Assembly (NCBI GenBank): GCA_016933955.1
Contig: JAFGTT010000030.1
Location: 21,362 to 85,361, forward strand
Length of the DNA: 64,000 nucleotides
Origin: Candidatus Zixiibacteriota bacterium
GTDB taxonomy: Bacteria; Zixibacteria; MSB-5A5; GN15; PGXB01
Reading direction: 5' to 3'
Shown here: positions 1 to 64,000 of the stretch, one piece after another
How positions within the stretch are numbered: the stretch's first letter is position 1
Layout: each line of letters begins with the position of its first letter
Made by a program: the position numbers and the translations under genes
Notes under the pieces: model-generated
The model's input: only the letters and a program-made list of their open reading frames with translations
Databases searched by the model: none
Told to the model about the DNA's origin: nothing

Positions 1-745
1 CGGGAGCGGGGCCGGGCTTCTTATCCTGGAAAATATCCGGAGTATGCTCAAGGAGATGAATATCCGGGCCAATTTTTCTATCGGCGGAGTAACCTCGTTG
101 CACGTCGATATGCTTGATGAGGGAACGCTCCACCAGCTTATGCATGGCCAGCTCTTCGAGCCCAGTCCCAGAATGTTCGAATCACTTCTGACAAATCATC
201 ATCATCACGAAATCACGACCGCCTATTATGCTTCGGTGGCCAATAAGGAAGCGGCAGTTAACCTGCTGGATTTGGCGGTTCTGTCGACCCTCGAAGTCGA
301 TCTGGAGTTCAACCTGAATACGGTCTGTGCCGGGGGACGGATAATCGGAGGAATCGGAGGCGGGCAGGATGTCGCGGCCGGGGCCGATCTGACGATTATT
401 TTCATGCCGCTGGCCACGGGTAAGGACGGAAAAGGTTTTCCTAAGGTGGTTGATAAAGTATATACCCGGACCACCCCTGGTGAGGTCATTGATGTCGTGG
501 TCACCGAGGATTATGCCGCGGTTAATCCGAAAAGCCGAAGCAGTTATAAAGAAGCCATTCTGGAACGGGCCGCGGATTTCGGGGTGAAACTTCTGGATAT
601 TGAGCAATTGCATCAGAAGGCGCAGGATAAAGCCCATGAGTTCGGGACGATTCCGCCGACGGCGGAAATCGGCGATGAGGCGGTTCATGTGATTGAATGG
701 CGCGATGGGACTCTCCTCGATACGATCAAAAAAACAGCCGGATAA
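1..745 (+). CDS. CoA-transferase family protein resembling the citrate lyase alpha subunit (citrate CoA-transferase); C-terminal part only, 5' end lies outside the window
   Basis: The ORF is open from the window edge. The C-terminal region (TTPGEVIDVVVTEDYAAVNP ... VIEWRDGTLLDTI) resembles the conserved C-terminus of CitF/MdcA-type CoA transferases. Call made from motif memory, no alignment run. Confidence 0.45.
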   Translation, partial: GSGAGLLILENIRSMLKEMNIRANFSIGGVTSLHVDMLDEGTLHQLMHGQLFEPSPRMFESLLTNHHHHEITTAYYASVANKEAAVNLLDLAVLSTLEVDLEFNLNTVCAGGRIIGGIGGGQDVAAGADLTIIFMPLATGKDGKGFPKVVDKVYTRTTPGEVIDVVVTEDYAAVNPKSRSSYKEAILERAADFGVKLLDIEQLHQKAQDKAHEFGTIPPTAEIGDEAVHVIEWRDGTLLDTIKKTAG

Positions 746-763
746 GGACCCGGAGGGAATAAT

Positions 764-1243
764 ATGCGGTCGGTCGACGAGAGAAATAAAATGATCGAAA
801 AAATCAGAACCCTGCCCCAGGTTCTGGCCCGGACGGTTTGCGATCTTGATGATGAGCAACTCGACACGCCGTACGGTGACGGCAAGTGGACAGTCCGTCA
901 GGTCGTCCATCATCTTGCCGATGCCCATCTTAATGCCTTTGCCAGGATGAAACTGATTCTGACTGAAGATAATCCGGTTCTTAAAACCTACGATCAGGAC
1001 CGCTGGACGGAAACGATCGACGCTCGGCAAATCAACGTGCAATCCTCGCTTCTGATATTGACCGGACTCCATTTACGCTGGTGCGAGTTAATGGAATCCC
1101 TGAGCGAAAAAGACTGGTCTCGATCGGCCAGCCACCCCGAAATCGGCGAAGTGACGATGATACGCCTGCTGGAAATTTATTCCGGTCACGGCGAAAACCA
1201 TCTCAGCCAGATTAAAAAATTAAGAGAAGTCAAAAACTGGTAA
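764..1243 (+). CDS. DinB/YfiT-like putative metal-dependent hydrolase
   Basis: 159 aa ORF with GGAGGG 6-8 nt upstream. His-containing motifs (VVHHLADAHLNAF ... HGENHL) are typical of the DinB_2/YfiT four-helix-bundle family. Confidence 0.5.
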   Translation: MRSVDERNKMIEKIRTLPQVLARTVCDLDDEQLDTPYGDGKWTVRQVVHHLADAHLNAFARMKLILTEDNPVLKTYDQDRWTETIDARQINVQSSLLILTGLHLRWCELMESLSEKDWSRSASHPEIGEVTMIRLLEIYSGHGENHLSQIKKLREVKNW

Positions 1244-1263
1244 ACTCGTCAGATTATCATAAA

Positions 1264-1296
1264 TAAGCCCGCCCTAAGCAGCGGGCTTATTATTTT
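1264..1296. terminator. Rho-independent terminator hairpin (TAAGCCCGC-loop-GCGGGCTTA followed by TTATTTT)
   Basis: Perfect 9 bp GC-rich stem, 8 nt loop and a T-run, immediately after the stop of the 764..1243 gene and between convergent genes. Confidence 0.55.
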
Positions 1297-1308
1297 GAAG
1301 ACCGGAAA

Positions 1309-1953
1309 TTAATTCAAATCCAGACTGTCAAGTTCCCATTCGGATTGCAGATACTGGGGATCACCCTCGGGCTTGTAATACTCCTGATATTTTATAAAGC
1401 CGTGATCAGCGGCCAGCCACCAGTATTCTTCGTTGCGACCGGTAAGCGAGTGGCTGACAATCTTATAACGATAGCAGGTGAAATTTCCGGCGGGCACCGA
1501 AACACTGGCCGAAATGGATACCACGGCTGCCGAATCAGCAGATTCCGATCCGGTTAAATAAATATCTCCAGCGGTTGCCTTGTATTTGGCCCAAAGATTT
1601 GGTTCGGTACCGCTTTCGTCATATTTTTCCCACATCCATAACCCGTTGGCCTGATTGCGGTAAAGATCATCGGCAACATATGAATATGTCCCGAGGGTTC
1701 GCTCCATCTTGAACCAGATCTGGTCATCGCCCAACACCTCGACCGTAGTATCATCATCGATCCGGAAGCTGTAATAAACGGGGGCTGATGGTGTCCCTTC
1801 ACTGTCGTAGATTGTATAAGTGCCGTGCCAGATATTATCAGTTACCAGAGGGAGAATAACGGCAGCACCGTCATCATTGGTCCCCGAATCATCATCACAC
1901 CCCGTTAAAAATAGAGTCAATGAAACTGCAGCAATTGCCATGAGCTTTTTCAT
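1309..1953 (-). CDS. Hypothetical lipoprotein
   Basis: N-terminal signal peptide ending in a lipobox (LTLFLTGC). No recognisable catalytic motifs. Confidence 0.5.
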   Translation of the reverse strand: MKKLMAIAAVSLTLFLTGCDDDSGTNDDGAAVILPLVTDNIWHGTYTIYDSEGTPSAPVYYSFRIDDDTTVEVLGDDQIWFKMERTLGTYSYVADDLYRNQANGLWMWEKYDESGTEPNLWAKYKATAGDIYLTGSESADSAAVVSISASVSVPAGNFTCYRYKIVSHSLTGRNEEYWWLAADHGFIKYQEYYKPEGDPQYLQSEWELDSLDLN

Positions 1954-2090
1954 GAGTGCCTCACATAGAAATATTATTGATGTTGGATAATTACGGAGTC
2001 ATGGTAAACAATTGAAATACCAATGACAAGCGAATAATGCCGGTTTGGAGAAATTTTATTCAGCGAAAAAACGGGTATTAATAGAAACAA

Positions 2091-3566
2091 TTACCGCCGT
2101 CTGTCACGCGGCAATTTTTTGATCGCGGCCTGCCGGATAAAGGAATAACTGAGACTATTAAGATCGTTGAAGTAGGCAACTTTTTCATACCAATCCAGAG
2201 CTTCGGTCATATCTCCATTGCCCTCACAAGCCTTTCCCATCAGGTAAAACAGGTACGGGGACTGCTGATCGGCCTGAGAAAATTCGGTCAGGGCTGTACT
2301 ATAGTCGGCCTGCTCCAGAGCCAGCATTCCAGCCAGTTCATGGATTTGTCTGGTCTGGTAGGGATTATTGGCTTCCTCGACCCGGGTTTTGAATTCCTGG
2401 ATGATTCTGCCAGCTTCGGCAAAATCGCCGCGTTTGATGGCAATACGGGCATAAAAATAAAGGTAATTTCGTTCGGAATTGGCTTTTAATTCATCCGGCA
2501 AGTCGGAATTGACAAAGAGGTTGTGGCTGCTGTCGATCATGACTCTGGCCCTGTCGCTCTGATTCATCTCCAGCAGTATTCGGGACATAATCGCTAGGTC
2601 ATTGGTCATGGCCGTAATGTCATTCATCCTTTCCGAAAGGTTGTACTGCTGGTCCATGGTAAGCAGTGCCTGGTCCATTTTTCCCTCGTCGACATAAGAG
2701 ATAACCATAGCTTGAAGAGCTGTTCGACGTTGTCCATCATCGCGGGCGATATCATATAACTCCTGGAGCTGTTCCCGGGCGGACTTGTGTTTGCCGAGGT
2801 AATTCAGGTTAGTGGCAATTCCGATATGCGAGGGGACGAAATTTGGGTCGATATCCAAAGCTTCATAATAGGTTTCGATAGACTGACCGTACTCACCCAT
2901 TTTGAGTCTTAATTCGGCATAGGAATCATAGGGATTAGGATCATCGGGGATCAATTCGATGTATTTGATAAAGGCTTCTTCCGCCTTATCGTACTGACCA
3001 AGATAACGGTAGCAATAGCCTAGCATATTATAGGCCGGCGAAAATTCATCGTTGATATTAATGGCTCTTTCAAGCTCGGAGATAGCCTTTTGAAATTCCT
3101 GCTGGCCGTACCAGTAGGTTCCCAGTATATTATGAGCCCGTTCATCGTTGGGATATTCGGCCACCAGTTGCTGCAGATATTCCAGTTGTTTCATGGGATC
3201 GGCGTTATTCCCGGCCCGGGCGGCATGCAACATCAACTGCTCGCCTTCGGAAATCTGGTTTCGCAGGGCGTATGCTTTCTCGAACATGTCATAATAACCC
3301 TTGACGCTGGATTGAAGATAGGCGAGGTTCAGGTATGCCATTGCGAAATTAGGATCTTTCTCAATCGCCTTATTCAGATAGTCGGTCGCCTCGAGAGCCC
3401 GAAGTCGTTCACCCAGATCTCGTCCTTTTATGTAGTCCTGGCGGGCCTCCGGGGATGAAGTCGTAATGGGGATTTTATCGCTTTTTCCGGAGCATCCCCA
3501 GCCCAGAACCATCATCAGACCGACAGCTAAAAATATATAGCTGACAGTATTTTTGCGGCGACCCAT
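2091..3566 (-). CDS. Tetratricopeptide-repeat (TPR) lipoprotein
   Basis: 491 aa with signal peptide plus Cys (GWGCSG). Multiple degenerate 34-residue repeats with the A/Y/L/G pattern typical of TPR (e.g. AYLNLAYLQ, AYNMLGYCY). Confidence 0.6.
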   Translation of the reverse strand: MGRRKNTVSYIFLAVGLMMVLGWGCSGKSDKIPITTSSPEARQDYIKGRDLGERLRALEATDYLNKAIEKDPNFAMAYLNLAYLQSSVKGYYDMFEKAYALRNQISEGEQLMLHAARAGNNADPMKQLEYLQQLVAEYPNDERAHNILGTYWYGQQEFQKAISELERAININDEFSPAYNMLGYCYRYLGQYDKAEEAFIKYIELIPDDPNPYDSYAELRLKMGEYGQSIETYYEALDIDPNFVPSHIGIATNLNYLGKHKSAREQLQELYDIARDDGQRRTALQAMVISYVDEGKMDQALLTMDQQYNLSERMNDITAMTNDLAIMSRILLEMNQSDRARVMIDSSHNLFVNSDLPDELKANSERNYLYFYARIAIKRGDFAEAGRIIQEFKTRVEEANNPYQTRQIHELAGMLALEQADYSTALTEFSQADQQSPYLFYLMGKACEGNGDMTEALDWYEKVAYFNDLNSLSYSFIRQAAIKKLPRDRRR

Positions 3567-3661
3567 TTATTCCATCCTCCTATATGTCTATAACGGTATA
3601 TAAACATATATTACTTAGAAAAAATAACATTATTTATAGCCCGAGGTCATAAACCTTGTTC

Positions 3662-4423
3662 TTATTCAATTCTGTTGCGACGCATGCGCCCGGCGATCTT
3701 TTCCCATCTATCGGTAATCAAAAAACTCTCATCCATATTATCGATCATAACAACCAATTTGGTTAGTGAAACCGAAAAAGTTAAATGACAGGGATCTACA
3801 TAGGGTCTGGCCGAAATGTCAAACATCCCGATAACCGACCGGGGGTGCGTTGATTGATATTCCAGATAGGGGTAGGCGACAATCGAAGCGCACCCGGCGC
3901 ATGAAGGTGTTATGACGGCCTGAAGATCGACCTCATCGAAGTTGGCCAGACTGAACAGCCCGGCCAGCGTATCCGGCGCGGCGAAGAATATGGCGGAGAC
4001 GGGGTGATCATCCCGGTCCAGATTATCCCAGCGTTTAAATACGATATATTTGTCCGGGGCCTTAAAGGCCGGACGGGCCGCCTGCATTTTTCTGACCAGC
4101 TCCGGGTTTTTTTTGTGACGGATACCCTCGATTTCGCCCGCTCGCCCGCATGATAAAAAATACTCAAAATCCAGACGCTCCTCGACCGGATACCCAAGAT
4201 TTTCCCGTGCCCCGGAACAGCCGATGGTGGCACTTTCGAAAATGGCATTTCGGCCATTTCGAACGCGATTCAAGTCCCCGATCAGGCAATGCCATTTTTC
4301 ATTCGATTCGATCGGTGTGCCCCGTGATTTATCATCGGTATAATAGAAAACGAGAGGGTATTCGGCGTCCGGAAAGTACTTTTCCCATTTCTGAATAAAT
4401 TTGTTTTTCAAATTCAAATCCAT
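3662..4423 (-). CDS. DUF169-family protein (uncharacterised, COG2043-like)
   Basis: 253 aa. Conserved Cys pattern (IGCSGAR ... ITPSCAGCASIVAYPYL ... VDPCHLTF) matches what I recall of the DUF169 family. No function known. Confidence 0.45.
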   Translation of the reverse strand: MDLNLKNKFIQKWEKYFPDAEYPLVFYYTDDKSRGTPIESNEKWHCLIGDLNRVRNGRNAIFESATIGCSGARENLGYPVEERLDFEYFLSCGRAGEIEGIRHKKNPELVRKMQAARPAFKAPDKYIVFKRWDNLDRDDHPVSAIFFAAPDTLAGLFSLANFDEVDLQAVITPSCAGCASIVAYPYLEYQSTHPRSVIGMFDISARPYVDPCHLTFSVSLTKLVVMIDNMDESFLITDRWEKIAGRMRRNRIE

Positions 4424-4653
4424 ATAAATGCCGCCAATTCTATAAGTCTCAACTTACATATTGATTTATACAAGCTCAACCAAAATTATTAACAATTGAT
4501 CCCGGTTCGATAATATCTCGAACAGGGTAAAAAGGCTTGCAAAAAGGGCTATTTTGTCCTTATATTAAATTGGTGCGGGGGTCAAGATTGTTTCATATTA
4601 TTCATTGACAATAATATTTATTTCTTAAAAACGATAATAAATGGCGCGGGCAT

Positions 4654-5178
4654 ATGAAATTGGGTAAAAGGCATTGTCTTATTACGGGTATTCCCGGGGT
4701 GGGTAAAACAACCCTGATTAATACTCTGGCCAGGCAGTTGGAAGCGCTTCGGCCAGTCGGCTTTTACACCTCGGAAATCAGGGAGAATGGGCGACGGGTC
4801 GGTTTTGAATTGATTAGTTTACAGGGGGGGGTGAAAATTCTATCGCATATCAACATCGAAAGTCAATATCGTGTCGGAAAATATGGAGTCGATGTCGAGT
4901 CTTTTGATCTATTTCTCGATGAAATCGATTTTGACCATTCATCTGAAGCTCCGGTCGTGATTGATGAGATCGGGAAAATGGAGTGTTTCTCGGCAAAATT
5001 CCGCCGCTTAATTCTGAATTTGATGGATTCAAACCGTCTGGTAATTGCCACTGTGGCTCTTAATGGGGGTGGATTGGCCGAAAAGATTAAGGCCCGCGAG
5101 GATGTTGCCATATTTGAGGTTACTCGTTATAACCGGGACTATTTGTCTAATGATATCCTGGCCATTTTGACAAAATAG
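4654..5178 (+). CDS. Nucleoside-triphosphatase, THEP1/AF1862-type (NTPase_1 family)
   Basis: Walker A loop GIPGVGKTT at the N-terminus, Walker B-like VVIDEIGKME, and a length of 174 aa typical of this small NTPase family. Confidence 0.6.
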   Translation: MKLGKRHCLITGIPGVGKTTLINTLARQLEALRPVGFYTSEIRENGRRVGFELISLQGGVKILSHINIESQYRVGKYGVDVESFDLFLDEIDFDHSSEAPVVIDEIGKMECFSAKFRRLILNLMDSNRLVIATVALNGGGLAEKIKAREDVAIFEVTRYNRDYLSNDILAILTK

Positions 5179-5309
5179 ACATATCCGCGTCTTTGATATC
5201 AGAGAATTACCATTTCTTTTTAAATAGATTCCATTTCCGCGGTCGATTGAAACGACCAAAGTGGTTTTTTCCCAAATTTCTGTTTCATAACCAATCCAGG
5301 GAGGTTGTT

Positions 5310-5771
5310 ATGCCGATCCGACGACTTCTGGAATTTCCTGACCAAAACCGGGTCAATTATGAAATTAAAAAACATCCGCCCGCCTTCACGGCCCAGGCTA
5401 TCGCCTCTCTGGCGCATATACCGGGCGGGGAGATGGTCAAGACGGTAATGGTCAAAGTGGAGGGTAAAATGGCTATGGCGGTTTTGCCGGCCGCCAATAT
5501 GGTCGACTTCGAAATGCTCCGGGATACGGTTGGATGCGATGATGTCCAAATGGCCCGCGAATCGGAATTCCGCGATATGTTTCCCGACTGCGAACTGGGT
5601 GCCATGCCGCCGTTTGGGAATCTTTACGGTCTCGGTGTCTATGTGGCCGAAAAATTGACCGGGCACAAGATGATAGCCTTTAATGCCTGCTCGCAGACCG
5701 AAGTCTTAATAATGCAATATGCCGATTTCGAGCGCCTGGTTAAACCGAAAATGATAAAATTCGCCTTGTAA
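5310..5771 (+). CDS. YbaK/ProX-type aminoacyl-tRNA deacylase (trans-editing domain protein)
   Basis: Start chosen at the ATG preceded by GGGAGG. The ORF track's longer ORF (5193..) has no RBS. Motifs KTVMVK and AMPPFGNLYGLGVYV match the YbaK/ProRS editing domain. Confidence 0.55.
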   Translation: MPIRRLLEFPDQNRVNYEIKKHPPAFTAQAIASLAHIPGGEMVKTVMVKVEGKMAMAVLPAANMVDFEMLRDTVGCDDVQMARESEFRDMFPDCELGAMPPFGNLYGLGVYVAEKLTGHKMIAFNACSQTEVLIMQYADFERLVKPKMIKFAL

Positions 5772-5906
5772 ATTATTATTCATCCGGGTTAAGGCTTTTG
5801 ATGTCGTTTAACCGGGAGCGGGATGGAAATCAAGACAAAAAAGGTAAATGACAACAATTAAAAATCCCCGATAAGTTTCGGGGATTTAGAGAATCTGTTC
5901 CGACAA

Positions 5907-6005
5907 TCAGTGAAGTAAAACCGGCATAAAGTAGAGCAGGGAGATCATGGCAATACTGACTAAACCCTGCCAGGTTTTTATTTCAAGATCTGAATTTGAT
6001 TTCAT
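5907..6005 (-). CDS. Possible small hydrophobic peptide (32 aa, MKSNSDLEIKTWQGLVSIAMISLLYFMPVLLH)
   Basis: ATG preceded by GGAGGTG at 6 nt spacing. Single predicted TM helix. Below the 60 aa cutoff of the ORF track. No homology recognised. Confidence 0.2.
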   Translation of the reverse strand: MKSNSDLEIKTWQGLVSIAMISLLYFMPVLLH

Positions 6006-6162
6006 TTCAAACACCTCCGGGCACTTAAATAATTGGATCGTACTGATCCAGTATATGGAACCGATACGCGGTTTTAAAAGTTCCCGGATGAGGATTTTTG
6101 CTGGAAAATATTACTGAAACAGGCGGAATTTAAAATCAGTGGAATTGATAAGCCTTTAATGC

Positions 6163-6990
6163 CTACTCGAAAGACTCATCCGAAGACGGGTAATTGCCGG
6201 ATTTTACGTCTTTAATAAAATCGCGGGCGGCCTGTTCGATAAGTGGGGGAAGGTCGACATAACGACGGACGAATTTCGGTTTAAAGATATCGTAAAGCCC
6301 CAGAATATCATTGACCACCAGGACCTGGCCGTCACATCCAATCCCGGACCCGATCCCGATGGTGGGGATGTTGATATTCCGGGTTATTTCGGTAGCGGTG
6401 GCGGTTTGGACCAGTTCCAGAACAATGGAGAAAGCTCCGGCCTCTTCAAGAGCCTGGGCCGATTCGAGAAGGTACTGCTTCGATTTTTCTTTGCGGCCCT
6501 GGACCCGATGACCGCCGAAAGCATGAATAGACTGCGGCGTCAGGCCGATATGCCCCATAACCGGGATACCGCATTCGACAATTCTTTTAACAGTCGGGGC
6601 CATCTCCGTCCCGCCTTCAAGTTTGACCGCCTCGGCGTTGGCTTCTTTTAAAAATCGACCGGCGTTGGTAATAGCGATTTCGAATGACGGTTGGTAGGAC
6701 AGGAAGGGCATATCGGCCACGACCAGGGCCTGTTTGGTGCCGAGGGCGACGGCGCGGGTGTGGGCCAGCATGACTTCCATCGTGATCGGCAGGGTACTTG
6801 TCATGCCGTGAATGACCATCCCGGCCGAATCACCGACCAGGATGCAGTCGATACCGGCCCGGTCGAGAAACCGGGCGGTGAAATAATCATAAGCGGTCAG
6901 GACCGCCAGTTTTTCACCGTGAACCTTTTTCCTGATAAAAGTACGGATGGTCATTTTGCCATTGGAATTACGGTCGTCATGAGCTGACAT
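6163..6990 (-). CDS. panB: 3-methyl-2-oxobutanoate hydroxymethyltransferase (ketopantoate hydroxymethyltransferase)
   Basis: Signature LTAYDY ... VGDSAGMVIHG ... TLPITMEVML. Start of the pantothenate pathway. GAGGA RBS upstream. Confidence 0.9.
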   Translation of the reverse strand: MSAHDDRNSNGKMTIRTFIRKKVHGEKLAVLTAYDYFTARFLDRAGIDCILVGDSAGMVIHGMTSTLPITMEVMLAHTRAVALGTKQALVVADMPFLSYQPSFEIAITNAGRFLKEANAEAVKLEGGTEMAPTVKRIVECGIPVMGHIGLTPQSIHAFGGHRVQGRKEKSKQYLLESAQALEEAGAFSIVLELVQTATATEITRNINIPTIGIGSGIGCDGQVLVVNDILGLYDIFKPKFVRRYVDLPPLIEQAARDFIKDVKSGNYPSSDESFE

Positions 6991-7002
6991 GTTTTCCTCA
7001 TT

Positions 7003-7650
7003 TTACGGCATGGTATGCCCGGCCGGGACATAATATTTCTTGCCGGTGATCGGCTTTTTAATCAACTCGACCAGATTTTCAAAATCATCGCGGTTGTCAA
7101 CAAAGTCGATATCATCGGTTTTTACGACCAGCAGAGGCGAATCATCATAGTGAAAAAAGAAGTAGTTGAAAGCATCGTTGAGTTCGGTGATATAATCAAC
7201 ATCGATAGAACGCTCGAAACCGTAATTGCGTTTTTTTATCCGTTCCAGCAAAACCGGGGTGGAGGTTTGAAGATAGATGGTCAAATCCGGCGGAGGAATA
7301 TCGGCCTTGAGAAGGGGCAGGATTCTTTCGTACAGAATGAGTTCGCGTTTGCTGAGATTGACAGTAGCGAAAATTTGATCGCGGATAAAAGTATAATCGG
7401 CAACAATCCTCTGGGCGAACAGGTCACGGACGATCAGGGATTGCTGCTGCTGATAGCGGCTTAGCAAAAAATATAACTGGGCGGAAAAAGCATAACGGTT
7501 TTTTTCCTTGTAGAAATCGACGATAAAGGGATTATTCATGGCATCGTCAAGTAGCAGTTCGGCGTCAATTTTTTCGGCCAGCATCCGAGCCAGCGTGGTT
7601 TTCCCGGCGCCGATTACGCCCTCCAGGGCGATATAGTTAGGTTCGGACAT
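7003..7650 (-). CDS. Deoxynucleoside kinase (dAK/dGK family)
   Basis: P-loop EGVIGAGKTT at the N-terminus, ~215 aa, dNK-family ERS/DRx-like motifs. Translationally coupled to the neighbouring genes. Confidence 0.7.
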   Translation of the reverse strand: MSEPNYIALEGVIGAGKTTLARMLAEKIDAELLLDDAMNNPFIVDFYKEKNRYAFSAQLYFLLSRYQQQQSLIVRDLFAQRIVADYTFIRDQIFATVNLSKRELILYERILPLLKADIPPPDLTIYLQTSTPVLLERIKKRNYGFERSIDVDYITELNDAFNYFFFHYDDSPLLVVKTDDIDFVDNRDDFENLVELIKKPITGKKYYVPAGHTMP

Positions 7651-8152
7651 GAGGTTGTTCTATTTCCCTGTAAATAATAATGCTTTTAGCCTCTCCGGAT
7701 TTAAGGTATGAATCCAGCCTGCGGCCGCTTTCGGGATGAAGCAGATCCGGATCGATGTTGAGAAGCGGCACCAGGACAAAAGCTCGCCGGGTCATCCTCG
7801 GATGCGGCACCTGCAGACGATCGGTTCTGATGATCTCATCGCCGAACAGAAGGAGGTCAAGATCAATAGTCCGGGGCTGGTAATCGCCCTTGCTTTCACG
7901 CCCGATTTTTTTCTCAATATTTTCCAGATTGGTCAAAAGCTCTTGGGCGCTGTACGCGAATTGGCCCTTGATAACCATATTCAAAAATCCCGGCGTATCC
8001 CTGTCCATATCAACCGCCTCGCTGATATAGATGGGTGAGCAGTGAATATGTTCAAAGCCTTCCATCTCCGCAATCAGGCGGCAGGCTCTGAGCAGGTTGG
8101 CCTCACGGTTACCGAGGTTTGAACCGACTCCAAGATAAACTATTCTGGACAT
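7637..8152 (-). CDS. folK: 2-amino-4-hydroxy-6-hydroxymethyldihydropteridine pyrophosphokinase (HPPK)
   Basis: Start placed at MSRIVYLGVGSNLG, the canonical HPPK N-terminus. Further motifs TIDLDLLLFGD and PHPRM. The 5' extension in the ORF track (to 8254) would overlap folB and lacks homology. Confidence 0.8.
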   Translation of the reverse strand: MSRIVYLGVGSNLGNREANLLRACRLIAEMEGFEHIHCSPIYISEAVDMDRDTPGFLNMVIKGQFAYSAQELLTNLENIEKKIGRESKGDYQPRTIDLDLLLFGDEIIRTDRLQVPHPRMTRRAFVLVPLLNIDPDLLHPESGRRLDSYLKSGEAKSIIIYREIEQPHVRT

Positions 8153-8177
8153 TATTTTCTCCTTATGGTCGAAATGA

Positions 8178-8573
8178 CTATTTATTTTCATTATCGGCCA
8201 AAATCTTGGAAGTATCAGGCTGACGCCGGGTAACCTCGATTTCGATATTGTCAATAGTTCCCTGGATCGGCGGAATCACTTTGCGTATTCGCAAGGTTAC
8301 ACGATAAATCGGGAATTCATTCAGAATAGTCTGGGCCAGATTGGCGGCCAGGCTTTCCATCAGGGAATATGCCTTACCCTCGACGATTTCCTTGATTTTC
8401 CGATGGACGGCGACATAATCGACCGCATCCTGAAGGCTGTCCGATTCACCGGGCGGGGCCAGATCGACCTCGAGTTCGCAATCAACCTCGAATCGGCGGC
8501 CGGTCTCCTTCTCGGCGGCAGAGACGCCGTGGTACCCGTAGAAGACCATTCCATTGAGTCGAATAACATCCAT
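8178..8573 (-). CDS. folB: Dihydroneopterin aldolase
   Basis: N-terminus MDVIRLNGMVFYGYHGV matches the FolB consensus (compare B. subtilis MDKVYVEGMEFYGYHGV). ~131 aa. Confidence 0.8.
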   Translation of the reverse strand: MDVIRLNGMVFYGYHGVSAAEKETGRRFEVDCELEVDLAPPGESDSLQDAVDYVAVHRKIKEIVEGKAYSLMESLAANLAQTILNEFPIYRVTLRIRKVIPPIQGTIDNIEIEVTRRQPDTSKILADNENK

Positions 8574-8574
8574 G

Positions 8575-9750
8575 TTATTTTTCTCCACTGATAGCTTTGA
8601 TCGTCAATTTTCTCATCAGGCGCGCGGTGGCCTCGCGGTATTCATCGGGAGTGGCGGTCAGGGATAGCCTCAGGTGGCCCTCCCCGGTTTCGCCGAAGGC
8701 GGTCCCCGGCAGCGTCAGGATATGTTTCCGCCTCAGGATGGCGGCGGCATATGAAGCGGCCTGTTTGCGTTCGGGGATTTTTATCCACAGGAAGGGAGAT
8801 GATTTTTCACCGATGACTTTCCATTCCATTTTTTCAACCAGCTGTTCGGCTTCAAGACGGGTATTGTCGATTTTACGTTTGATTTCTCTGAGACCCTCGG
8901 ATGGATATGCCGCGATTGATTTCATGGCCTGATCCACCCAGACGGCCGGAATGGATACGCCCAGCGTTTTCCCGATTGTCTCCAAGCCGTTGATTACATC
9001 GGATGGTCCGACGGCGAATCCGAAAGGCAGATACGGCAAACCGAAAGTAAAGGGAATGGAATATATTTCCAAGCTTACTTTGCCGCCACCCGGGAGAGAG
9101 CGGAGCGGGCGATATTTTTCAGGAGCCAGCGAGCAGTAAGCGGCATCATTGATAATGAAGGTGTTCTGCCTGGAGGCAATGCGTATGGTTTCGGCCAGTT
9201 CAGTGTCATCGAGGACAGTTCCGAAAGGATTGTTGGGATTATTCAGTATCAGGATTTTAGCGGTTTTACCCAGATTCGAGGATAGCGTCACGGCCGATGG
9301 TTTATAATTCGATTTAGCCGAGATGGGATAGGTTACCGGGACGCCACCGACCGCAATGGCCAAACGCCGATAAAAAGGCATTCCTGGTTCCGGGCAAAGA
9401 ACAATATCGCCAAGCTCCACAAAGGCCAGGTAAAGATCAAAAATAATCCTGTGAATACCCTGACCGATGTAAATTTCTTTCCTGGGGTCAACCGCCATGC
9501 GGTATTCGCCATTAAGCCAGCCGGATAAGGATTCTTTCAGCCGCGCAATGTCATTCGGGCTGGCTGAAGCCAGAAAATTACTACCACAATCAGGCTTTCC
9601 ATTCTTATGCGGCCAATTAAAATGACCAAGATCAAGAGTCGGGATTCGTCGTTCCCCGGTTTTAATAGTCCTTTTCGGAAAGAAATCTTCCATATCGAAC
9701 GGGAAATGATAGAGACGATCCGCCTTATCCAGGATCACTTTTTTAATCAT
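8575..9750 (-). CDS. Class I/II aminotransferase-fold protein, apparently lacking the PLP-binding lysine
   Basis: Overall fold-type I aminotransferase features (NPNNPFG, large and small domain layout, ~390 aa). The region expected to read SFSK...GxRxG reads YSIPFTFGLPYLPFGFAVG, with F and P at the Lys and Arg positions. Confidence 0.6.
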   Translation of the reverse strand: MIKKVILDKADRLYHFPFDMEDFFPKRTIKTGERRIPTLDLGHFNWPHKNGKPDCGSNFLASASPNDIARLKESLSGWLNGEYRMAVDPRKEIYIGQGIHRIIFDLYLAFVELGDIVLCPEPGMPFYRRLAIAVGGVPVTYPISAKSNYKPSAVTLSSNLGKTAKILILNNPNNPFGTVLDDTELAETIRIASRQNTFIINDAAYCSLAPEKYRPLRSLPGGGKVSLEIYSIPFTFGLPYLPFGFAVGPSDVINGLETIGKTLGVSIPAVWVDQAMKSIAAYPSEGLREIKRKIDNTRLEAEQLVEKMEWKVIGEKSSPFLWIKIPERKQAASYAAAILRRKHILTLPGTAFGETGEGHLRLSLTATPDEYREATARLMRKLTIKAISGEK

Positions 9751-10396
9751 AATCTGGTCTTTCGGAATGAGTCTTACTGACGCCCTGCAACCGTTTTATC
9801 TCAGCCCGGTCAAGCGAGTTCAGCGTTCCCATTTGTCCGGCAATATATGCAATTCGGGCCAGATGTTCAACCGTTTCCATACGATTGATAGCCGTCTCCA
9901 TTGTTTTTCCCAGGGTCAGGACGCCGTGGCTTTTAAGCAGAAAGGCCTCATGGTCGGCTATATAAGGTTCCAGCGATCGAGGAACCGCGTCCGTTCCCGG
10001 CGGAGCGAAATTGGTCAACGGAATATGTCCAACCGTCAGGACGACTTCAGGAAGAATATCCCAGGGGAGCTCTTTTCCGATGACGGCAAAGGCAGTGGCA
10101 TAGACCGGATGGGCATGGCAACAGGCATTGATATCCGGGCGGCTTTCGTAAACAAACAGATGCATGGCTGTCTCGGAGGATGGTTTTCCGGTCCCGTTGA
10201 CCGGGCGACCGTCTAAATCCACCAGGACAAGATCGTTTTCCGACAAGCGCCCTTTGGAAAAACCGGATGGTGTAACCAGAATCCTGTTTTCCTCGACGCG
10301 GAGAGACAGATTACCATCGCATCCGGCAACCAATCCTTTGCGGTCCAGAAATCGGCCGAATTCGGCAATTAATTTTCGTTCGGGTTGATAATTCAT
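9743..10396 (-). CDS. Class II aldolase/adducin-family protein (L-fuculose-phosphate aldolase / methylthioribulose-1-P dehydratase-like)
   Basis: 217 aa. Metal-binding His pattern (CCHAHP ... SHGVLTLG) of the class II aldolase fold. 8 nt overlap with the upstream gene. Confidence 0.7.
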   Translation of the reverse strand: MNYQPERKLIAEFGRFLDRKGLVAGCDGNLSLRVEENRILVTPSGFSKGRLSENDLVLVDLDGRPVNGTGKPSSETAMHLFVYESRPDINACCHAHPVYATAFAVIGKELPWDILPEVVLTVGHIPLTNFAPPGTDAVPRSLEPYIADHEAFLLKSHGVLTLGKTMETAINRMETVEHLARIAYIAGQMGTLNSLDRAEIKRLQGVSKTHSERPDYD

Positions 10397-10607
10397 AATA
10401 AAACCTCATACTAAAATAAGGCAATGAAAAAGTCAATGATTCTACGCCTATATTCTCCGAAATCAGCCCCGGTTAACGTATATAATAAGGGGTTGATGGG
10501 CAAGAAGTTATTTAGCCTTTTAAATTTAAAAATGGAAACAAAAAATAATCGGGGTTGGTATAAGAGGGTAAATGATTAAAGCAAGTAAATAAAATCCAAT
10601 AATTTAA

Positions 10608-10636
10608 TTGACAAACCGTTAAATGGTTTGTATCTT
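10608..10636 (+). promoter_or_regulatory. Sigma70-type promoter for htrA (TTGACA, 17 bp spacer, TATCTT) with a palindromic spacer CAAACC-N7-GGTTTG
   Basis: Consensus -35 and a good -10 at optimal spacing ~30 nt upstream of the htrA RBS (GGAGGA). The spacer itself is a 6 bp inverted repeat, a possible operator. Confidence 0.45.
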
Positions 10637-10665
10637 GAAAAGCTGTGTTGTTTGGAGGATGAGTT

Positions 10666-12156
10666 TTGAAAAAGAGGTCGCGGTCTCTTTTGGGAACTGG
10701 TTTTCGCTATTTTTCCATCGTTTTATTCGCTGTCGTCTGTATTGTGACAGGAATAATTGTCGCCTCTAATCTTGATTTTACCAAGAAATCCGAAGCAACC
10801 ATGGCGCCCTCGCGCTATCCTGTGGTCGAGGATGAAAGCGGCGAAAGTACCTCACCCTTTGTCGAAGTGGTCAACCGGGTGAAGGATGCGGTGGTCAATA
10901 TTGTTGCCGAGCAGAGCGCCGGCAACAGCTACCATGACGATCTATTCTGGCGTTTCTTCAATATTCCCCAGGAACCGACTATGTCATCCGGTTCCGGCTT
11001 CTTCTTCCGGGATGACGGTTATGTTCTGACCAATTATCATGTGGTCAAAAACGCCCAGAAAGTCGAGGTGCGAACTTCCTCGGGTTATCGCTATGATGCC
11101 AAAATTATCGGGGTTGATCCCCAAACCGACCTGGCGGTTTTGAAGGTGGAACCGCAGGAAAAGATTACTACTATATCTTTCGGCAATTCCTCGAAAATCC
11201 GGGTTGGCGAATGGGCCATTGCAATCGGGAATCCTTTCCCTCAGCAGGGATTGGATCGGACGGTTACAGTCGGGGTAATCTCAGCCAAAGGCCGGAGCAA
11301 TCTTCGTTTCGGTGATGGAACGCCGAGTTACCAGGATTATATTCAGACTGATGCCTCGATTAACCCGGGTAATTCCGGAGGACCGTTGCTGAATATCAAG
11401 GGTGAGGCGATCGGGGTTAATGCCGCTATTTCGAGCCCGACCGGGGCTTCGGTTGGAATAGGTTTTGCCATTCCGATCAATCTGGCCCGGGCGATTGTTC
11501 CCGATCTGATTGCCACGGGTAAGGCCACCCGGGGCTGGCTGGGTGTCTATCTGGCCGATGTCAATGAAGCTCAGGCCCGTCAGCAGGGATTGGATGCCGT
11601 TAAAGGAGTGTTTATTCAATCTGTTTTCGAGGGTTCGCCGGCAGCTGTGGCCGGAATTCAGACCGGAGATATTTTGCTGTCGTTTAATGGCGAGGAAATT
11701 CTCGATTCCGACCAGTTTTCGGTACTGATATCAATGGCCCAGAAAAATAAGGAATCGGAAATCGAGCTGCTTCGCAACGGAAAAAAGATAACAACCCGGG
11801 CCGAGATTGTCGACCGGGATGAATATCAAAAAGCCCATGCCTCGCAGTTTCAGGATCCCTATCAGCAGGTTACCTGGCTGGGGATGGAGTTGTTGACATA
11901 TACCGAGAATATCGCCCGCCAGATAGGTTCGGACTATTATCCGGGCGTTTTCATAAATCGCGTGGCCCGCGGCTCGCAGGCATATGTGGCCGGAGTTATG
12001 CCCGGGTCGGTGATAACGCAGGTTGACAATGTCGAGGTAAAGAATCTGGCCGACCTGCAGCAAATCGCGGAGAAACTCAAGGATCGGAATCAGGCGATTC
12101 CGTTCCTTCTGGTGGATCCCCGCGGTTCGATTGAGTATAAGGCGATTAAGCCATAG
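10666..12156 (+). CDS. htrA: Periplasmic serine endoprotease of the DegP/HtrA family with two PDZ domains
   Basis: TTG start after GGAGGA, N-terminal TM/signal. Catalytic triad motifs TNYHVV (His), DLAVLKV (Asp) and GNSGGPL (Ser). Two PDZ-like segments (GVFIQSVFEGSPAA..., GVFINRVARGSQAY...). Confidence 0.85.
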   Translation: MKKRSRSLLGTGFRYFSIVLFAVVCIVTGIIVASNLDFTKKSEATMAPSRYPVVEDESGESTSPFVEVVNRVKDAVVNIVAEQSAGNSYHDDLFWRFFNIPQEPTMSSGSGFFFRDDGYVLTNYHVVKNAQKVEVRTSSGYRYDAKIIGVDPQTDLAVLKVEPQEKITTISFGNSSKIRVGEWAIAIGNPFPQQGLDRTVTVGVISAKGRSNLRFGDGTPSYQDYIQTDASINPGNSGGPLLNIKGEAIGVNAAISSPTGASVGIGFAIPINLARAIVPDLIATGKATRGWLGVYLADVNEAQARQQGLDAVKGVFIQSVFEGSPAAVAGIQTGDILLSFNGEEILDSDQFSVLISMAQKNKESEIELLRNGKKITTRAEIVDRDEYQKAHASQFQDPYQQVTWLGMELLTYTENIARQIGSDYYPGVFINRVARGSQAYVAGVMPGSVITQVDNVEVKNLADLQQIAEKLKDRNQAIPFLLVDPRGSIEYKAIKP

Positions 12157-12201
12157 AAAAAGGGGGGCGCATATCGGAAAGCGCTCTTTTAAGGAGGTAT
12201 A

Positions 12202-13065
12202 TTGATAACTGTGGCTAAACAATCTTTAAAGTACCGCGATGAGGACAGGTCGCTCGATTTGTATCTCCGTGAAATCGGGGAAACACCTTTAATCGATGCT
12301 CAGGAAGAGGTCCGGTTGGCCAAACAAATCAAGCAGGGATCGAAAAAAGCCCTGGAAGCTCTTACAAAGGCCAATCTCCGCTTCGTCGTGTCCGTAGCCA
12401 AACAGTATCAGAATCAGGGTTTATCGCTGGCTGATTTGATCAACGAGGGGAATATCGGACTTATCAAGGCGGCCAAACGTTTTGATGAGACTCGGGGATT
12501 CAAATTTATCAGCTATGCCGTCTGGTGGATTCGGCAGGCCATATTGCAGGCCCTTGCCGAACAGAGCCGAATTGTCCGGTTACCATTGAACCGGGTCGGA
12601 ACGTTGCATAAAATCGGCAAGGTTTCCAGTTCCCTGGAGCAGGGTCTGGGAAGAGTTCCTTCACCGGATGAAATCGCCAAGGAGCTTGATTTATCGGCCG
12701 GTGAAGTTTCCGACACGCTGAAAATTTCCAACTCGCATCTGTCGCTGGATGCGCCGTTTTCGGTTTCCGAGGATAATTCTCTGATCGATATCCTTGAGGA
12801 TGAGTACCAGCCTGCGCCGGACGAGGAACTTCTGGATCAATCGCTGAAACTGGAAATCGAGAAGGCTCTCGATACTCTGACACCGAGAGAGGCCGAGGTT
12901 ATCAGCCTTTATTTCGGGTTGAATCATGAGAAGGCCCTTACCCTGGAGGATATCGGGGCACGGTTTTCGTTGACTCGCGAGAGAGTTCGTCAGATCAAAG
13001 AAAAGGCGATCCGTCGTTTGCGGCATGCTTCACGTAGCCGTTCATTGAGAGCCTATCTAAATTAA
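12202..13065 (+). CDS. RNA polymerase sigma-70 family factor, short RpoD-like (regions 1.2-4, no region 1.1), as in the primary sigma of Bacteroidetes/FCB bacteria
   Basis: 287 aa. Region 2 [18 protein letters not shown] and [10 protein letters not shown]; region 4 [29 protein letters not shown]. Start is TTG 12202 or GTG 12211. Confidence 0.8.
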
Positions 13066-13086
13066 ACTGCGTATTTTTCAAACATC

Positions 13087-13117
13087 GAAGCCGCCGAGAT
13101 GGCGGCTTTTTTTTATC
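13087..13117. terminator. Bidirectional intrinsic terminator (GAAGCCGCC-GAGAT-GGCGGCTT plus T8)
   Basis: GC-rich hairpin followed by TTTTTTTT, between the convergent sigma-factor and membrane-protein genes. Confidence 0.55.
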
Positions 13118-14468
13118 AGGAATACCGGCGGGCCAAATATTTTTTCAGAAAATCATAGAGATTTACAAGAACAATGGAGATCAGCATGGTCCAAGCAATT
13201 TGACCGGGGAAAAACACGCGGGATCCCTGCCAGGGGTTAAAGCCAATTAAAAGAGCATAGTAAATATAGACACCTCCAAGTATTATCAGAACACGAAATT
13301 GGCGCCGGATGATCAGCACCACCATGCCTGTGAGTGATATCCAGAAATTCAGGAAATTCAGGTCATAATGATTTATTTTATGTTCCAGTTTCAATAGAAA
13401 TTGGCATTGGGGCAGTAATATTCTGTGGTAAAAATTGGTGGCGTTCAAATTATCCCAGGTTAATCCAATATACCGTCGCAGCATTGGCCCCGGGTGTTTG
13501 AAGAAAGTCTCTCTGGTTTTATCTATTTCAATATGGAATGATTCCTCCAATGATACGGCGGTGGATTCGGGGTGGCCGGTATATTCGGTGATCCATTCTC
13601 TTCTTATTTCGGCCATAGGCCGGTTTTCTATTTTTTCAAGAGATAGGGCGGCAACCTTGGCGGCGCCCATGACACCGGCGGAAGCCAGAGCGGGAATATC
13701 ATGCACCCGGTAATTTCTGATAACCCAGAAGGACATGATTAAGGTCGCAATAATGGCCGCTGTTACGAGTCTGAATACCACTGTTTTCATTTTCGCGCCG
13801 GATTTCAGCCGACGATATTGAAAATGGTAATAGGGGATTCCCATCAGGAGTATCATCAATGGCCAAAACTGGCCAATAGAACGAATCAAACCGGCCAATC
13901 CGGCAAAAAAACCGCAGATAATGAAATACCGCCACCTCATCTTCCTCAAACCCCGGACCAGGTATATTAATGAAAGAAGAAAAACAAACATGTAAACAGT
14001 ATCGGACAGGATGACAATGCTGAGGGTAATCGACGTATATGATATCACGGCCAGAATGGCCGAGAGTATAGAAATTCTATATGAATCGGTGAGCTCCATA
14101 CACAATCTGTAGATTAAAAGACATGACATGCCGGAGACAATGATTTGAAAAAGTATGTAGGGGAATAGACCTTTGCCGAAAAGCTTGAAAAACGAAGCCA
14201 GAAAATACGCAAACCCCGGTCCGAATATGAAAAAACCATGCTCGAAGCTATTTGTCCCGTTTACCAGGCTTTTGCCCATATTGACATATAGTTTGGCATC
14301 GGGAGAGGCATACATCAGGCCATCATAACCGATCTGGTTAAGACTCAAAGAAAGGAAGATGATTCTTATAATAACAGCAATGATAAAAATCAGAAGGAGG
14401 TCAAGGTGGATAATGATTAATTTTTGCCATCGGCTTGATTCGGCGGGGGTAGAATGACTGATTCGCAT
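13116..14468 (-). CDS. Polytopic membrane protein, possibly a GT-C-type glycosyltransferase (ArnT/PMT-like)
   Basis: 450 aa with ~10 predicted TM helices. An early periplasmic loop carries a D/Y-rich motif (IGYDGLMYASPDAKLY) reminiscent of GT39/83 enzymes. Weak assignment. Confidence 0.3.
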   Translation of the reverse strand: MRISHSTPAESSRWQKLIIIHLDLLLIFIIAVIIRIIFLSLSLNQIGYDGLMYASPDAKLYVNMGKSLVNGTNSFEHGFFIFGPGFAYFLASFFKLFGKGLFPYILFQIIVSGMSCLLIYRLCMELTDSYRISILSAILAVISYTSITLSIVILSDTVYMFVFLLSLIYLVRGLRKMRWRYFIICGFFAGLAGLIRSIGQFWPLMILLMGIPYYHFQYRRLKSGAKMKTVVFRLVTAAIIATLIMSFWVIRNYRVHDIPALASAGVMGAAKVAALSLEKIENRPMAEIRREWITEYTGHPESTAVSLEESFHIEIDKTRETFFKHPGPMLRRYIGLTWDNLNATNFYHRILLPQCQFLLKLEHKINHYDLNFLNFWISLTGMVVLIIRRQFRVLIILGGVYIYYALLIGFNPWQGSRVFFPGQIAWTMLISIVLVNLYDFLKKYLARRYS

Positions 14469-14643
14469 TATCTTTTAAGCGCTTGGAAATTACTAAATTA
14501 CAGTATCAAAATTTTTCCGTTGCGGCTAATCTATACTATTTCGATTTTTTAGTCAAAGGAATTGTCTGTCAGCTGAATTGGCTTATGTCATAAAAATTCA
14601 CTTGCCAAGCGGGGCAAAATTGCTATTTTAATAGCCTGTTAAT

Positions 14644-14727
14644 GCCGAAGTGGTGAAACTGGTAGACACGCTGTGTTCAGGGCGCAGTGTCCTTACGGTC
14701 GTGGGGGTTCGAATCCCCCCTTCGGCA
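14644..14727 (+). tRNA. tRNA-Leu (anticodon CAG)
   Basis: Cloverleaf read by eye: acceptor GCCGAAG/CTTCGGC, D-arm GTGGTGAAACTGGTAGACAC, anticodon stem GCTGTG/CGCAGT with loop TTCAGGG (anticodon CAG), long variable arm typical of Leu, T-arm GGGGGTTCGAATCCCCC. No encoded CCA. Confidence 0.85.
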
Positions 14728-15086
14728 TTTTTCTTTTGGTTCATGTCAGTCTTTATCAAAAAATGATGATATCCCGGGATAAACGTCATTCAGCCTATTA
14801 TCGATGAATCGGCGCGCTCCGGCGAATTGATTGCAAAAACCCCCCAGCCATGACGCTTGATGAAATATTCATTTCCCTCAATCGTTGTTCGTGAAAACCG
14901 CAAGGTATCCATAGAAGGTTCGGCATTGAATCGAATCTGGTTGATAACCGGTTGGTAGTTGTCGGACTGGCGGTCGAAAGGCGGATAGAAATAATCCATG
15001 ATGGCAGTCAATGCTGTATCAAATCAATACAAACTCAAAAACAAAAAATTGTTGCGAATTGCCGGATTTGCCGACATATTATCGGC

Positions 15087-16481
15087 ATGGATTTTCCGAT
15101 GTTTTTCCTCGACTTTTTCGGCAATCGTATCCTGATTGCCGTCATAGCCATCGTCCATGTTTTCATCAATCACCCGCTGGCCGTGGGAGCCTATCCGCTG
15201 ATAACGCTGTTGGAATGGTGGGGAGTCCGCAAAGGTAATATGGAATGGGATCGGGTGGCATATAAAGTTACTTTCGTTCTTTTTGTTGTGACGACCACGG
15301 CCGGGGCGCTGACCGGGGTAGGAATCTGGTTCTCGACCGCACTTATTGCCCCCTTTGGAATCGGTAGCCTGCTGAGAGTGTTTTTCTGGGCCTGGTTTTC
15401 CGAATGGCTGGTTTTTATCAGTGAAGTGGTTCTTATCATGGTCTATTTTCTGACCTGGAAAAGGTGGGGGCAGGGAATATGGAAAAAAGTCCATATCGGA
15501 TTCGGGGCGGCCCTGAGTGCATTTTCCTGGCTGACAATGCTGATAATTGTGGCCATTTTGGGCTTTATGATGGGTTCGGGGTCATGGCCGGTGGAGCGGA
15601 CGTTATGGTCCGGAATCGCCAATCCTCTTTATCTCCCGCAACTGCTATTCCGGACGGCCTACGCAATGGGTCTGGCCGGATTGTGTATCTGGTTTCTGCT
15701 CTTTTTCTTCACCCGGAAAGGGAGCGAACTGCGGCAAAGGATGGTCCGGTTTGTGGGGATCTGGATGCTGGCCTGGGTGGCACCGCTTGTTGTCGGATCA
15801 TGGTGGTACTGGAAGGTAGTACCCGATTCAATGAAGGACAATATTGATGTCGGCCTGTTAACCCAGCGATTTATGCAGTGGCATGAGACTCTGGCGATCA
15901 TAATGATTGTGACTATTATTGCCCTGATGCTGGCGGCTCTTTTGGGAGTTATCAAACCCAGGTACATCACCGGGTTGGTGCTGGTGATTCCGTTTATTCT
16001 GGGATTATGGCTGCTGGGGCATTTCGAACGGGTAAGAGAGTTTATTCGCAAGCCCTATGTTATCGAGGATTACATGTATTCCAACGGGGTCAAAGTTTCT
16101 GATCTGCCGGTTTTTCAGCGGGATGGGATATTGCCTTATGCCACCTTTGTTCAGAATCACCAGGTGACTTCGAGTAACAAAATCGCGGCCGGGCGGGATG
16201 TTTTCCTGGTGGCGTGTTCGCGGTGTCATACCACCCGGGGTATTAATTCGATGATGACCAAGTTCAATAACCTGTACGGTCCGGGGGAATGGGACGAAAC
16301 GGCCATGACGGCTTTTATCCAAACCATGCATAACTCGCGGACCTATATGCCGCCATTTCCCGGAAATGATAAAGAACTCGAGGCGCTGGTGGCCTATTTA
16401 AAGGATTTCCGGAAAGATCCCAGGTTTATTGTGGGGGCCCATGCCGACTGGACGGTACCGCCCGGGGATGCAACACCTTAA
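15087..16481 (+). CDS. Cytochrome bd-like (CydA-family) membrane protein fused to a C-terminal monoheme cytochrome c domain
   Basis: The N-terminal helices align by eye to E. coli CydA: IVHVFINHPLAVG (H19 region), EWWGVRKGNMEWDRVAYKVTFVLF (compare ETVYV..KDMTKFWGKLF), and KVHIGFGAAL (compare KFVHTVASGY, H186). The C-terminus carries CSRCH plus a downstream Met (YMPPFPG), i.e. class I cytochrome c. Start placed at the first ATG, which has no strong RBS. Confidence 0.5.
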   Translation: MDFPMFFLDFFGNRILIAVIAIVHVFINHPLAVGAYPLITLLEWWGVRKGNMEWDRVAYKVTFVLFVVTTTAGALTGVGIWFSTALIAPFGIGSLLRVFFWAWFSEWLVFISEVVLIMVYFLTWKRWGQGIWKKVHIGFGAALSAFSWLTMLIIVAILGFMMGSGSWPVERTLWSGIANPLYLPQLLFRTAYAMGLAGLCIWFLLFFFTRKGSELRQRMVRFVGIWMLAWVAPLVVGSWWYWKVVPDSMKDNIDVGLLTQRFMQWHETLAIIMIVTIIALMLAALLGVIKPRYITGLVLVIPFILGLWLLGHFERVREFIRKPYVIEDYMYSNGVKVSDLPVFQRDGILPYATFVQNHQVTSSNKIAAGRDVFLVACSRCHTTRGINSMMTKFNNLYGPGEWDETAMTAFIQTMHNSRTYMPPFPGNDKELEALVAYLKDFRKDPRFIVGAHADWTVPPGDATP

Positions 16482-16507
16482 TTACGGATTGAGGATGAAG
16501 CCGAATA

Positions 16508-17920
16508 ATGATCGGGTTGATACATAAAGTGTTTCTGCCGCTGGCGATTCAGGTTCCGGTCCCGCGTGACCTGGAATTGAACCTGCCGCTGGGAGATTAC
16601 GAGTTAAAGATATTACTGGTGGTGCTGTTTCTGGCGCATATCCTGTTTGTCAATATGATGGTCGGCGGTTCGGTTTTCTCGGTAATTTTCGAGATAATCG
16701 GTCTGACCAATAGGAAGTACGATGCCCTGGCCAGGAAAATCGCGGAGACCATCACGGTCAACAAGAGCCTGGCGGTGGTACTTGGAGTGGGGCCGCTTTT
16801 ATGTATCAACCTGGTATATACGACCCATTTTTATTCGGCCAACGCCATTACCGGATATGCCTGGATTTCGATCATCCCGCTGGTGACACTGGCTTTTCTG
16901 CTGGCTTATATTCATAAGTACATGTGGGACAAATGGCGGGAGAAAAACAAGCGACTGCATCTTCTGGTGGGATCATTCGCGGCCATTCTGTTCCTTTCGA
17001 TTCCCTTTATTTTTCTGGCCAATATTAACCTGATGCTGTTTCCGGAGAAATGGCCGGAAGCGGCCGGATTCTTTTCATCGCTTCGGATCGGCAATGTCTT
17101 TCCGCGCTATTTCCATTTTCTGGCGGCGTCGCTGGCCCTGACCGGGCTGTTTCTGGCCGGGTGGTTCGGCCGGAAAGGATTCGATGTGGAGAAATTCCTT
17201 CCGGAATTCACCCGCCCGCAGTTACGGCGGTTGTTTTACAGGGCGGCTTTTTATATCACTCTGGCGCAACTTCTGTTCGGCCCGCTGTTGCTTTTCACCC
17301 TGCCCTATGACGGGATCAGCATGATAATGATTATGGTCATTCTGACCGGGGTAATCATTGCCCTGGTGGTGCTTTATATTCTGAGCCGGGAAATAAGAAA
17401 TGATAATATCCGGGTTGGGCATCATTATTTACTAATCTGGGGATTTTTCGGGCTGGTGGTGCTGGCGATGGGTACCGGACGGCATATTTACCGCGAAACC
17501 TGTTTGAATGACCACAAACAATTAATGGCCGATGAGACGGCCCGTTTTCGGGCCATTGAGACGGCGACACGGATGAGTATCGAGGCCGGATATGGAGCCG
17601 GAGAAGCGGTCGGTGGGGGAATGACGGGGGAAAAGGTGTTCCGCAACTGCGCGGCCTGCCATGCGGTCGATAAAGTCCTGGCGGCACCATCGCTGAGGGA
17701 GGTTTATTCCATTTACAAGGGCAATCCGGAAGGAATTGTTAAATGGGCATCGAATCCGGGGAAGAAGCGTCCGGAATTCGCACCGATGCCGTCTTTTGCT
17801 CATCTGGGCGAGGAGCAACTGGAAATGGTGGCGGAGTACATTCTTCAAATTGGGGCAGAAGATAATTCGGAAACAGTCGTCAAACAGCCCATATCCGATA
17901 CTACCTCAGATAAAAAATAA
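16508..17920 (+). CDS. Second cytochrome bd-like (CydA-family) membrane paralog with a C-terminal class I cytochrome c domain
   Basis: LAHILFVNMMVGGSVF resembles the CydA helix-1 His region. Multiple TM helices. C-terminal FRNCAACHAVD ... APMPSFAHLGEEQLEMVAEYI is a textbook monoheme cyt c. Located 26 nt after the previous gene. Confidence 0.45.
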   Translation: MIGLIHKVFLPLAIQVPVPRDLELNLPLGDYELKILLVVLFLAHILFVNMMVGGSVFSVIFEIIGLTNRKYDALARKIAETITVNKSLAVVLGVGPLLCINLVYTTHFYSANAITGYAWISIIPLVTLAFLLAYIHKYMWDKWREKNKRLHLLVGSFAAILFLSIPFIFLANINLMLFPEKWPEAAGFFSSLRIGNVFPRYFHFLAASLALTGLFLAGWFGRKGFDVEKFLPEFTRPQLRRLFYRAAFYITLAQLLFGPLLLFTLPYDGISMIMIMVILTGVIIALVVLYILSREIRNDNIRVGHHYLLIWGFFGLVVLAMGTGRHIYRETCLNDHKQLMADETARFRAIETATRMSIEAGYGAGEAVGGGMTGEKVFRNCAACHAVDKVLAAPSLREVYSIYKGNPEGIVKWASNPGKKRPEFAPMPSFAHLGEEQLEMVAEYILQIGAEDNSETVVKQPISDTTSDKK

Positions 17921-17980
17921 TTCTGCGGATCAAGACCAACACCACGATCGGTCATTGGTATATGAATGGTTAAAATCGCG

Positions 17981-18010
17981 GACAAAATAATAACTGCCAT
18001 CAGGGCAGTT
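17981..18010. terminator. Hairpin AACTGCC-ATCAG-GGCAGTT with flanking A/T runs, probable terminator at the end of the minus-strand ACIII operon
   Basis: 7 bp stem. On the minus strand it is followed by ATTATTTTGT. Sits in the 130 bp gap between convergent operons. Confidence 0.35.
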
Positions 18011-18050
18011 ACCGAAGTCGAAGATTTCTCGGCGCTATTAAAAAATCAGA

Positions 18051-18401
18051 TTAGTGCCTTGCGGCTTTGTCCTTCTTTTTCTGATAAGCTTCATCGGCCA
18101 GGATTTCCATGGCCCGCTCGATCGGAATCTGATAAATTCCTCCGGCCGAATCAAGTAACTTGTAGGTTGTTAGAATCTCGCTTTCATGCACCTTTAAATC
18201 CCGCAGATCGGTTGAACTGGGGCTTAGCACCCGGCTATAGGTTGCCTCTTCCTTGACCGCCGTAAAATAGTCAACCGCCCAGATAATGGCGGCCACAAAA
18301 ACCGTTACGGCCACAATCCCCCAGAAAATAACTTTTTTCACGCTGGCTTCGCCTTTGTCATAGCCGGGTTCGGAATTGGATGTGATATCGCTATCGGACA
18401 T
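18051..18401 (-). CDS. Small single-TM protein at the distal end of the ACIII operon (possible accessory ActG-like subunit)
   Basis: 116 aa, one TM helix (VIFWGIVAVTVFVAAIIWAV). Separated by only 9 nt from actF. Assignment is by position only. Confidence 0.35.
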   Translation of the reverse strand: MSDSDITSNSEPGYDKGEASVKKVIFWGIVAVTVFVAAIIWAVDYFTAVKEEATYSRVLSPSSTDLRDLKVHESEILTTYKLLDSAGGIYQIPIERAMEILADEAYQKKKDKAARH

Positions 18402-18410
18402 TGACTTTCC

Positions 18411-19595
18411 TCAATGATTGATAAAGTGTATTGATTTTTCCAAATCCGGATCACCAACCGGAACCAGAGGATGAGTGGTGGTTTTTCTCCAGAATATCCA
18501 GAAGAATACCCCGCCCAGGCCGATCACGGCCGTCAGATCAATCCATGACAGGCCAAATCCGGATTGGTGCAGAGTCGGTATGACGATCCAGTAAATGTCC
18601 ACCCAGTGCATGATCAGAATCCAGAATCCGATCAGCAACAGCATTGCCCGGTTTCGCTTAACTGCCTGGGGAAAGAGAAAGAAGAAGGGGAACACAAAAT
18701 GCCCGAAAACAAGAACCAGAGAGATTATTTTCCATGAGCCTTCCCAGCGGTGCAACATCCAGATCGTCTCCTCGGGAATATTGCCGTACCAGATCAGGAA
18801 GTACTGCGAAAAAGCCATATATCCCCAGAAAACGGTGAACGCAAACATCAGTTTACCCAAATCATGATAATGTTCCGGGGTTATGATTGCATCAAGAATG
18901 CCGTGACGGTGGAAAAGCATAACAATGACGGTTAACATGGCCAGCAGGGCCAGCAGGCCCCCGGAGAAAATGTAAACACCGAAAATAGTCGAATACCAGT
19001 GTGGTTCAAGCGACATCATCCAATCGAATGATGAAAAGGTCAGGGTAATGGCAAAAAGGATAATCCCGACAGCTCCGGCAACTTTGAATTTACGGGTCTG
19101 TTCCGGATGATAACCGGCATCCTGGGCCAGCGACAGGCGGTAAAGATAAACGGTCAGAATAATCCAGACGGCAAAATAAACAATGGCCCGGATAATAAAG
19201 AAACTCACATTGAGATAACCGGCCTTGGCCTGGAGCAGATGGTCCCCGGCGACGATTTCGGGATGGCTCCAGTGAAAGACATGGTGAATCCCCGGAAGCA
19301 CCGGAATAAAGAAAAGAGCCATAATCGGGATGACGGCCATAATATTTTCAGAGAGCCGCCGTAGAACAACACTCCATCTGGCACCGACCAGGTGATGAAG
19401 CATGGTAAAAAAGAGCCCGCCAAGAGCGATTGACAACCAGAATATGTACGCGGTTAAATAAGAGAAATAGAATTGATCGCTGTTGACTAAATATCCGATT
19501 GCGGTCAGGATCAATCCCGAAACCGCCAGAAAAGCCGCAATTTTCCCGGTGTTACCGGCGGTAGTCAGACGGTATGTTTGGCGGTTGAATTCCAT
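18411..19595 (-). CDS. actF: Alternative complex III subunit ActF (NrfD/PsrC-like polytopic membrane subunit)
   Basis: 394 aa, ~10 TM helices. NrfD-like. Last large gene in an actABCDEF-ordered cluster. Confidence 0.7.
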   Translation of the reverse strand: MEFNRQTYRLTTAGNTGKIAAFLAVSGLILTAIGYLVNSDQFYFSYLTAYIFWLSIALGGLFFTMLHHLVGARWSVVLRRLSENIMAVIPIMALFFIPVLPGIHHVFHWSHPEIVAGDHLLQAKAGYLNVSFFIIRAIVYFAVWIILTVYLYRLSLAQDAGYHPEQTRKFKVAGAVGIILFAITLTFSSFDWMMSLEPHWYSTIFGVYIFSGGLLALLAMLTVIVMLFHRHGILDAIITPEHYHDLGKLMFAFTVFWGYMAFSQYFLIWYGNIPEETIWMLHRWEGSWKIISLVLVFGHFVFPFFFLFPQAVKRNRAMLLLIGFWILIMHWVDIYWIVIPTLHQSGFGLSWIDLTAVIGLGGVFFWIFWRKTTTHPLVPVGDPDLEKSIHFINH

Positions 19596-19600
19596 ATGGC

Positions 19601-20233
19601 CTATTTGATTCTATCCCTCAATTCCACCGGCACATCATCGACACCGGCTTTCTGGCTTAGCTGCAGGGCCCGCAGATAAGCCACAATGGTCCAGCCGTCA
19701 TCGGCCGGAATCTGGTGGCTGTAAGATGGCATGTTGCCGAAGCCGTTGCTGATGACATCAAAAATCTGTCCGTCCGGTATGGATCGAATACGATCGGTAT
19801 GGAACGACGGCGGCGGAACATAGCCCCGGCTTAGCATGATTCCTTTGCCATCGCCAAGACGGCTGTGACAGGGAGAGCAATAAATATCAAAGCGTTCATG
19901 GCCTCTTCGGAGTAACTCCATGGTGATTGGAATCGGATTTTCCTTCACGAATTCACCGGTTGGTTTTTTCCCTTGATAAAAGACGATATTATCCCGCAAC
20001 TGACCATGTGCCACGGTTCCGGCGGCCGGTACCCGCATACTGGCGCTGTCGGCAAAAAAATTACTCTCGCTCTGGGGTCGGTATTTCGGCTGGTGGTCCA
20101 TATTGGGATTGACGTGGATCGGCGTCCGCGTCGACGGCCTTTCCCGGGCGCATCCGGCCATAAAAGCGGCCATAAATATGAGAACCATGATTGTCCAAAA
20201 AACCATGAGCATATTTTTATTCAAACGGTTCAT
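19601..20233 (-). CDS. actE: Alternative complex III subunit ActE (monoheme cytochrome c lipoprotein)
   Basis: Signal peptide with lipobox (FMAGC). Single CSPCH heme motif. ~210 aa, as for ActE. Confidence 0.75.
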   Translation of the reverse strand: MNRLNKNMLMVFWTIMVLIFMAAFMAGCARERPSTRTPIHVNPNMDHQPKYRPQSESNFFADSASMRVPAAGTVAHGQLRDNIVFYQGKKPTGEFVKENPIPITMELLRRGHERFDIYCSPCHSRLGDGKGIMLSRGYVPPPSFHTDRIRSIPDGQIFDVISNGFGNMPSYSHQIPADDGWTIVAYLRALQLSQKAGVDDVPVELRDRIK

Positions 20234-20784
20234 TCTCCGCTCAAGACCTCCACATTTTTGCCACCAATTGATTCCAGAAAAATGCGGCTTTGCTCGATAT
20301 GGAATTTCGGATCGGCCGCTTCAAGACTGATAAAGAAGCCATCATCAGTAGCGCGAACAAAATTGTCGGAATAAAAAACCGGGTGATGAAATCTGGGCAG
20401 GCCGTTGATCGCCAGCATACCGATCAGGGCGGCGAAAGCCGAAAACACGACTCCAAGGGCAAAAGTCACCGGGACATAAGCCTGGTAACTGAAGAATGGT
20501 TTGCCGGATATAACCAGGGGATAGTCGATGGTGCTGGTCCACCATTGAAGCGCCAGGGCACCGGAAGTCCCGATCAACGCGGCCAGGCCGATAATCCAGC
20601 CCAGCGGGGAACGCTTCAGGCCCATTGCCCGATCCATGCCATGGATGGGGAAAGGAGAATGGCAATCGAATTTTCGATACCCTGCTTCGCCGGTTTTTCG
20701 AGCGGCCTCCATCAGGACCGCCGGACTGTCGAACTGAGCCAGAAGCCCCTGGATTTTCATTTGATTACTCATGACCACCTCCAT
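20230..20784 (-). CDS. actD: Alternative complex III subunit ActD (two-TM membrane subunit)
   Basis: 184 aa with two predicted TM helices. Positioned between actC and actE. Overlaps both neighbours by 4 and 20 nt. Confidence 0.65.
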
Positions 20785-22156
20785 GCGGTACCTCCGCCTC
20801 AGGCAGAACCGTCTTCACTTCGGCCATCGAAATCATCGGTAAAAATCTGATGAACAGAAGGAAGAGCGTGAAAAATAGACCGAACGACCCGACGAAAATA
20901 CTTATATCCCAGATGGTCGGGCTGTAATAATCCCAGTTGGCCGGGAGAAAATCCCGGGCCAGGGATGTCACCACAATTACAAAGCGCTCGAACCACATGC
21001 CGACATTGATCAGGATTGAGGCAATGAACAGGACCGGGATACTGGTGCGCAGTTTTTTAAACCAGAACAATTGCGGGACGAGAACATTACAGGTTATCAT
21101 GATCCAGTAGGCCCAGGCGTACTGGCCGAAGGCGCGGTTCATGAATACGAATTGCTCATATATATTGCCGCTGTACCAGGCAATGAAAAATTCCATGCTG
21201 TAAGCATATCCGACCATGGTACCGGTAAGCAGAATAACCTTGGTCATTTTTTCGAGGTGGTTGAGGGTAATGATATCCTCCAGGTGGAAAATTTTGCGCG
21301 CGATAATGGTTAGGGTGATGACCATGGCAAACCCGGAGAAAATCGCCCCGGCGACGAAGTAGGGCGGAAAAAGAGTCGTATGCCAGCCGGGCAGAATGCT
21401 GACGGCGAAGTCGGTCGAAACCACACTATGTACGGAAAGAACCAGCGGCGTGGAAATACCGGCCAGTATAAGATAAGCCAGTTCGTAATGCCGCCACTGG
21501 CGATTACCTCCGCGCCACCCGACCGCCAGAATACCGAATATAATTTTCTTGATTTTATTCTTGGCGCGATCACGGAAAGTAGCCAGATCCGGGATCAGTC
21601 CGGTGTACCAGAATAGCAGCGAGGCGATGAAATAGGTGCTGACCGCGAAAACGTCCCAGAGCAGGGGAGAACGGAAATTGGGCCACATATTCATTTGGTT
21701 GGGCAGCGGAAACATCCAGTACACCACCCAGATCCGCCCGACATGGATGGCCGGGAAAATCAGGGCGCAGGAGATAGCAAAAAGAGTCATGGCTTCGGCG
21801 AAGCGATTTATGGAAGTCCGCCAGCGCTGACGCAACAGGAAAAGAATAGCCGAGATCAGGGTTCCGGCATGACCGATACCGACCCACCAGACAAAATTGA
21901 TAATTGCCCAGCCCCAGCCAACCGGATTATTCAATCCCCAGATGCCGATGCCCTCGTAAACCAGGTAGCCGATCGATCCGAGAAGCACCATCAGAAGCGA
22001 AAGAGCGGCCCCCATGGCCAAAAACCAGACTCGCGGGGTCCGGCGCTCGACAATACCGGAGATTTTGTCGGTAATGCTCCTGAAGGTCTGGTGGCCGGTT
22101 ATAAGGGGCGGATCATGCTCCGGCAATCCGGCCGCATTTCTGGCAATGGTATCCAC
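20765..22156 (-). CDS. actC: Alternative complex III subunit ActC (NrfD-like quinol-interacting membrane subunit)
   Basis: 463 aa polytopic NrfD/PsrC-family protein immediately downstream of actB. Confidence 0.8.
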
Positions 22157-22159
22157 TAA

Positions 22160-25100
22160 TTAACCCTGTTCCGCTTTATCATTATTATCCATACCTTCCG
22201 CCAGTTTCAGATTAGGATTCCGCAGTCTGGCCAGGTATGAATTTCGCGGGCGAACATTGAGTTCGACCAGCAGTTCATAGTTGCGATCCATTTTCTTTAA
22301 AGCTGTCACGGCACTCGAAGTATCGTTGATATTCCCGAAGGTGATGGCTCTGGTCGGGCAGGCCTGCTGACAGGCGGTTATTATTTCACCGTCGCGGACA
22401 GCGCGATTCTCCTTTTTGGCGGCCTGTTTGGCACGATTGATCCGCTGGATGCAGAAAGTACATTTTTCCATGACGCCGCGAGAACGAACGGTGACATCCG
22501 GGTTCTGGGCCATCTTGACGGTTTCCGGTAGCCTATTAGTATAATTGAAGAAATTGAATCTTCGTACTTTATACGGGCAGTTGTTGGAACAATACCTGGT
22601 TCCGATACAACGATTATAGGTCATATTGTTCAATCCCTCGCGGTCATGAACGGTGGCGGCGACCGGGCAGACTGCCTCGCAAGGCGCATTTTCGCATTGC
22701 TGGCAGGGAACCGGTTGATGAACCATGCCGGGATGGTCCATGTCGCCGGAGAAATAGCGATCGATTCTGATCCAGTGCATCTCCCGTCCGCGGTAAACCT
22801 GTTCTTGACCTACGATCGGAATATTATTCTCGCTCTGGCAGGCAATGGTGCAGGCATCACATCCGATACAGGTATTCAGATCGATAACCATACCCCATTG
22901 ATAACCGGTGCTGTAATCATGATCGGGATATATCGACTTTAAGGAGGGGTGCTCTACCATTTCAGATACGAATCCGGGGTTACTGCGATACTCCTCAAGA
23001 GTGGCCTCGCCGACCAGCGGTCGGCCTTCCATAAGATTGTGATCCTGAGTATTGGCCAAGCGGCTTACCCGATCCGTTTGAGTAACATTTGCGCCCTTTA
23101 TAAATGACATCCCGGCCGCAGTTCGTAAACGATAGGTATCGACTCCGACCCCATCGGCCACCCGGCCAACTTTATCACGACCGTAACCCAGAGGGAGAAC
23201 AACGGTCCGATCGGCAATTCCCGGAACGATCCAGACCGGGATTTCGATTTCGAGGGAATTCAATCCCAAGCTGACGATATCATTATTTCCCACCTCCAGG
23301 GTTGCCGCCGTTTGGGGATTTATCAGGGCGGCGTTGGACCAGGCCAGCTTGCTGACCGAATGCGGCAATTCCTGGAGCCAGCCATTGTTGGCATAACGGC
23401 CGTCATACAGATACGATGGATAAAAGCCCAGCTCAAGCTCATCGGATGAATCCTTTGATGAATCCGGAAGATTTTCAAAAACGGCCCCGAAATTTTTAAG
23501 TGGCCGGAACCCGTATGATAATAACGGTTCGGTTTTAAGCAAGCCTTCATGAAGAACCCGGCGCCATCTATTCTCGAAATCACCTCCGTTCAGAATATTG
23601 CCCCAGGTTTCACGAACGATATCATAACCTCGCTGATCCCGCCCGGTCGCCATCAGGGAGTACATTTCGCTGTCGGAATGAGCACCATAAAGCGGCTCGA
23701 TCATCGGTTGAATGATGCCGACCGTACCATCGGCGGCACGGACATCACCCCAGCTTTCAAGATAATGAGCACGGGGAATATGCCACTCGCATTTTTGCGA
23801 AGTTTCATCGTAATATTCACTGAAATGAATATTGTGTTCTATCTTTTGAATCGCTTCGCCGAAATTCAGATCAACCGGGGCATTGTATACCGGATTACCG
23901 CCCAGGATGACCAGGGTGTCGACTTTGCCGGCCGCAATGGCATCGATCATTGTTTTCAACTGCCCGGTGTCTGATCGGGATGTGTCCCTCATCGGGATTA
24001 AATCCATGGTCCGCCCGATATTGCCCAGGGCATTATTCAATAGCAGTACCAATTCATGAACCTGAGCGGGTTGACGCCGACCCGCGACCACCAGATTGGC
24101 CCCTTTATTGGCCATCAAATCCTCGGCCAGAGCAGAAATCCATGATATGTCAAAAGTCTCATGATATTCCGCGATATTTCCGCTGATATCGAGACCGCGC
24201 TTCTGAAGTTCCTTCAGCAGGGTCGAGAGAAAGGCGTCGATCCGGCTGCTTTGAATGGCATACCGATGGTCAGCCATGCCGCCGGTTATGGTAAAGGCGC
24301 TTTCAACCACATACAGACGGTTCATGCTGTCGTCCGTATTATTCATCCGCCGCCCGTCGGCAAACTCGCGCGCCGCCCTCAAAGCCTCACTCTCAGTCTG
24401 AAGAAAATCGGAATCGAGAGAAAGTATTACCGAAGCCAGGTCATATTTGTAAATCGGTCTTAAGTCGTTTCCGGTCAGATTTTTAACAGCCCCGAGTATA
24501 TTTTCATCACTTATTGGTTCATAGCTGACCCATTTTGCTTTCGGGAAAGCCTTCAGTATCTCGGTTTTCAGGCGGGCCAGAGTGGGCGAGGAGAATTCTT
24601 CTGATATAAACGCCAGGCCATCGCCCTTATTTGCGATAAACTTATCATGCAGTTCCCGCCAAACCGTGACAAAGGTATCATACGTGACTTCAACGTTACG
24701 ATTTCGAGCCATCTTCGAGCGATCCGGATCGTAGAGGCCAAGGGTCGAGGACTGGATAAAAAGGCCGGTAGCTCCGCCGGTGGAGGAGTGGACCGGATTC
24801 CCCTCGACTTTGGTCGGCCGTCCCTCATGACATTCGACGATCAATCCGAAAGCCGACAGTCCCAGCGGCATCGAGGTGGCGTAATACTGCGGGACTCCCG
24901 GAATAATCTCCTCGGGCTGGGAAACGTAGGGAATGATTTTTTCCACCGGTTTGCGGCATCCGGCCAATCCGGCCAGCGCCAGGGAAGCGGCCATAACCGT
25001 CAGAAAATCACGCCGGGTTACGGTATTATCATCATGATGATTATCCCGGTCACGATATTGCTCCAGAAGATGCCGGCGATACCGCGGCGTGCATTTAAGC

Positions 25101-25174
25101 TGATCCAGACTGGTCCAGTAATATGTATTGGTCTTTTTCATATCCCTATCACTCATCGGTGACATCCCGAACAA
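22160..25174 (-). CDS. actB: Alternative complex III subunit ActB (fusion of a molybdopterin-oxidoreductase-like B1 domain and an iron-sulfur B2 domain)
   Basis: 1004 aa. Tat signal (TRRDFLTVMAASLALAGLAGC). Large MopB-like domain. C-terminal four-cluster ferredoxin-like region (CIGCDACTIACQSEN, CQQCENAPCEAVCP, CIGTRYCSNNCP, CTFCIQR). Confidence 0.85.
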   Translation of the reverse strand: MFGMSPMSDRDMKKTNTYYWTSLDQLKCTPRYRRHLLEQYRDRDNHHDDNTVTRRDFLTVMAASLALAGLAGCRKPVEKIIPYVSQPEEIIPGVPQYYATSMPLGLSAFGLIVECHEGRPTKVEGNPVHSSTGGATGLFIQSSTLGLYDPDRSKMARNRNVEVTYDTFVTVWRELHDKFIANKGDGLAFISEEFSSPTLARLKTEILKAFPKAKWVSYEPISDENILGAVKNLTGNDLRPIYKYDLASVILSLDSDFLQTESEALRAAREFADGRRMNNTDDSMNRLYVVESAFTITGGMADHRYAIQSSRIDAFLSTLLKELQKRGLDISGNIAEYHETFDISWISALAEDLMANKGANLVVAGRRQPAQVHELVLLLNNALGNIGRTMDLIPMRDTSRSDTGQLKTMIDAIAAGKVDTLVILGGNPVYNAPVDLNFGEAIQKIEHNIHFSEYYDETSQKCEWHIPRAHYLESWGDVRAADGTVGIIQPMIEPLYGAHSDSEMYSLMATGRDQRGYDIVRETWGNILNGGDFENRWRRVLHEGLLKTEPLLSYGFRPLKNFGAVFENLPDSSKDSSDELELGFYPSYLYDGRYANNGWLQELPHSVSKLAWSNAALINPQTAATLEVGNNDIVSLGLNSLEIEIPVWIVPGIADRTVVLPLGYGRDKVGRVADGVGVDTYRLRTAAGMSFIKGANVTQTDRVSRLANTQDHNLMEGRPLVGEATLEEYRSNPGFVSEMVEHPSLKSIYPDHDYSTGYQWGMVIDLNTCIGCDACTIACQSENNIPIVGQEQVYRGREMHWIRIDRYFSGDMDHPGMVHQPVPCQQCENAPCEAVCPVAATVHDREGLNNMTYNRCIGTRYCSNNCPYKVRRFNFFNYTNRLPETVKMAQNPDVTVRSRGVMEKCTFCIQRINRAKQAAKKENRAVRDGEIITACQQACPTRAITFGNINDTSSAVTALKKMDRNYELLVELNVRPRNSYLARLRNPNLKLAEGMDNNDKAEQG

Positions 25175-25800
25175 TCCACCGGTGGATTGATATTGAGTTC
25201 ATTTTTTAGCCGCTCAGCAAACTGCAACTGGCTTTCGGGTGGCGCCCAGCCCATATTGGTCAACTCCTCGTGCGGGCGCAGATATAGATCGGGATTGCGA
25301 TGGCAATCCAGGCACCAGGACATGCTCAACGGCTGTTTTTGCTGGACCACAACCATTTCACCCACATTATCATGACAGCTGAAACATCCCACCCCGGCTC
25401 GGAGATGAGCGCTATGATCGAAATAAACGTAATCCGGCAGCATATGCACCCGGATCCAGCGCATCGGCTCTTTTTTCCCCCAGCTTTCGCGGATCGGCAA
25501 CAGACGGTCGCTGTCGGGCAGAATCAGCGTGTGGCAGTTCACGCAGGTCTGGGTCGGAGGAACATTGGCTACCGGCGATAATTCCACGGCGTTGTGGCAG
25601 TACCGGCAATCCAGCCCCAGGTCACCGGCATGCAGTTTATGACTGTACGGAACCGACTGAAGCGGCCGGTAGCCGACATCGGTGTACCACGGCGAAAAGA
25701 AATACCAGACGAAAGCGACCACCGCCACGATTTTAATCACCACTATAACAGCCGCATAAGTGGGGAGTCTATTAGTCCATTTTGGAAAAATCTGAGCCAA
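25153..25800 (-). CDS. actA: Alternative complex III subunit ActA (membrane-anchored pentaheme cytochrome c)
   Basis: N-terminal TM anchor. Five CxxCH motifs (CRYCH, CVNCH, CFSCH, CLDCH, CSGCH). 215 aa. First gene of the operon. Confidence 0.8.
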   Translation of the reverse strand: MAQIFPKWTNRLPTYAAVIVVIKIVAVVAFVWYFFSPWYTDVGYRPLQSVPYSHKLHAGDLGLDCRYCHNAVELSPVANVPPTQTCVNCHTLILPDSDRLLPIRESWGKKEPMRWIRVHMLPDYVYFDHSAHLRAGVGCFSCHDNVGEMVVVQQKQPLSMSWCLDCHRNPDLYLRPHEELTNMGWAPPESQLQFAERLKNELNINPPVDCSGCHR

Positions 25801-25997
25801 TAGTGCTATCCTCTGTGGCCCAATATAAGAGACCGCAAATGATAAGGCAACCTAAAACAGCGTCCCCGAAATCATAGCGATAAAAAATTATTAATAAATA
25901 TACTATTGAGTATTGAAATACATCAAGGGACAGATTAAAGCATATAACGCACTTGATATCGGGAGTCTGAAATTCGCGAAAATTTTGGTATTTTTTT

Positions 25998-26026
25998 CTT
26001 GACAGGTGGATAAATGGGTATTATTA
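25998..26026 (+). promoter_or_regulatory. Near-consensus sigma70 promoter (TTGACA, 17 bp spacer, TATTAT)
   Basis: Exact -35 hexamer, optimal spacer and a 5/6 match at -10, in the 1.1 kb AT-rich gap between actA and sppA. Points away from the ACIII operon. Confidence 0.55.
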
Positions 26027-26084
26027 TCTAAAATTAATTATCAGTTCTTGTTAAGAATAGGAATAAAAGACCGAGGAAATATAT

Positions 26085-26156
26085 ATGTTTACGCCGATTG
26101 AAATTTCGAATTGCCTTTTTATTCGGTCGCTGACCGGATTGTGGGGAATGGGATAA
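26085..26156 (+). CDS. Mini-ORF (23 aa, MFTPIEISNCLFIRSLTGLWGMG) inside the short transcript defined by the promoter at 25998 and the terminator at 26184
   Basis: ATG 7 nt after GAGGAA. Could be a leader peptide, or not translated at all (sRNA). Confidence 0.15.
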   Translation: MFTPIEISNCLFIRSLTGLWGMG

Positions 26157-26183
26157 CCAGGGATATAAAATATTGCATGTATC

Positions 26184-26211
26184 GCCCGGGTTAACCACCC
26201 GGGCTTTTTTT
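26184..26211 (+). terminator. Intrinsic terminator (GCCCGGG-TTAACCA-CCCGGGC plus T7)
   Basis: Perfect 7 bp GC stem and a 7 nt U-tract ~180 nt downstream of the predicted transcription start. Confidence 0.6.
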
Positions 26212-26237
26212 ATCTATTTTCGGAAAGGAGGAAAAAT

Positions 26238-26396
26238 ATGAGACATGTCAGAGGTCTTTTAAGGTCGGATTCAGGGACTGTGATCGGAATCCATCTAATT
26301 GAAGGAGTTGAAATTATGAACCCGTTTATGATTCAAAACGGAAACTGGTCAACCGTGCAAACCGGTGGCCGGAGTGAAAGATGGTATTCCGGATGA
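26238..26396 (+). CDS. Small hypothetical protein (52 aa) with a strong RBS
   Basis: AGGAGG 6 nt upstream of the ATG. Below the ORF-track cutoff. No recognisable domain. Confidence 0.3.
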   Translation: MRHVRGLLRSDSGTVIGIHLIEGVEIMNPFMIQNGNWSTVQTGGRSERWYSG

Positions 26397-26917
26397 GGAA
26401 GAAAGTCAGGTTTTAAGGATTTCATAAGTTTATTCTGCAACCTTTCTTAATTCCCTCCATGGAATAATTCATCTTTCAATACTACCACCAGACTGGTTGA
26501 CCACCCGGGATCAGGCGGCCGCCGTTACACGCGGCCGAACGACCCGAAAGCAAATGCCGGCCTATATTCATGAAGATTATTCCGGCATGTCAGACAGGCC
26601 AAAATTCGGACAGAAGGAATTGAAAGATGTTTTTCGATATAATAAAACGGATTTTCCATGGGGAAAAAATAGCCATCTCGATTTCATTTAAGGAATCGGG
26701 AAGATTTATTGGCGGATACAGAATAAGTATCTGCATAAAATGCTGACGGCGGAATCTTATGAAAGGAGATGAGATAAATGTTTTATCATGGCTGTTTACA
26801 TTTATCACGGAATAGTATAAATTATAATCTTTGCACGAGTCCGGCAACCTTTGGCCGGATCCGAACGTCAAATACATATAATGATAATATGGTGTCATTA
26901 ATCTGTGGAGGTTATCA

Positions 26918-28666
26918 ATGAAATCTTTCTGGGGTAAGCTTTTTGCGGTAATCGGGGTCATCGCCGTGGTCGTGATCCTGGTAGTGGCAATCGCGCTTCT
27001 AACGCTGACCGGCAAGGATAGTGTTCCGGGAAAGACTATTCTTGAAGTCAACTTTGAAAAATCATTTGTGGAATATATCCCGGATGATCCACTGGCCCGG
27101 GCCATGCTGAATAATAGCCTTATTGTTCGGGATGTGATTGAGGCCCTGAAAATAGGCACCTCCGATGACCGGGTTATCGGGCTTATTGCCACCACCGGAG
27201 CGGGCCGAATCGGATTGGCCGAGATACAGGAAATCCGGCAGGCGATTATCGATTTCCGTCGGGCCGGGAAGATAGCGGTCATTTTTTCGGAAACATTCGG
27301 CGAATGGGGGGCCGGCAACGGCTGCTATTACCTGGCTTCGGCTTTCGATGAAGTCTACCTGCAACCTTCAGGGGATATCGGTCTGACCGGGATTATGGCC
27401 GAAACGCCTTTTGTTAAGGGAACTCTGGATAAGCTGGGGGTGGTTCCGCGGATGGGTCAGCGGTATGAATACAAGACCGCTGTTAACATGTTCACGCAGG
27501 AGAAATGCACCCCGGCCCATCGTGAATCTTACGAACGGGTGACAGAATCGATGTTTGGTCAAATGGTTGGTGATATCGCCGGGGCCCGAAACCTGGAGCA
27601 GGAGAAACTGCGGACAATGATCGATCACGGGCCCTTTATCGGAAAAGAGGCTCTTGAGGCCGGGTTGGTGGATGGTCTGGCCTATCGGGATGAGGCCTAT
27701 GAGAGAATTAAAGAACTAACTGATAAAGAAGCCGAATTGCTGTATTTGAATGAATATTTCAAGCGTTCCGATCGGCCATATTCAAAGGGTAAAACCGTGG
27801 CTCTTATATTCGGAGTCGGAGGCGTTTCGCGGGGCGCCAGCGGTTATGATCCGCTTTTCGGGGATATCATTATGGGCGCCGAAACGGTAGCGGAGGCTTT
27901 CAGGAAAGCGGTCGACGATGATGATGTGAAAGCCATTTTATTCCGGGTTGACAGCCCCGGAGGATCCTATGTCGCTTCGGATGTGGTCTGGCATGAGGTC
28001 AAGCGGGCCCGAGAAAAAGGCAAGCCGGTGGTGGTCTCCATGGGTGAAGTGGCGGCTTCCGGCGGATACTTCGTATCCATGGCGGCCGATAAAATTGTCG
28101 CCCAACCCGGGACGATAACCGGATCGATCGGCGTTTACGGCGGCAAAATGTATACCCGGGAAATGTGGAAGAAAATTGGTATTACCTGGGACAAGGTAAA
28201 AAGCAGTGCCAATGCCGATATCTGGAGCGGGGTGGATGATTATACTCCCGACCAGATGGCCAGAGGCGATGCGGCACTGGATCGAATCTATGAGGATTTC
28301 ACGGCCAAGGTAGCCGAAGGCCGCAATTTGCCTTTGGAAAAGGTTCTCGAGATCGCCCGCGGGCGAGTCTGGACCGGCGAAGATGCCCTGGAACTCGGCC
28401 TGGTGGATAAACTTGGCGGCTATCCTGAAGCCATCGCGCTGATTAAAGAGCTGACCGGGATCGAACCTGATGCGGATATCGACCTGAAGGAATTTCCGGA
28501 GAAAAAATCAATGCTGAACAGGTTGCTGAAATCAGATCCGGCCAATAGCGAAGAAACCTCGGTTCTGGTTCGGACAACGGAATTAATTCAACCCCTGGCC
28601 GTCCTGGCCAGACGCCTGGGTCTGTTGGAACAGCCGGGAGTCCTGACGGCCTCAGGGTATTATTGA
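26918..28666 (+). CDS. sppA: Signal peptide peptidase SppA (protease IV, 67K type with tandem S49 domains)
   Basis: N-terminal TM anchor. Two ClpP/crotonase-fold S49 halves. The second has the catalytic-Ser region SMGEVAASGGY. 582 aa. Confidence 0.85.
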   Translation: MKSFWGKLFAVIGVIAVVVILVVAIALLTLTGKDSVPGKTILEVNFEKSFVEYIPDDPLARAMLNNSLIVRDVIEALKIGTSDDRVIGLIATTGAGRIGLAEIQEIRQAIIDFRRAGKIAVIFSETFGEWGAGNGCYYLASAFDEVYLQPSGDIGLTGIMAETPFVKGTLDKLGVVPRMGQRYEYKTAVNMFTQEKCTPAHRESYERVTESMFGQMVGDIAGARNLEQEKLRTMIDHGPFIGKEALEAGLVDGLAYRDEAYERIKELTDKEAELLYLNEYFKRSDRPYSKGKTVALIFGVGGVSRGASGYDPLFGDIIMGAETVAEAFRKAVDDDDVKAILFRVDSPGGSYVASDVVWHEVKRAREKGKPVVVSMGEVAASGGYFVSMAADKIVAQPGTITGSIGVYGGKMYTREMWKKIGITWDKVKSSANADIWSGVDDYTPDQMARGDAALDRIYEDFTAKVAEGRNLPLEKVLEIARGRVWTGEDALELGLVDKLGGYPEAIALIKELTGIEPDADIDLKEFPEKKSMLNRLLKSDPANSEETSVLVRTTELIQPLAVLARRLGLLEQPGVLTASGYY

Positions 28667-28732
28667 TTTATTTTGAATTCGTTTATTGCTTGAAAATCCT
28701 TATCTGCCGACATAAATTCAATAGAGGAGGGT

Positions 28733-29635
28733 ATGTACCCCCCCTCTATCATGAGGTTAATGGTCGGCATGGATGAGGAAAAGAAAATAGTCATAGTCTC
28801 CGATGGAACCGGGAAAACCGCCAAGCGGCTCATGGATGCGGTCCTGGCCCAGTATGACCAGCACGAAGTTGAATATTCCATAGCTGGCATTTACCAAGAA
28901 GCCAGAGATAAAAAGAAAATCAACGTGATTTTAAAGAATATCGAGAACGATTACCTCGTTATTTATTCCATCATATCCGAAAATCTAAGCCGGTATTTTC
29001 ATGAGAAGTTATCTAAGAGAGGCATTCTCCATCTCAATGTCCTGCGCCCGATGCTTAAAACGGTATCGAAATTCCTGGGGGTTCATCCTGATTACCGCCC
29101 CGGTATTCTCCAGATTGTAGATGATCGTTATTATAAGAAAGTCGATGCTATCGGCTATACGGTTCAACACGATGATGGCGGGGGACCATTGATAACTGAA
29201 GCTGATCTGGTTCTGGTTGGACTTTCACGAACCTGCAAGACACCGATCAGTATGTACCTGGCCTGCAATCACGGACTCAAAGTGGCCAATATCCCCATCT
29301 TTCCGGAGGATCATGTAAAGGAATACTTGCTTGATCGCCTCAAGGTCGTGAACAAGGAAATAATTTTCGGATTGATCATGCACCCGGAGATTCTGGCCGA
29401 AGTCCGCGAAGAACGCCTGCAATATCTGGTTCGGGCCGAATCCGAACATGAAAAACTAAAACAATATTATGATCTCCATGAAATTCAGAAAGAACTAAAA
29501 TTTTGCCTTAAGCTGTATGATGAGATTGGATGGCAGACCATCGATGTCACCCGGCGGGCAATTGAAGAAATTTCTCATGAAATAATGAATAAACTCGGAT
29601 TCTCCGAAGAAGAATATAGCCACGACATAATTTGA
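28733..29635 (+). CDS. Pyruvate, phosphate dikinase / PEP synthase regulatory protein (bifunctional kinase-pyrophosphorylase, DUF299)
   Basis: IVIVSDGTGKTA N-terminal motif and P-loop LVGLSRTCKTP. ~270-300 aa. The true start may be one of the in-frame ATGs at 28751-28769 because the RBS spacing at 28733 is only 2 nt. Confidence 0.8.
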   Translation: MYPPSIMRLMVGMDEEKKIVIVSDGTGKTAKRLMDAVLAQYDQHEVEYSIAGIYQEARDKKKINVILKNIENDYLVIYSIISENLSRYFHEKLSKRGILHLNVLRPMLKTVSKFLGVHPDYRPGILQIVDDRYYKKVDAIGYTVQHDDGGGPLITEADLVLVGLSRTCKTPISMYLACNHGLKVANIPIFPEDHVKEYLLDRLKVVNKEIIFGLIMHPEILAEVREERLQYLVRAESEHEKLKQYYDLHEIQKELKFCLKLYDEIGWQTIDVTRRAIEEISHEIMNKLGFSEEEYSHDII

Positions 29636-29712
29636 TCCATCCCAACCCAGTCTTTTATAGGCTCGATTTCAAAATAGATACAATCTTTTCGGATTCGATG
29701 TTTCCGGGGCTA

Positions 29713-30660
29713 TTATCTGAACAAATTTATCCAGTCGGAAAAAGCGTGCATCAAACCGACACCCCAAATATTGCCGGTTCTCAGATAAGTATAGCCGAAG
29801 AAGAGACTAATCGGAATCAATGCCAGGCAGTCTAAAAGAGCGGATCCGGGGTCCATTCCCCCGACACCGATTCTCTGGGCGAAATGAGCCATAGCCATTA
29901 TAATCGAAGTTAATATCCATCCGGGAATCGTCTTCAACCAGGCCATCATGCGAGTCTGCAAATAACCACGATAAACAAATTCCTCGGCGAGACCGACTAT
30001 CGAGAAATAAATAAAAGCCCGGAAATGCAGCGATCCCAAACCCGGATGACCGGAATTCCTGACCAAAGTTACAAATATAGCGACCAATCCGATAATCAAA
30101 CCGATTACAAGTGAGCCCCACAGGTTATTGGAATTAACTCCGGCTGTGGAATAGGACTCATGGAGAGTCTTCAGAGCAATTCCCACGGGAATTAGTATCA
30201 GCAAAGAGATAATGATCAGATTAAAAATCTCGGAAATATAATAAGACCTCGGCTGAGAATTATCAACCGCAGACTCTGCTGAATCATTTACGGGGCAGCT
30301 GTCTTTGACAAAAGCCATTTCCCTGAGAAGGGCGGAATCGGCTGGCTGGAGGAATTCCAGATCGGGAAGGATTTCTTCGACGGCCATGGAATCGAATTGA
30401 GCCGGTAGTTTAATGTCGGGGTCCGGCTGAATTTCCCCGTTTTGAGTTTCATCCCGGCTGATTTGCGGAATTGAAAAGAAAAGTACAGATACTGCCAGGA
30501 TTCCAATAAAAACCGCCAGCAAAGCAGTCGTAGCGCTTTTTCGGGGATTATCAAAATGAGGCGCCCGGTATTTCAGTCCGAATAATCGGGAAATCAGGTA
30601 TATTGCCGCGCCGCCGCCGATCAACCATAAGACCGACAAAATATATCCGATAATTTTCAC
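29713..30660 (-). CDS. CPBP-family intramembrane glutamic metalloprotease (CAAX protease/Abi domain)
   Basis: The C-terminal half contains EEFVYRGYLQ, FAQRIGVG and MHAFSDW motifs typical of PF02517. Multiple TM helices. Confidence 0.7.
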   Translation of the reverse strand: MKIIGYILSVLWLIGGGAAIYLISRLFGLKYRAPHFDNPRKSATTALLAVFIGILAVSVLFFSIPQISRDETQNGEIQPDPDIKLPAQFDSMAVEEILPDLEFLQPADSALLREMAFVKDSCPVNDSAESAVDNSQPRSYYISEIFNLIIISLLILIPVGIALKTLHESYSTAGVNSNNLWGSLVIGLIIGLVAIFVTLVRNSGHPGLGSLHFRAFIYFSIVGLAEEFVYRGYLQTRMMAWLKTIPGWILTSIIMAMAHFAQRIGVGGMDPGSALLDCLALIPISLFFGYTYLRTGNIWGVGLMHAFSDWINLFR

Positions 30661-30898
30661 CGCCGATCAAAAAGATTAATAAATGTAAAATAATGGCGTA
30701 TTCGGTCGGGTATTAATTTTACCACGGACTCCCATTACCGATTATTAAAGGTATAAATGTATTGAGATTTCGTGTCAATCAAAAAATAGATTTTCAGAGA
30801 AATTAATGATAATCATTGACCGGATATTTTAAAAAATCCGATCTTGACGTCTTCCATATTCATGATATATTATCCTGTAAAAATCAGGCAAGTCTTTT

Positions 30899-33187
30899 AT
30901 GTCCATGAAATTAGCACTATTTTTATTTTATATCCTGGGTGTCGCGGCCGTTACATCGGTCATGGCCGCGGAACAATATATTATCGACCCTATCGACGAT
31001 CCCCTGGTTTTGCCATACCGCTTTTTAACAAAAATAAGGAATACCAATCGCAACGGCGACATATGCATTCCCGTGGATTTAAATAATGATGAGCGGCCGG
31101 GGATGGCCGCCGTCGGCCAGAACTGGCGTCCCCCGGATACTCTGTCATGCCTGATATTTTACACCGATATTTATCGTTCCCGAGCCATTCGACATTTCAA
31201 TATGAGGACTCTTCGGGTTGACAAACCATTTGCCTATGATTTTAACGGTGATGGCAACGAGGAAATCGCGGTCACTTATACCGCCTTCGACAGCCTGTGG
31301 TTTGAGGTTTACAATGTTGATTCCGGTCTGATTTATCGTCGTTGTCTGGTAACCGGCGACGATCTTGATAGTAACGGGTACTGGGATGGCACAGGTGATA
31401 TTCTGGCGGCCCACGATTTAAACGAAGACGGGCGGGCCGAAATTCTTATCGGTTTCGATACCGGCTATGATCTCTATCCGCGCGGGATAATGTGCCTGGA
31501 TATTTTTCGGAATCAGGTTCTCTGGCAATATAATATCGCCGGAATTGTCAACGATGCCAATTTTCATATTATTCGCGATCCTGAACAGGATGGATTTCTG
31601 ATTATTTTCGGGATCTCGTCCAAGGGCAATGCGGTCCGTGAAAAGGATATGGATGACCAGCATACATATCTGGTGGTCCTGGATGGCGGAGGGAAAGAAA
31701 AGTGGAAAGTCGTGGCAGGGGAAACATTTTCGGGGACAAATCCGGTACTGGTGGATTATGACGGTGACGGCCGGCCGGAAATACTGACCGATTTCTATTT
31801 CAGTAAAGATACTGCGGGAATGGATATTCCCGGCGGACGGGGATGGCTGGGGCTGTATTCGCTGGATGGAAAAGAACTTCAGAAAATTAATCCGGGTCCC
31901 GAGCGCCAGGTTTTCGTTTCTGAAACGCTTGATCTGGATGGGGATAATATTGACGAAATTATATTCGATTATAGAGACAATTATGTCTATGTGTACGACC
32001 GGTCGATAAACTTAATCAAAGTCTGCAGTCTGTATGTTATCTCAAGAATTCTGGATTGCCGCAGCTTTCTGGGAGGAGATGACCGGCAGTTATTATTTGC
32101 AACCGGCGATAATCGATTGCTCCTGACCGATATAAATTTTAAACCCCTGGCCATAACCGATTCGAAGGATAATATCAGGGTTTCGACCTATTTTACTACC
32201 GGTGCCCGGGGCGGATCAGCACGGGAGCATATTCTTATCAATAACGATTTCGCCCGAGAAAACTATATTTTCGGGTTTCAAAAAGCCCCCTGGTTTACCA
32301 TTTTCTCTCGCCATCCCATTCTTGCCTTTCTGGCCGCCTTTATTCCTTTGAGTATCATAATCGGTGTTGTCTGGTTGATCCTGGCGAAATTCCGGGCCAA
32401 GAATAAAATCATTTCACGTCAGAAAAACGAACTGGATAAGACTTTATTGGAATTAAAGAAAACCCAGGAAAAGCTGATTGCCGCCGAAAAATACAGGCTT
32501 GCCAGAGATATTGCCGGAGGCGTAGCCCATGAAATCCGCAATGCTTTGTACCCAGCCGGAAGTCTGCTGGACAAACTCCAGGATTTACTTCAATCAGGGC
32601 GGATTGAAGATCCTGAGAGAATTCAGCGTCTGCTGGAAATGATCGGCGGGTCGATAAAAAATGCCAACAAGATGATAGATCTTGTCACTCAATATTCAAA
32701 ACTGGAATCTGAACGCCGGACGGAAGCAATCAATTTACAGCAGGTGTTACACGCTATTATCGAGCAAAACGCGGATAGAATAAAGGAGCAGGAGGTGCAG
32801 ATCAATATCGATATACCCCCGGAGACGGCGATATACTGCCACCAGGCTCATGCCTTTTCGCTGTTCAATAACCTGATGATAAATGCTCTTGACGCTCTTA
32901 ACGGAGCGGAGTGTAAGACTATTGCAATAAAAGCCGGGCCCGCTGAGGATAAATATATCAGGATAGAATTCGCCGATAGCGGGACGGGGATTCCTCAGGA
33001 AAATATTCCCCGGGTTTTTGATGCCTTTTTCAGTACCAAACCGAACACCGGGACGGGACTCGGTCTGGCAATCGTAAAAAAAATAACGGAATTATATGGC
33101 GGCGATATTAAAATCAAATCAGAACTGGACAAAGGCACCAAATTTATTATATTAATGTCATTACTGGAATCAGATACTCAGGCTTAA
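30899..33187 (+). CDS. Sensor histidine kinase with a large periplasmic FG-GAP/beta-propeller-type repeat domain
   Basis: Signal peptide, then ~450 aa with repeated D-x-[DN]-x-D-G-x-x-E Ca-binding-like motifs (FNGDGNEEIAV, LNEDGRAEILIG, DYDGDGRPEILTD, DLDGDNIDEIIFD). A TM helix follows. HisKA H-box IAGGVAHEIRNAL and HATPase_c (DSGTGI, GTGLGL). Confidence 0.8.
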   Translation: MSMKLALFLFYILGVAAVTSVMAAEQYIIDPIDDPLVLPYRFLTKIRNTNRNGDICIPVDLNNDERPGMAAVGQNWRPPDTLSCLIFYTDIYRSRAIRHFNMRTLRVDKPFAYDFNGDGNEEIAVTYTAFDSLWFEVYNVDSGLIYRRCLVTGDDLDSNGYWDGTGDILAAHDLNEDGRAEILIGFDTGYDLYPRGIMCLDIFRNQVLWQYNIAGIVNDANFHIIRDPEQDGFLIIFGISSKGNAVREKDMDDQHTYLVVLDGGGKEKWKVVAGETFSGTNPVLVDYDGDGRPEILTDFYFSKDTAGMDIPGGRGWLGLYSLDGKELQKINPGPERQVFVSETLDLDGDNIDEIIFDYRDNYVYVYDRSINLIKVCSLYVISRILDCRSFLGGDDRQLLFATGDNRLLLTDINFKPLAITDSKDNIRVSTYFTTGARGGSAREHILINNDFARENYIFGFQKAPWFTIFSRHPILAFLAAFIPLSIIIGVVWLILAKFRAKNKIISRQKNELDKTLLELKKTQEKLIAAEKYRLARDIAGGVAHEIRNALYPAGSLLDKLQDLLQSGRIEDPERIQRLLEMIGGSIKNANKMIDLVTQYSKLESERRTEAINLQQVLHAIIEQNADRIKEQEVQINIDIPPETAIYCHQAHAFSLFNNLMINALDALNGAECKTIAIKAGPAEDKYIRIEFADSGTGIPQENIPRVFDAFFSTKPNTGTGLGLAIVKKITELYGGDIKIKSELDKGTKFIILMSLLESDTQA

Positions 33188-33201
33188 TTAAATTTTAAAT
33201 T

Positions 33202-34554
33202 ATGAAAACCAAGAGCACGATCTTAATCGTCGATGATGATGGTCCTGTTTTGCGGGCTCTCAACGAAACCTTTATCGATGAGTATAATGTCATCCTGGCC
33301 GCCTCGGGAGAGGAGGCTCTTAAAATTATCCGAGAACAGCCCGAACTGGAAGTGGTCATTCTGGATATAAAAATGGCTCGGATGGATGGTCTGCAAACAG
33401 CCGCAGGTATAAAAGAAATCAATCCTGATCTCCCCATCATATTCCATACCGGCCATCCGGGCGAATACTCGGAAAAACAGATCGAAGCAGAATACCACCC
33501 ATATGATTATGTTGTTAAAGATGAGCGTCCGGCGCGGCTTCGGCGGGCGGTCAGAAACGCCATTCAGATACATAGCTACCGGAATCGCTCGGAGGAGATA
33601 GTCAGCCTGGCTCGCTCGCAGTACCGCATGGTCGGGAAATCGGCCCGGATGCAGGAAGTTTATCGGCTGATAGAAAAGGTTGCCCCGACCGAAAGCCGGG
33701 TGATAATTACGGGACCCACCGGAAGCGGTAAGGAACTGGTGGCCATGGCTATCCACAACCGCAGTCGCCGGGAGAGGCAGGGAATAAAAATTTTCAACTG
33801 CAATCATAAACAACCGGACTTGGTCGAATCGGAACTTTTCGGCCATTTGAAAGGTTCCTTTACCGGGGCGGTCGAGGATAGGATCGGGCTTTTTGAATAT
33901 GCCGATGGGGGCACGATTTTCCTGGATGAAATCGGCGATCTGGATGTTACTACCCAGGCCAAACTCCTGCGGGCGATTGAAACCGGACAGATAAAAAAAA
34001 TCGGGTCTCCGGATATGCAGAAAGTCGATGTCCGCGTAATCTGTGCTACCAATAAGAATCTGGATGAGATGGTGGCAGCAAAGGTTTTCCGGGAAGATCT
34101 TTATTATCGGCTGAAGGGAATTATTATCGAGTTGCCGCCGCTTTCTGAGAGACGGATGGATATTCCCGACCTGGTGACCTCTTTCAGCGAGCAGTACTAC
34201 CTTGAAAACGGAAACTGCTTCAAGGTCTTTGAGCCGGCGGCGATGGAGCTTCTGATCGAATACGACTGGCCGGGCAATGTCCGCCAGTTATTGCATGCCG
34301 TCCAATCACTGATAGATCTTTCGATATCGTCTTATATTACCCGCGATAATGTGGAAGAATACCTGAATTTCGGAATCAGCGAGGAAATCAATGACCAGAG
34401 TTTCAATTTGCAGCTTAACCATGCCAGAAAAAAAATTATTGCCAGGGCATTATACAGATCCGGTAACAATATCAGCGCCGCAGCGAGAATGCTTTCTCTC
34501 GATCCCTCCAATCTCCGCAAAATGATTATAGAATTGAAGATTCAATCAGGTTAA
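33202..34554 (+). CDS. Sigma54-dependent response regulator (NtrC family: REC, AAA+ sigma54-activator and Fis-type HTH)
   Basis: REC domain (LIVDDD ... ILDIKMARMDG). Walker A GPTGSGKE. GAFTGA-type loop reads GSFTGA. C-terminal HTH (NISAAARMLSL). 14 nt after the kinase gene. Confidence 0.85.
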   Translation: MKTKSTILIVDDDGPVLRALNETFIDEYNVILAASGEEALKIIREQPELEVVILDIKMARMDGLQTAAGIKEINPDLPIIFHTGHPGEYSEKQIEAEYHPYDYVVKDERPARLRRAVRNAIQIHSYRNRSEEIVSLARSQYRMVGKSARMQEVYRLIEKVAPTESRVIITGPTGSGKELVAMAIHNRSRRERQGIKIFNCNHKQPDLVESELFGHLKGSFTGAVEDRIGLFEYADGGTIFLDEIGDLDVTTQAKLLRAIETGQIKKIGSPDMQKVDVRVICATNKNLDEMVAAKVFREDLYYRLKGIIIELPPLSERRMDIPDLVTSFSEQYYLENGNCFKVFEPAAMELLIEYDWPGNVRQLLHAVQSLIDLSISSYITRDNVEEYLNFGISEEINDQSFNLQLNHARKKIIARALYRSGNNISAAARMLSLDPSNLRKMIIELKIQSG

Positions 34555-34828
34555 TTCTACCATATGAACGATCGGGCCATCCGGTGAAATTAACCTTTAT
34601 TGCCTTAATAAAATCCCTCTCCATATGTAAGTCATTAATTATCAACGAATAATTGATCGAATATCGGAATCGATTTCCGGCATGGTTTTTGTTGTTAAAT
34701 ATTAAACGGATAGGAAATATTGAATTCCGTTCCGGGGATAATAGGACTTTACTAATCAACCGGATTTGTCATAATAAATATTTTCGGGGGGAAGCCAAAT
34801 AGCTCATTCGTGAGAATGAGCACCTTGA

Positions 34829-34864
34829 CCCGACGGTGCCGTGCTCTCGCCGTCGGGTTTTTTT
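34829..34864 (+). terminator. Intrinsic terminator (ACCCGACGG ... CCGTCGGG plus T7)
   Basis: 8 bp GC-rich stem with a structured 13 nt loop, followed by TTTTTTT. Confidence 0.5.
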
Positions 34865-34881
34865 GGCTTCTTCTCCTTATT

Positions 34882-34912
34882 AAAAAAACCGGCTTCATTG
34901 AGCCGGTTTTTT
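34882..34912. terminator. Bidirectional terminator (A7-CCGGCT-TCATTG-AGCCGG-T6)
   Basis: Hairpin flanked by an A-run and a T-run, 25 nt downstream of the stop of the minus-strand gene 34938..36350. Confidence 0.55.
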
Positions 34913-34937
34913 AATTTTTCAAGGCAGGGGTCGTTTT

Positions 34938-36350
34938 TCAGCAGGGGACCGTTTTTTTCTCAAAAGTCACCGCCCCCAGTATCGAATCGACATAAAAATA
35001 ACTTTCGGGGTGAAAAGGAGTGTAGAACAGGCTGACTTCAGCGGGTTCGAATTTCCATCCGGTCGATTCGGAACGAATTCCTTTCTGGATCCGATCGCGG
35101 TAAATAACAACTTCGGCCAGCGTACAGGCGTCTTCCAAACCCAGAGTAACCCGGGCAAAGCGGCCATCGAGACTATCCAGCGGAGTCAGATCCAGTTTGG
35201 GGTAGGCCGATGATATTCGCCTGGTCAGTTTATACAACGACTCGAGGTTGGGGAATTTGAAGGCCGGAATCACCAGCCGGTTGGAATCATGGATACCGCC
35301 GATTACCGGTCGAAAGCGGACCATATCCGGGTCGGACAGGCCAAAGGACCAGAAGGGAAAAAGCCGGTCATGGGGCCCGATATCTGATACCGCCTGGGCC
35401 AGGCCGTTATCAGTCAGCTTGGTTTTATCCATCATAATCAACTGCCGGCAATTATCACAGATATAGATGTATGATTGGTCGGTCGGGAGATCAAAACCGC
35501 ATTCGGGACAACGATGAAAATCCACTTGGAGACTGGAGGATTCATGAACGGCCAGATCATCTTCAAACAAAAAATCTTCCTCCGGCATGTTTTCGAGATG
35601 TTTGACAACTCGCCCGGTAACGCCGTCAATAATAAAAAAGCGGTTAGTATCCCGATGAGGAGATTCGGCCAGATAGTAGGGAAAATAGAGGAGTGAACCG
35701 ATCGGGTGAAACAATTCGGTTTTGTTTTTCCCGAAATCGGCCTGATCGATTTTACCGATGGCCGAAATGGCTCCCTGAAGGTCTGTACGGGCTTGTTCCC
35801 AGGTTTTGAGAATAGGCAAACAACCGAAGTCATCCTCGACATTTTCTCTTGAAAACGGAACCATTCTTATATATTCCGTTCGCATCCCAATGGTCTGGGG
35901 GATATAGTCATGTCTTACTCCCGCCGCCACGGTGGCGATGTAAGGAGTCAGGCGAATATCGGTCATATGTTGTTCACAAGTGATTTCCTGTTCGCAATTA
36001 TCCTGTTGCCCGGTATAACGTTCTACAATTTTATTCCTGACTTTCAAAACAACGGCATCGATTTTCCAGTAAGGATAATAGATACTTCTGATTGACAGGT
36101 CCGACCGGGTCAGGGGAAGATTGTTCTGTTTGAGAAAACGATCGATCTGGAAACGGATTTCGCTATTGGGCTTTTCCGAGCGAACCAGGTAAACCGGCGG
36201 CGTTTCCGGCATGACAATCCGCAAATGGGAGCCGCAATGCTGGCAGGTTAGAACGAAAAAATCGGCCTGTAGTTCGAGGTCACCCCCGCATCCGGGACAG
36301 GTGACCCCGATAAAAAAACCGCTTTTATGGCTGCTGGTTGTCGCTTTCAT
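34938..36350 (-). CDS. Hypothetical protein built from two tandem modules, each a CxxC...CxxC zinc ribbon followed by an uncharacterised domain with an aromatic-Pro-aromatic-Trp motif
   Basis: Module 1 has CPGCGG ... CQHCG, then YYPYWKIDAVVL. Module 2 has CPECG ... CDNCR, then LFPFWSFGL. No TM helices. 26 nt overlap with the upstream SPFH gene. Confidence 0.45.
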   Translation of the reverse strand: MKATTSSHKSGFFIGVTCPGCGGDLELQADFFVLTCQHCGSHLRIVMPETPPVYLVRSEKPNSEIRFQIDRFLKQNNLPLTRSDLSIRSIYYPYWKIDAVVLKVRNKIVERYTGQQDNCEQEITCEQHMTDIRLTPYIATVAAGVRHDYIPQTIGMRTEYIRMVPFSRENVEDDFGCLPILKTWEQARTDLQGAISAIGKIDQADFGKNKTELFHPIGSLLYFPYYLAESPHRDTNRFFIIDGVTGRVVKHLENMPEEDFLFEDDLAVHESSSLQVDFHRCPECGFDLPTDQSYIYICDNCRQLIMMDKTKLTDNGLAQAVSDIGPHDRLFPFWSFGLSDPDMVRFRPVIGGIHDSNRLVIPAFKFPNLESLYKLTRRISSAYPKLDLTPLDSLDGRFARVTLGLEDACTLAEVVIYRDRIQKGIRSESTGWKFEPAEVSLFYTPFHPESYFYVDSILGAVTFEKKTVPC

Positions 36351-37464
36351 TAACCGCCTTTCCGCATTCGCCGCAGAATTTCGAACCCGGTATCAATTCT
36401 GTCCCGCAATGCGGGCAACTCGGTTTGGTATCAAGCTTATAACCGCAGTGCATGCAGAAATTGGCCTCGGTCGGCAATTCCTGGTTGCATGAAGGACAAC
36501 GGTTGAGAGCCACCATCTGGTGTCCGCAACGATAACAAAAACGGGATTGCTCCGGTGTATCGGCATGGCAGGTGGGACATGTGACCGTTGAAATTGCTTC
36601 CCGGCGCAAATCTTTCTGTTCCGGAGTAAACACGCTTGACATCACCCCCGGCATCATCATTCCCACCCCGGCGGCAACACCAACCCCGGCTCCGGCTCCG
36701 GCCATCCCGCCGCTGGCGCCCAGGCCTTTGGCCATTTCGAATTTAAGAAAACGGTCAAGATCGCCAACGGCCTCGAGCCCGGATCGCTGATCGATCATTT
36801 TGGAGACCTCATCCGGCGGGGTAATCGAGGCGATGTAGAAATCGACCAGTTCAAGACCGTATTTTTCGAATTCATTATGAACAACCTGTTTGAAATCTGC
36901 GGCCAGTTCGGTATAGATGGCCGGCAGGTCGAGAATGGAATCGAGTTTCTCGCCGAGCATATCATTCATCCGGGCGATAATCACATCTCGGAGATAACTC
37001 TGGATATCATCGGTGGTATACTTGGCCTGGCGGCCGACAATGGAATTGAGAAACAGGCTGGGTTCCTTGATCCTCATGGTAAAGGCTCCATGCCCGCGAA
37101 GACGGATCAGACCCAACTTGCTGTCTTTGAATGTGACCGGATGTTTGGTTCCCCATTTCAGGTTGGTGAAAACTTTCAGGTTGACAAAATAGACTTCGGC
37201 CCGAAAAGGCGAGTTGAATCCAAAAGGAAAAGCCAGCATCCGGGTCAGAATGGGGATATTGAGAGTGGTCAGAGTGTGCCGTCCCTCGGAGAAGGAATCG
37301 GCGGCATGGCCGTTCTTAAAGAAAATAGCCATCTGGCTTTCGCGGATGATAAGCTGAGCGCCCATCTTAAAATCAGCCGAACCCTCCTGAGGGATACGAT
37401 ATATCATCTCCTCGCCGGTTGGGTCCATCCATTCAATGATTTCGATTAAAACCGACATAATCAA
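36325..37464 (-). CDS. SPFH/band-7 domain protein (COG4260-like) with a Gly/Ala/Met-rich linker and three C-terminal zinc ribbons
   Basis: SPFH-like N-terminal 260 aa. Then GASGGMAGAGAGVGVAAGVGMMMPG. Then CPTCH..CYRCG, CPSCN..CMHCG, CPHCG..CGECG. Confidence 0.65.
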   Translation of the reverse strand: MIMSVLIEIIEWMDPTGEEMIYRIPQEGSADFKMGAQLIIRESQMAIFFKNGHAADSFSEGRHTLTTLNIPILTRMLAFPFGFNSPFRAEVYFVNLKVFTNLKWGTKHPVTFKDSKLGLIRLRGHGAFTMRIKEPSLFLNSIVGRQAKYTTDDIQSYLRDVIIARMNDMLGEKLDSILDLPAIYTELAADFKQVVHNEFEKYGLELVDFYIASITPPDEVSKMIDQRSGLEAVGDLDRFLKFEMAKGLGASGGMAGAGAGVGVAAGVGMMMPGVMSSVFTPEQKDLRREAISTVTCPTCHADTPEQSRFCYRCGHQMVALNRCPSCNQELPTEANFCMHCGYKLDTKPSCPHCGTELIPGSKFCGECGKAVNESDNQQP

Positions 37465-37607
37465 TCCTTATATTTAGTTATTGGAATTTGCTGTTGTTTA
37501 TAAGTTTTTCGACAATTTGCCGCCGTATCTTGACCGGATAGTGATTTTTCGATAAAAACAGCGGCTGCCGTCTTCCGGGGTCTTCAAATTTGAATAATGG
37601 AGGGGTT

Positions 37608-39209
37608 TTATTTTTTCCAAAATGACGGGCGGAGAGCCAGGAGAATAGTGAAAATTTCCAGTCTTCCAAGAAGCATGCAGATAATCAAAATCCATTTGCC
37701 GGGAATCGGTATCCAGGCATAAGTCTGGGTGGAGCCCACCCCGCTCAAACCCGGTCCGATATTGCCCAGCGTGGCGGCGACACTGCTGACGGAGGTCAAC
37801 AGGTCGGGAGTGAACAGGGTCATCAGGAGCGATCCCAGAACAAAAATCAACACAAAAAGCATGAAAAAGGCCCCGATATTTATGACCTGCTGTTCATCTA
37901 TATTCGAACCACCTATTTTGAGCGGGGCCACCAGATGAGGCCGAATCATTTTCTGGAGTTCTCGCTTGCCAACCTTGAAGACCACCATGATACGGATCAT
38001 TTTCATGCCGCCGCCGGTTGAGCCGGCACAGCCTCCCCAGAACATCAGAACCAGCAGACCGATCCGGCAGAAATCGGGCCATAGATCGAAATCCGCTGTT
38101 CCATAGCCGGTGGTGGTGACAATAGAAACTACCTGAAAAGAGACCCGCCGCATACTGCCATAGAGTCCTTCGATCCTTATCTGTTCATCGGCGACATGCT
38201 CGCGGAATTCCTCAACCGGTAGCGGGTCGTACTGGTAATGGGTGATCGAGTGATGAGCCGGTTTAATCCCTGTCAAATAGATAATCCCGGCGAATATCAC
38301 AATGGTTACCAGTACAGTCCCGGCATAAAACTGGAATTCACGGTTACGGCGGAAATCCCGAAAATTGCCGTGGATAACCCGATAATGAATTAGAAAATTC
38401 ATCCCCGCGAGAAACATGAAAAGAGTAATTACCCAGTCGATGAAATTGCTGTCATAGAATCCTATCGAGGCATTTTTAGTGGAAAAACCGCCGGTGGCCA
38501 TGGTTCCGAAAGTATGACAGAGAGCATCGAACCAGTCCATCCCGCCTATCATCAGAAGGATAGTCTCGATCAGGGACAGCAGGGCATAAACGCCCCAGAG
38601 AATGGCCGCGGTTTGAGCCAGCCGGGGCTGAATCCGCTCGGTTGTCGGACCGGGAACTTCGCCGCGAAACATATGATACCCGGAGACGCCCAGGGCCGGG
38701 AAAATGGCAATGACCAGAGTTATAATACCCATACCGCCCAGCCAGTGAGTCAGACTCCGCCAGAAAAGCAGTCCCCGGGGGACGATTTCAATATCGGTGA
38801 GAATGGTTGCCCCGGTGGTGGTGAAACCGCTGCATATCTCGAAATAGGCATTGGTGAAACTGAGAATAGTACTGCCAAACGAGTGCGACGATGTTTGCGA
38901 AAGAAAATACACAAAGAAGGGAATAGCGCCCCAGAACGCCAGAGTAACCCAGCTTAAGGTAACAATAGCAAAACTCTCCTTGATCCCTTCGAGTTCCTTG
39001 TCCGAGCGAAAAATAATCGAACATATAAATCCGGTGGCCGCTGATAACAGGATGGCGATAATGAAACCCGATTTTTCCGCATCACTGAATACCTCGGCGA
39101 CACCATCGGGGAAATTATAATAGAAAGAGATAGCCAGGGGAATCAGCAGAATCCCGGCCATGATTATCATTAACCGGGCGGTGATATAAAATACCGTCTT
39201 CTTATTCAT
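37608..39209 (-). CDS. trkH: Trk-type potassium uptake transporter, membrane subunit TrkH
   Basis: 533 aa. Four pore-loop selectivity-filter-like motifs (TTTGATIL, ATGGFSTKN, TTTGYGT, GGCAGSTGGGMKM). Confidence 0.85.
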   Translation of the reverse strand: MNKKTVFYITARLMIIMAGILLIPLAISFYYNFPDGVAEVFSDAEKSGFIIAILLSAATGFICSIIFRSDKELEGIKESFAIVTLSWVTLAFWGAIPFFVYFLSQTSSHSFGSTILSFTNAYFEICSGFTTTGATILTDIEIVPRGLLFWRSLTHWLGGMGIITLVIAIFPALGVSGYHMFRGEVPGPTTERIQPRLAQTAAILWGVYALLSLIETILLMIGGMDWFDALCHTFGTMATGGFSTKNASIGFYDSNFIDWVITLFMFLAGMNFLIHYRVIHGNFRDFRRNREFQFYAGTVLVTIVIFAGIIYLTGIKPAHHSITHYQYDPLPVEEFREHVADEQIRIEGLYGSMRRVSFQVVSIVTTTGYGTADFDLWPDFCRIGLLVLMFWGGCAGSTGGGMKMIRIMVVFKVGKRELQKMIRPHLVAPLKIGGSNIDEQQVINIGAFFMLFVLIFVLGSLLMTLFTPDLLTSVSSVAATLGNIGPGLSGVGSTQTYAWIPIPGKWILIICMLLGRLEIFTILLALRPSFWKK

Positions 39210-39223
39210 GGCTTGCTATCGAA

Positions 39224-40579
39224 TCACCGTGATAAAAAGAGCTTTTTGACCCGGGCAACGTTTTTGGAATAGGTGATTATGATCATTTGATCATCGGGCT
39301 CAATTATTGTATTGCCGTCGGGAATAATCATTTCATCACCTCTCAGGATAGTGCCGATAATGGAGCCTTTCTGGATTTTACTCCGGACATGCTGGAGCGG
39401 CCGTCCAGTGACCGGGCTGTTTTCGGCGGCCGTGATACGGATGGCCTCGATATTGAAATCCCGGATGCGGGCAATACGGCCGATTTGCCCCCGATTGATG
39501 ACCTCGAGGATTTCATGGGCTATGGCCAGACGAGGGTGAATGACATGATCGATACCGATCGAGGTGAACAACCGGTCATGTCTTAATTCATTGCAGACGG
39601 CAATTACTTCCCTGGCTCCTTCCGCCCTGGCCAGAAGTGATGACATAATGTTGTAATCGGTTTCTTTAGTAGCGCCCACAAAAAACTGGGCGTTGCGAAC
39701 ATAAACCTCATTGAGGATCGATGAATCAGTGCCGTCACCGCTGATAACCTCAACATTGTTCAATATTCCGGCGGCATGCTGAGCATGGATCGGGTCGGGA
39801 TCGATCAGGGTGACATTATTTACGAAATCCTTGAGCCGATCAGCCAGAAGGATCGAGGTTAGGCTGTCACCGCTGATGATGACATTGTCCACATCTTTGG
39901 CGGTCCGATTAAAGAGAGCCAGAAACTGCTCCATTGAGCCGCGCGGAAATATCCCGAAAATATCATCTCCCGCCCGAACTACGTAATCTCCATCGGGGAT
40001 ATGGCCCTGGCCATCCCGGATGGCGGCGATGAACAGCATCGGGTGATCGCGGGTATCCCGGCGGATATCCCGCAGAGAGCGGTCAATCACCGGCATTTGA
40101 TCGGTGACTTTGAAACCCCGCATGAGAACATTGCCGTTCTGAAAATTGGTGGCATCGGTTGCCCCTGGCGTCTCGATAAACTGGACGATTTTTTCGACCA
40201 GAACGCTTTCGGGATCGATTACCAGGGTGACACCCATATCCCCGATATCAATGGTGGCGTCATCGGAGCGAAATTCACTGCTCCTGATACGGGCGATCCG
40301 GGTGGGAACACGGTATTGCTTGGCGATGCCGCAGATCAGGATATTCAATTCATCGATCGGGCTGACGGCAATAACCATGTCGGCCGATTTGATACCGGCC
40401 TGTTCCAGCAATCGGGGCGAACTGCCGCTGCCGCAGAGTATCTGGATATCAAGCCGGTCGCCGATATTCTGACATGTCTGCGGATTAACCTCAATCAGGG
40501 AGACGTCGTGATGTCCGTCCTGCAGATGTTCCGCCAGACTGTAACCGACAATCCCTCCGCCAACTATGACTATTCTCAT
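39224..40579 (-). CDS. trkA: Trk potassium uptake regulatory protein TrkA (tandem RCK/NAD-binding domains)
   Basis: Two Rossmann GxGxxG motifs (VIVGGGIVG ... ISGDSLTSI). 451 aa. Directly upstream of trkH. Confidence 0.85.
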   Translation of the reverse strand: MRIVIVGGGIVGYSLAEHLQDGHHDVSLIEVNPQTCQNIGDRLDIQILCGSGSSPRLLEQAGIKSADMVIAVSPIDELNILICGIAKQYRVPTRIARIRSSEFRSDDATIDIGDMGVTLVIDPESVLVEKIVQFIETPGATDATNFQNGNVLMRGFKVTDQMPVIDRSLRDIRRDTRDHPMLFIAAIRDGQGHIPDGDYVVRAGDDIFGIFPRGSMEQFLALFNRTAKDVDNVIISGDSLTSILLADRLKDFVNNVTLIDPDPIHAQHAAGILNNVEVISGDGTDSSILNEVYVRNAQFFVGATKETDYNIMSSLLARAEGAREVIAVCNELRHDRLFTSIGIDHVIHPRLAIAHEILEVINRGQIGRIARIRDFNIEAIRITAAENSPVTGRPLQHVRSKIQKGSIIGTILRGDEMIIPDGNTIIEPDDQMIIITYSKNVARVKKLFLSR

Positions 40580-40740
40580 ACTTAACTTGTTAATTTCCAG
40601 CCATCGGTTGCCCTATATCCCCTCCATTTATATCCCAACCGGCGGGTCTTGTCAACATGTGTTTTTTATATCTGATCTTCATTAATCGACTCAATTAGGT
40701 TCTTGAATAAAATAAGGGTTATATATATTATTGAGATAAG

Positions 40741-41838
40741 ATGAAAAAATACCTGATCCCGATTATAATATATCTGGTATTCATTGCCCTTTATATCGGC
40801 ATCTCCCGATCCAGTCATAATGATTATCTCTTTTTACCGATCTGGGATATCCGGCATTATCTCGATATTTCCGAAATTGGCTACCAGGTTTATCCCTGTA
40901 CTCCGGGAGTGGATGGTTATGCCGGGCAGGTTTGCGGTAATTCGGGGTGGTTCCCGATGTGGCCCCTGACAGTTAAACTGATCCGGCCGCTTCTGGGAGG
41001 TTCCTCGAAAACGACGTTCATCGGGCTGGTATTTCTTTTCACCTTGCTTTTTTTTATTCTGCTTTTCCGCTTCATGGAACGTTACTACGGATTAAAGGCG
41101 GCAGTAATCACTCTGTCGGCCATAGCTTTCGGGCCGGCTTCATTTTATCTGCTGACAGGATTCCCTTATGCCCTGCTATGCCTGCTTCTTATGATCTATC
41201 TGCTTTTATTATATCACCCACAGACGATGGCAATACGGATCGGGCTGTTTTTAATCGCCCTGGCCATATCTCTGTCATATCCAACCGGTATATTGATGGC
41301 CCTGCTTCCGACGGTATATTTTATCGGCGAAGTGTCTGACAGGAAGCAATCATTCAGGTCGCCGGCAAATTGGATTAATCTGGCCGGGTATGTGGTCCCA
41401 TTTATTCTGGGACCGCTTCTGTTATGGCTGTACTTTTATTTGGAATACGATGATTTCTTCCTGCAACTTCATTTTCAAGAGAAGTATCACCGAACCTGGG
41501 CAATTCCCTTCTGGATCATGCTTAAAAGCCTTTTTAAAGAGCCTCTGGTCAGTCCGGAAAATCTTTCTATTCTGTGGTTCGGGCTGACTTTTATAATATT
41601 CTTTCCCTTCCGATTACGCCGGGAGTTGTGGATTCTGGGAATTGTCATGTACCTGTTTTCTCTGACGACCGGAACAACCATGTCGATTTATCGTCATTAC
41701 CTGATAATAATCCCTATTTACATGATAATCGGTTCCTCCGACCGGCCACTCTGGCTGAAAACCGGTTATATTATCCTGGGACTGTTGATCGCCTTGAAAG
41801 TGCTTTTCCCGCTTTTTATGGCCTATCGGCTGATGTAG
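40741..41838 (+). CDS. Polytopic integral membrane protein of unknown function
   Basis: 365 aa, ~9 TM helices. One Cys-containing periplasmic loop (YPCTPGVDGYAGQVCGNSGW). No family recognised. Confidence 0.35.
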   Translation: MKKYLIPIIIYLVFIALYIGISRSSHNDYLFLPIWDIRHYLDISEIGYQVYPCTPGVDGYAGQVCGNSGWFPMWPLTVKLIRPLLGGSSKTTFIGLVFLFTLLFFILLFRFMERYYGLKAAVITLSAIAFGPASFYLLTGFPYALLCLLLMIYLLLLYHPQTMAIRIGLFLIALAISLSYPTGILMALLPTVYFIGEVSDRKQSFRSPANWINLAGYVVPFILGPLLLWLYFYLEYDDFFLQLHFQEKYHRTWAIPFWIMLKSLFKEPLVSPENLSILWFGLTFIIFFPFRLRRELWILGIVMYLFSLTTGTTMSIYRHYLIIIPIYMIIGSSDRPLWLKTGYIILGLLIALKVLFPLFMAYRLM

Positions 41839-41903
41839 AAAAAGGATTCATTCCGGTTGATATGATTGTCTGATTCGATTATCTTGTATAATCGGTAAAT
41901 GGC

Positions 41904-44270
41904 ATGCAATATGGAATGAGGTCTGTTATGCTTAGAAAATGGATATACTTCCTTCTAATAACAATCTTTATGCTTTCAGGTTCAATATCGTTCGGGACAA
42001 CCCGAAAAACCGTTAAGATCGGTTATTTTGAGGCCGGCCCGTATTACATCCATAAACTGAGCCTGAGAGAGGTGAAAAATTCTCTGGAAATTATCAAACC
42101 GGACAGCCTTGAGTTAATCTATGAGCCTTATGCTTATCGGTCGGCCGGATGGGATCGGGCTCAATGCCGCCAAATGGCTTCAGAATATTTAAAAATGAAT
42201 GATATCGATCTTGTCCTGGCCGCCGGACCGTGGGTGGTTGGAGATTTGCTTGAAGCCGGATATAAACGACCGATTGTGGGGATATATCAATTCGATCCGG
42301 AAATTGCCGGGCAGGTTGATAGTGCCGGACGACCGGTGGCAAAAAATCTGACCGTGACATATTCGCCGGATAAATTAAAAAACGATCTGGTCGCCATGTT
42401 GAAGTTGTTTCCGGCTTCGAAAGTCGGGTTTATGTATTTCCCCGAGGCGGATGAATTTGATAGATATCGGGCCAAGTTTGAAGGTCTGGCTTCGGAACTA
42501 GGGCTGAAAGCCTATGGGACGGAAAAATATAATGATTTCGGAGTGTACAGCTTTTTTGCCGCATACCATGATATCCGGGATAAAATTGATGTTCTCTATG
42601 TTCCGCCCTTATATGGAATGGAACTGGATCAGATCAGGTACCTGTTCCAGGAAACTCAGTACTCCAGTATCCCGACCTTTTCCGCCGAGGGATTGGTGAT
42701 ACTGGAGAAAGGCGCGACTGCGGCCGATGCGGTTCGTCCTTATCGTTCTGCGGCCTTATTCATGGCCGATAAAATTCTGAAGATAATCGATGGTGCAGAA
42801 CCAGCCTCGTTACCGACTCATTTTGAAGAAGCCCGATCAGTCTGTCTCAATCTTAATGGGGCGAAACAGATGAAGCGGATTTTTGATCGCAAAGTGGTAT
42901 CAAATGCCCAAGTCATTCCTGAGGAACCGGACGAGTCGGTTCCGCGGTACACTCTGACTCAGGCCCTGGAATTGGGCGAACGCGAAAATACCGGTTTGCT
43001 GGCCTTGAGAGAAAGGTACCAAAGCGTCCTGGATGAGGCAAAGAAAGCATATATGGCTTTTGTGCCCGGTCTCAGTATCGGTTTGTCGGCAGCCACGACC
43101 GACAATGCGGCCCGGGCCGGAATTTATAATGATATTCTCAATCGGGAATATGCCGCCGATTTTATTGTCGACCAAAAGCTGTTCTCCTATCCCGCTATCA
43201 AGGCTGTTCAAGCAGCCGCCAAAAACCGCGAGTCGGAAAAAATGGGTCTGAAACAGGCCCGTCACGATTTGCGCCGGGCCATCACCCTGGCCTATATTTC
43301 GGTTCTGGAAAACGAGGAACGCCTGGAGATTTTTAATACTCTCACCAGTCGTCTCCACGATTACTGGGAAATTGCGATATCCGGAAATCAGTCCGGCCGG
43401 ATAGATACGCTTGATATTGCGCTGATTGAAGCACGGTTGGTTAAAACCAGAATCAAAGAAGCCGAGGCCCGCCATGAATTGAAAATAGCCCGACTGGTTT
43501 TTAATACTCTGATCAATCGCCCCGGCGAGGAAACCATGGTCCTTGACCGATCCGAATTTCTCCCGGAAAGGATGGCCATGCTGGCCCGAAAACTCGATGA
43601 GTTAACGGCCACCGATGATAAGTTGAAACAATTTGAGAGGTTTTTTATAAGGAATGGAATCGATAGTTCATTTACCCTGCAACAGGCCACTCTGGCTATC
43701 GATCGGCAGAAAGATATGATTTCAATAAATGGCAGGGGATATTTGCCTGATCTGAATCTTCGCCTGAAATATTCTCATGGGGGTTTGTTCCAGCCGGTAA
43801 CCGGGGATCGCAAGGACAGCTGGACCTTTGGCGGGTATCTGACCATTCCACTCCTGTCCGATCCCGGTCGGCATTATGACCGGAAGATACTTAAGGCCGG
43901 ACTCGACCGGTTAATGTATGAAAAAGACACCCTCAGGTTTTCGATGGTGCAGGATATATCGATCCGGGCCGATTACCTGGTGACCCTGGTCGGAACTTTA
44001 CCGACCGCCTATTATTCTCGAAATCTGGCCGCCGCCAATCTTGACAGTGTTTTTACCGGCTATCAGCGGGGGGATTTCAATATTATGGACCTATTGGCCC
44101 TCGAAAAGGATGCCTCCGCGACGGAATTCAGCCTGATCGAAAATAAATGTGGATTTTTTACTGCCTATGCCGAATTGCTGGAAGCTATCGGTGTCGATTA
44201 TCTCCCGGGAGGATCCCGGGCGGAAAGACAATTCATGATCGAATTGGAATCCGCCTTGTCCGGCCCATGA
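41904..44270 (+). CDS. Fusion protein: N-terminal periplasmic-binding-protein-like domain (ABC_sub_bind/COG2984-like) joined to a TolC-like outer membrane efflux protein (OEP)
   Basis: Signal peptide. ~300 aa alpha/beta PBP-like region (KTVKIGYFEAGPYY ... DVLYVPP). Then ~460 aa with the two-repeat OEP architecture and coiled-coil heptads (LTQALELGERENTGLLALRERYQSV ...). Confidence 0.5.
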   Translation: MQYGMRSVMLRKWIYFLLITIFMLSGSISFGTTRKTVKIGYFEAGPYYIHKLSLREVKNSLEIIKPDSLELIYEPYAYRSAGWDRAQCRQMASEYLKMNDIDLVLAAGPWVVGDLLEAGYKRPIVGIYQFDPEIAGQVDSAGRPVAKNLTVTYSPDKLKNDLVAMLKLFPASKVGFMYFPEADEFDRYRAKFEGLASELGLKAYGTEKYNDFGVYSFFAAYHDIRDKIDVLYVPPLYGMELDQIRYLFQETQYSSIPTFSAEGLVILEKGATAADAVRPYRSAALFMADKILKIIDGAEPASLPTHFEEARSVCLNLNGAKQMKRIFDRKVVSNAQVIPEEPDESVPRYTLTQALELGERENTGLLALRERYQSVLDEAKKAYMAFVPGLSIGLSAATTDNAARAGIYNDILNREYAADFIVDQKLFSYPAIKAVQAAAKNRESEKMGLKQARHDLRRAITLAYISVLENEERLEIFNTLTSRLHDYWEIAISGNQSGRIDTLDIALIEARLVKTRIKEAEARHELKIARLVFNTLINRPGEETMVLDRSEFLPERMAMLARKLDELTATDDKLKQFERFFIRNGIDSSFTLQQATLAIDRQKDMISINGRGYLPDLNLRLKYSHGGLFQPVTGDRKDSWTFGGYLTIPLLSDPGRHYDRKILKAGLDRLMYEKDTLRFSMVQDISIRADYLVTLVGTLPTAYYSRNLAAANLDSVFTGYQRGDFNIMDLLALEKDASATEFSLIENKCGFFTAYAELLEAIGVDYLPGGSRAERQFMIELESALSGP

Positions 44271-44272
44271 TT

Positions 44273-45694
44273 TTACCAGTCGGTCTTTATATTAACGAAA
44301 AGCGTCTTGCTGTCGCGATAAATGAAGAAGATAGCTTCTTCCGGCTTATCCTGGGCGAGCCTGGCAAAGGCCGTCTTGGCATCGATTACCGATGTTATTT
44401 TTTCTCCACCGATGGATTGGATAATATCGCCGGGGAACATCCCGCCGACCGAAGCCCAGCCACCCGGCTCAACTTCCTTAACCACTACCCCCTTAAAGGA
44501 ACGCTCGAGATTAAGAACGCTGTAATCAGCAAAAACCATGTCCCGGACGGTAAGTTCGAAATCGTCATTCTCATAATCGGGAGCTTCGGCCGGACTGATC
44601 GGAGCCTGGGCCAGAATAACATGGATATCCAGAGTGTCGATTTGACCGTCCAAACGACGCAGGATTTCAAAATCGATCGGGACTCCGGCCCCCATCTCGG
44701 ATATTTTTTTCTGAAAAATGGGCAGGTTATCTTCTTTATTAACTTCAATCGGTGTTCCCTGGAGACTGATAATAATATCGCCGGTCTTTATTCCGGCCGA
44801 ATCGGCCGGGGAATCCTTGACCACTTCATTGACAATGATTCCTCCCGGCGAGGTAATTCCCCAGAATTCCGCAATATCCGATGTCAGGGCCTGAAGGTAA
44901 ATACCCAGCCAGCCGCGATCAACTTTGCCTTGTTTGGGCGGATTTTCGATAAGCTTATTAAGCCGTTCGGCATCAATCAGTCCCAGTAAAGGCATGAAAT
45001 CATCAAATTGAGAAAACGATTCCATCATCCGCGAAGCATCGAAACCGCTTAAGGCGGGGTTTTCAAGATTACCCAGGACTCCAACCGCATTTCCCGAAGT
45101 GTCGTACATGATCGAAGTCAATTGCAGGGAGTTAAAACCGACCGTCAGAACGAATTCCTCGGGTGCACTGATATTGGCCGATACCAGGCCGATATCGGCA
45201 CCGAGATCGGGAGTCACGAAATCAGGAAGCAGGTAGTAAATCAACAACCATTCGCCAAGTCTGAATTTACCTCGACCTCTAAATTTGACATAGTCGAACT
45301 TGCGGTTATCGGAGGCGGTAATACGGCAGAAACCGATTTTGGTGAAACGATCGACCCCGATGAATTCGGCGGGATATTTGGTTCCATCCATCATGGTAAT
45401 TTCGATACTTTTCGGTTCGGCGCTGACCTGCATCCCGGCCATAGCCGACAAAGGATCATCGCTGTTAACAGAAGTGCCATCGAATAGAACCAATCCATCG
45501 GAGGAAACAACAGCTCCGATACCGCGGCTTTCGGCCTCGGTCGTTTGCATTCCAAACGAAACCTCGATCACCAGATCAACGGCAACGGTGTATTTCTCGG
45601 CATCCTGATAAATCCGATCGAAATTAAAATTCTGAGCCGAAACTGATCCGGCGGCGAGAATTATCAGGGCGGCTATTGAGAATATTGTTTTCAC
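44273..45694 (-). CDS. HtrA-like protein with two PDZ domains but a degenerate trypsin-like domain (predicted inactive pseudo-protease)
   Basis: Signal peptide. The protease-domain scaffold aligns to the downstream HtrA, but the His region reads LFDGTSV (not TNYHV) and the Asp region reads TKIGFCRI (not TDIAVIKL). PDZ motifs are retained (GWLGIYLQ ... GIKTGDIIISL). Confidence 0.5.
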   Translation of the reverse strand: MKTIFSIAALIILAAGSVSAQNFNFDRIYQDAEKYTVAVDLVIEVSFGMQTTEAESRGIGAVVSSDGLVLFDGTSVNSDDPLSAMAGMQVSAEPKSIEITMMDGTKYPAEFIGVDRFTKIGFCRITASDNRKFDYVKFRGRGKFRLGEWLLIYYLLPDFVTPDLGADIGLVSANISAPEEFVLTVGFNSLQLTSIMYDTSGNAVGVLGNLENPALSGFDASRMMESFSQFDDFMPLLGLIDAERLNKLIENPPKQGKVDRGWLGIYLQALTSDIAEFWGITSPGGIIVNEVVKDSPADSAGIKTGDIIISLQGTPIEVNKEDNLPIFQKKISEMGAGVPIDFEILRRLDGQIDTLDIHVILAQAPISPAEAPDYENDDFELTVRDMVFADYSVLNLERSFKGVVVKEVEPGGWASVGGMFPGDIIQSIGGEKITSVIDAKTAFARLAQDKPEEAIFFIYRDSKTLFVNIKTDW

Positions 45695-45695
45695 C

Positions 45696-47093
45696 TTATT
45701 GCTCCTCTATATTTTCTTCTTCAGCTTTACTTTGATGATCCACCTTGATCAACACGAATTTGATACTGCCGAAGTGTTTGACGGTTAACAGCACTTTCTT
45801 AGCTTCGGCCGACACCAGTTCATTGTAATTATCGACAAAGACTGAAAATTGCAGGGTCGGTTCCTCGTTGATCCCACGGATGACGTCCCCCGAGCGTAAC
45901 CCGGCTTCCTCGGCCGCACTGACCCGTTTGACCCCCGAGACAAAAACTCCCAGGGTATCCTCGAGTTGATTTTCCACCGCCATCTGTTTGGTGATGGCTT
46001 TGACCGTGAAGCCCCATTCCTTGCACTCCAGGTCTTCTCCCATGATTTCACCAAGAGCATGGGTGATAACATCGACATATATGGTCCGGTCATTACGCAT
46101 CACCGTCAATTCGATCCGGGAGCCAACCGGGCGGTCGGCGATTAATTTATAAAAAGCCGGAAGCTGTTCATCAAAACGGGCCGAAACCGGCTGGTTATCG
46201 ACCTTGAGAATAATATCCCCGGCCTGTAACCCGGCTTCCTCGGCCGGTGATTTTGAATCAATTGAAGCCACCAGGACGCCTTCATCGCGGTTGGTTCCAA
46301 ACCATCCCTCAAGATCCTGAAGGCTCTGACACTGGACGCCAATCCAGCTTCTGGTTACTTTGCCGTCCTTGAGAATCGCATCGATAACTTCCCGGACAAT
46401 ATTGCTCGGAATGGAAAAACCGATGTTGTTGGCGAACAGGGTGGCCCTGGAATTTATGCCGACAATGCGGCCCTTTAAATCGACCAGCGGGCCTCCGGAA
46501 TTGCCGGGATTGATGGCGGCGTCGGTTTGAATCCAGTTATTATAAATACCGGTTCTTTCGCCGGTTGGCAGACGGGTTTCGCCGGAAAAATAGCGATCGG
46601 TCGTCGAAATGACCCCCGACGATACTGAACGGGCCAGCGCCAGAGGAGAACCCATGGCCAGAACGAATTGCCCGACCTGGACCGAATCAGAATTGCCGAA
46701 TTCGGCAGTCTCGATGGTTCCCTTGTACTTCGAAAGATCAAGCTTGATAACGGCAATATCAGTAAGAGGATCGCCGCCGATAAGTTCGGCTTTAACCTGT
46801 TCTTTATCATATAAGGTACAAATAATCCTCTCGGCCTTTCCGGCTACATGATAATTGGTAACGACATAACCATCCTTGTGAAAGATGACCCCGGAACCGA
46901 CCACCGACTGCTTTCTCATTTTACCTGTCCGAAAATCCGTAATCACCGGTTGAATATGAACCAGGGCGGGCAAAACCTTATCCCGGGCCTTGTAAATATC
47001 ATTTTGCATGGAAAGAGGCGGTCCGGCCAGGACCGGGATCGACAGGAAAAATGTCAGGAATAATGCCGCTATCTGTTTCATCATGTACCTCAT
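45696..47093 (-). CDS. htrA: DegP/HtrA-family periplasmic serine protease with two PDZ domains
   Basis: TNYHVAG (His), DIAVIKLD (Asp) and GNSGGPLVD (Ser). Two PDZ domains. Signal peptide. Confidence 0.85.
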   Translation of the reverse strand: MRYMMKQIAALFLTFFLSIPVLAGPPLSMQNDIYKARDKVLPALVHIQPVITDFRTGKMRKQSVVGSGVIFHKDGYVVTNYHVAGKAERIICTLYDKEQVKAELIGGDPLTDIAVIKLDLSKYKGTIETAEFGNSDSVQVGQFVLAMGSPLALARSVSSGVISTTDRYFSGETRLPTGERTGIYNNWIQTDAAINPGNSGGPLVDLKGRIVGINSRATLFANNIGFSIPSNIVREVIDAILKDGKVTRSWIGVQCQSLQDLEGWFGTNRDEGVLVASIDSKSPAEEAGLQAGDIILKVDNQPVSARFDEQLPAFYKLIADRPVGSRIELTVMRNDRTIYVDVITHALGEIMGEDLECKEWGFTVKAITKQMAVENQLEDTLGVFVSGVKRVSAAEEAGLRSGDVIRGINEEPTLQFSVFVDNYNELVSAEAKKVLLTVKHFGSIKFVLIKVDHQSKAEEENIEEQ

Positions 47094-47390
47094 GTATATA
47101 ATTCATCAGCCGGTCATATCACCGGCCGTAGTGTCCTATGACAATAAGAAAGTTGTTGCGACCTTTCAAGTCTTAATTTAACAGCCCATCGGCAAAAAAG
47201 TTCACATAAAATACCGGAGGTGATTTTTTACCAATACCCTTCCAACATCCATATGTTAAAAATCCGCAGGATATCTTACGGCGGAATTGCTGCTAATAGT
47301 ATCGGACGGTCCAGCAATGATAAATGATATGCGGATTAATAACTGCCGATGAGACGGCGCAATCGTACCGAATATTCCTTTAAATCAATA

Positions 47391-48680
47391 TTAACCGATT
47401 TTGTTGTCATTGGGATTGAGCGGAGGGGGAGTAGGCGGTGGCGGCGGCTGAACCCTGTCCACCTTAATTTCGATCGAAATAGCTCCGCATTCGCGTTTAC
47501 CGAATCGGGTCATGACTACGGCGCCCAAACCGGCCGAAACCACGAATGACCAGATTATAATCGACAGAACCAGGAAAAGAGTGGCGAAGCCATTGGTGAC
47601 ACTTCCCGGTTTGATCATCAGCAAAGCCATGAAAAGCCAGAATATTACCATTATGGATATTCCGAAAATAATCTTGACAAGTTGAGATTTGTCGAGACCA
47701 TCATAGTATTTCGCGGCTATATCGCCGATTAGACTACCCATGCCGACAATACCGAAAATGACGGCCAGGCACAGGCCGATCGGTAGGGCAATCAGCGCTA
47801 TCGGGATACCGATTACAGTCAGCGACAAAAGAGCCATAACAGGTCCAAAGGCCAGTAAGATCAATAATCCAATAAAAAACGATTTGATAAAGTTCTGTTG
47901 CAGGCAGGCTTTTATTCTTGAAATAGGCATAGGAATGACTCCAACTACCAGAAGTCCGCATATGAGCAACCCGACCCAGATAACCACAACGGCGATCAAG
48001 GCCGTAAATCGGTTCTCGGAAAAGATATCGACTTCGGGAATAGCCGGGAAATCATTTTCAATTCGGCTTCCTGTGATTGTCCCACCGCGCATTTTGACAA
48101 TTTCGGGTGCCCGCGCATCTCCCTGGATTTCACCGGTCGAGGTTACGGTGATTTTCTTATAGGAAATGACATCGCCGACAACCACTCCGCGAACCGTAAC
48201 CGGTCCCACCGCCACCACCGGACCGATCACTTTTTCGTCGACGCCGATAACAACCGCTCCCAGTTTCAATCCCTTAATTTGCTTTAACTCGGCCAGTTTT
48301 TCCGCCCTCAATCCCTCGACATCCGGAATTTCGGGGACTTCGGGGATTTCAACCGTCTCCCGGCGTCCGAAAACCGTCTGAGTTCTCCCCGAATCACCGG
48401 AATGCCGGATAAAGGTATCCCGCGTGAAATCGTAGTCCCATTCATGGCCTTCTTCATCAACACCATAGGCGCCTTCGGGAGTCAAATGCAATTCAATAAA
48501 CTCGTCAGTCGTAATCGATGAATCATTAATCGAGGCAGAATCGTCGGGCATGATCAAGGTCTGTGATTTAACAGTACTTCCCTCATCCGCGGCCAATAGG
48601 ATAAAAAGAGGAATCACAGCCAGAATCAGGGCGATTGGAATTGCCGAGAATGCGATGTATCTGGTATTTCGATTGCTCAT
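47391..48680 (-). CDS. Membrane protein with a bactofilin-like beta-helical repeat domain followed by four TM helices and a Pro-rich tail
   Basis: Repeats AVVIGVDEKVIGPVVAVGPVTVRGVVVGDVISYKKITVTSTGEIQGDA resemble the bactofilin (DUF583) beta-helix. The C-terminus reads PPPPPTPPPLNP. Co-directional with the ECF sigma gene. Confidence 0.4.
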   Translation of the reverse strand: MSNRNTRYIAFSAIPIALILAVIPLFILLAADEGSTVKSQTLIMPDDSASINDSSITTDEFIELHLTPEGAYGVDEEGHEWDYDFTRDTFIRHSGDSGRTQTVFGRRETVEIPEVPEIPDVEGLRAEKLAELKQIKGLKLGAVVIGVDEKVIGPVVAVGPVTVRGVVVGDVISYKKITVTSTGEIQGDARAPEIVKMRGGTITGSRIENDFPAIPEVDIFSENRFTALIAVVVIWVGLLICGLLVVGVIPMPISRIKACLQQNFIKSFFIGLLILLAFGPVMALLSLTVIGIPIALIALPIGLCLAVIFGIVGMGSLIGDIAAKYYDGLDKSQLVKIIFGISIMVIFWLFMALLMIKPGSVTNGFATLFLVLSIIIWSFVVSAGLGAVVMTRFGKRECGAISIEIKVDRVQPPPPPTPPPLNPNDNKIG

Positions 48681-48692
48681 ATAATCACACCC

Positions 48693-49757
48693 CTAATATT
48701 GTGCCAGGCGGATATCGCCGGTCGCCGTCAGGATTGTTATTTTGGGCCCGGACATACCGAAATTCCCGATCAACTTTTTTTCCGACTGGTTTCTGATGGT
48801 CAGGGGAAGATCGACCTTGATTTCGCCCGATTCCGTTTCCATATTGACGCTTCCTGAAGCGAATTCGGGGACCAGCAGATTAACCCGTCCACTGCCCGTT
48901 TCGAAAAAGTACTCATTCTCCGAAAGCAACTCGGTTTTTACCGTAATATTACCGGATCCGGTTTCTATATGAAATGAACCGTATTCCTGCTCGGCGTTAA
49001 CCTCTCCTGAGGTCGATTTAATTCCAATATCGCCATTGATCTTGGATAATCTGGTTTTTCCTGATGTCCCGATGATTTTAAGCGATCCTTTGATATCGGT
49101 CCCGACTTTATCCCCGGAAGTTGTTTGAAGTTCGACCGCTCCCTCAACGTAGCCGAAATTTATATTCGATGAGCTGACATCAACGTCGACATTACCCTCA
49201 ATACCGGATATGTCGATTTCACCCGAGGTGGCGTTGATGGACAGATTTCCCCTTATATTGGAAATCTCTACCGGCCCCGAGCCACCGATCACATGGATAT
49301 CACCGACAAGATCGGCAACCCGAATAGCCCCGGACGGGGATTTCATTTCAAGAGCGCATTCTTCAGGAACCAGGATGGTAAAATCCACCGATCCAAAAGC
49401 ATCGTCGTCGCTTTTAAATAGTCGATTCCAGAAAGATTCGGCACCATCGGCCAGGTCATGATAACGAGTATTGATGAGAATCCGGCGGCCCTGTTTTTCG
49501 GCCTTTATTTCGATATGTTCGGCCACCCTTTCCGCCTCGGTCTGATCCACGGCCCGGACATTTTTTATAGCCCGAATGGTTATGGTTTTTTCCGTCACTC
49601 CCCGGACCTCTATCCGCCCGTTCAGGTTGATGATAAGAAGTTCGGCCTTTTGTGGAAGTTCAAAACTTTTTTCATATTCAAATTTGAAGGCCGTTCCGCG
49701 GACAGAAACCGCCCCCGATATAAACGAAATTAGAATGTAGACAATAATTCTGAACAT
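48693..49757 (-). CDS. DUF4097-family beta-helix protein (YvlB/LiaG-like putative adhesin domain)
   Basis: Signal peptide. Repeated G-x-[IV]-x-[IV] beta-helix rungs (NLSINATSGEIDISGIEGNVDVDVSSSNINFGYVEGAVELQTTSGD ...). Confidence 0.55.
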   Translation of the reverse strand: MFRIIVYILISFISGAVSVRGTAFKFEYEKSFELPQKAELLIINLNGRIEVRGVTEKTITIRAIKNVRAVDQTEAERVAEHIEIKAEKQGRRILINTRYHDLADGAESFWNRLFKSDDDAFGSVDFTILVPEECALEMKSPSGAIRVADLVGDIHVIGGSGPVEISNIRGNLSINATSGEIDISGIEGNVDVDVSSSNINFGYVEGAVELQTTSGDKVGTDIKGSLKIIGTSGKTRLSKINGDIGIKSTSGEVNAEQEYGSFHIETGSGNITVKTELLSENEYFFETGSGRVNLLVPEFASGSVNMETESGEIKVDLPLTIRNQSEKKLIGNFGMSGPKITILTATGDIRLAQY

Positions 49758-49776
49758 ATTCTGCCCCCCCGAATTC

Positions 49777-50343
49777 TCAAAATGGGCGGAGCTTCTTTTT
49801 AAGAAGCTCCCGGGCCCGGAAAATACGGGCTTTTACCGTTCCTATCGGAATATCCAGTGCTTCAGCTATTTCTTCGTACGATTTATTGTCCTTATGACGG
49901 TAAATAATAACCATTCGGTATTTCTGAGGCAGAGAGTCAATAGCATCGTTGATCGACAGGCGGCGTTCGCTATCGAGAAGATCTCTTTCGGGATTATGAG
50001 TCTCATCCGGAACCTCGATTTCAATCTGCCCATCGGTCGTTTCAGTCGGAGTGTCGAGCGACAGGGTTCGGATACGCTGCTTGCGCAGGTGATCGATGGC
50101 GCAGTTAGCCCCGATGCGATAGAGCCAGGTCGAAAACTTGTATTCCGCCCGGTATGAGTGAAGTGATGCAAATGCCTTCATAAACGTCTCCTGGACCAGG
50201 TCAGCGGCGGTTTCTTTGTCGCGGACAATCTTGAAGACAATATGAAAAATCGCCCGCTGATGCCGATCCATCAGTTTCCGATAAGCTCCCTGGTCACCGC
50301 CAAGGGCGCTGTCGATCAAAGCCTTGTCCGTCTCGGGCACCAT
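49777..50343 (-). CDS. ECF-type RNA polymerase sigma factor (sigma-70 regions 2 and 4)
   Basis: 188 aa. Region 2.2 FHIVFKIVRDKETAADLVQETFMKAF. Region 4 HTH YEEIAEALDIPIGTVKARIFRAR. Confidence 0.8.
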   Translation of the reverse strand: MVPETDKALIDSALGGDQGAYRKLMDRHQRAIFHIVFKIVRDKETAADLVQETFMKAFASLHSYRAEYKFSTWLYRIGANCAIDHLRKQRIRTLSLDTPTETTDGQIEIEVPDETHNPERDLLDSERRLSINDAIDSLPQKYRMVIIYRHKDNKSYEEIAEALDIPIGTVKARIFRARELLKKKLRPF

Positions 50344-50614
50344 AGCCTCTTGTACAGGTTACGTTTATTAGGCAACAGCAGTTTCAATATACCTGAAGAT
50401 TATAAGAAATTGACTGACGCAACACAATTAAAAACACAAGGATTACCAGGCCGGACAATGTCATAAGATATCCTTGAGGAAAGTGTTCATAAATTGCACA
50501 ACCGGATTATATGGCTGGATTTGATTCCGGGGCGAAGATAATTTAGTTGATTGAAAGACCATAAGATTTGATATTGGAAACAGCCAACCTTATGAATGGG
50601 GATAATCCGAAGTT

Positions 50615-51592
50615 ATGGCCATTAATCCCGAATATGGTCGCCAGGATCCCGAACGATCATACCGTCAGGGAGACACGGTCGGATCATACCGTCTGTTGAA
50701 GCAAATTGCCTCGCAGGCGGAAGAACAGGTCTTTATTGCCGATGACCAGCGGGGCAACCGCAAAGTCACTTTAAGGCTAATTTCCACGCGGAAAACCTCT
50801 TTCAACGACGAAACCGATCAGGCGGTGAAGACCGCTGAACTTTTGGCTGAATTGAAATCGCCCAATATAATGGCTGTCTATGAGATTGGCGAGGTGCCGG
50901 GTTACCGCTTCATAGCCATGGAATATCTGGAAGGACTGACTTTACGGCAGGTAATGCTGTCAGGCGATCTCTCGATTCTCGGGACACTGGAGATCAGCAG
51001 TCAAATTTGTAATGGTTTGAGACAGGCTCATGCCAATGATATTTTCTTTACCGATCTCAATCCGGATAATGTGGTTGTTACGGGTGATAAAACGGTAAAA
51101 ATGATCAGCCAGGGAGTGGCCGGTCCTGATGACGATCGGGATCAATTACCCATGTCCCAGCGGCTTCAGGATCTGGCCTATTTCCCTCCCGAACAGCTTG
51201 AGGCTCGTGAGATCGACGCCCGTTCAAATGTCTTTACGGTCGGAGTAATTCTGTATGAAATGATAACCGGAAGGCGACCGTTTGGGGGGGGAGTAAACGA
51301 AATAAAAAACGCTATCAAAGGCAGTGGTCCTGAGCGCCCATCTCAAATTAATCCTGATTGCGGTCCGGAACTGGAACGGGTGATTTTGAGAATGCTGGAG
51401 AAAAATCCGGCCCGACGTTACCCGCAGGCAGGGGATGTTGTCATTGAACTGGACCGAATCAAGGCCGCTTTGCCGCCCGCTTTCGCCAAACCGATTAAAA
51501 GAAAAGATCCCTGGAACCGGGTGGTTCTGGTGGCCGTGATCATTCTGGTTATTATCTCGATTATCAATTTTATCCTGCAATATCTTAAGTAG
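50615..51592 (+). CDS. Hanks-type Ser/Thr kinase-like protein with a C-terminal TM anchor; catalytic motifs degenerate (predicted pseudokinase)
   Basis: Kinase subdomain IX is conserved (DARSNVFTVGVILYEMITGRRPF). The Gly-loop is absent. The VAIK Lys is replaced by R (KVTLRLI). HRDLKPxN reads HANDIFFTDLNPDN. DFG reads SQG. APE reads PPE. Confidence 0.5.
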   Translation: MAINPEYGRQDPERSYRQGDTVGSYRLLKQIASQAEEQVFIADDQRGNRKVTLRLISTRKTSFNDETDQAVKTAELLAELKSPNIMAVYEIGEVPGYRFIAMEYLEGLTLRQVMLSGDLSILGTLEISSQICNGLRQAHANDIFFTDLNPDNVVVTGDKTVKMISQGVAGPDDDRDQLPMSQRLQDLAYFPPEQLEAREIDARSNVFTVGVILYEMITGRRPFGGGVNEIKNAIKGSGPERPSQINPDCGPELERVILRMLEKNPARRYPQAGDVVIELDRIKAALPPAFAKPIKRKDPWNRVVLVAVIILVIISIINFILQYLK

Positions 51593-52937
51593 CCGATCGG
51601 CAAATCGTTACATAATCATCCCGGTAAACAACCGGATAAGGAAGAGATATACCGGGGAAATATCTCTGCTCGATCGGGCCATAGAAAATATAGTCAACCT
51701 CGGAGGGAATCAGACCCATTCGATAGGTCCTGGTGATATTATTATACCTTTCCTTCCAGTTTATCCCCAGATGTGCAACATGACCGATAAAACCGAGATA
51801 AACAGGACGATATTGCATAACCAGGGCTATTTCATAGGCGTCGGCGGTAACCGCCATAAAACAGGCTTGCGGCTCGGTGTTTGCTCTGATCCAGTTGAAG
51901 GATGATTCCAGCTTGGAATCAAAACGGGGATAATAACCATCGCCGCGTATTCTATATTTGGAGTATCCCGAAAATAAAAACCCGATGAACAACAGAGCTA
52001 AAACAAGATGAAGGGCAAACCTCGATTTTTTATGTACGGATTCACCCCCGGCGACGAGCATGGCCCCGGCATAATAAATCATGAAAATAGCGAAAAATGG
52101 ATTGTAATGAATAAAGGAACCGAAAAGCAAAGCAATAACAAAAAGTAAAATCATTTCCCGCTGGCGATAAAAGAAAATCAAAATGAAAAACGGGGTGGCA
52201 TGGATAAGGTTTTCGGCCGGATCGAAATAGAACGATTCCGTCAGGATAAAATAGAATGGTTTTTCCGATACCGCCGAAGTGATAAAAATGGAGGCGGCCA
52301 GAATACCAACCAAACCGGAGGCCAAAAGCAATATATTCTCCCGGTCTCTTTTCCATACGGCTCTTACCGCCAGGAATATTATTACCATCACCATCAGGTA
52401 ACCGTTGACCAGGGCAGCCAGAAAAATGGCCGAATAGCGTATTATTCGTGATGGGGAAAAAAATGCCACCGTCAGCAGAATAAAAAATGGGGCATGAGTG
52501 AATCCGCGGGCTATAAAATCAACCCCCATGGAATTCAACCCGGCGCCAACGGTCGATGCACCAAACAAGATTAACAGCGCGAAGCCGTATTTTTCGGGGA
52601 AATATTTCCTTAAAACCAGTCCGAGGATAATCAGATACAAGACATTAAGGATACGAATAGAATTATAAGGGTTGGCCAATTTACCCAGCAGAGCCGCCGG
52701 GTAGTAATGCAGATATGGTTGGGTCAATTTCTCTCCCCCGAAGGCGGGATTTTGAGGCGGGAAGGTGTCTGTCAGAGTATTTATTATGGCGCCATAATAA
52801 AGAAAATCTATATCAGATGGGGTGTTAAAGTAGAATTGCTTGTCGGCAGGCAGGTAGGTGCCAATCAAAAACTGCCCGACAATATATAAAATCAGCAGGA
52901 AAACAAAAATAATCGGATTGAGATGGTTTTTAATCAT
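51585..52937 (-). CDS. Polytopic membrane protein of unknown function with a C-terminal soluble domain
   Basis: 450 aa, >10 TM helices. No family recognised. Confidence 0.35.
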   Translation of the reverse strand: MIKNHLNPIIFVFLLILYIVGQFLIGTYLPADKQFYFNTPSDIDFLYYGAIINTLTDTFPPQNPAFGGEKLTQPYLHYYPAALLGKLANPYNSIRILNVLYLIILGLVLRKYFPEKYGFALLILFGASTVGAGLNSMGVDFIARGFTHAPFFILLTVAFFSPSRIIRYSAIFLAALVNGYLMVMVIIFLAVRAVWKRDRENILLLASGLVGILAASIFITSAVSEKPFYFILTESFYFDPAENLIHATPFFILIFFYRQREMILLFVIALLFGSFIHYNPFFAIFMIYYAGAMLVAGGESVHKKSRFALHLVLALLFIGFLFSGYSKYRIRGDGYYPRFDSKLESSFNWIRANTEPQACFMAVTADAYEIALVMQYRPVYLGFIGHVAHLGINWKERYNNITRTYRMGLIPSEVDYIFYGPIEQRYFPGISLPYPVVYRDDYVTICRSAT

Positions 52938-53041
52938 GCCAGTTTAATTAATATCGCGATGGTGGAGCAGGCAAGAAAATTCAGGCGGCGGCATACAAGC
53001 CTGCCCATCAAACTTCATCAGATAGGGGTTAGCGGTATCCG

Positions 53042-54583
53042 CTAACCCTGATATGTTTCACTCAACTCGGCATGATCGGCTGAATCGTAAACCCGGAATT
53101 CCTGAACCGGAATGGTGGTGTCCCTCACCACATTGATTTTAAACCGATGCATCTTCATAATTTTGTTTATCCGGTTGCCGCCCATGGTGGATAATGATTC
53201 GGCCAGCATGGGATTGACCACCAGGTCGAATTTCCGGACTTTCTTATCGATTCGAGCCCGGTTGAACCATCGCTCGATTTTGGTCGCCACCGTCTCGCGC
53301 GAAAGAATCCTGCCGAAACCCTTGCAATGGGGACAGGGCTCGGAAAAGAGTGTCATCAGTGAGGGCCGGATACGTTCCCGCGTCATCTCGATTAATCCGA
53401 ATTCGTTGACCGGCAGGATCGAACGCTTGGCCCGATCGCTTTTAAACTGGTTTTTAAATTCATCATTGAGTCGGCGCTGGTTTTCGCGCGAACGCATATC
53501 GATAAAATCGCAAACAATCAAACCCCCGATATCGCGGAGACGGATCTGCCGGGCAATTTCCTTGGCCGCCTCGAGATTGGTCCTGAGAATTGTTGATTCC
53601 TGGTCGCCGCGGCCGACAAAGCGGCCGGTATTGACATCGATCGTTACCATCGCTTCAGTCTGGTCGATAATCAAATATGAGCCCTTCTTGATCCAGACTT
53701 TGCGGTCGGCCATCTTCTCGATTTCCAACTCCAGTTTGTACAAATCGAATAACTGGGTTTCACCCTTATAGTATTCGACCCGGTTTTTCAGGTGAGGCAT
53801 GACATGGCGAACATAAGCCATAATGGTCCGATATTCAGTCCGATTATCGACCAGAAGCCGTTCGACATCGGCCGTGAAAATGTCACGGATAATCGATGTC
53901 GTAATTTCCTCCTCCTTGTGGATCAGGGATGGTGAGGAGAGAGTCTCCCAGCGTTTTTTTAGCCGCACCCACAGTTTCTGGAGGCGTTTGATGTCCGATT
54001 TAAAATCCTTTTCCTCTTTTCCCTCGGCCTCGGTTCTGATAATCAAACCGAATCCTTCAGGACGCAGGGGGTAGACCGCCTTTTTCAGGCGGCGTTTTTC
54101 CGCCCAGCTGGAGATTTTTTTGGAAACCCGAACATGGTCATCATCCGGTACCAGCACCAGATAGCGGCCGGGTATAGATATTTCGGTGGTCACGCGGGGG
54201 CCTTTGGTCGAAATCGGCTCCTTGATGACATGGACGAGAATGTCCTGGCCTTCCTTAAGGACGGTTTCAATTCCGGCCCGGCGGCTTTTTCGAACTATTT
54301 CAGCCGGAGGTTCCTCATCGACATATTCCGAATCGAATCGGTGGCTGTCGGACGAGACCGCTCCGATATCGGAACCGTGGAGGAAGGCGGCTTTATCGAA
54401 TCCGATGTCGATAAAAGCGGCCTGCATACCGGGAAGAACGGTTTTGATCTTGCCCTTGTAAATATTTCCGACCAGCCGTTCCGACTGGGGACGTTCGACA
54501 TAGAGTTCCACCAGTTTGCCGTCCTCCATAATGGCGATTCGAGTCTCGTATTCCGAGCAGTTAATCAGTATTTCTTTTTTCAT
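53042..54583 (-). CDS. rng: Ribonuclease G (RNase E/G family, catalytic domain only)
   Basis: N-terminal S1 domain (GNIYKGKIKTVLPGMQAAFIDIG). DNase I-like and Zn-link regions. The 513 aa length matches RNase G rather than RNase E. Confidence 0.8.
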   Translation of the reverse strand: MKKEILINCSEYETRIAIMEDGKLVELYVERPQSERLVGNIYKGKIKTVLPGMQAAFIDIGFDKAAFLHGSDIGAVSSDSHRFDSEYVDEEPPAEIVRKSRRAGIETVLKEGQDILVHVIKEPISTKGPRVTTEISIPGRYLVLVPDDDHVRVSKKISSWAEKRRLKKAVYPLRPEGFGLIIRTEAEGKEEKDFKSDIKRLQKLWVRLKKRWETLSSPSLIHKEEEITTSIIRDIFTADVERLLVDNRTEYRTIMAYVRHVMPHLKNRVEYYKGETQLFDLYKLELEIEKMADRKVWIKKGSYLIIDQTEAMVTIDVNTGRFVGRGDQESTILRTNLEAAKEIARQIRLRDIGGLIVCDFIDMRSRENQRRLNDEFKNQFKSDRAKRSILPVNEFGLIEMTRERIRPSLMTLFSEPCPHCKGFGRILSRETVATKIERWFNRARIDKKVRKFDLVVNPMLAESLSTMGGNRINKIMKMHRFKINVVRDTTIPVQEFRVYDSADHAELSETYQG

Positions 54584-55542
54584 TGCGCTTGAGAATCCTT
54601 TTCTGGTCTCGCAGAGAGAATTTCATTTTCAGCGGGTTGATAACCCCGGAGAAACTGATTTCCATCAATTTTTGATTTGCCTTCGGGAACCAATTCGGTT
54701 ATTTCGACAACCGAGCCGGCCGATGCCACCAGCAGGCGATTTTTATCCCGGATAATTTTCCCCGGTCTGGAGTGGGTGTCGAGCTTATGATCGCTTTCCC
54801 GGGCCCGAAGGATTTTAAGTTTTCGTCCGCGAAAATATGTGTAAGCACCCGGAATGGCGGACATGCCCCGGATGAAATTGACCACATTGCGGGCCGGGAA
54901 TCCCCAGTCGATCAGGCAGTCGAAGGCGGATATTTTCGGCGCCGGCGTGGCCAGACGGTTATCCTGCTCAATTAAAGTGAAATTCCCCGATTCAATCAGA
55001 TCGAGCGTTTTTTCGATTACCGGACCGCCCCGGTCGGCCATCCGGTCATAAAGCTCGGAGAAGGTTTCCTCGGGTCCAATATCAATTTTCTCCCGGAAAA
55101 TGATGTTGCCGGTATCAATCTTTTTCCGGAGCATGAAGGTGGTCAATCCGGTTTCGGACTCACCATTGATAATGGCCCAGTTAATCGGAGCCGCCCCTCT
55201 GTATTTGGGAAGAAGCGAGCCATGAAGATTGATTGAACCTTTGGGGGGGATGGTATAGAGCTTTTCGGGCAGGATACGAAATGCCACCACCACATAGATA
55301 TCGGCCGGAATTTTCCCGATTTCGTCAATTATGCTGTCGTCTTTCAAAGATAACGGAGTAAAAACCGGCAGGCCCAATTCGAGGGCGGTTTGTTTGACAG
55401 CCGTAGGCGATAATTTCCGTCCCCGTCCGGCCGGTTTGTCGGGTCCGGTTACCACCGCGAGGATTTGATGCCGGCTATTTTCATGTAAATAAACCAGCGA
55501 GCGCCGGGCAAACTCCGGCGTCCCCATAAAAACAAGCTTCAT
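54580..55542 (-). CDS. fmt: Methionyl-tRNA formyltransferase
   Basis: MKLVFMGTPEFA N-terminus. SLLP ... NIHGSLLPKYRGAAPI motif. 320 aa. 4 nt overlap with rng. Confidence 0.9.
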   Translation of the reverse strand: MKLVFMGTPEFARRSLVYLHENSRHQILAVVTGPDKPAGRGRKLSPTAVKQTALELGLPVFTPLSLKDDSIIDEIGKIPADIYVVVAFRILPEKLYTIPPKGSINLHGSLLPKYRGAAPINWAIINGESETGLTTFMLRKKIDTGNIIFREKIDIGPEETFSELYDRMADRGGPVIEKTLDLIESGNFTLIEQDNRLATPAPKISAFDCLIDWGFPARNVVNFIRGMSAIPGAYTYFRGRKLKILRARESDHKLDTHSRPGKIIRDKNRLLVASAGSVVEITELVPEGKSKIDGNQFLRGYQPAENEILSARPEKDSQAQ

Positions 55543-55572
55543 TTGGATTTCAGTCGTGGCAGTGACCGGAAA

Positions 55573-56088
55573 TTATGATGCGGCGGCCATTTTTTTGAGT
55601 TTTTTCAATTTGCCCTGCACCAGGGTTCGGGCCAGGGTCGAAAAATACTCCACAAACAGAACGCCATTAAGATGGTCGTTTTCATGCTGGATTGCTCGAG
55701 CCAGCATGCCCGATGCCTCAAGGGTAAAGACCTTACCGTCAAGATCAGTTGCCCTGACTTTGACATATTCCGGTCGCGATATCCTCTGGAAAATCCCCGG
55801 AAATGACAGGCAACCCTCTTCCATTACGACCTCGCCCGAGGTTTCGATAATTTCGGGATTGATAAAAACTTTTACTGTTTCGGTAATGTCTATAGCCGAT
55901 AGATCAACAATAAAGATTCTTAAAGAAACACCCACCTGAGGCGCCGCTAGGCCCAATCCGTGCTGATTTTTAAGGGAGTCGATCATATCGCTCACCAAAT
56001 TTTTCACTTCCGGGCTTATTTCCCTTATTTCCCGGGCTTCTGTTTCAAGAACAGGATTGCCGTATACCACGATTGGTCTGACTGCCAC
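55573..56088 (-). CDS. def: Peptide deformylase
   Basis: The three PDF motifs: GLAAPQVG, EGCLSFPG, QHENDHLNG. Confidence 0.9.
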   Translation of the reverse strand: MAVRPIVVYGNPVLETEAREIREISPEVKNLVSDMIDSLKNQHGLGLAAPQVGVSLRIFIVDLSAIDITETVKVFINPEIIETSGEVVMEEGCLSFPGIFQRISRPEYVKVRATDLDGKVFTLEASGMLARAIQHENDHLNGVLFVEYFSTLARTLVQGKLKKLKKMAAAS

Positions 56089-56098
56089 GAAAACTCCT

Positions 56099-56422
56099 TT
56101 AATCCTGGTTCACTCGTCCCGCAATCGCGGACTTCAGGAATTCAACTTTTACCTCGTCGGAAATCTTTAAAACGATTTTGTTTTTATCGTCATAGATGGC
56201 GAATATCGTTCCATACATGCCGCTGTTGGTCACCACTTTATCGCCTTTCTTCAATTCCGACAATAATTTTTCATGTTCTTTCTGCCTTTTGCGCTGGGGT
56301 CTGATAAGCAGTAAATACATTATCAGAAACAGCGGGATTAAGATTCCCCAGGTTGTCAACATGCTTCCCCCGCCCTGTCCGGCGTCGGGGTTGGCCATAA
56401 ACAGCAAATAGAGAGTATTCAA
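56099..56422 (-). CDS. yajC: Preprotein translocase subunit YajC
   Basis: TTG start 5 nt after AGGAGG. One TM helix followed by IRPQRKRQKEH and the conserved GDKVVTNSGMYGTI. Confidence 0.7.
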   Translation of the reverse strand: MNTLYLLFMANPDAGQGGGSMLTTWGILIPLFLIMYLLLIRPQRKRQKEHEKLLSELKKGDKVVTNSGMYGTIFAIYDDKNKIVLKISDEVKVEFLKSAIAGRVNQD

Positions 56423-56654
56423 GCTCTCCTCCTTGAATTTTTTATCGGTCAACCTGCTCAAAAACTGAACAGGATTGTTTTCTTAGTTTATGGCCCACAA
56501 TATACGAAATACGGAAACATCGGCAACCTTTTTTATTATAAGCTTTAAAACAGCCGAATTTCGAGAATGTTCCTCCACAATAGCAATTGACCGGAGAGCC
56601 TTTGCTGAAATAATCCAATTCGGTTTTTTATTGGCCTGTTGCTGGTCATAAGGA

Positions 56655-56686
56655 AATAAAAAGGGCCGGGAAACCGGCCCTTTTTG
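56655..56686. terminator. Intrinsic terminator with a GNRA tetraloop (GGGCCGG-GAAA-CCGGCCC) flanked by A- and T-runs
   Basis: 7 bp GC stem. TTTTT on the plus strand and TTTTTATTT on the minus strand. 20 nt downstream of the protease stop. Confidence 0.55.
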
Positions 56687-56706
56687 TAATGCAATGATTA
56701 AACCTG

Positions 56707-59700
56707 CTATTTAATCAACATCATCTTTTTGGTCTCAACGAATTCACTCGCCTTAATCCGGTACAGGTAAATACCGCTGGACTGATTGGAAGCATCCCAT
56801 CTGACCGTATGCACGCCGGCTTCCAGCGCCTCATCAACCAGAGTAGCCACTCTCTGGCCGAGAACGTTGTAAACCTCAAGATTAACATTACCGGCCGACG
56901 GCAAGCTGAATTGGATTGTAGTGGTCGGGTTGAACGGGTTGGGATAGTTCTGTGACAGAGCGAATTCCTCCGGAATCAATGTTCCCGCCTTGGCCGCCGC
57001 ACCGCTGCCACTTGCACCCATACCGCGGAATTCGATGGCATCGATATAGACATCATCGGTATTACTGCTGGCATCGCACATAAAGCGCAAGCGGGCATTG
57101 GTCGGATAGGTATACTGGCTCTTGGGGATAGTAACAGTCACGTGATAGAAAGTGTTGTTTGAGAAATCCGTCCCGCTGGCAAAAGAAGCAACCGTTTGCC
57201 AGGTCGAGCCGTTATAATACTGTACCCAGAAGTCCTCATTATATTCCATACCAACGGCGACAAAATAAAAGTCAACTTCCAGATCGGAATAACCGGAAAC
57301 ATTGTAGCCGGTAGTATGGTAGAACGATGAGGCTGTTCCGCTGTTGTCCTGGATATCGGCCGCGCAGGAACCCTGGTAGGCATATGTACCGTAGGTATAG
57401 CGCGACATATCGCCGCCACCGTCGGTATAGTTACCCATACCGCTCTCGAAATCATCATAGGTGATAACCACCCAGTCGCCGGTCTCACTGACCACGATAT
57501 AATCGGTCTTGGTTTCGGTGTCGGAACCAAAGGCATTGGTAGCCGTCAGGGATACCGTGTAAGTGCCGGGATCGGTGTAGGTATGGGATGGATTCTGGGA
57601 GGTTGAGGTGCCGCCGTCACCGAAGGCCCAACTCCATGAAGTCGGATTGTTGGTCGAAAGGTCGGTGAAGGTTACCGCCAGAGGTGCCACCCCCAAAGTC
57701 GGGTCGGCGGAGAAATCGGCCACCGGCGGAATATCATAGGATACGACACTGATATCATCGAAAGCAAAACCGTCGGAGCTGATCGGATAATTATCATACT
57801 GCTGGAACTTGACGACAAAAGCTCCGGTCAGACTCAAACCGGCCGAGGAGGCCAGTTCATCGACACTCAATACTATCTGTTGATAAGTAGTGGAACCGTT
57901 GGCCAGGCTGTACACCTTGGTAAAGGTGGACCCGCCGTCATCGGAGAAGAAAACGCCGTCCTGCGTATGAGTTTCATCGCCGAATTCTTTCCACCAGAAG
58001 GTCAGATCGACATCGCCCTTGCCGGCCAGATTAAGATGCAGCCAGGCTTCACATTGGCTGTAGCTGCCGGAAGTGCTATTGTCCATGGTCATATGATATG
58101 ATCCGGTATGCGGGGTGTACGATGTCGTAATCCGGATACGGCCTTGATTGGTAGTGGCTGTTGTCCAGTACTGATCAAAGGCACCGGTTTCAAATCCGGT
58201 CGAATAAGGCAGATTGGCATAATCGCCGGTCGGTTCGGTAACGATTATATAGCCGGTTTTGGTTTCGGTATCCGATCCGCAACTGTTGGCAACCGTCAGG
58301 GCGACCGTATAAGTCCCCTCGGCCGTGTAAGTGTGAGAAGGATTCTGGGAAGTCGAGGTGCCGCCATCGCCGAAATCCCAGCTCCATGAAGTGGCATTGG
58401 TCGATTGGTCGGTGAAGCTGACCGTCAGAGGATAATCACCCGAGGTCGGGCTACCCGTGAAGGCCGCTACCGGCGCGGTGCAGGTGACAGTGATATAGCC
58501 GGTCTTGGTTTCGGAATCTGATCCGCAGCTGTTGGTCACGGTCAGGGCAACGGTATAAGTCCCGGCCGCAGTATAAGTGTGCGACGGATTCTGAGAGGTT
58601 GAAGTGCCGCCATCACCGAAATTCCAGCTCCACGATGTGGCGTTGGTCGATTGATCGGTAAAGGTTACTGCTAAAGGAAGCTCACCTGAAGTGGGACTGC
58701 CCGTGAAAGCGGCCACCGGCGCCGTGCAGGTAACGGTGATATAGCCAGTTTTCGTCTCGCTATCGTTGCCGCAGGTATTGGTAGCTGTTAAAACCACGGT
58801 ATAAGTCCCGGCCGCGGTATAAGTATGGGATGGATTGGTCGCGGTTGAGGTGCCTCCATCACCGAATGTCCAGCTATATGATGTCGCTCCCGCGGAGCTA
58901 TTGGTAAAGGTTACTGCCAGGGGGACTTCTCCTGAAGTCGGACTGCCGCTGAATCCGGCCGTAGGAGCAACCAGTACCGTAATATAGCTGGTCTTGGTTT
59001 CAGTATCGCTTCCATAAGCGTTGGTGGCCGTTAAAGATACCGTATACGTCCCGGCCGCGGTATAAGTATGAGACGGATTCTGGGCTGTCGAGGTTCCGCC
59101 GTCACCAAATGTCCAGCTCCAGCCGGTTGGCGTATTGGTCGATTGATCGGTGAAATTGACCGTCAGATTGGCACATCCCGATGTTGTCGATGCAGTGAAA
59201 GCCGCGACCGGAGCAGCGCCGCCGGAAACGGCACTGACCGAGGCATAGGCATCGAGTAAACCGTAACCAAAGTACTGATCCCAGCCGGAAGTGCCGATAT
59301 CGACGACATTATTCACCAGGTAACTCTTAACCTGAGCCGGGGTCAGAGAAGAACCGCCGCCAGCCTTGGACAGGATCAGGGCCGCTACGCCGGCCACGTG
59401 AGGACAAGCCATCGATGTGCCCTGGTAGAAATAATATCCGAAACTGGAATAGTTGGAGCCGTCGTGAGTCTGTTGCAGAACACCATCGACATAACCGTCG
59501 CCGTCCTGATCAATGGTAACATCGCCGCCCGGGGCGCAAAGGTCAATATTGGAGCCATAGGATGAATAATAAGCCAGAGTACTGTCGAACCTGACCGCCG
59601 AAACGGAAATACAGGTTGAGTAAGAAGCCGGGTACTGCGGAGTACTGCTGGCCGAATTACCCGCCGCACAGACAATGGTCACGCCGGCGTTATAAGCATA

Positions 59701-60504
59701 GGTGCAGGCATTCTGAAGAGTCGACGTGGTCGATGATCCGCCCAGACTCATATTGATGACATGAGCGCCGTTGTCCGCGGCATAGTAAATACCGTCGGCG
59801 ATATCGGTCAGATAGCCATTACCATCTGCGTCGAGGACCTTGACGGGCATGATACTGCAATTGAAAGCCACACCGGTGACACCCAGGCTGTTGTTAGTGG
59901 TTTGGGCGATGGTTCCGGCCACATGCGTTCCGTGACCGTTGTCATCGTTGGGGTGCGAGTCGCCGTTGGCAAAATCATAACCCTGAACGAAATTGGTCCC
60001 GGCCAGATCCGGAGCCTGCGCGAATGACCCGTAGTTCTCATAGGCCACGCCGCAATCAATGACGGCGACAACAACACCCGATCCGGTGCTGAGATCCCAG
60101 GCCTGACCCATATTGATCATCGGCATATGCCACTGATAAGAATAATAAGGATCATTCGGGGTCATCAAAGCATGAAAGATATAATTCGGTTCGGCATAAA
60201 GAACGTCAGGATCCTTTTGAAGTTCTTCAACCATCTCCTCCACTTTTTTCGACTCCGGCAGCTTGACTCTCATATAACCACCGCGAGGATTGGTGGAAAT
60301 TTCGGAAGTGCCGTATTTCGAGTGGAAATCGCTCACAGCCTTGGCCTGAACGTCGGATTTGAATTTAACAACGACTTCGCCGGGAGCATATTCGGCGGTA
60401 TTAAGGCTGTTATCGATTTTTTTGATTTTAAAATCCTGATTGGCAAAAGAAGCACCGGCTAAGATGACTAAAGATAAGAACATGATTAAAATTCTTACCC
60501 TCAT
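56707..60504 (-). CDS. Secreted subtilisin-family (S8) serine peptidase with five PKD domains and a type IX secretion system C-terminal sorting domain
   Basis: Signal peptide, I9-like propeptide. S8 triad motifs (AVIDCGV, HGTHVAGTIAQ, GTSMACPHVAGVAALIL). Five ~85 aa PKD repeats (WSWxFGDGGTSTxxNPSHTYTxxGTYTV). C-terminal PNPFNPTTTIQFSLP ... GIYLYRIKA, which is a T9SS CTD. Confidence 0.85.
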   Translation of the reverse strand: MRVRILIMFLSLVILAGASFANQDFKIKKIDNSLNTAEYAPGEVVVKFKSDVQAKAVSDFHSKYGTSEISTNPRGGYMRVKLPESKKVEEMVEELQKDPDVLYAEPNYIFHALMTPNDPYYSYQWHMPMINMGQAWDLSTGSGVVVAVIDCGVAYENYGSFAQAPDLAGTNFVQGYDFANGDSHPNDDNGHGTHVAGTIAQTTNNSLGVTGVAFNCSIMPVKVLDADGNGYLTDIADGIYYAADNGAHVINMSLGGSSTTSTLQNACTYAYNAGVTIVCAAGNSASSTPQYPASYSTCISVSAVRFDSTLAYYSSYGSNIDLCAPGGDVTIDQDGDGYVDGVLQQTHDGSNYSSFGYYFYQGTSMACPHVAGVAALILSKAGGGSSLTPAQVKSYLVNNVVDIGTSGWDQYFGYGLLDAYASVSAVSGGAAPVAAFTASTTSGCANLTVNFTDQSTNTPTGWSWTFGDGGTSTAQNPSHTYTAAGTYTVSLTATNAYGSDTETKTSYITVLVAPTAGFSGSPTSGEVPLAVTFTNSSAGATSYSWTFGDGGTSTATNPSHTYTAAGTYTVVLTATNTCGNDSETKTGYITVTCTAPVAAFTGSPTSGELPLAVTFTDQSTNATSWSWNFGDGGTSTSQNPSHTYTAAGTYTVALTVTNSCGSDSETKTGYITVTCTAPVAAFTGSPTSGDYPLTVSFTDQSTNATSWSWDFGDGGTSTSQNPSHTYTAEGTYTVALTVANSCGSDTETKTGYIIVTEPTGDYANLPYSTGFETGAFDQYWTTATTNQGRIRITTSYTPHTGSYHMTMDNSTSGSYSQCEAWLHLNLAGKGDVDLTFWWKEFGDETHTQDGVFFSDDGGSTFTKVYSLANGSTTYQQIVLSVDELASSAGLSLTGAFVVKFQQYDNYPISSDGFAFDDISVVSYDIPPVADFSADPTLGVAPLAVTFTDLSTNNPTSWSWAFGDGGTSTSQNPSHTYTDPGTYTVSLTATNAFGSDTETKTDYIVVSETGDWVVITYDDFESGMGNYTDGGGDMSRYTYGTYAYQGSCAADIQDNSGTASSFYHTTGYNVSGYSDLEVDFYFVAVGMEYNEDFWVQYYNGSTWQTVASFASGTDFSNNTFYHVTVTIPKSQYTYPTNARLRFMCDASSNTDDVYIDAIEFRGMGASGSGAAAKAGTLIPEEFALSQNYPNPFNPTTTIQFSLPSAGNVNLEVYNVLGQRVATLVDEALEAGVHTVRWDASNQSSGIYLYRIKASEFVETKKMMLIK
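58190..59215 (-). repeat. Intragenic tandem repeats (4 x ~260 bp) encoding near-identical PKD domains; a fifth diverged copy lies near 57470-57715
   Basis: The protein repeats 3 and 4 differ at only a handful of residues. The ORF-track overlapping frames (58108..58389, 59068..59259) also repeat. Confidence 0.5.
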
Positions 60505-60859
60505 AATTACCTCCAGGCAATAAAGTTAGTTTTACTGATGGCGGTTAACTATTCTTGAATTTGTAAATAAGCATACCTCCTTTTTGGCTAAGTTGAGAAA
60601 TAATGTTTATCACAATTTAACCGGTGATGATTAGCAGGCATCATCACAAGTAAAGAAGTCGCTTCCCGGTGTCGGTTATAATCTATAATTATATTTAATT
60701 TGAATTATTCTGTCAACCAAAAAGTAATCTATGATACAAAATGAAACATTAAAAATGTTTTCAGCACTAATAATTGGCATGAATTATGTTATAGTTTCAT
60801 ATCCCCCCGCAGTGTCATTTCTTATTTGTCTGATGGATTTTTTGTTATATTCCACCAAA

Positions 60860-61327
60860 TCAATTGAGTCGCCAGAGAGTGAAATTCAATATGGTGGCAA
60901 ATGATACCCAGGTAAAATAGGGAAGCATGATGATTCCCGCCGGGCGCGATATCCTCCAAAAGTACATTGCAGTCAGAATGATTAGTATCACAAGGAAAAT
61001 AATATCCAGCAGGGCTATCCCGATAAGATGACGGCCGAAAAATAACCATGACCACACGCCGTTGAAAATTAATTGTGCGAGAAACAGGATCAGAGCGGTT
61101 TTTGCTCCGCTAAATCCGGTTTTTCGCCAGACCAGCCAGGCGGCAATGGCCATAGCCGTATAAAGAATGGTCCAGACGGGGGCGAAAAGACTTTTGGGCG
61201 GAGTCCAGTCCGGCTTGGCAAGGCCGGCGTACCACTCGCCCGGCATGAATTGCGAACCGAACCAGGCGACGGCAAAACACGAGGCAATCCAGCCGACCAG
61301 TCCGATAATCTGATGTACAGCGCGCAT
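60860..61327 (-). CDS. tspO: TspO/MBR tryptophan-rich sensory protein
   Basis: 155 aa, five TM helices. Trp-rich motifs (PDWTPPKSLFAPVWTILY, AWLVW, VWSWLFF). Confidence 0.8.
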   Translation of the reverse strand: MRAVHQIIGLVGWIASCFAVAWFGSQFMPGEWYAGLAKPDWTPPKSLFAPVWTILYTAMAIAAWLVWRKTGFSGAKTALILFLAQLIFNGVWSWLFFGRHLIGIALLDIIFLVILIILTAMYFWRISRPAGIIMLPYFTWVSFATILNFTLWRLN

Positions 61328-61359
61328 AATAAGCTCCGGGTATATTATTTTTTAGAAAC

Positions 61360-62580
61360 TCATAACTCGCAAATTGATTTACCCGCGACAAGATGGTGAA
61401 CGGTTATTTCTGAGCGAGCTCCAATCCGGATTTGCGGTCCCCAATATCCCGTGCCGCGGCTGATATAAATCAGTGTCCCCTCATGACGGTGCATTCCGGA
61501 AATATATGGCTGTGCCAGGGCGGCCAGGAAATGATACGGGAAATACTGCCCTCCGTGGGTATGCCCGGAAATGACATAATCATAGCCGGCCCGCGCCGCC
61601 TCGAAAATATTTTTTGGCTGATGGGCCAGGAGAATACGCGGCAGACCCTCGGGTGCTCCCGCCAATGCCCGATGCGGATCGGATTTATGATCCGGCAGGA
61701 ATTCTCCGCCGCTGTAATCGGTTACCCCGGCCAGAATCAGTTTGTGACCATCTCGTTCCAGTACCCGATGCTCATTGAGAAGTATGTCGAACCCGAGTTT
61801 TTTGATTTCCGCAAGCCACGGCAATACCCCGGAATAGTATTCGTGATTACCGGTGATAAAATACCGGCCGTAAGGTGCCTTCAGGTCGGCCAGCGGCGCC
61901 ACATCACCCCTCAGCCGCGGAACCGAACCATCAACCAGGTCCCCGGTCAGAGCCACCAGATCGGGCTTCAGATCGTTGACCATATCAACCACCATCCGGA
62001 CAAACGGTTCTTTGATCGTACTGCTGACATGGATATCGGTTATCTGGACAATTCTGAAACCCTCAAAGACCGGAGGCAGATTTCTTATGGGTATGGTCAG
62101 ATCGACGATTTTCGGGCGGCGGAGAGCCTCGAACAGCCCGTATCCGGTCATAGCCCCGGCCGTGACCGCCAGCCCGAGATTGATCGTGTTAATAAGCAGA
62201 TGCCGCCGCTCCGGATCGGCCAGTTCTGTTGCAGACGGAGATGATGTTGGATGAATCAGTTGAGCAGTCACCGGGATCAGTTTTTGAAGACCGATTCCAA
62301 TTAGAAGAACCACATCCCGGACAACCAGGAAAGCGAACAGCAAGGTCAGAAAACCGAAACTCAGATAGCCGGCCCAGGAAAGGATATCGATCAGGCGGCC
62401 CTCGACCTCGTTATGTTGAAGAATATTGGGCAGGAAGAAGAGGATCAGGAAAATCAGCAACAGACCCCACAGGAGTAGATTCACCGGAAGACTGAAGGCG
62501 GCCGGAATAATCAGCCTCCAGCCGATATATCCATACATCAGCGACAAAATCGCGACCGCTATAAAGAAAAACCACATCAT
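61360..62580 (-). CDS. Membrane-anchored calcineurin-like metallophosphoesterase (YkuE-like)
   Basis: N-terminal TM helices. Metallophosphatase motifs ITDIHVS, LTGDLVDG, GNHEY, GHTHGGQ. Confidence 0.75.
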   Translation of the reverse strand: MMWFFFIAVAILSLMYGYIGWRLIIPAAFSLPVNLLLWGLLLIFLILFFLPNILQHNEVEGRLIDILSWAGYLSFGFLTLLFAFLVVRDVVLLIGIGLQKLIPVTAQLIHPTSSPSATELADPERRHLLINTINLGLAVTAGAMTGYGLFEALRRPKIVDLTIPIRNLPPVFEGFRIVQITDIHVSSTIKEPFVRMVVDMVNDLKPDLVALTGDLVDGSVPRLRGDVAPLADLKAPYGRYFITGNHEYYSGVLPWLAEIKKLGFDILLNEHRVLERDGHKLILAGVTDYSGGEFLPDHKSDPHRALAGAPEGLPRILLAHQPKNIFEAARAGYDYVISGHTHGGQYFPYHFLAALAQPYISGMHRHEGTLIYISRGTGYWGPQIRIGARSEITVHHLVAGKSICEL

Positions 62581-62748
62581 ATCAATATCGATATATTACT
62601 ACGCGCCATCACACGGCGGGTTTAACAATATCCATTATATTCGCCTGTTGCCGGAGTTTTCAATCATAATTATCCAATGTCCGATTTTATACCATTAATA
62701 AATATATATTTCTTCCGATAATTCGGGTGAATAAAAGAGGTGATGGCC

Positions 62749-63528
62749 ATGAAAAACAACGGTAAAATGACAAAAATTCTGGTAGTCCATAAAAATCGTC
62801 CGGCATTCGGTGATCTGATGACGGCGGTCGGCGGTCTCGGTTTTGCCGTTATCAAGGCCGAATCCTTAAAACAGGTCTTAAGACAGCTTGAGATTCATCC
62901 CGAAGTCCGGCTGGTGATTTCGGCCCGGGAATTCGTCAATGGTTCCGGTCCGGACCTGGTGATGATTCTTCGCTCCAACCGGCGTTTCCGCAATATGCCC
63001 ATCCTGCTGGCCTGTAGCGACTGGACTCAACAGGATGTAATTCATTGCGCCGGGTTGAACCTTGTCCAGTTGATAAATCTGCCCTGCCCCGAAGAGCTGT
63101 TGAAGGCAAAAATCGAGCAGTTGATGACGGCCGGTCGGCCGCGGGTCCTGGTGGTGGATGATGAGGAGATTATTGCCCAGTCTCTGAAGGATTTCCTGGA
63201 AATGCGCGACTATGATGTTCTTACCGCCGACAGCGGCTACAAGGCACTGGACCTTCTGAATAACAGCAAGGCCGATATTATTATTACCGATGTCAGGATG
63301 CCGGGGATGACCGGTGAGGACCTTCTGACAGCGGTGAAAAACCGGTTTCCCCATATCCCCGTCCTGCTGATGACCGGATACAGCAACATGAATGCGCAGG
63401 AGGCGCAGAAATCCGGGGCCGCCGCCTTTATCTCCAAACCGTTTCGGTACGAGGAATTATCCCGCCTGATCGACAGCACCTTGGACAAATATAAAGCCAC
63501 CAATAACACCCCCGGCCCAACTCCCTGA
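62749..63528 (+). CDS. Stand-alone response regulator with a degenerate N-terminal receiver-like domain and a canonical C-terminal receiver (no output domain)
   Basis: Start placed at the ATG 8 nt after AAGAGGTG. The second REC has DD ... ITDVRMPGMTG ... MTGY ... SKPF. The first REC-like half lacks the acidic pocket and the phospho-Asp. Confidence 0.65.
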   Translation: MKNNGKMTKILVVHKNRPAFGDLMTAVGGLGFAVIKAESLKQVLRQLEIHPEVRLVISAREFVNGSGPDLVMILRSNRRFRNMPILLACSDWTQQDVIHCAGLNLVQLINLPCPEELLKAKIEQLMTAGRPRVLVVDDEEIIAQSLKDFLEMRDYDVLTADSGYKALDLLNNSKADIIITDVRMPGMTGEDLLTAVKNRFPHIPVLLMTGYSNMNAQEAQKSGAAAFISKPFRYEELSRLIDSTLDKYKATNNTPGPTP

Positions 63529-63588
63529 GAATATCAGATACAGGGTCATTATCCGCCAGAATTCGTTTTTGCGGCATTGCATTACAGC

Positions 63589-63792
63589 AAAATGGGTTCG
63601 TTTCATCAGTAAAAAGTTTTTCGATAAAATGGGTTCGTCTTGTGAAGCTGTAATTTTCCTGCAAATGGGTTCGTTTCATCCTTGAGAAGATTTTTTGATG
63701 GGGCGGAACAGATTGAGTAAAATGGCTTCGTTTCCTCAATAAAGGGTTTTTGGTGCAAATGGGTTCGTTTCCTCAGTAAAAAGGTTTTGGCC
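63589..63792. repeat. Array of five imperfect ~37 bp direct repeats (core AAATGGGTTCGTTTCMTC followed by an A5-G-T5-like tract)
   Basis: The core recurs at 63592, 63629, 63665, 63722 (ATGGCTTCG variant) and 63759. The spacing is 37/36/57/37 bp. The repeats are non-coding, and the overlapping ORF-track frames are artefacts of the repeat. Confidence 0.6.
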
Positions 63793-64000
63793 AAATGCCA
63801 TACAACAGCGATGTAATTTTTGATGATACATGGTTTGGGAATACGGGTTTTCATATAAATCGGGGAGGTGGATTAAATAGGGGGCAATTGGTGGCGAAAA
63901 TGGGAGAAATAAAACCGGGGCGGAGGAATTGCCACCCCGGTCTTAATTGCGAAAGGATTGACCTATACGAAAACCAAATCATTGTCTTTATTATTACTGA

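Follow-up and report, generated by a model that had tools for sequence, protein, structure and literature searches.

What enzyme is encoded by two tandem genes for polytopic membrane proteins, each ending in a cytochrome c domain and lying beside an ACIII operon, and where would it obtain its electrons? We analyzed this pair within a 64,000-nucleotide stretch of contig JAFGTT010000030.1 of a Candidatus Zixiibacteriota bacterium, hereafter the window. ORF1 (15087..16481, plus strand) combines eight CydA-like transmembrane (TM) helices with a C-terminal periplasmic monoheme cytochrome c domain, and ORF2 (16508..17920, plus strand), located 26 nt downstream, is an eight-TM CydA paralog with a C-terminal domain of the same kind. 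The initial annotation had placed both frames correctly and given the right length for ORF2 (470 aa), whereas its 465 aa for ORF1 resolve into 464 aa plus stop codon. Both reading frames are intact and uninterrupted, and the same length and architecture recur in more than 1800 database relatives of ORF1 and more than 1200 of ORF2; the cytochrome c fusions are therefore genuine. We identify the pair as OR-C1-type proteins of the cytochrome bd superfamily, ORF1 being subunit a and ORF2 subunit b. The locus represents no new class, OR-C1a and OR-C1b having been defined by Murali, Gennis & Hemp (2021, 10.1101/2021.01.16.426971; later ISME J).

The cytochrome c domain of ORF1 (16179..16403, plus strand; aa 365–439) matches PF13442 (E 3e-9) and that of ORF2 (17624..17848, plus strand; aa 373–447) matches PF00034 (E 1.4e-8); PDB profile matches to cytochromes c555/c552 characterize the latter as c552/c555-like. 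Each protein contains exactly one CxxCH motif, CSRCH at residue 377 (nt 16215–16229) with a distal M421 in ORF1 and CAACH at residue 381 (nt 17648–17662) with a distal M427 in ORF2. All ligating positions are invariant in the respective families (C377, C380, H381, and M421 in ORF1; C381, C384, H385, and M427 in ORF2), so that the class I domains previously proposed from the CxxCH...M pattern are borne out by Pfam, a single heme motif, and an invariant Met. Both proteins adopt an eight-TM, N-out topology that obeys the positive-inside rule. With an even number of helices and the N terminus outside, both c domains are predicted to be periplasmic, in answer to the topology check that had been suggested.

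Membership of both proteins in the CydA superfamily, initially judged by eye, was confirmed by profile and structure comparisons. The ORF1 family profile matches Geobacillus CydA (5doq_A) with an E-value of 9.7e-11 over residues 13–222, covering TM1-5 (HMMER). An AF2 model of ORF1 (pLDDT 80, eight TM helices) aligns to the same chain in Foldseek (E 7e-6, TM-score 0.58–0.62), and places 1–19 of the hit list are all bd subunits, comprising CydA and CydB chains. In an alignment of 35 family members drawn from several phyla, the ORF1 residues H24, E106, E113, H136, F188, R189, E318, and R321 are invariant. H24 (codon 15156..15158, plus strand) falls opposite Geobacillus H21, equivalent to E. coli CydA H19, in the HMMER alignment to 5doq_A, in agreement with the earlier helix-1 His assignment. 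In CydA, this position provides the axial ligand of an active-site heme, and the OR-C1a reference has a His of the same number, H24 (Murali 2021, Table S6). The segment E106 to E113 (15402..15425, plus strand) contains the proton-channel Glu pair, aligned to Geobacillus E101/E108 (E. coli E99/E107). Six residues separate the two Glu, a spacing described as a signature of qOR2/3/4a and OR-type enzymes (Murali 2021).

The KVHIGFGAAL segment had been taken for the H186 region of CydA. This assignment does not hold, as its His, H136, aligns with Geobacillus H128 in TM4, corresponding to E. coli H126, and the H186 position is occupied by the invariant F188. At F188-R189 (15648..15653, plus strand) the His ligand of heme b558 is thus absent (HMMER, 5doq_A), and Phe is likewise given at this position for OR-C1a (Murali 2021, Table S6). 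No equivalent of M393, the second heme b558 ligand, was identifiable in ORF1, also in agreement with Table S6 for OR-C1a. In the AF2 model, the periplasmic loop between the end of TM6 (residue 244) and the start of TM7 (residue 266) measures only ~20 residues, and the Q-loop located between these helices is absent. Conservation of CydA heme ligands and Q-loop, which had been singled out for checking, is therefore partial, with the TM1 His kept and the b558 His and Q-loop missing. Moreover, no CydB-like gene adjoins the pair, as noted before, and none is found in any of 80 loci compared. Because Phe replaces H186, the TM6-TM7 loop is short, and CydB is lacking from all 80 loci, we conclude that ORF1 has lost the heme b558 His and the Q-loop, i.e., the quinol site.

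At the periplasmic end of TM8, E318-F-I-R321-K (16038..16052, plus strand) is a candidate equivalent of E. coli E445/R448, in which E318 may act as the second active-site heme ligand. It belongs to the motif FERxREFxRKP, invariant in the ORF1 family. The E318 region yielded a short local match only to Geobacillus 'EVGRQPWILRGYM' (15 columns, E 0.043), in which E318 to R321-K-P matches EVGRQPW, and a search with the TM7-8 sub-profile of ORF1 did not find CydA. The E445-equivalent residue is marked absent in the Desulfovibrio OR-C1a reference (Murali 2021, Table S6), for which the invariant motif of the present clade may be a counterpart.

ORF2 is related to both ORF1 and CydA. Its profile aligns to that of ORF1 with 98.2% probability (hhalign, E 3.7e-14) and to a Geobacillus CydA fragment with 83% probability (E 9e-6), in the latter case with H44 opposite H21; H44, which also aligns with ORF1 H24, is invariant in the ORF2 family. 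The top 10 Foldseek hits of the ORF2 AF2 model (pLDDT 84) are all CydA chains. At the positions of the proton-channel Glu, ORF2 harbors V/T and A, as expected for OR-C ‘b’ subunits, which lack a proton channel (Murali 2021). ORF2 is accordingly a CydA paralog that replaces CydB and has no proton channel. Besides H44, the residues H151, H203, R200, R325, Y328, and R329 are invariant in its family; their retention in a subunit devoid of a proton channel suggests that ORF2 itself binds cofactors.

The tandem arrangement had been regarded as unusual, yet an ORF2 homolog lies directly downstream of the ORF1 homolog in 78 of the 80 loci, spanning at least eight phyla, and in many cases the stop codon of the first gene overlaps the start codon of the second. 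One of the two loci without an ORF2 match ends at a contig end. The a/b pair is hence the defining, near-universal arrangement, and the two subunits probably co-assemble. Beyond the pair, no neighboring gene is conserved across the 80 loci, including any gene for a cytoplasmic partner; genes for c-type cytochromes occur near the pair in nine loci, close to background, and are not conserved neighbors. Directly upstream of the pair, certain lineages encode a sigma54-type regulator along with a dedicated sensor kinase.

The residues and topology of ORF1 match the published OR-C1a pattern of H24, E105/E112, F183, and eight TM helices (Murali 2021). OR-C1a and OR-C1b share with the pair the eight TM helices, the C-terminal periplasmic CxxCH domain, and the adjoining b paralog without proton channel, and with ORF1 the H24, the six-spaced Glu pair, the Phe at H186, and the lack of M393 and Q-loop; nothing essential differs. 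The same survey counted 532 OR-C sequences across 24,706 genomes, recorded OR-C in Zixibacteria, and listed the monoheme form for Hydrotalea, Chitinophaga, Lysinibacillus, Hydrogenobacter, and others. Our scan detected a relative in at least 539 species. One of the 80 loci (L070) is scaffold00003.3 of Hydrotalea sandarakina DSM 23241, where the ORF1 homolog is 52% identical over its full length; from the shared scaffold we infer that it is LX80DRAFT_01144, an OR-C1a with one heme c (Murali 2021, Table S7). The class had been presumed catalogued yet biochemically uncharacterized, which fits the OR-C1a/OR-C1b pair: we found no purified OR-C enzyme or biochemical report in the literature beyond the 2021 catalogue, and the ORF1 profile search retrieved no OR-C chain from the PDB.

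Comparison with better-known systems delineates what is particular to the pair. With CydAB (E. coli bd-I, 6RKO/6RX4; Geobacillus, 5DOQ) it shares the CydA fold, the TM1 His, the proton-channel Glu, the H126-equivalent His, and a pseudo-symmetric two-subunit design. In contrast to CydAB, ORF1 lacks the His/Met ligands of heme b558 and the Q-loop, a cytochrome c domain takes the place of TM9, a second CydA-like, cytochrome c-fused subunit takes that of CydB, and the expected donor is cytochrome c instead of quinol. Archaeal CydAA' of Caldivirga maquilingensis (qOR4a/qOR4b) is likewise a heterodimer of two CydA paralogs, the second without proton channel and quinol site, but its CydA still oxidizes quinol (H210/M334 present) and there are no heme c domains. 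CydAA' demonstrates that O2 can be reduced by a bd-type enzyme with a CydA paralog in place of CydB and with b hemes only.

Convergent to the pair lies an ACIII operon, actABCDEF (18411..25800, minus strand). It comprises, all on the minus strand, actA (25153–25800; c7-type domain), actB (22160–25174; Fe-S and molybdopterin-like domains), actC (20765–22156; NrfD), actD (20230–20784; PF11821, E 2e-61), and actE (19601–20233; monoheme c), each assigned via Pfam, and actF (18411–19595), identified by its position and by homology to the act clusters of five of the 80 loci (L005, L034, L037, L038, and L079). Trailing actF, and located between ACIII and the pair, is a 116-aa ORF (18051..18401, minus strand) that contains a single hydrophobic stretch, predicted to be a TM helix. 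In L005, actF is likewise trailed by a homolog (36% identity, E 2e-17), and the ORF is probably an accessory ACIII subunit. ACIII is thus present beside the pair in the window, as initially annotated, but it is not a conserved neighbor. It lies within 10 kb of the pair in the same five loci only (~6%), in addition to the window. The other 75, including nearly all other Zixibacteria, lack it in the flanking 10 kb; among Zixibacteria-like loci, L005 is the sole further case. The linkage nevertheless occurs in three different arrangements and three phyla, and five loci compare with an estimated chance expectation of ~0.5. The proposed co-occurrence of the pair with act genes is therefore above chance although most carriers lack it, and ACIII is an occasional rather than a regular partner. 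In the Elusimicrobiota loci L034 and L037, the pair follows actF in the same orientation and shares a single cluster with actABCDEF. Stop and start codons overlap or abut within the act genes and within the pair of L037, and a gap of ~300 nt separates actF from OR-C1a. The 2021 catalogue makes no mention of a link to ACIII. In known ACIII-caa3/aa3 systems (Rhodothermus marinus; Flavobacterium johnsoniae, 6BTM; Zixibacteria RBG-1) the act operon likewise adjoins the oxidase that it feeds, and in the first Zixibacteria genome ACIII clusters with an aa3-type oxidase. Here, in contrast, the oxidase is bd-like and not a heme-copper enzyme, and the two units of the window are convergent and not co-transcribed. 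No heme-copper oxidase is encoded in the rest of the window.

We favor the reading, at a probability of roughly 60%, that the pair is an OR-C1 heterodimer working as a cytochrome c-fed, non-pumping O2 reductase. Given the lack of CydB and of quinol-site features, electron input from c-type cytochromes, as suggested by the initial annotation, is a sensible reading. The c-type cytochromes of the periplasm or the membrane would feed electrons in via the fused heme c domains, which would functionally substitute for quinol and heme b558; in the Zixibacteria organism, ActE or ActA of the adjoining ACIII could plausibly be the donor. The electrons would then pass to a high-spin heme pair in the TM1-4 bundle of ORF1, with H24 and probably E318 as ligands, where O2 would be reduced to water. 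Cytoplasmic protons would be delivered via E106/E113, and a proton-motive force would arise from charge separation without pumping. Together with ACIII, such an enzyme may complete a route from menaquinol through ACIII and heme c to the bd-like site and O2, which would suit micro-oxic sediment.

Other readings account for parts of these data. Strict anaerobes, Desulfovibrio for example, carry the family as well, so that its role may be detoxification of O2 or reactive oxygen species or the turnover of another substrate. The heterodimer might use electrons from cytochrome c to scavenge or reduce H2O2, NO, O2 traces, or a different small oxidant, with a function in protection and not in energy conservation. 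The abundance of the family in Desulfovibrionia, Sulfurospirillum, and other anaerobes or microaerophiles would fit, as would a free-standing two-gene module without fixed donor gene and, in some lineages, upstream regulators of the type expected for a stress- or conditionally induced system. Canonical bd oxidases also have protective side activities of this kind. We consider this alternative rather unlikely, since energy-conserving bd oxidases share the proton-channel Glu and the TM1 His that are invariant here, the family extends to obligate aerobes such as Chitinophaga, Hydrotalea, and Lysinibacillus, and the operon-like ACIII cluster of Elusimicrobiota points to a respiratory chain. Less probable still is a transmembrane conduit with hemes in both subunits, through which electrons would pass between c-type cytochromes of the periplasm and either the quinone pool or a partner on the cytoplasmic side. 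Two c domains per complex exceed the need of a simple oxidase, and the seven residues kept by ORF2 despite its missing proton channel would be explained; yet no quinone site is recognizable, with Q-loop and H186/M393 equivalents missing from ORF1, the neighborhood contains no conserved gene for a cytoplasmic partner, and the conserved residues of ORF1 are exactly those of an O2-reducing, proton-delivering bd core.

An ordinary quinol-oxidizing CydAB-type bd enzyme with extra cytochrome c domains would be compatible with superfamily homology and fold, but is very improbable in view of the invariant Phe in place of the b558 His, the missing Q-loop, a CydA paralog as partner instead of CydB, and scores below threshold for the CydA family PF01654 on both proteins. 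Pfam indeed recognizes the c domains only, without any membrane-domain match, and the genes adjoin an NrfD-containing complex, which could point away from bd altogether, toward an NrfD-like or other polytopic protein or toward cytochrome c genes joined by frameshift. We assign a negligible probability to this view. PF03916 is not detected, ActC/NrfD structures reach only E 2.9–4.1 and TM-scores of 0.32–0.37 in Foldseek against E 7e-6 for CydA, and the profile match to CydA lies at E 1e-10. Frameshift-joined ORFs are ruled out by the same fused architecture and length in hundreds of genomes.

Beyond the preferred cytochrome c-fed O2 reductase, a more far-reaching proposal is tentative and, in our estimate, less probable than its opposite by a wide measure: ACIII and OR-C1 might constitute a chain of their own from menaquinol to O2, perhaps assembled into a supercomplex and independent of any heme-copper oxidase, with b-type hemes in both subunits (H44, H203, and RHxYRE in ORF2; H24 and E318 in ORF1). 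If true, this would be a multi-heme machine with two hemes c and b-type hemes in both subunits, wired unlike any characterized oxidase. Such a chain is more clearly discernible in the Elusimicrobiota actABCDEF-OR-C1a-OR-C1b cluster than in the present organism.

To our knowledge, only three enzyme lineages reduce O2 to water, the bd superfamily among them, and all of its characterized members that we know of are quinol oxidases. With OR-C, the bd scaffold would for the first time be found in a cytochrome c oxidase. OR-C proteins are routinely mis-annotated as ‘c-type cytochrome’, and the capacity for O2 respiration is consequently probably under-called in sediment and soil phyla such as Zixibacteria, Acidobacteriota, Planctomycetota, and Verrucomicrobiota. 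The locus described here adds a clean residue map for the monoheme OR-C1 clade, a candidate motif for the second heme ligand, and evidence for ACIII as the partner upstream of OR-C1 in at least some cases. Collectively, these define specific constructs and organisms with which biochemical testing of OR-C1 could begin.

Two consecutive plus-strand genes, ORF1 (15087-16481, 464 aa) and ORF2 (16508-17920, 470 aa), are separated by 26 nt; the coordinates of the initial annotation were confirmed, with the length of ORF1 corrected to 464 aa. A longer version of ORF1 from a TTG codon at 14952 was dropped, the M-D-F-P start at 15087 being nearly invariant among its relatives. Because of this near-invariance, the start site of the corresponding nr entry (P0001, 460 aa), which begins four codons further on with MFFLDFF... 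(window 15087-15098), was probably mis-called. Each protein has a counterpart of 100% identity in nr, assigned to ‘candidate division Zixibacteria’, named merely ‘c-type cytochrome’ or ‘cytochrome c’. On the same strand, ~360 nt upstream of ORF1, is a tRNA-Leu(CAG) gene (14643-14728, plus strand). Pfam and NCBIfam place a C-terminal class I cytochrome c domain at residues 365-439 of ORF1 and 373-447 of ORF2; these domains are the sole matches, and no CydA model scored above threshold on either protein. Each contains one CxxCH motif (CSRCH at 377 in ORF1, CAACH at 381 in ORF2) and an invariant distal methionine within an MPxF-type motif (M421 and M427, respectively), in agreement with the C-terminal cytochrome c fusions originally proposed. 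More than 1800 relatives of ORF1 and more than 1200 of ORF2 share length and architecture; the fusions are therefore genuine, and frameshift-joined cytochrome c genes are ruled out.

The CydA-like nature of the membrane domains, initially suggested by eye, was borne out by profile and structure comparisons. A profile built from 35 ORF1 relatives with at least 53% identity to ORF1, originating from Zixibacteria, Acidobacteriota, Planctomycetota and others, matches subunit I of the Geobacillus thermodenitrificans bd oxidase (5doq_A) with an E-value of 9.7e-11, aligning ORF1 residues 13-222 with CydA residues 10-222. The ORF2 family profile retrieved only cytochrome c matches from PDB sequences and did not reach CydA directly, so homology was established via ORF1, a Geobacillus fragment and the fold. 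The profile's homology to that of ORF1 is clear from a hhalign match across TM1-5 (probability 98.2%, E 3.7e-14), and it also matches a Geobacillus CydA fragment at 83% probability (E 9e-6); a few ORF2 relatives have weak precomputed PF01654 matches. AlphaFold2 models computed on the family alignments were reasonably confident (pLDDT 80.4 and pTM 0.75 for ORF1, 83.8 and 0.72 for ORF2) and both display eight transmembrane helices and, after these, a small helical domain. In Foldseek searches against the PDB, the best 19 matches of ORF1 are bd oxidase chains throughout, CydA ahead of CydB, with 5doq_A on top (E 7e-6, TM-score 0.58-0.62, 388 aligned columns), whereas NrfD-type ActC chains reach merely E 2.9-4.1 and TM-scores of 0.32-0.37. 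The best ten matches of ORF2 are CydA chains as well. An NrfD-like identity, which the initial annotation had named as an example of an alternative, is thus ruled out by the CydA profile match, the Foldseek ranking and the architecture conserved across loci.

Residue correspondences were derived from a HMMER alignment of the ORF1 family to Geobacillus CydA. H24 of ORF1 corresponds to the axial ligand of an active-site haem (Geobacillus H21, E. coli H19), E106 and E113 to the proton channel glutamates (Geobacillus E101 and E108, E. coli E99 and E107), and H136 to the TM4 histidine (Geobacillus H128, E. coli H126). The position of the haem b558 ligand, H186 in both Geobacillus and E. coli, is occupied by F188. 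All five residues are invariant throughout the 35 sequences, and the six-residue spacing of E106 and E113 is typical of non-qOR1 clades. As the alignment pairs H136 with the TM4 histidine, the earlier placement of the KVHIGFGAAL histidine in the H186 region was wrong. The periplasmic TM6-TM7 connection comprises ~20 residues in the AlphaFold2 model, and ORF1 therefore has no Q-loop. The catalytic-type subunit, ORF1, hence retains the TM1 histidine and the cytoplasmic proton channel and is devoid of the quinol and haem b558 apparatus. An invariant F-E-R-x-R-E318-F-x-R321-K-P motif at the periplasmic end of TM8 resembles Geobacillus ‘A-E378-V-G-R-Q-P-W-I-L-R-G-Y-M’, the region of the second active-site haem ligand (E. 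coli E445/R448). E318 is a plausible but unproven ligand of this haem: statistically, the assignment is backed solely by a local hhalign match of 15 columns to a Geobacillus C-terminal fragment (E 0.043, probability 1.2%), and a TM7-8 sub-profile of the ORF1 family found no CydA among its PDB matches.

ORF2 likewise retains the TM1 histidine (H44) and the H126 equivalent (H151), with no glutamates at the channel positions. Further invariant residues are found in TM5 and at the end of TM8 (H203, R200, R325, Y328 and R329, the latter three within R325-H326-x-Y328-R329-E330). An ungapped register with ORF1 puts H203 on the H186 (haem b558) position; alignments attempted between H203 or RHxYRE and H186 or E445 yielded none that was usable. 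With the proton channel absent yet several histidine, arginine and tyrosine residues invariant, ORF2 may bind a haem of its own.

The N terminus of CydA is periplasmic, and attachment of c-type haem requires a periplasmic location. In both proteins, the loops TM1-2, 3-4, 5-6 and 7-8 contain two to seven Lys/Arg and the alternate loops few, obeying the positive-inside rule with a periplasmic N terminus. Eight helices then return the C terminus to the periplasm. From helix count and loop charges, the c domains are therefore predicted to be periplasmic.

In the classification of Murali, Gennis & Hemp 2021, the bd superfamily falls into qOR, OR-C and OR-N. Within OR-C, they describe OR-C1a as an eight-TM CydA lacking a quinol site and carrying a C-terminal periplasmic haem c extension, and OR-C1b as an eight-TM paralogue encoded beside it; ‘b’ subunits usually lack E99/E107, and cytochrome c was proposed as electron donor of OR-C. 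Their OR-C1a reference (Table S6) holds H24, E105, E112, H131, F183 at the H186 position and no M393, the same residue pattern as ORF1. Many monohaem OR-C1a genes appear in Table S7, one of them on Hydrotalea sandarakina DSM 23241 scaffold00003.3, a scaffold that our genome scan recovered (locus L070) and on which a full-length homologue of ORF1 (52% identity) precedes one of ORF2; Table S3 records OR-C in Zixibacteria. Given this agreement, ORF1 and ORF2 almost certainly belong to OR-C, as an instance of OR-C1a/OR-C1b. Full-text literature searches found no biochemical or structural work on OR-C after the 2021 catalogue, a 2026 bd-I cryo-EM paper naming it solely as a phylogenetic category, and no OR-C chain was present among the PDB sequences searched with the ORF1 family profile.

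With one genome scanned per species, ORF1 relatives were identified in at least 539 species. The best 80 loci, from Zixibacteria, Planctomycetota, Acidobacteriota, Verrucomicrobiota, Elusimicrobiota, Bacteroidota, KSB1, Omnitrophota and others, were compared. An ORF2 homologue lies immediately downstream of the ORF1 homologue in 78 of them; of the two loci without an ORF2 match, the ORF1 match reaches the contig end in L045, and ~2.5 kb downstream were searched in L067. A tandem arrangement is thus the rule and no oddity. No conserved third gene (CydX-like, donor cytochrome or CydDC) surrounds the pair in the 80 loci. All-against-all clustering of neighbours returned nothing but two-component regulators of a generic kind and, in high-GC genomes, an antisense ORF artefact, and CxxCH-containing neighbours (9/80 loci) are near background. 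In Geothrix sp. PMB-07 (L081, CP132333.1, 8067-13431), the pair is immediately preceded by genes for a HisKA sensor kinase and a sigma54-type response regulator and immediately followed by a cytochrome c7-like gene. Kinase/regulator genes of a similar kind are found upstream of the pair at verrucomicrobial loci, e.g. L080, L063 and L022, which suggests dedicated regulation in some lineages.

In the window, the pair converges with the act operon of Alternative Complex III (ACIII; 18411-25800, minus strand). ACIII genes occur within 10 kb of the pair in five of the 80 loci, compared with ~0.5 adjacencies expected by chance (a rough estimate based on a ~27 kb target and a ~4 Mb genome). Three of these, the Zixibacteria-like L005 and the Planctomycetota loci L038 and L079, share the convergent arrangement. 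In the two Elusimicrobiota loci, L034 (2371-12846) and L037 (2527-12777), the pair is encoded on the same strand as actA-F, forming an eight-gene cluster that parallels the ACIII-caa3 clusters of other phyla. Neighbouring act genes of L037 overlap or abut, ~300 nt separate actF from the OR-C1a gene, and the stop codon of OR-C1a overlaps the start codon of OR-C1b. The five adjacencies, spread over three phyla, suggest a functional link; adjacency is far from universal, most other Zixibacteria loci having no ACIII nearby. The initial interpretation was largely right, its emphasis on an unusual tandem arrangement and ACIII neighbourhood being overstated. Directly after actF, a 116-aa ORF with one hydrophobic (predicted TM) stretch (18051-18401, minus strand) has a homologue at the same position in L005 (36% identity, E 2e-17) and probably represents a small subunit associated with ACIII that has escaped annotation. 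A 96-aa ORF on the plus strand (17966-18256) was considered spurious; it has no family match and overlaps this conserved small ORF.

Elsewhere in the window, a 1265-aa secreted subtilase (56707-60504, minus strand) carries five PKD domains and, as sorting domain for type IX secretion, a Por_Secre_tail, which fits the presence of an FCB-group-like secretion system in this Zixibacteria genome. Two genes for HtrA/DegP-type serine proteases containing PDZ domains are located at 10666-12156 (plus strand) and 45696-47093 (minus strand), and an ORF with PDZ-domain matches only at 44273-45694 (minus strand). An ECF-type sigma factor gene (49777-50343) lies near HtrA/DegP-type and PDZ ORFs.

Both ORF1 and ORF2 are CydA paralogues with a monohaem c domain predicted to be periplasmic, and ORF2 stands in for CydB as the partner subunit. 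We favor cytochrome c-fed reduction of O2 by the pair, with a probability of roughly 0.6. The heterodimer would take electrons from c-type cytochromes via its own haem c domains, which would substitute for haem b558, and O2 would be reduced at a di-haem site in TM1-4 of ORF1. Protons would be drawn from the cytoplasm, so that energy would be conserved by charge separation, like in canonical bd oxidases. A conventional quinol oxidase is very improbable for a subunit pair of this composition, and a non-bd protein or artefact has a negligible probability considering the fold and the recurrence of the fusions. Rather unlikely is a scavenger of O2, ROS or NO, or an enzyme acting on another oxidant; the occurrence of OR-C1 in Desulfovibrio and the dedicated regulators in some lineages speak for it. 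A haem-wire joining periplasmic cytochromes and the quinone pool is improbable.

With respect to cytochrome c-fed O2 reduction, ActE/ActA of ACIII would be plausible donors in the source organism. ACIII as the main electron donor there is a tentative assignment at somewhat less than even odds. No haem-copper oxidase genes are found within the 64-kb window. In the first Zixibacteria genome, ACIII is clustered with an aa3-type oxidase.

The pair is a member of the catalogued, still uncharacterised OR-C class and no novel class. It offers a well-defined target for testing biochemically, for the first time, a bd-type oxidase that depends on cytochrome c, and interest is raised by the occasional operon-level coupling to ACIII, which Murali, Gennis & Hemp 2021 do not discuss.
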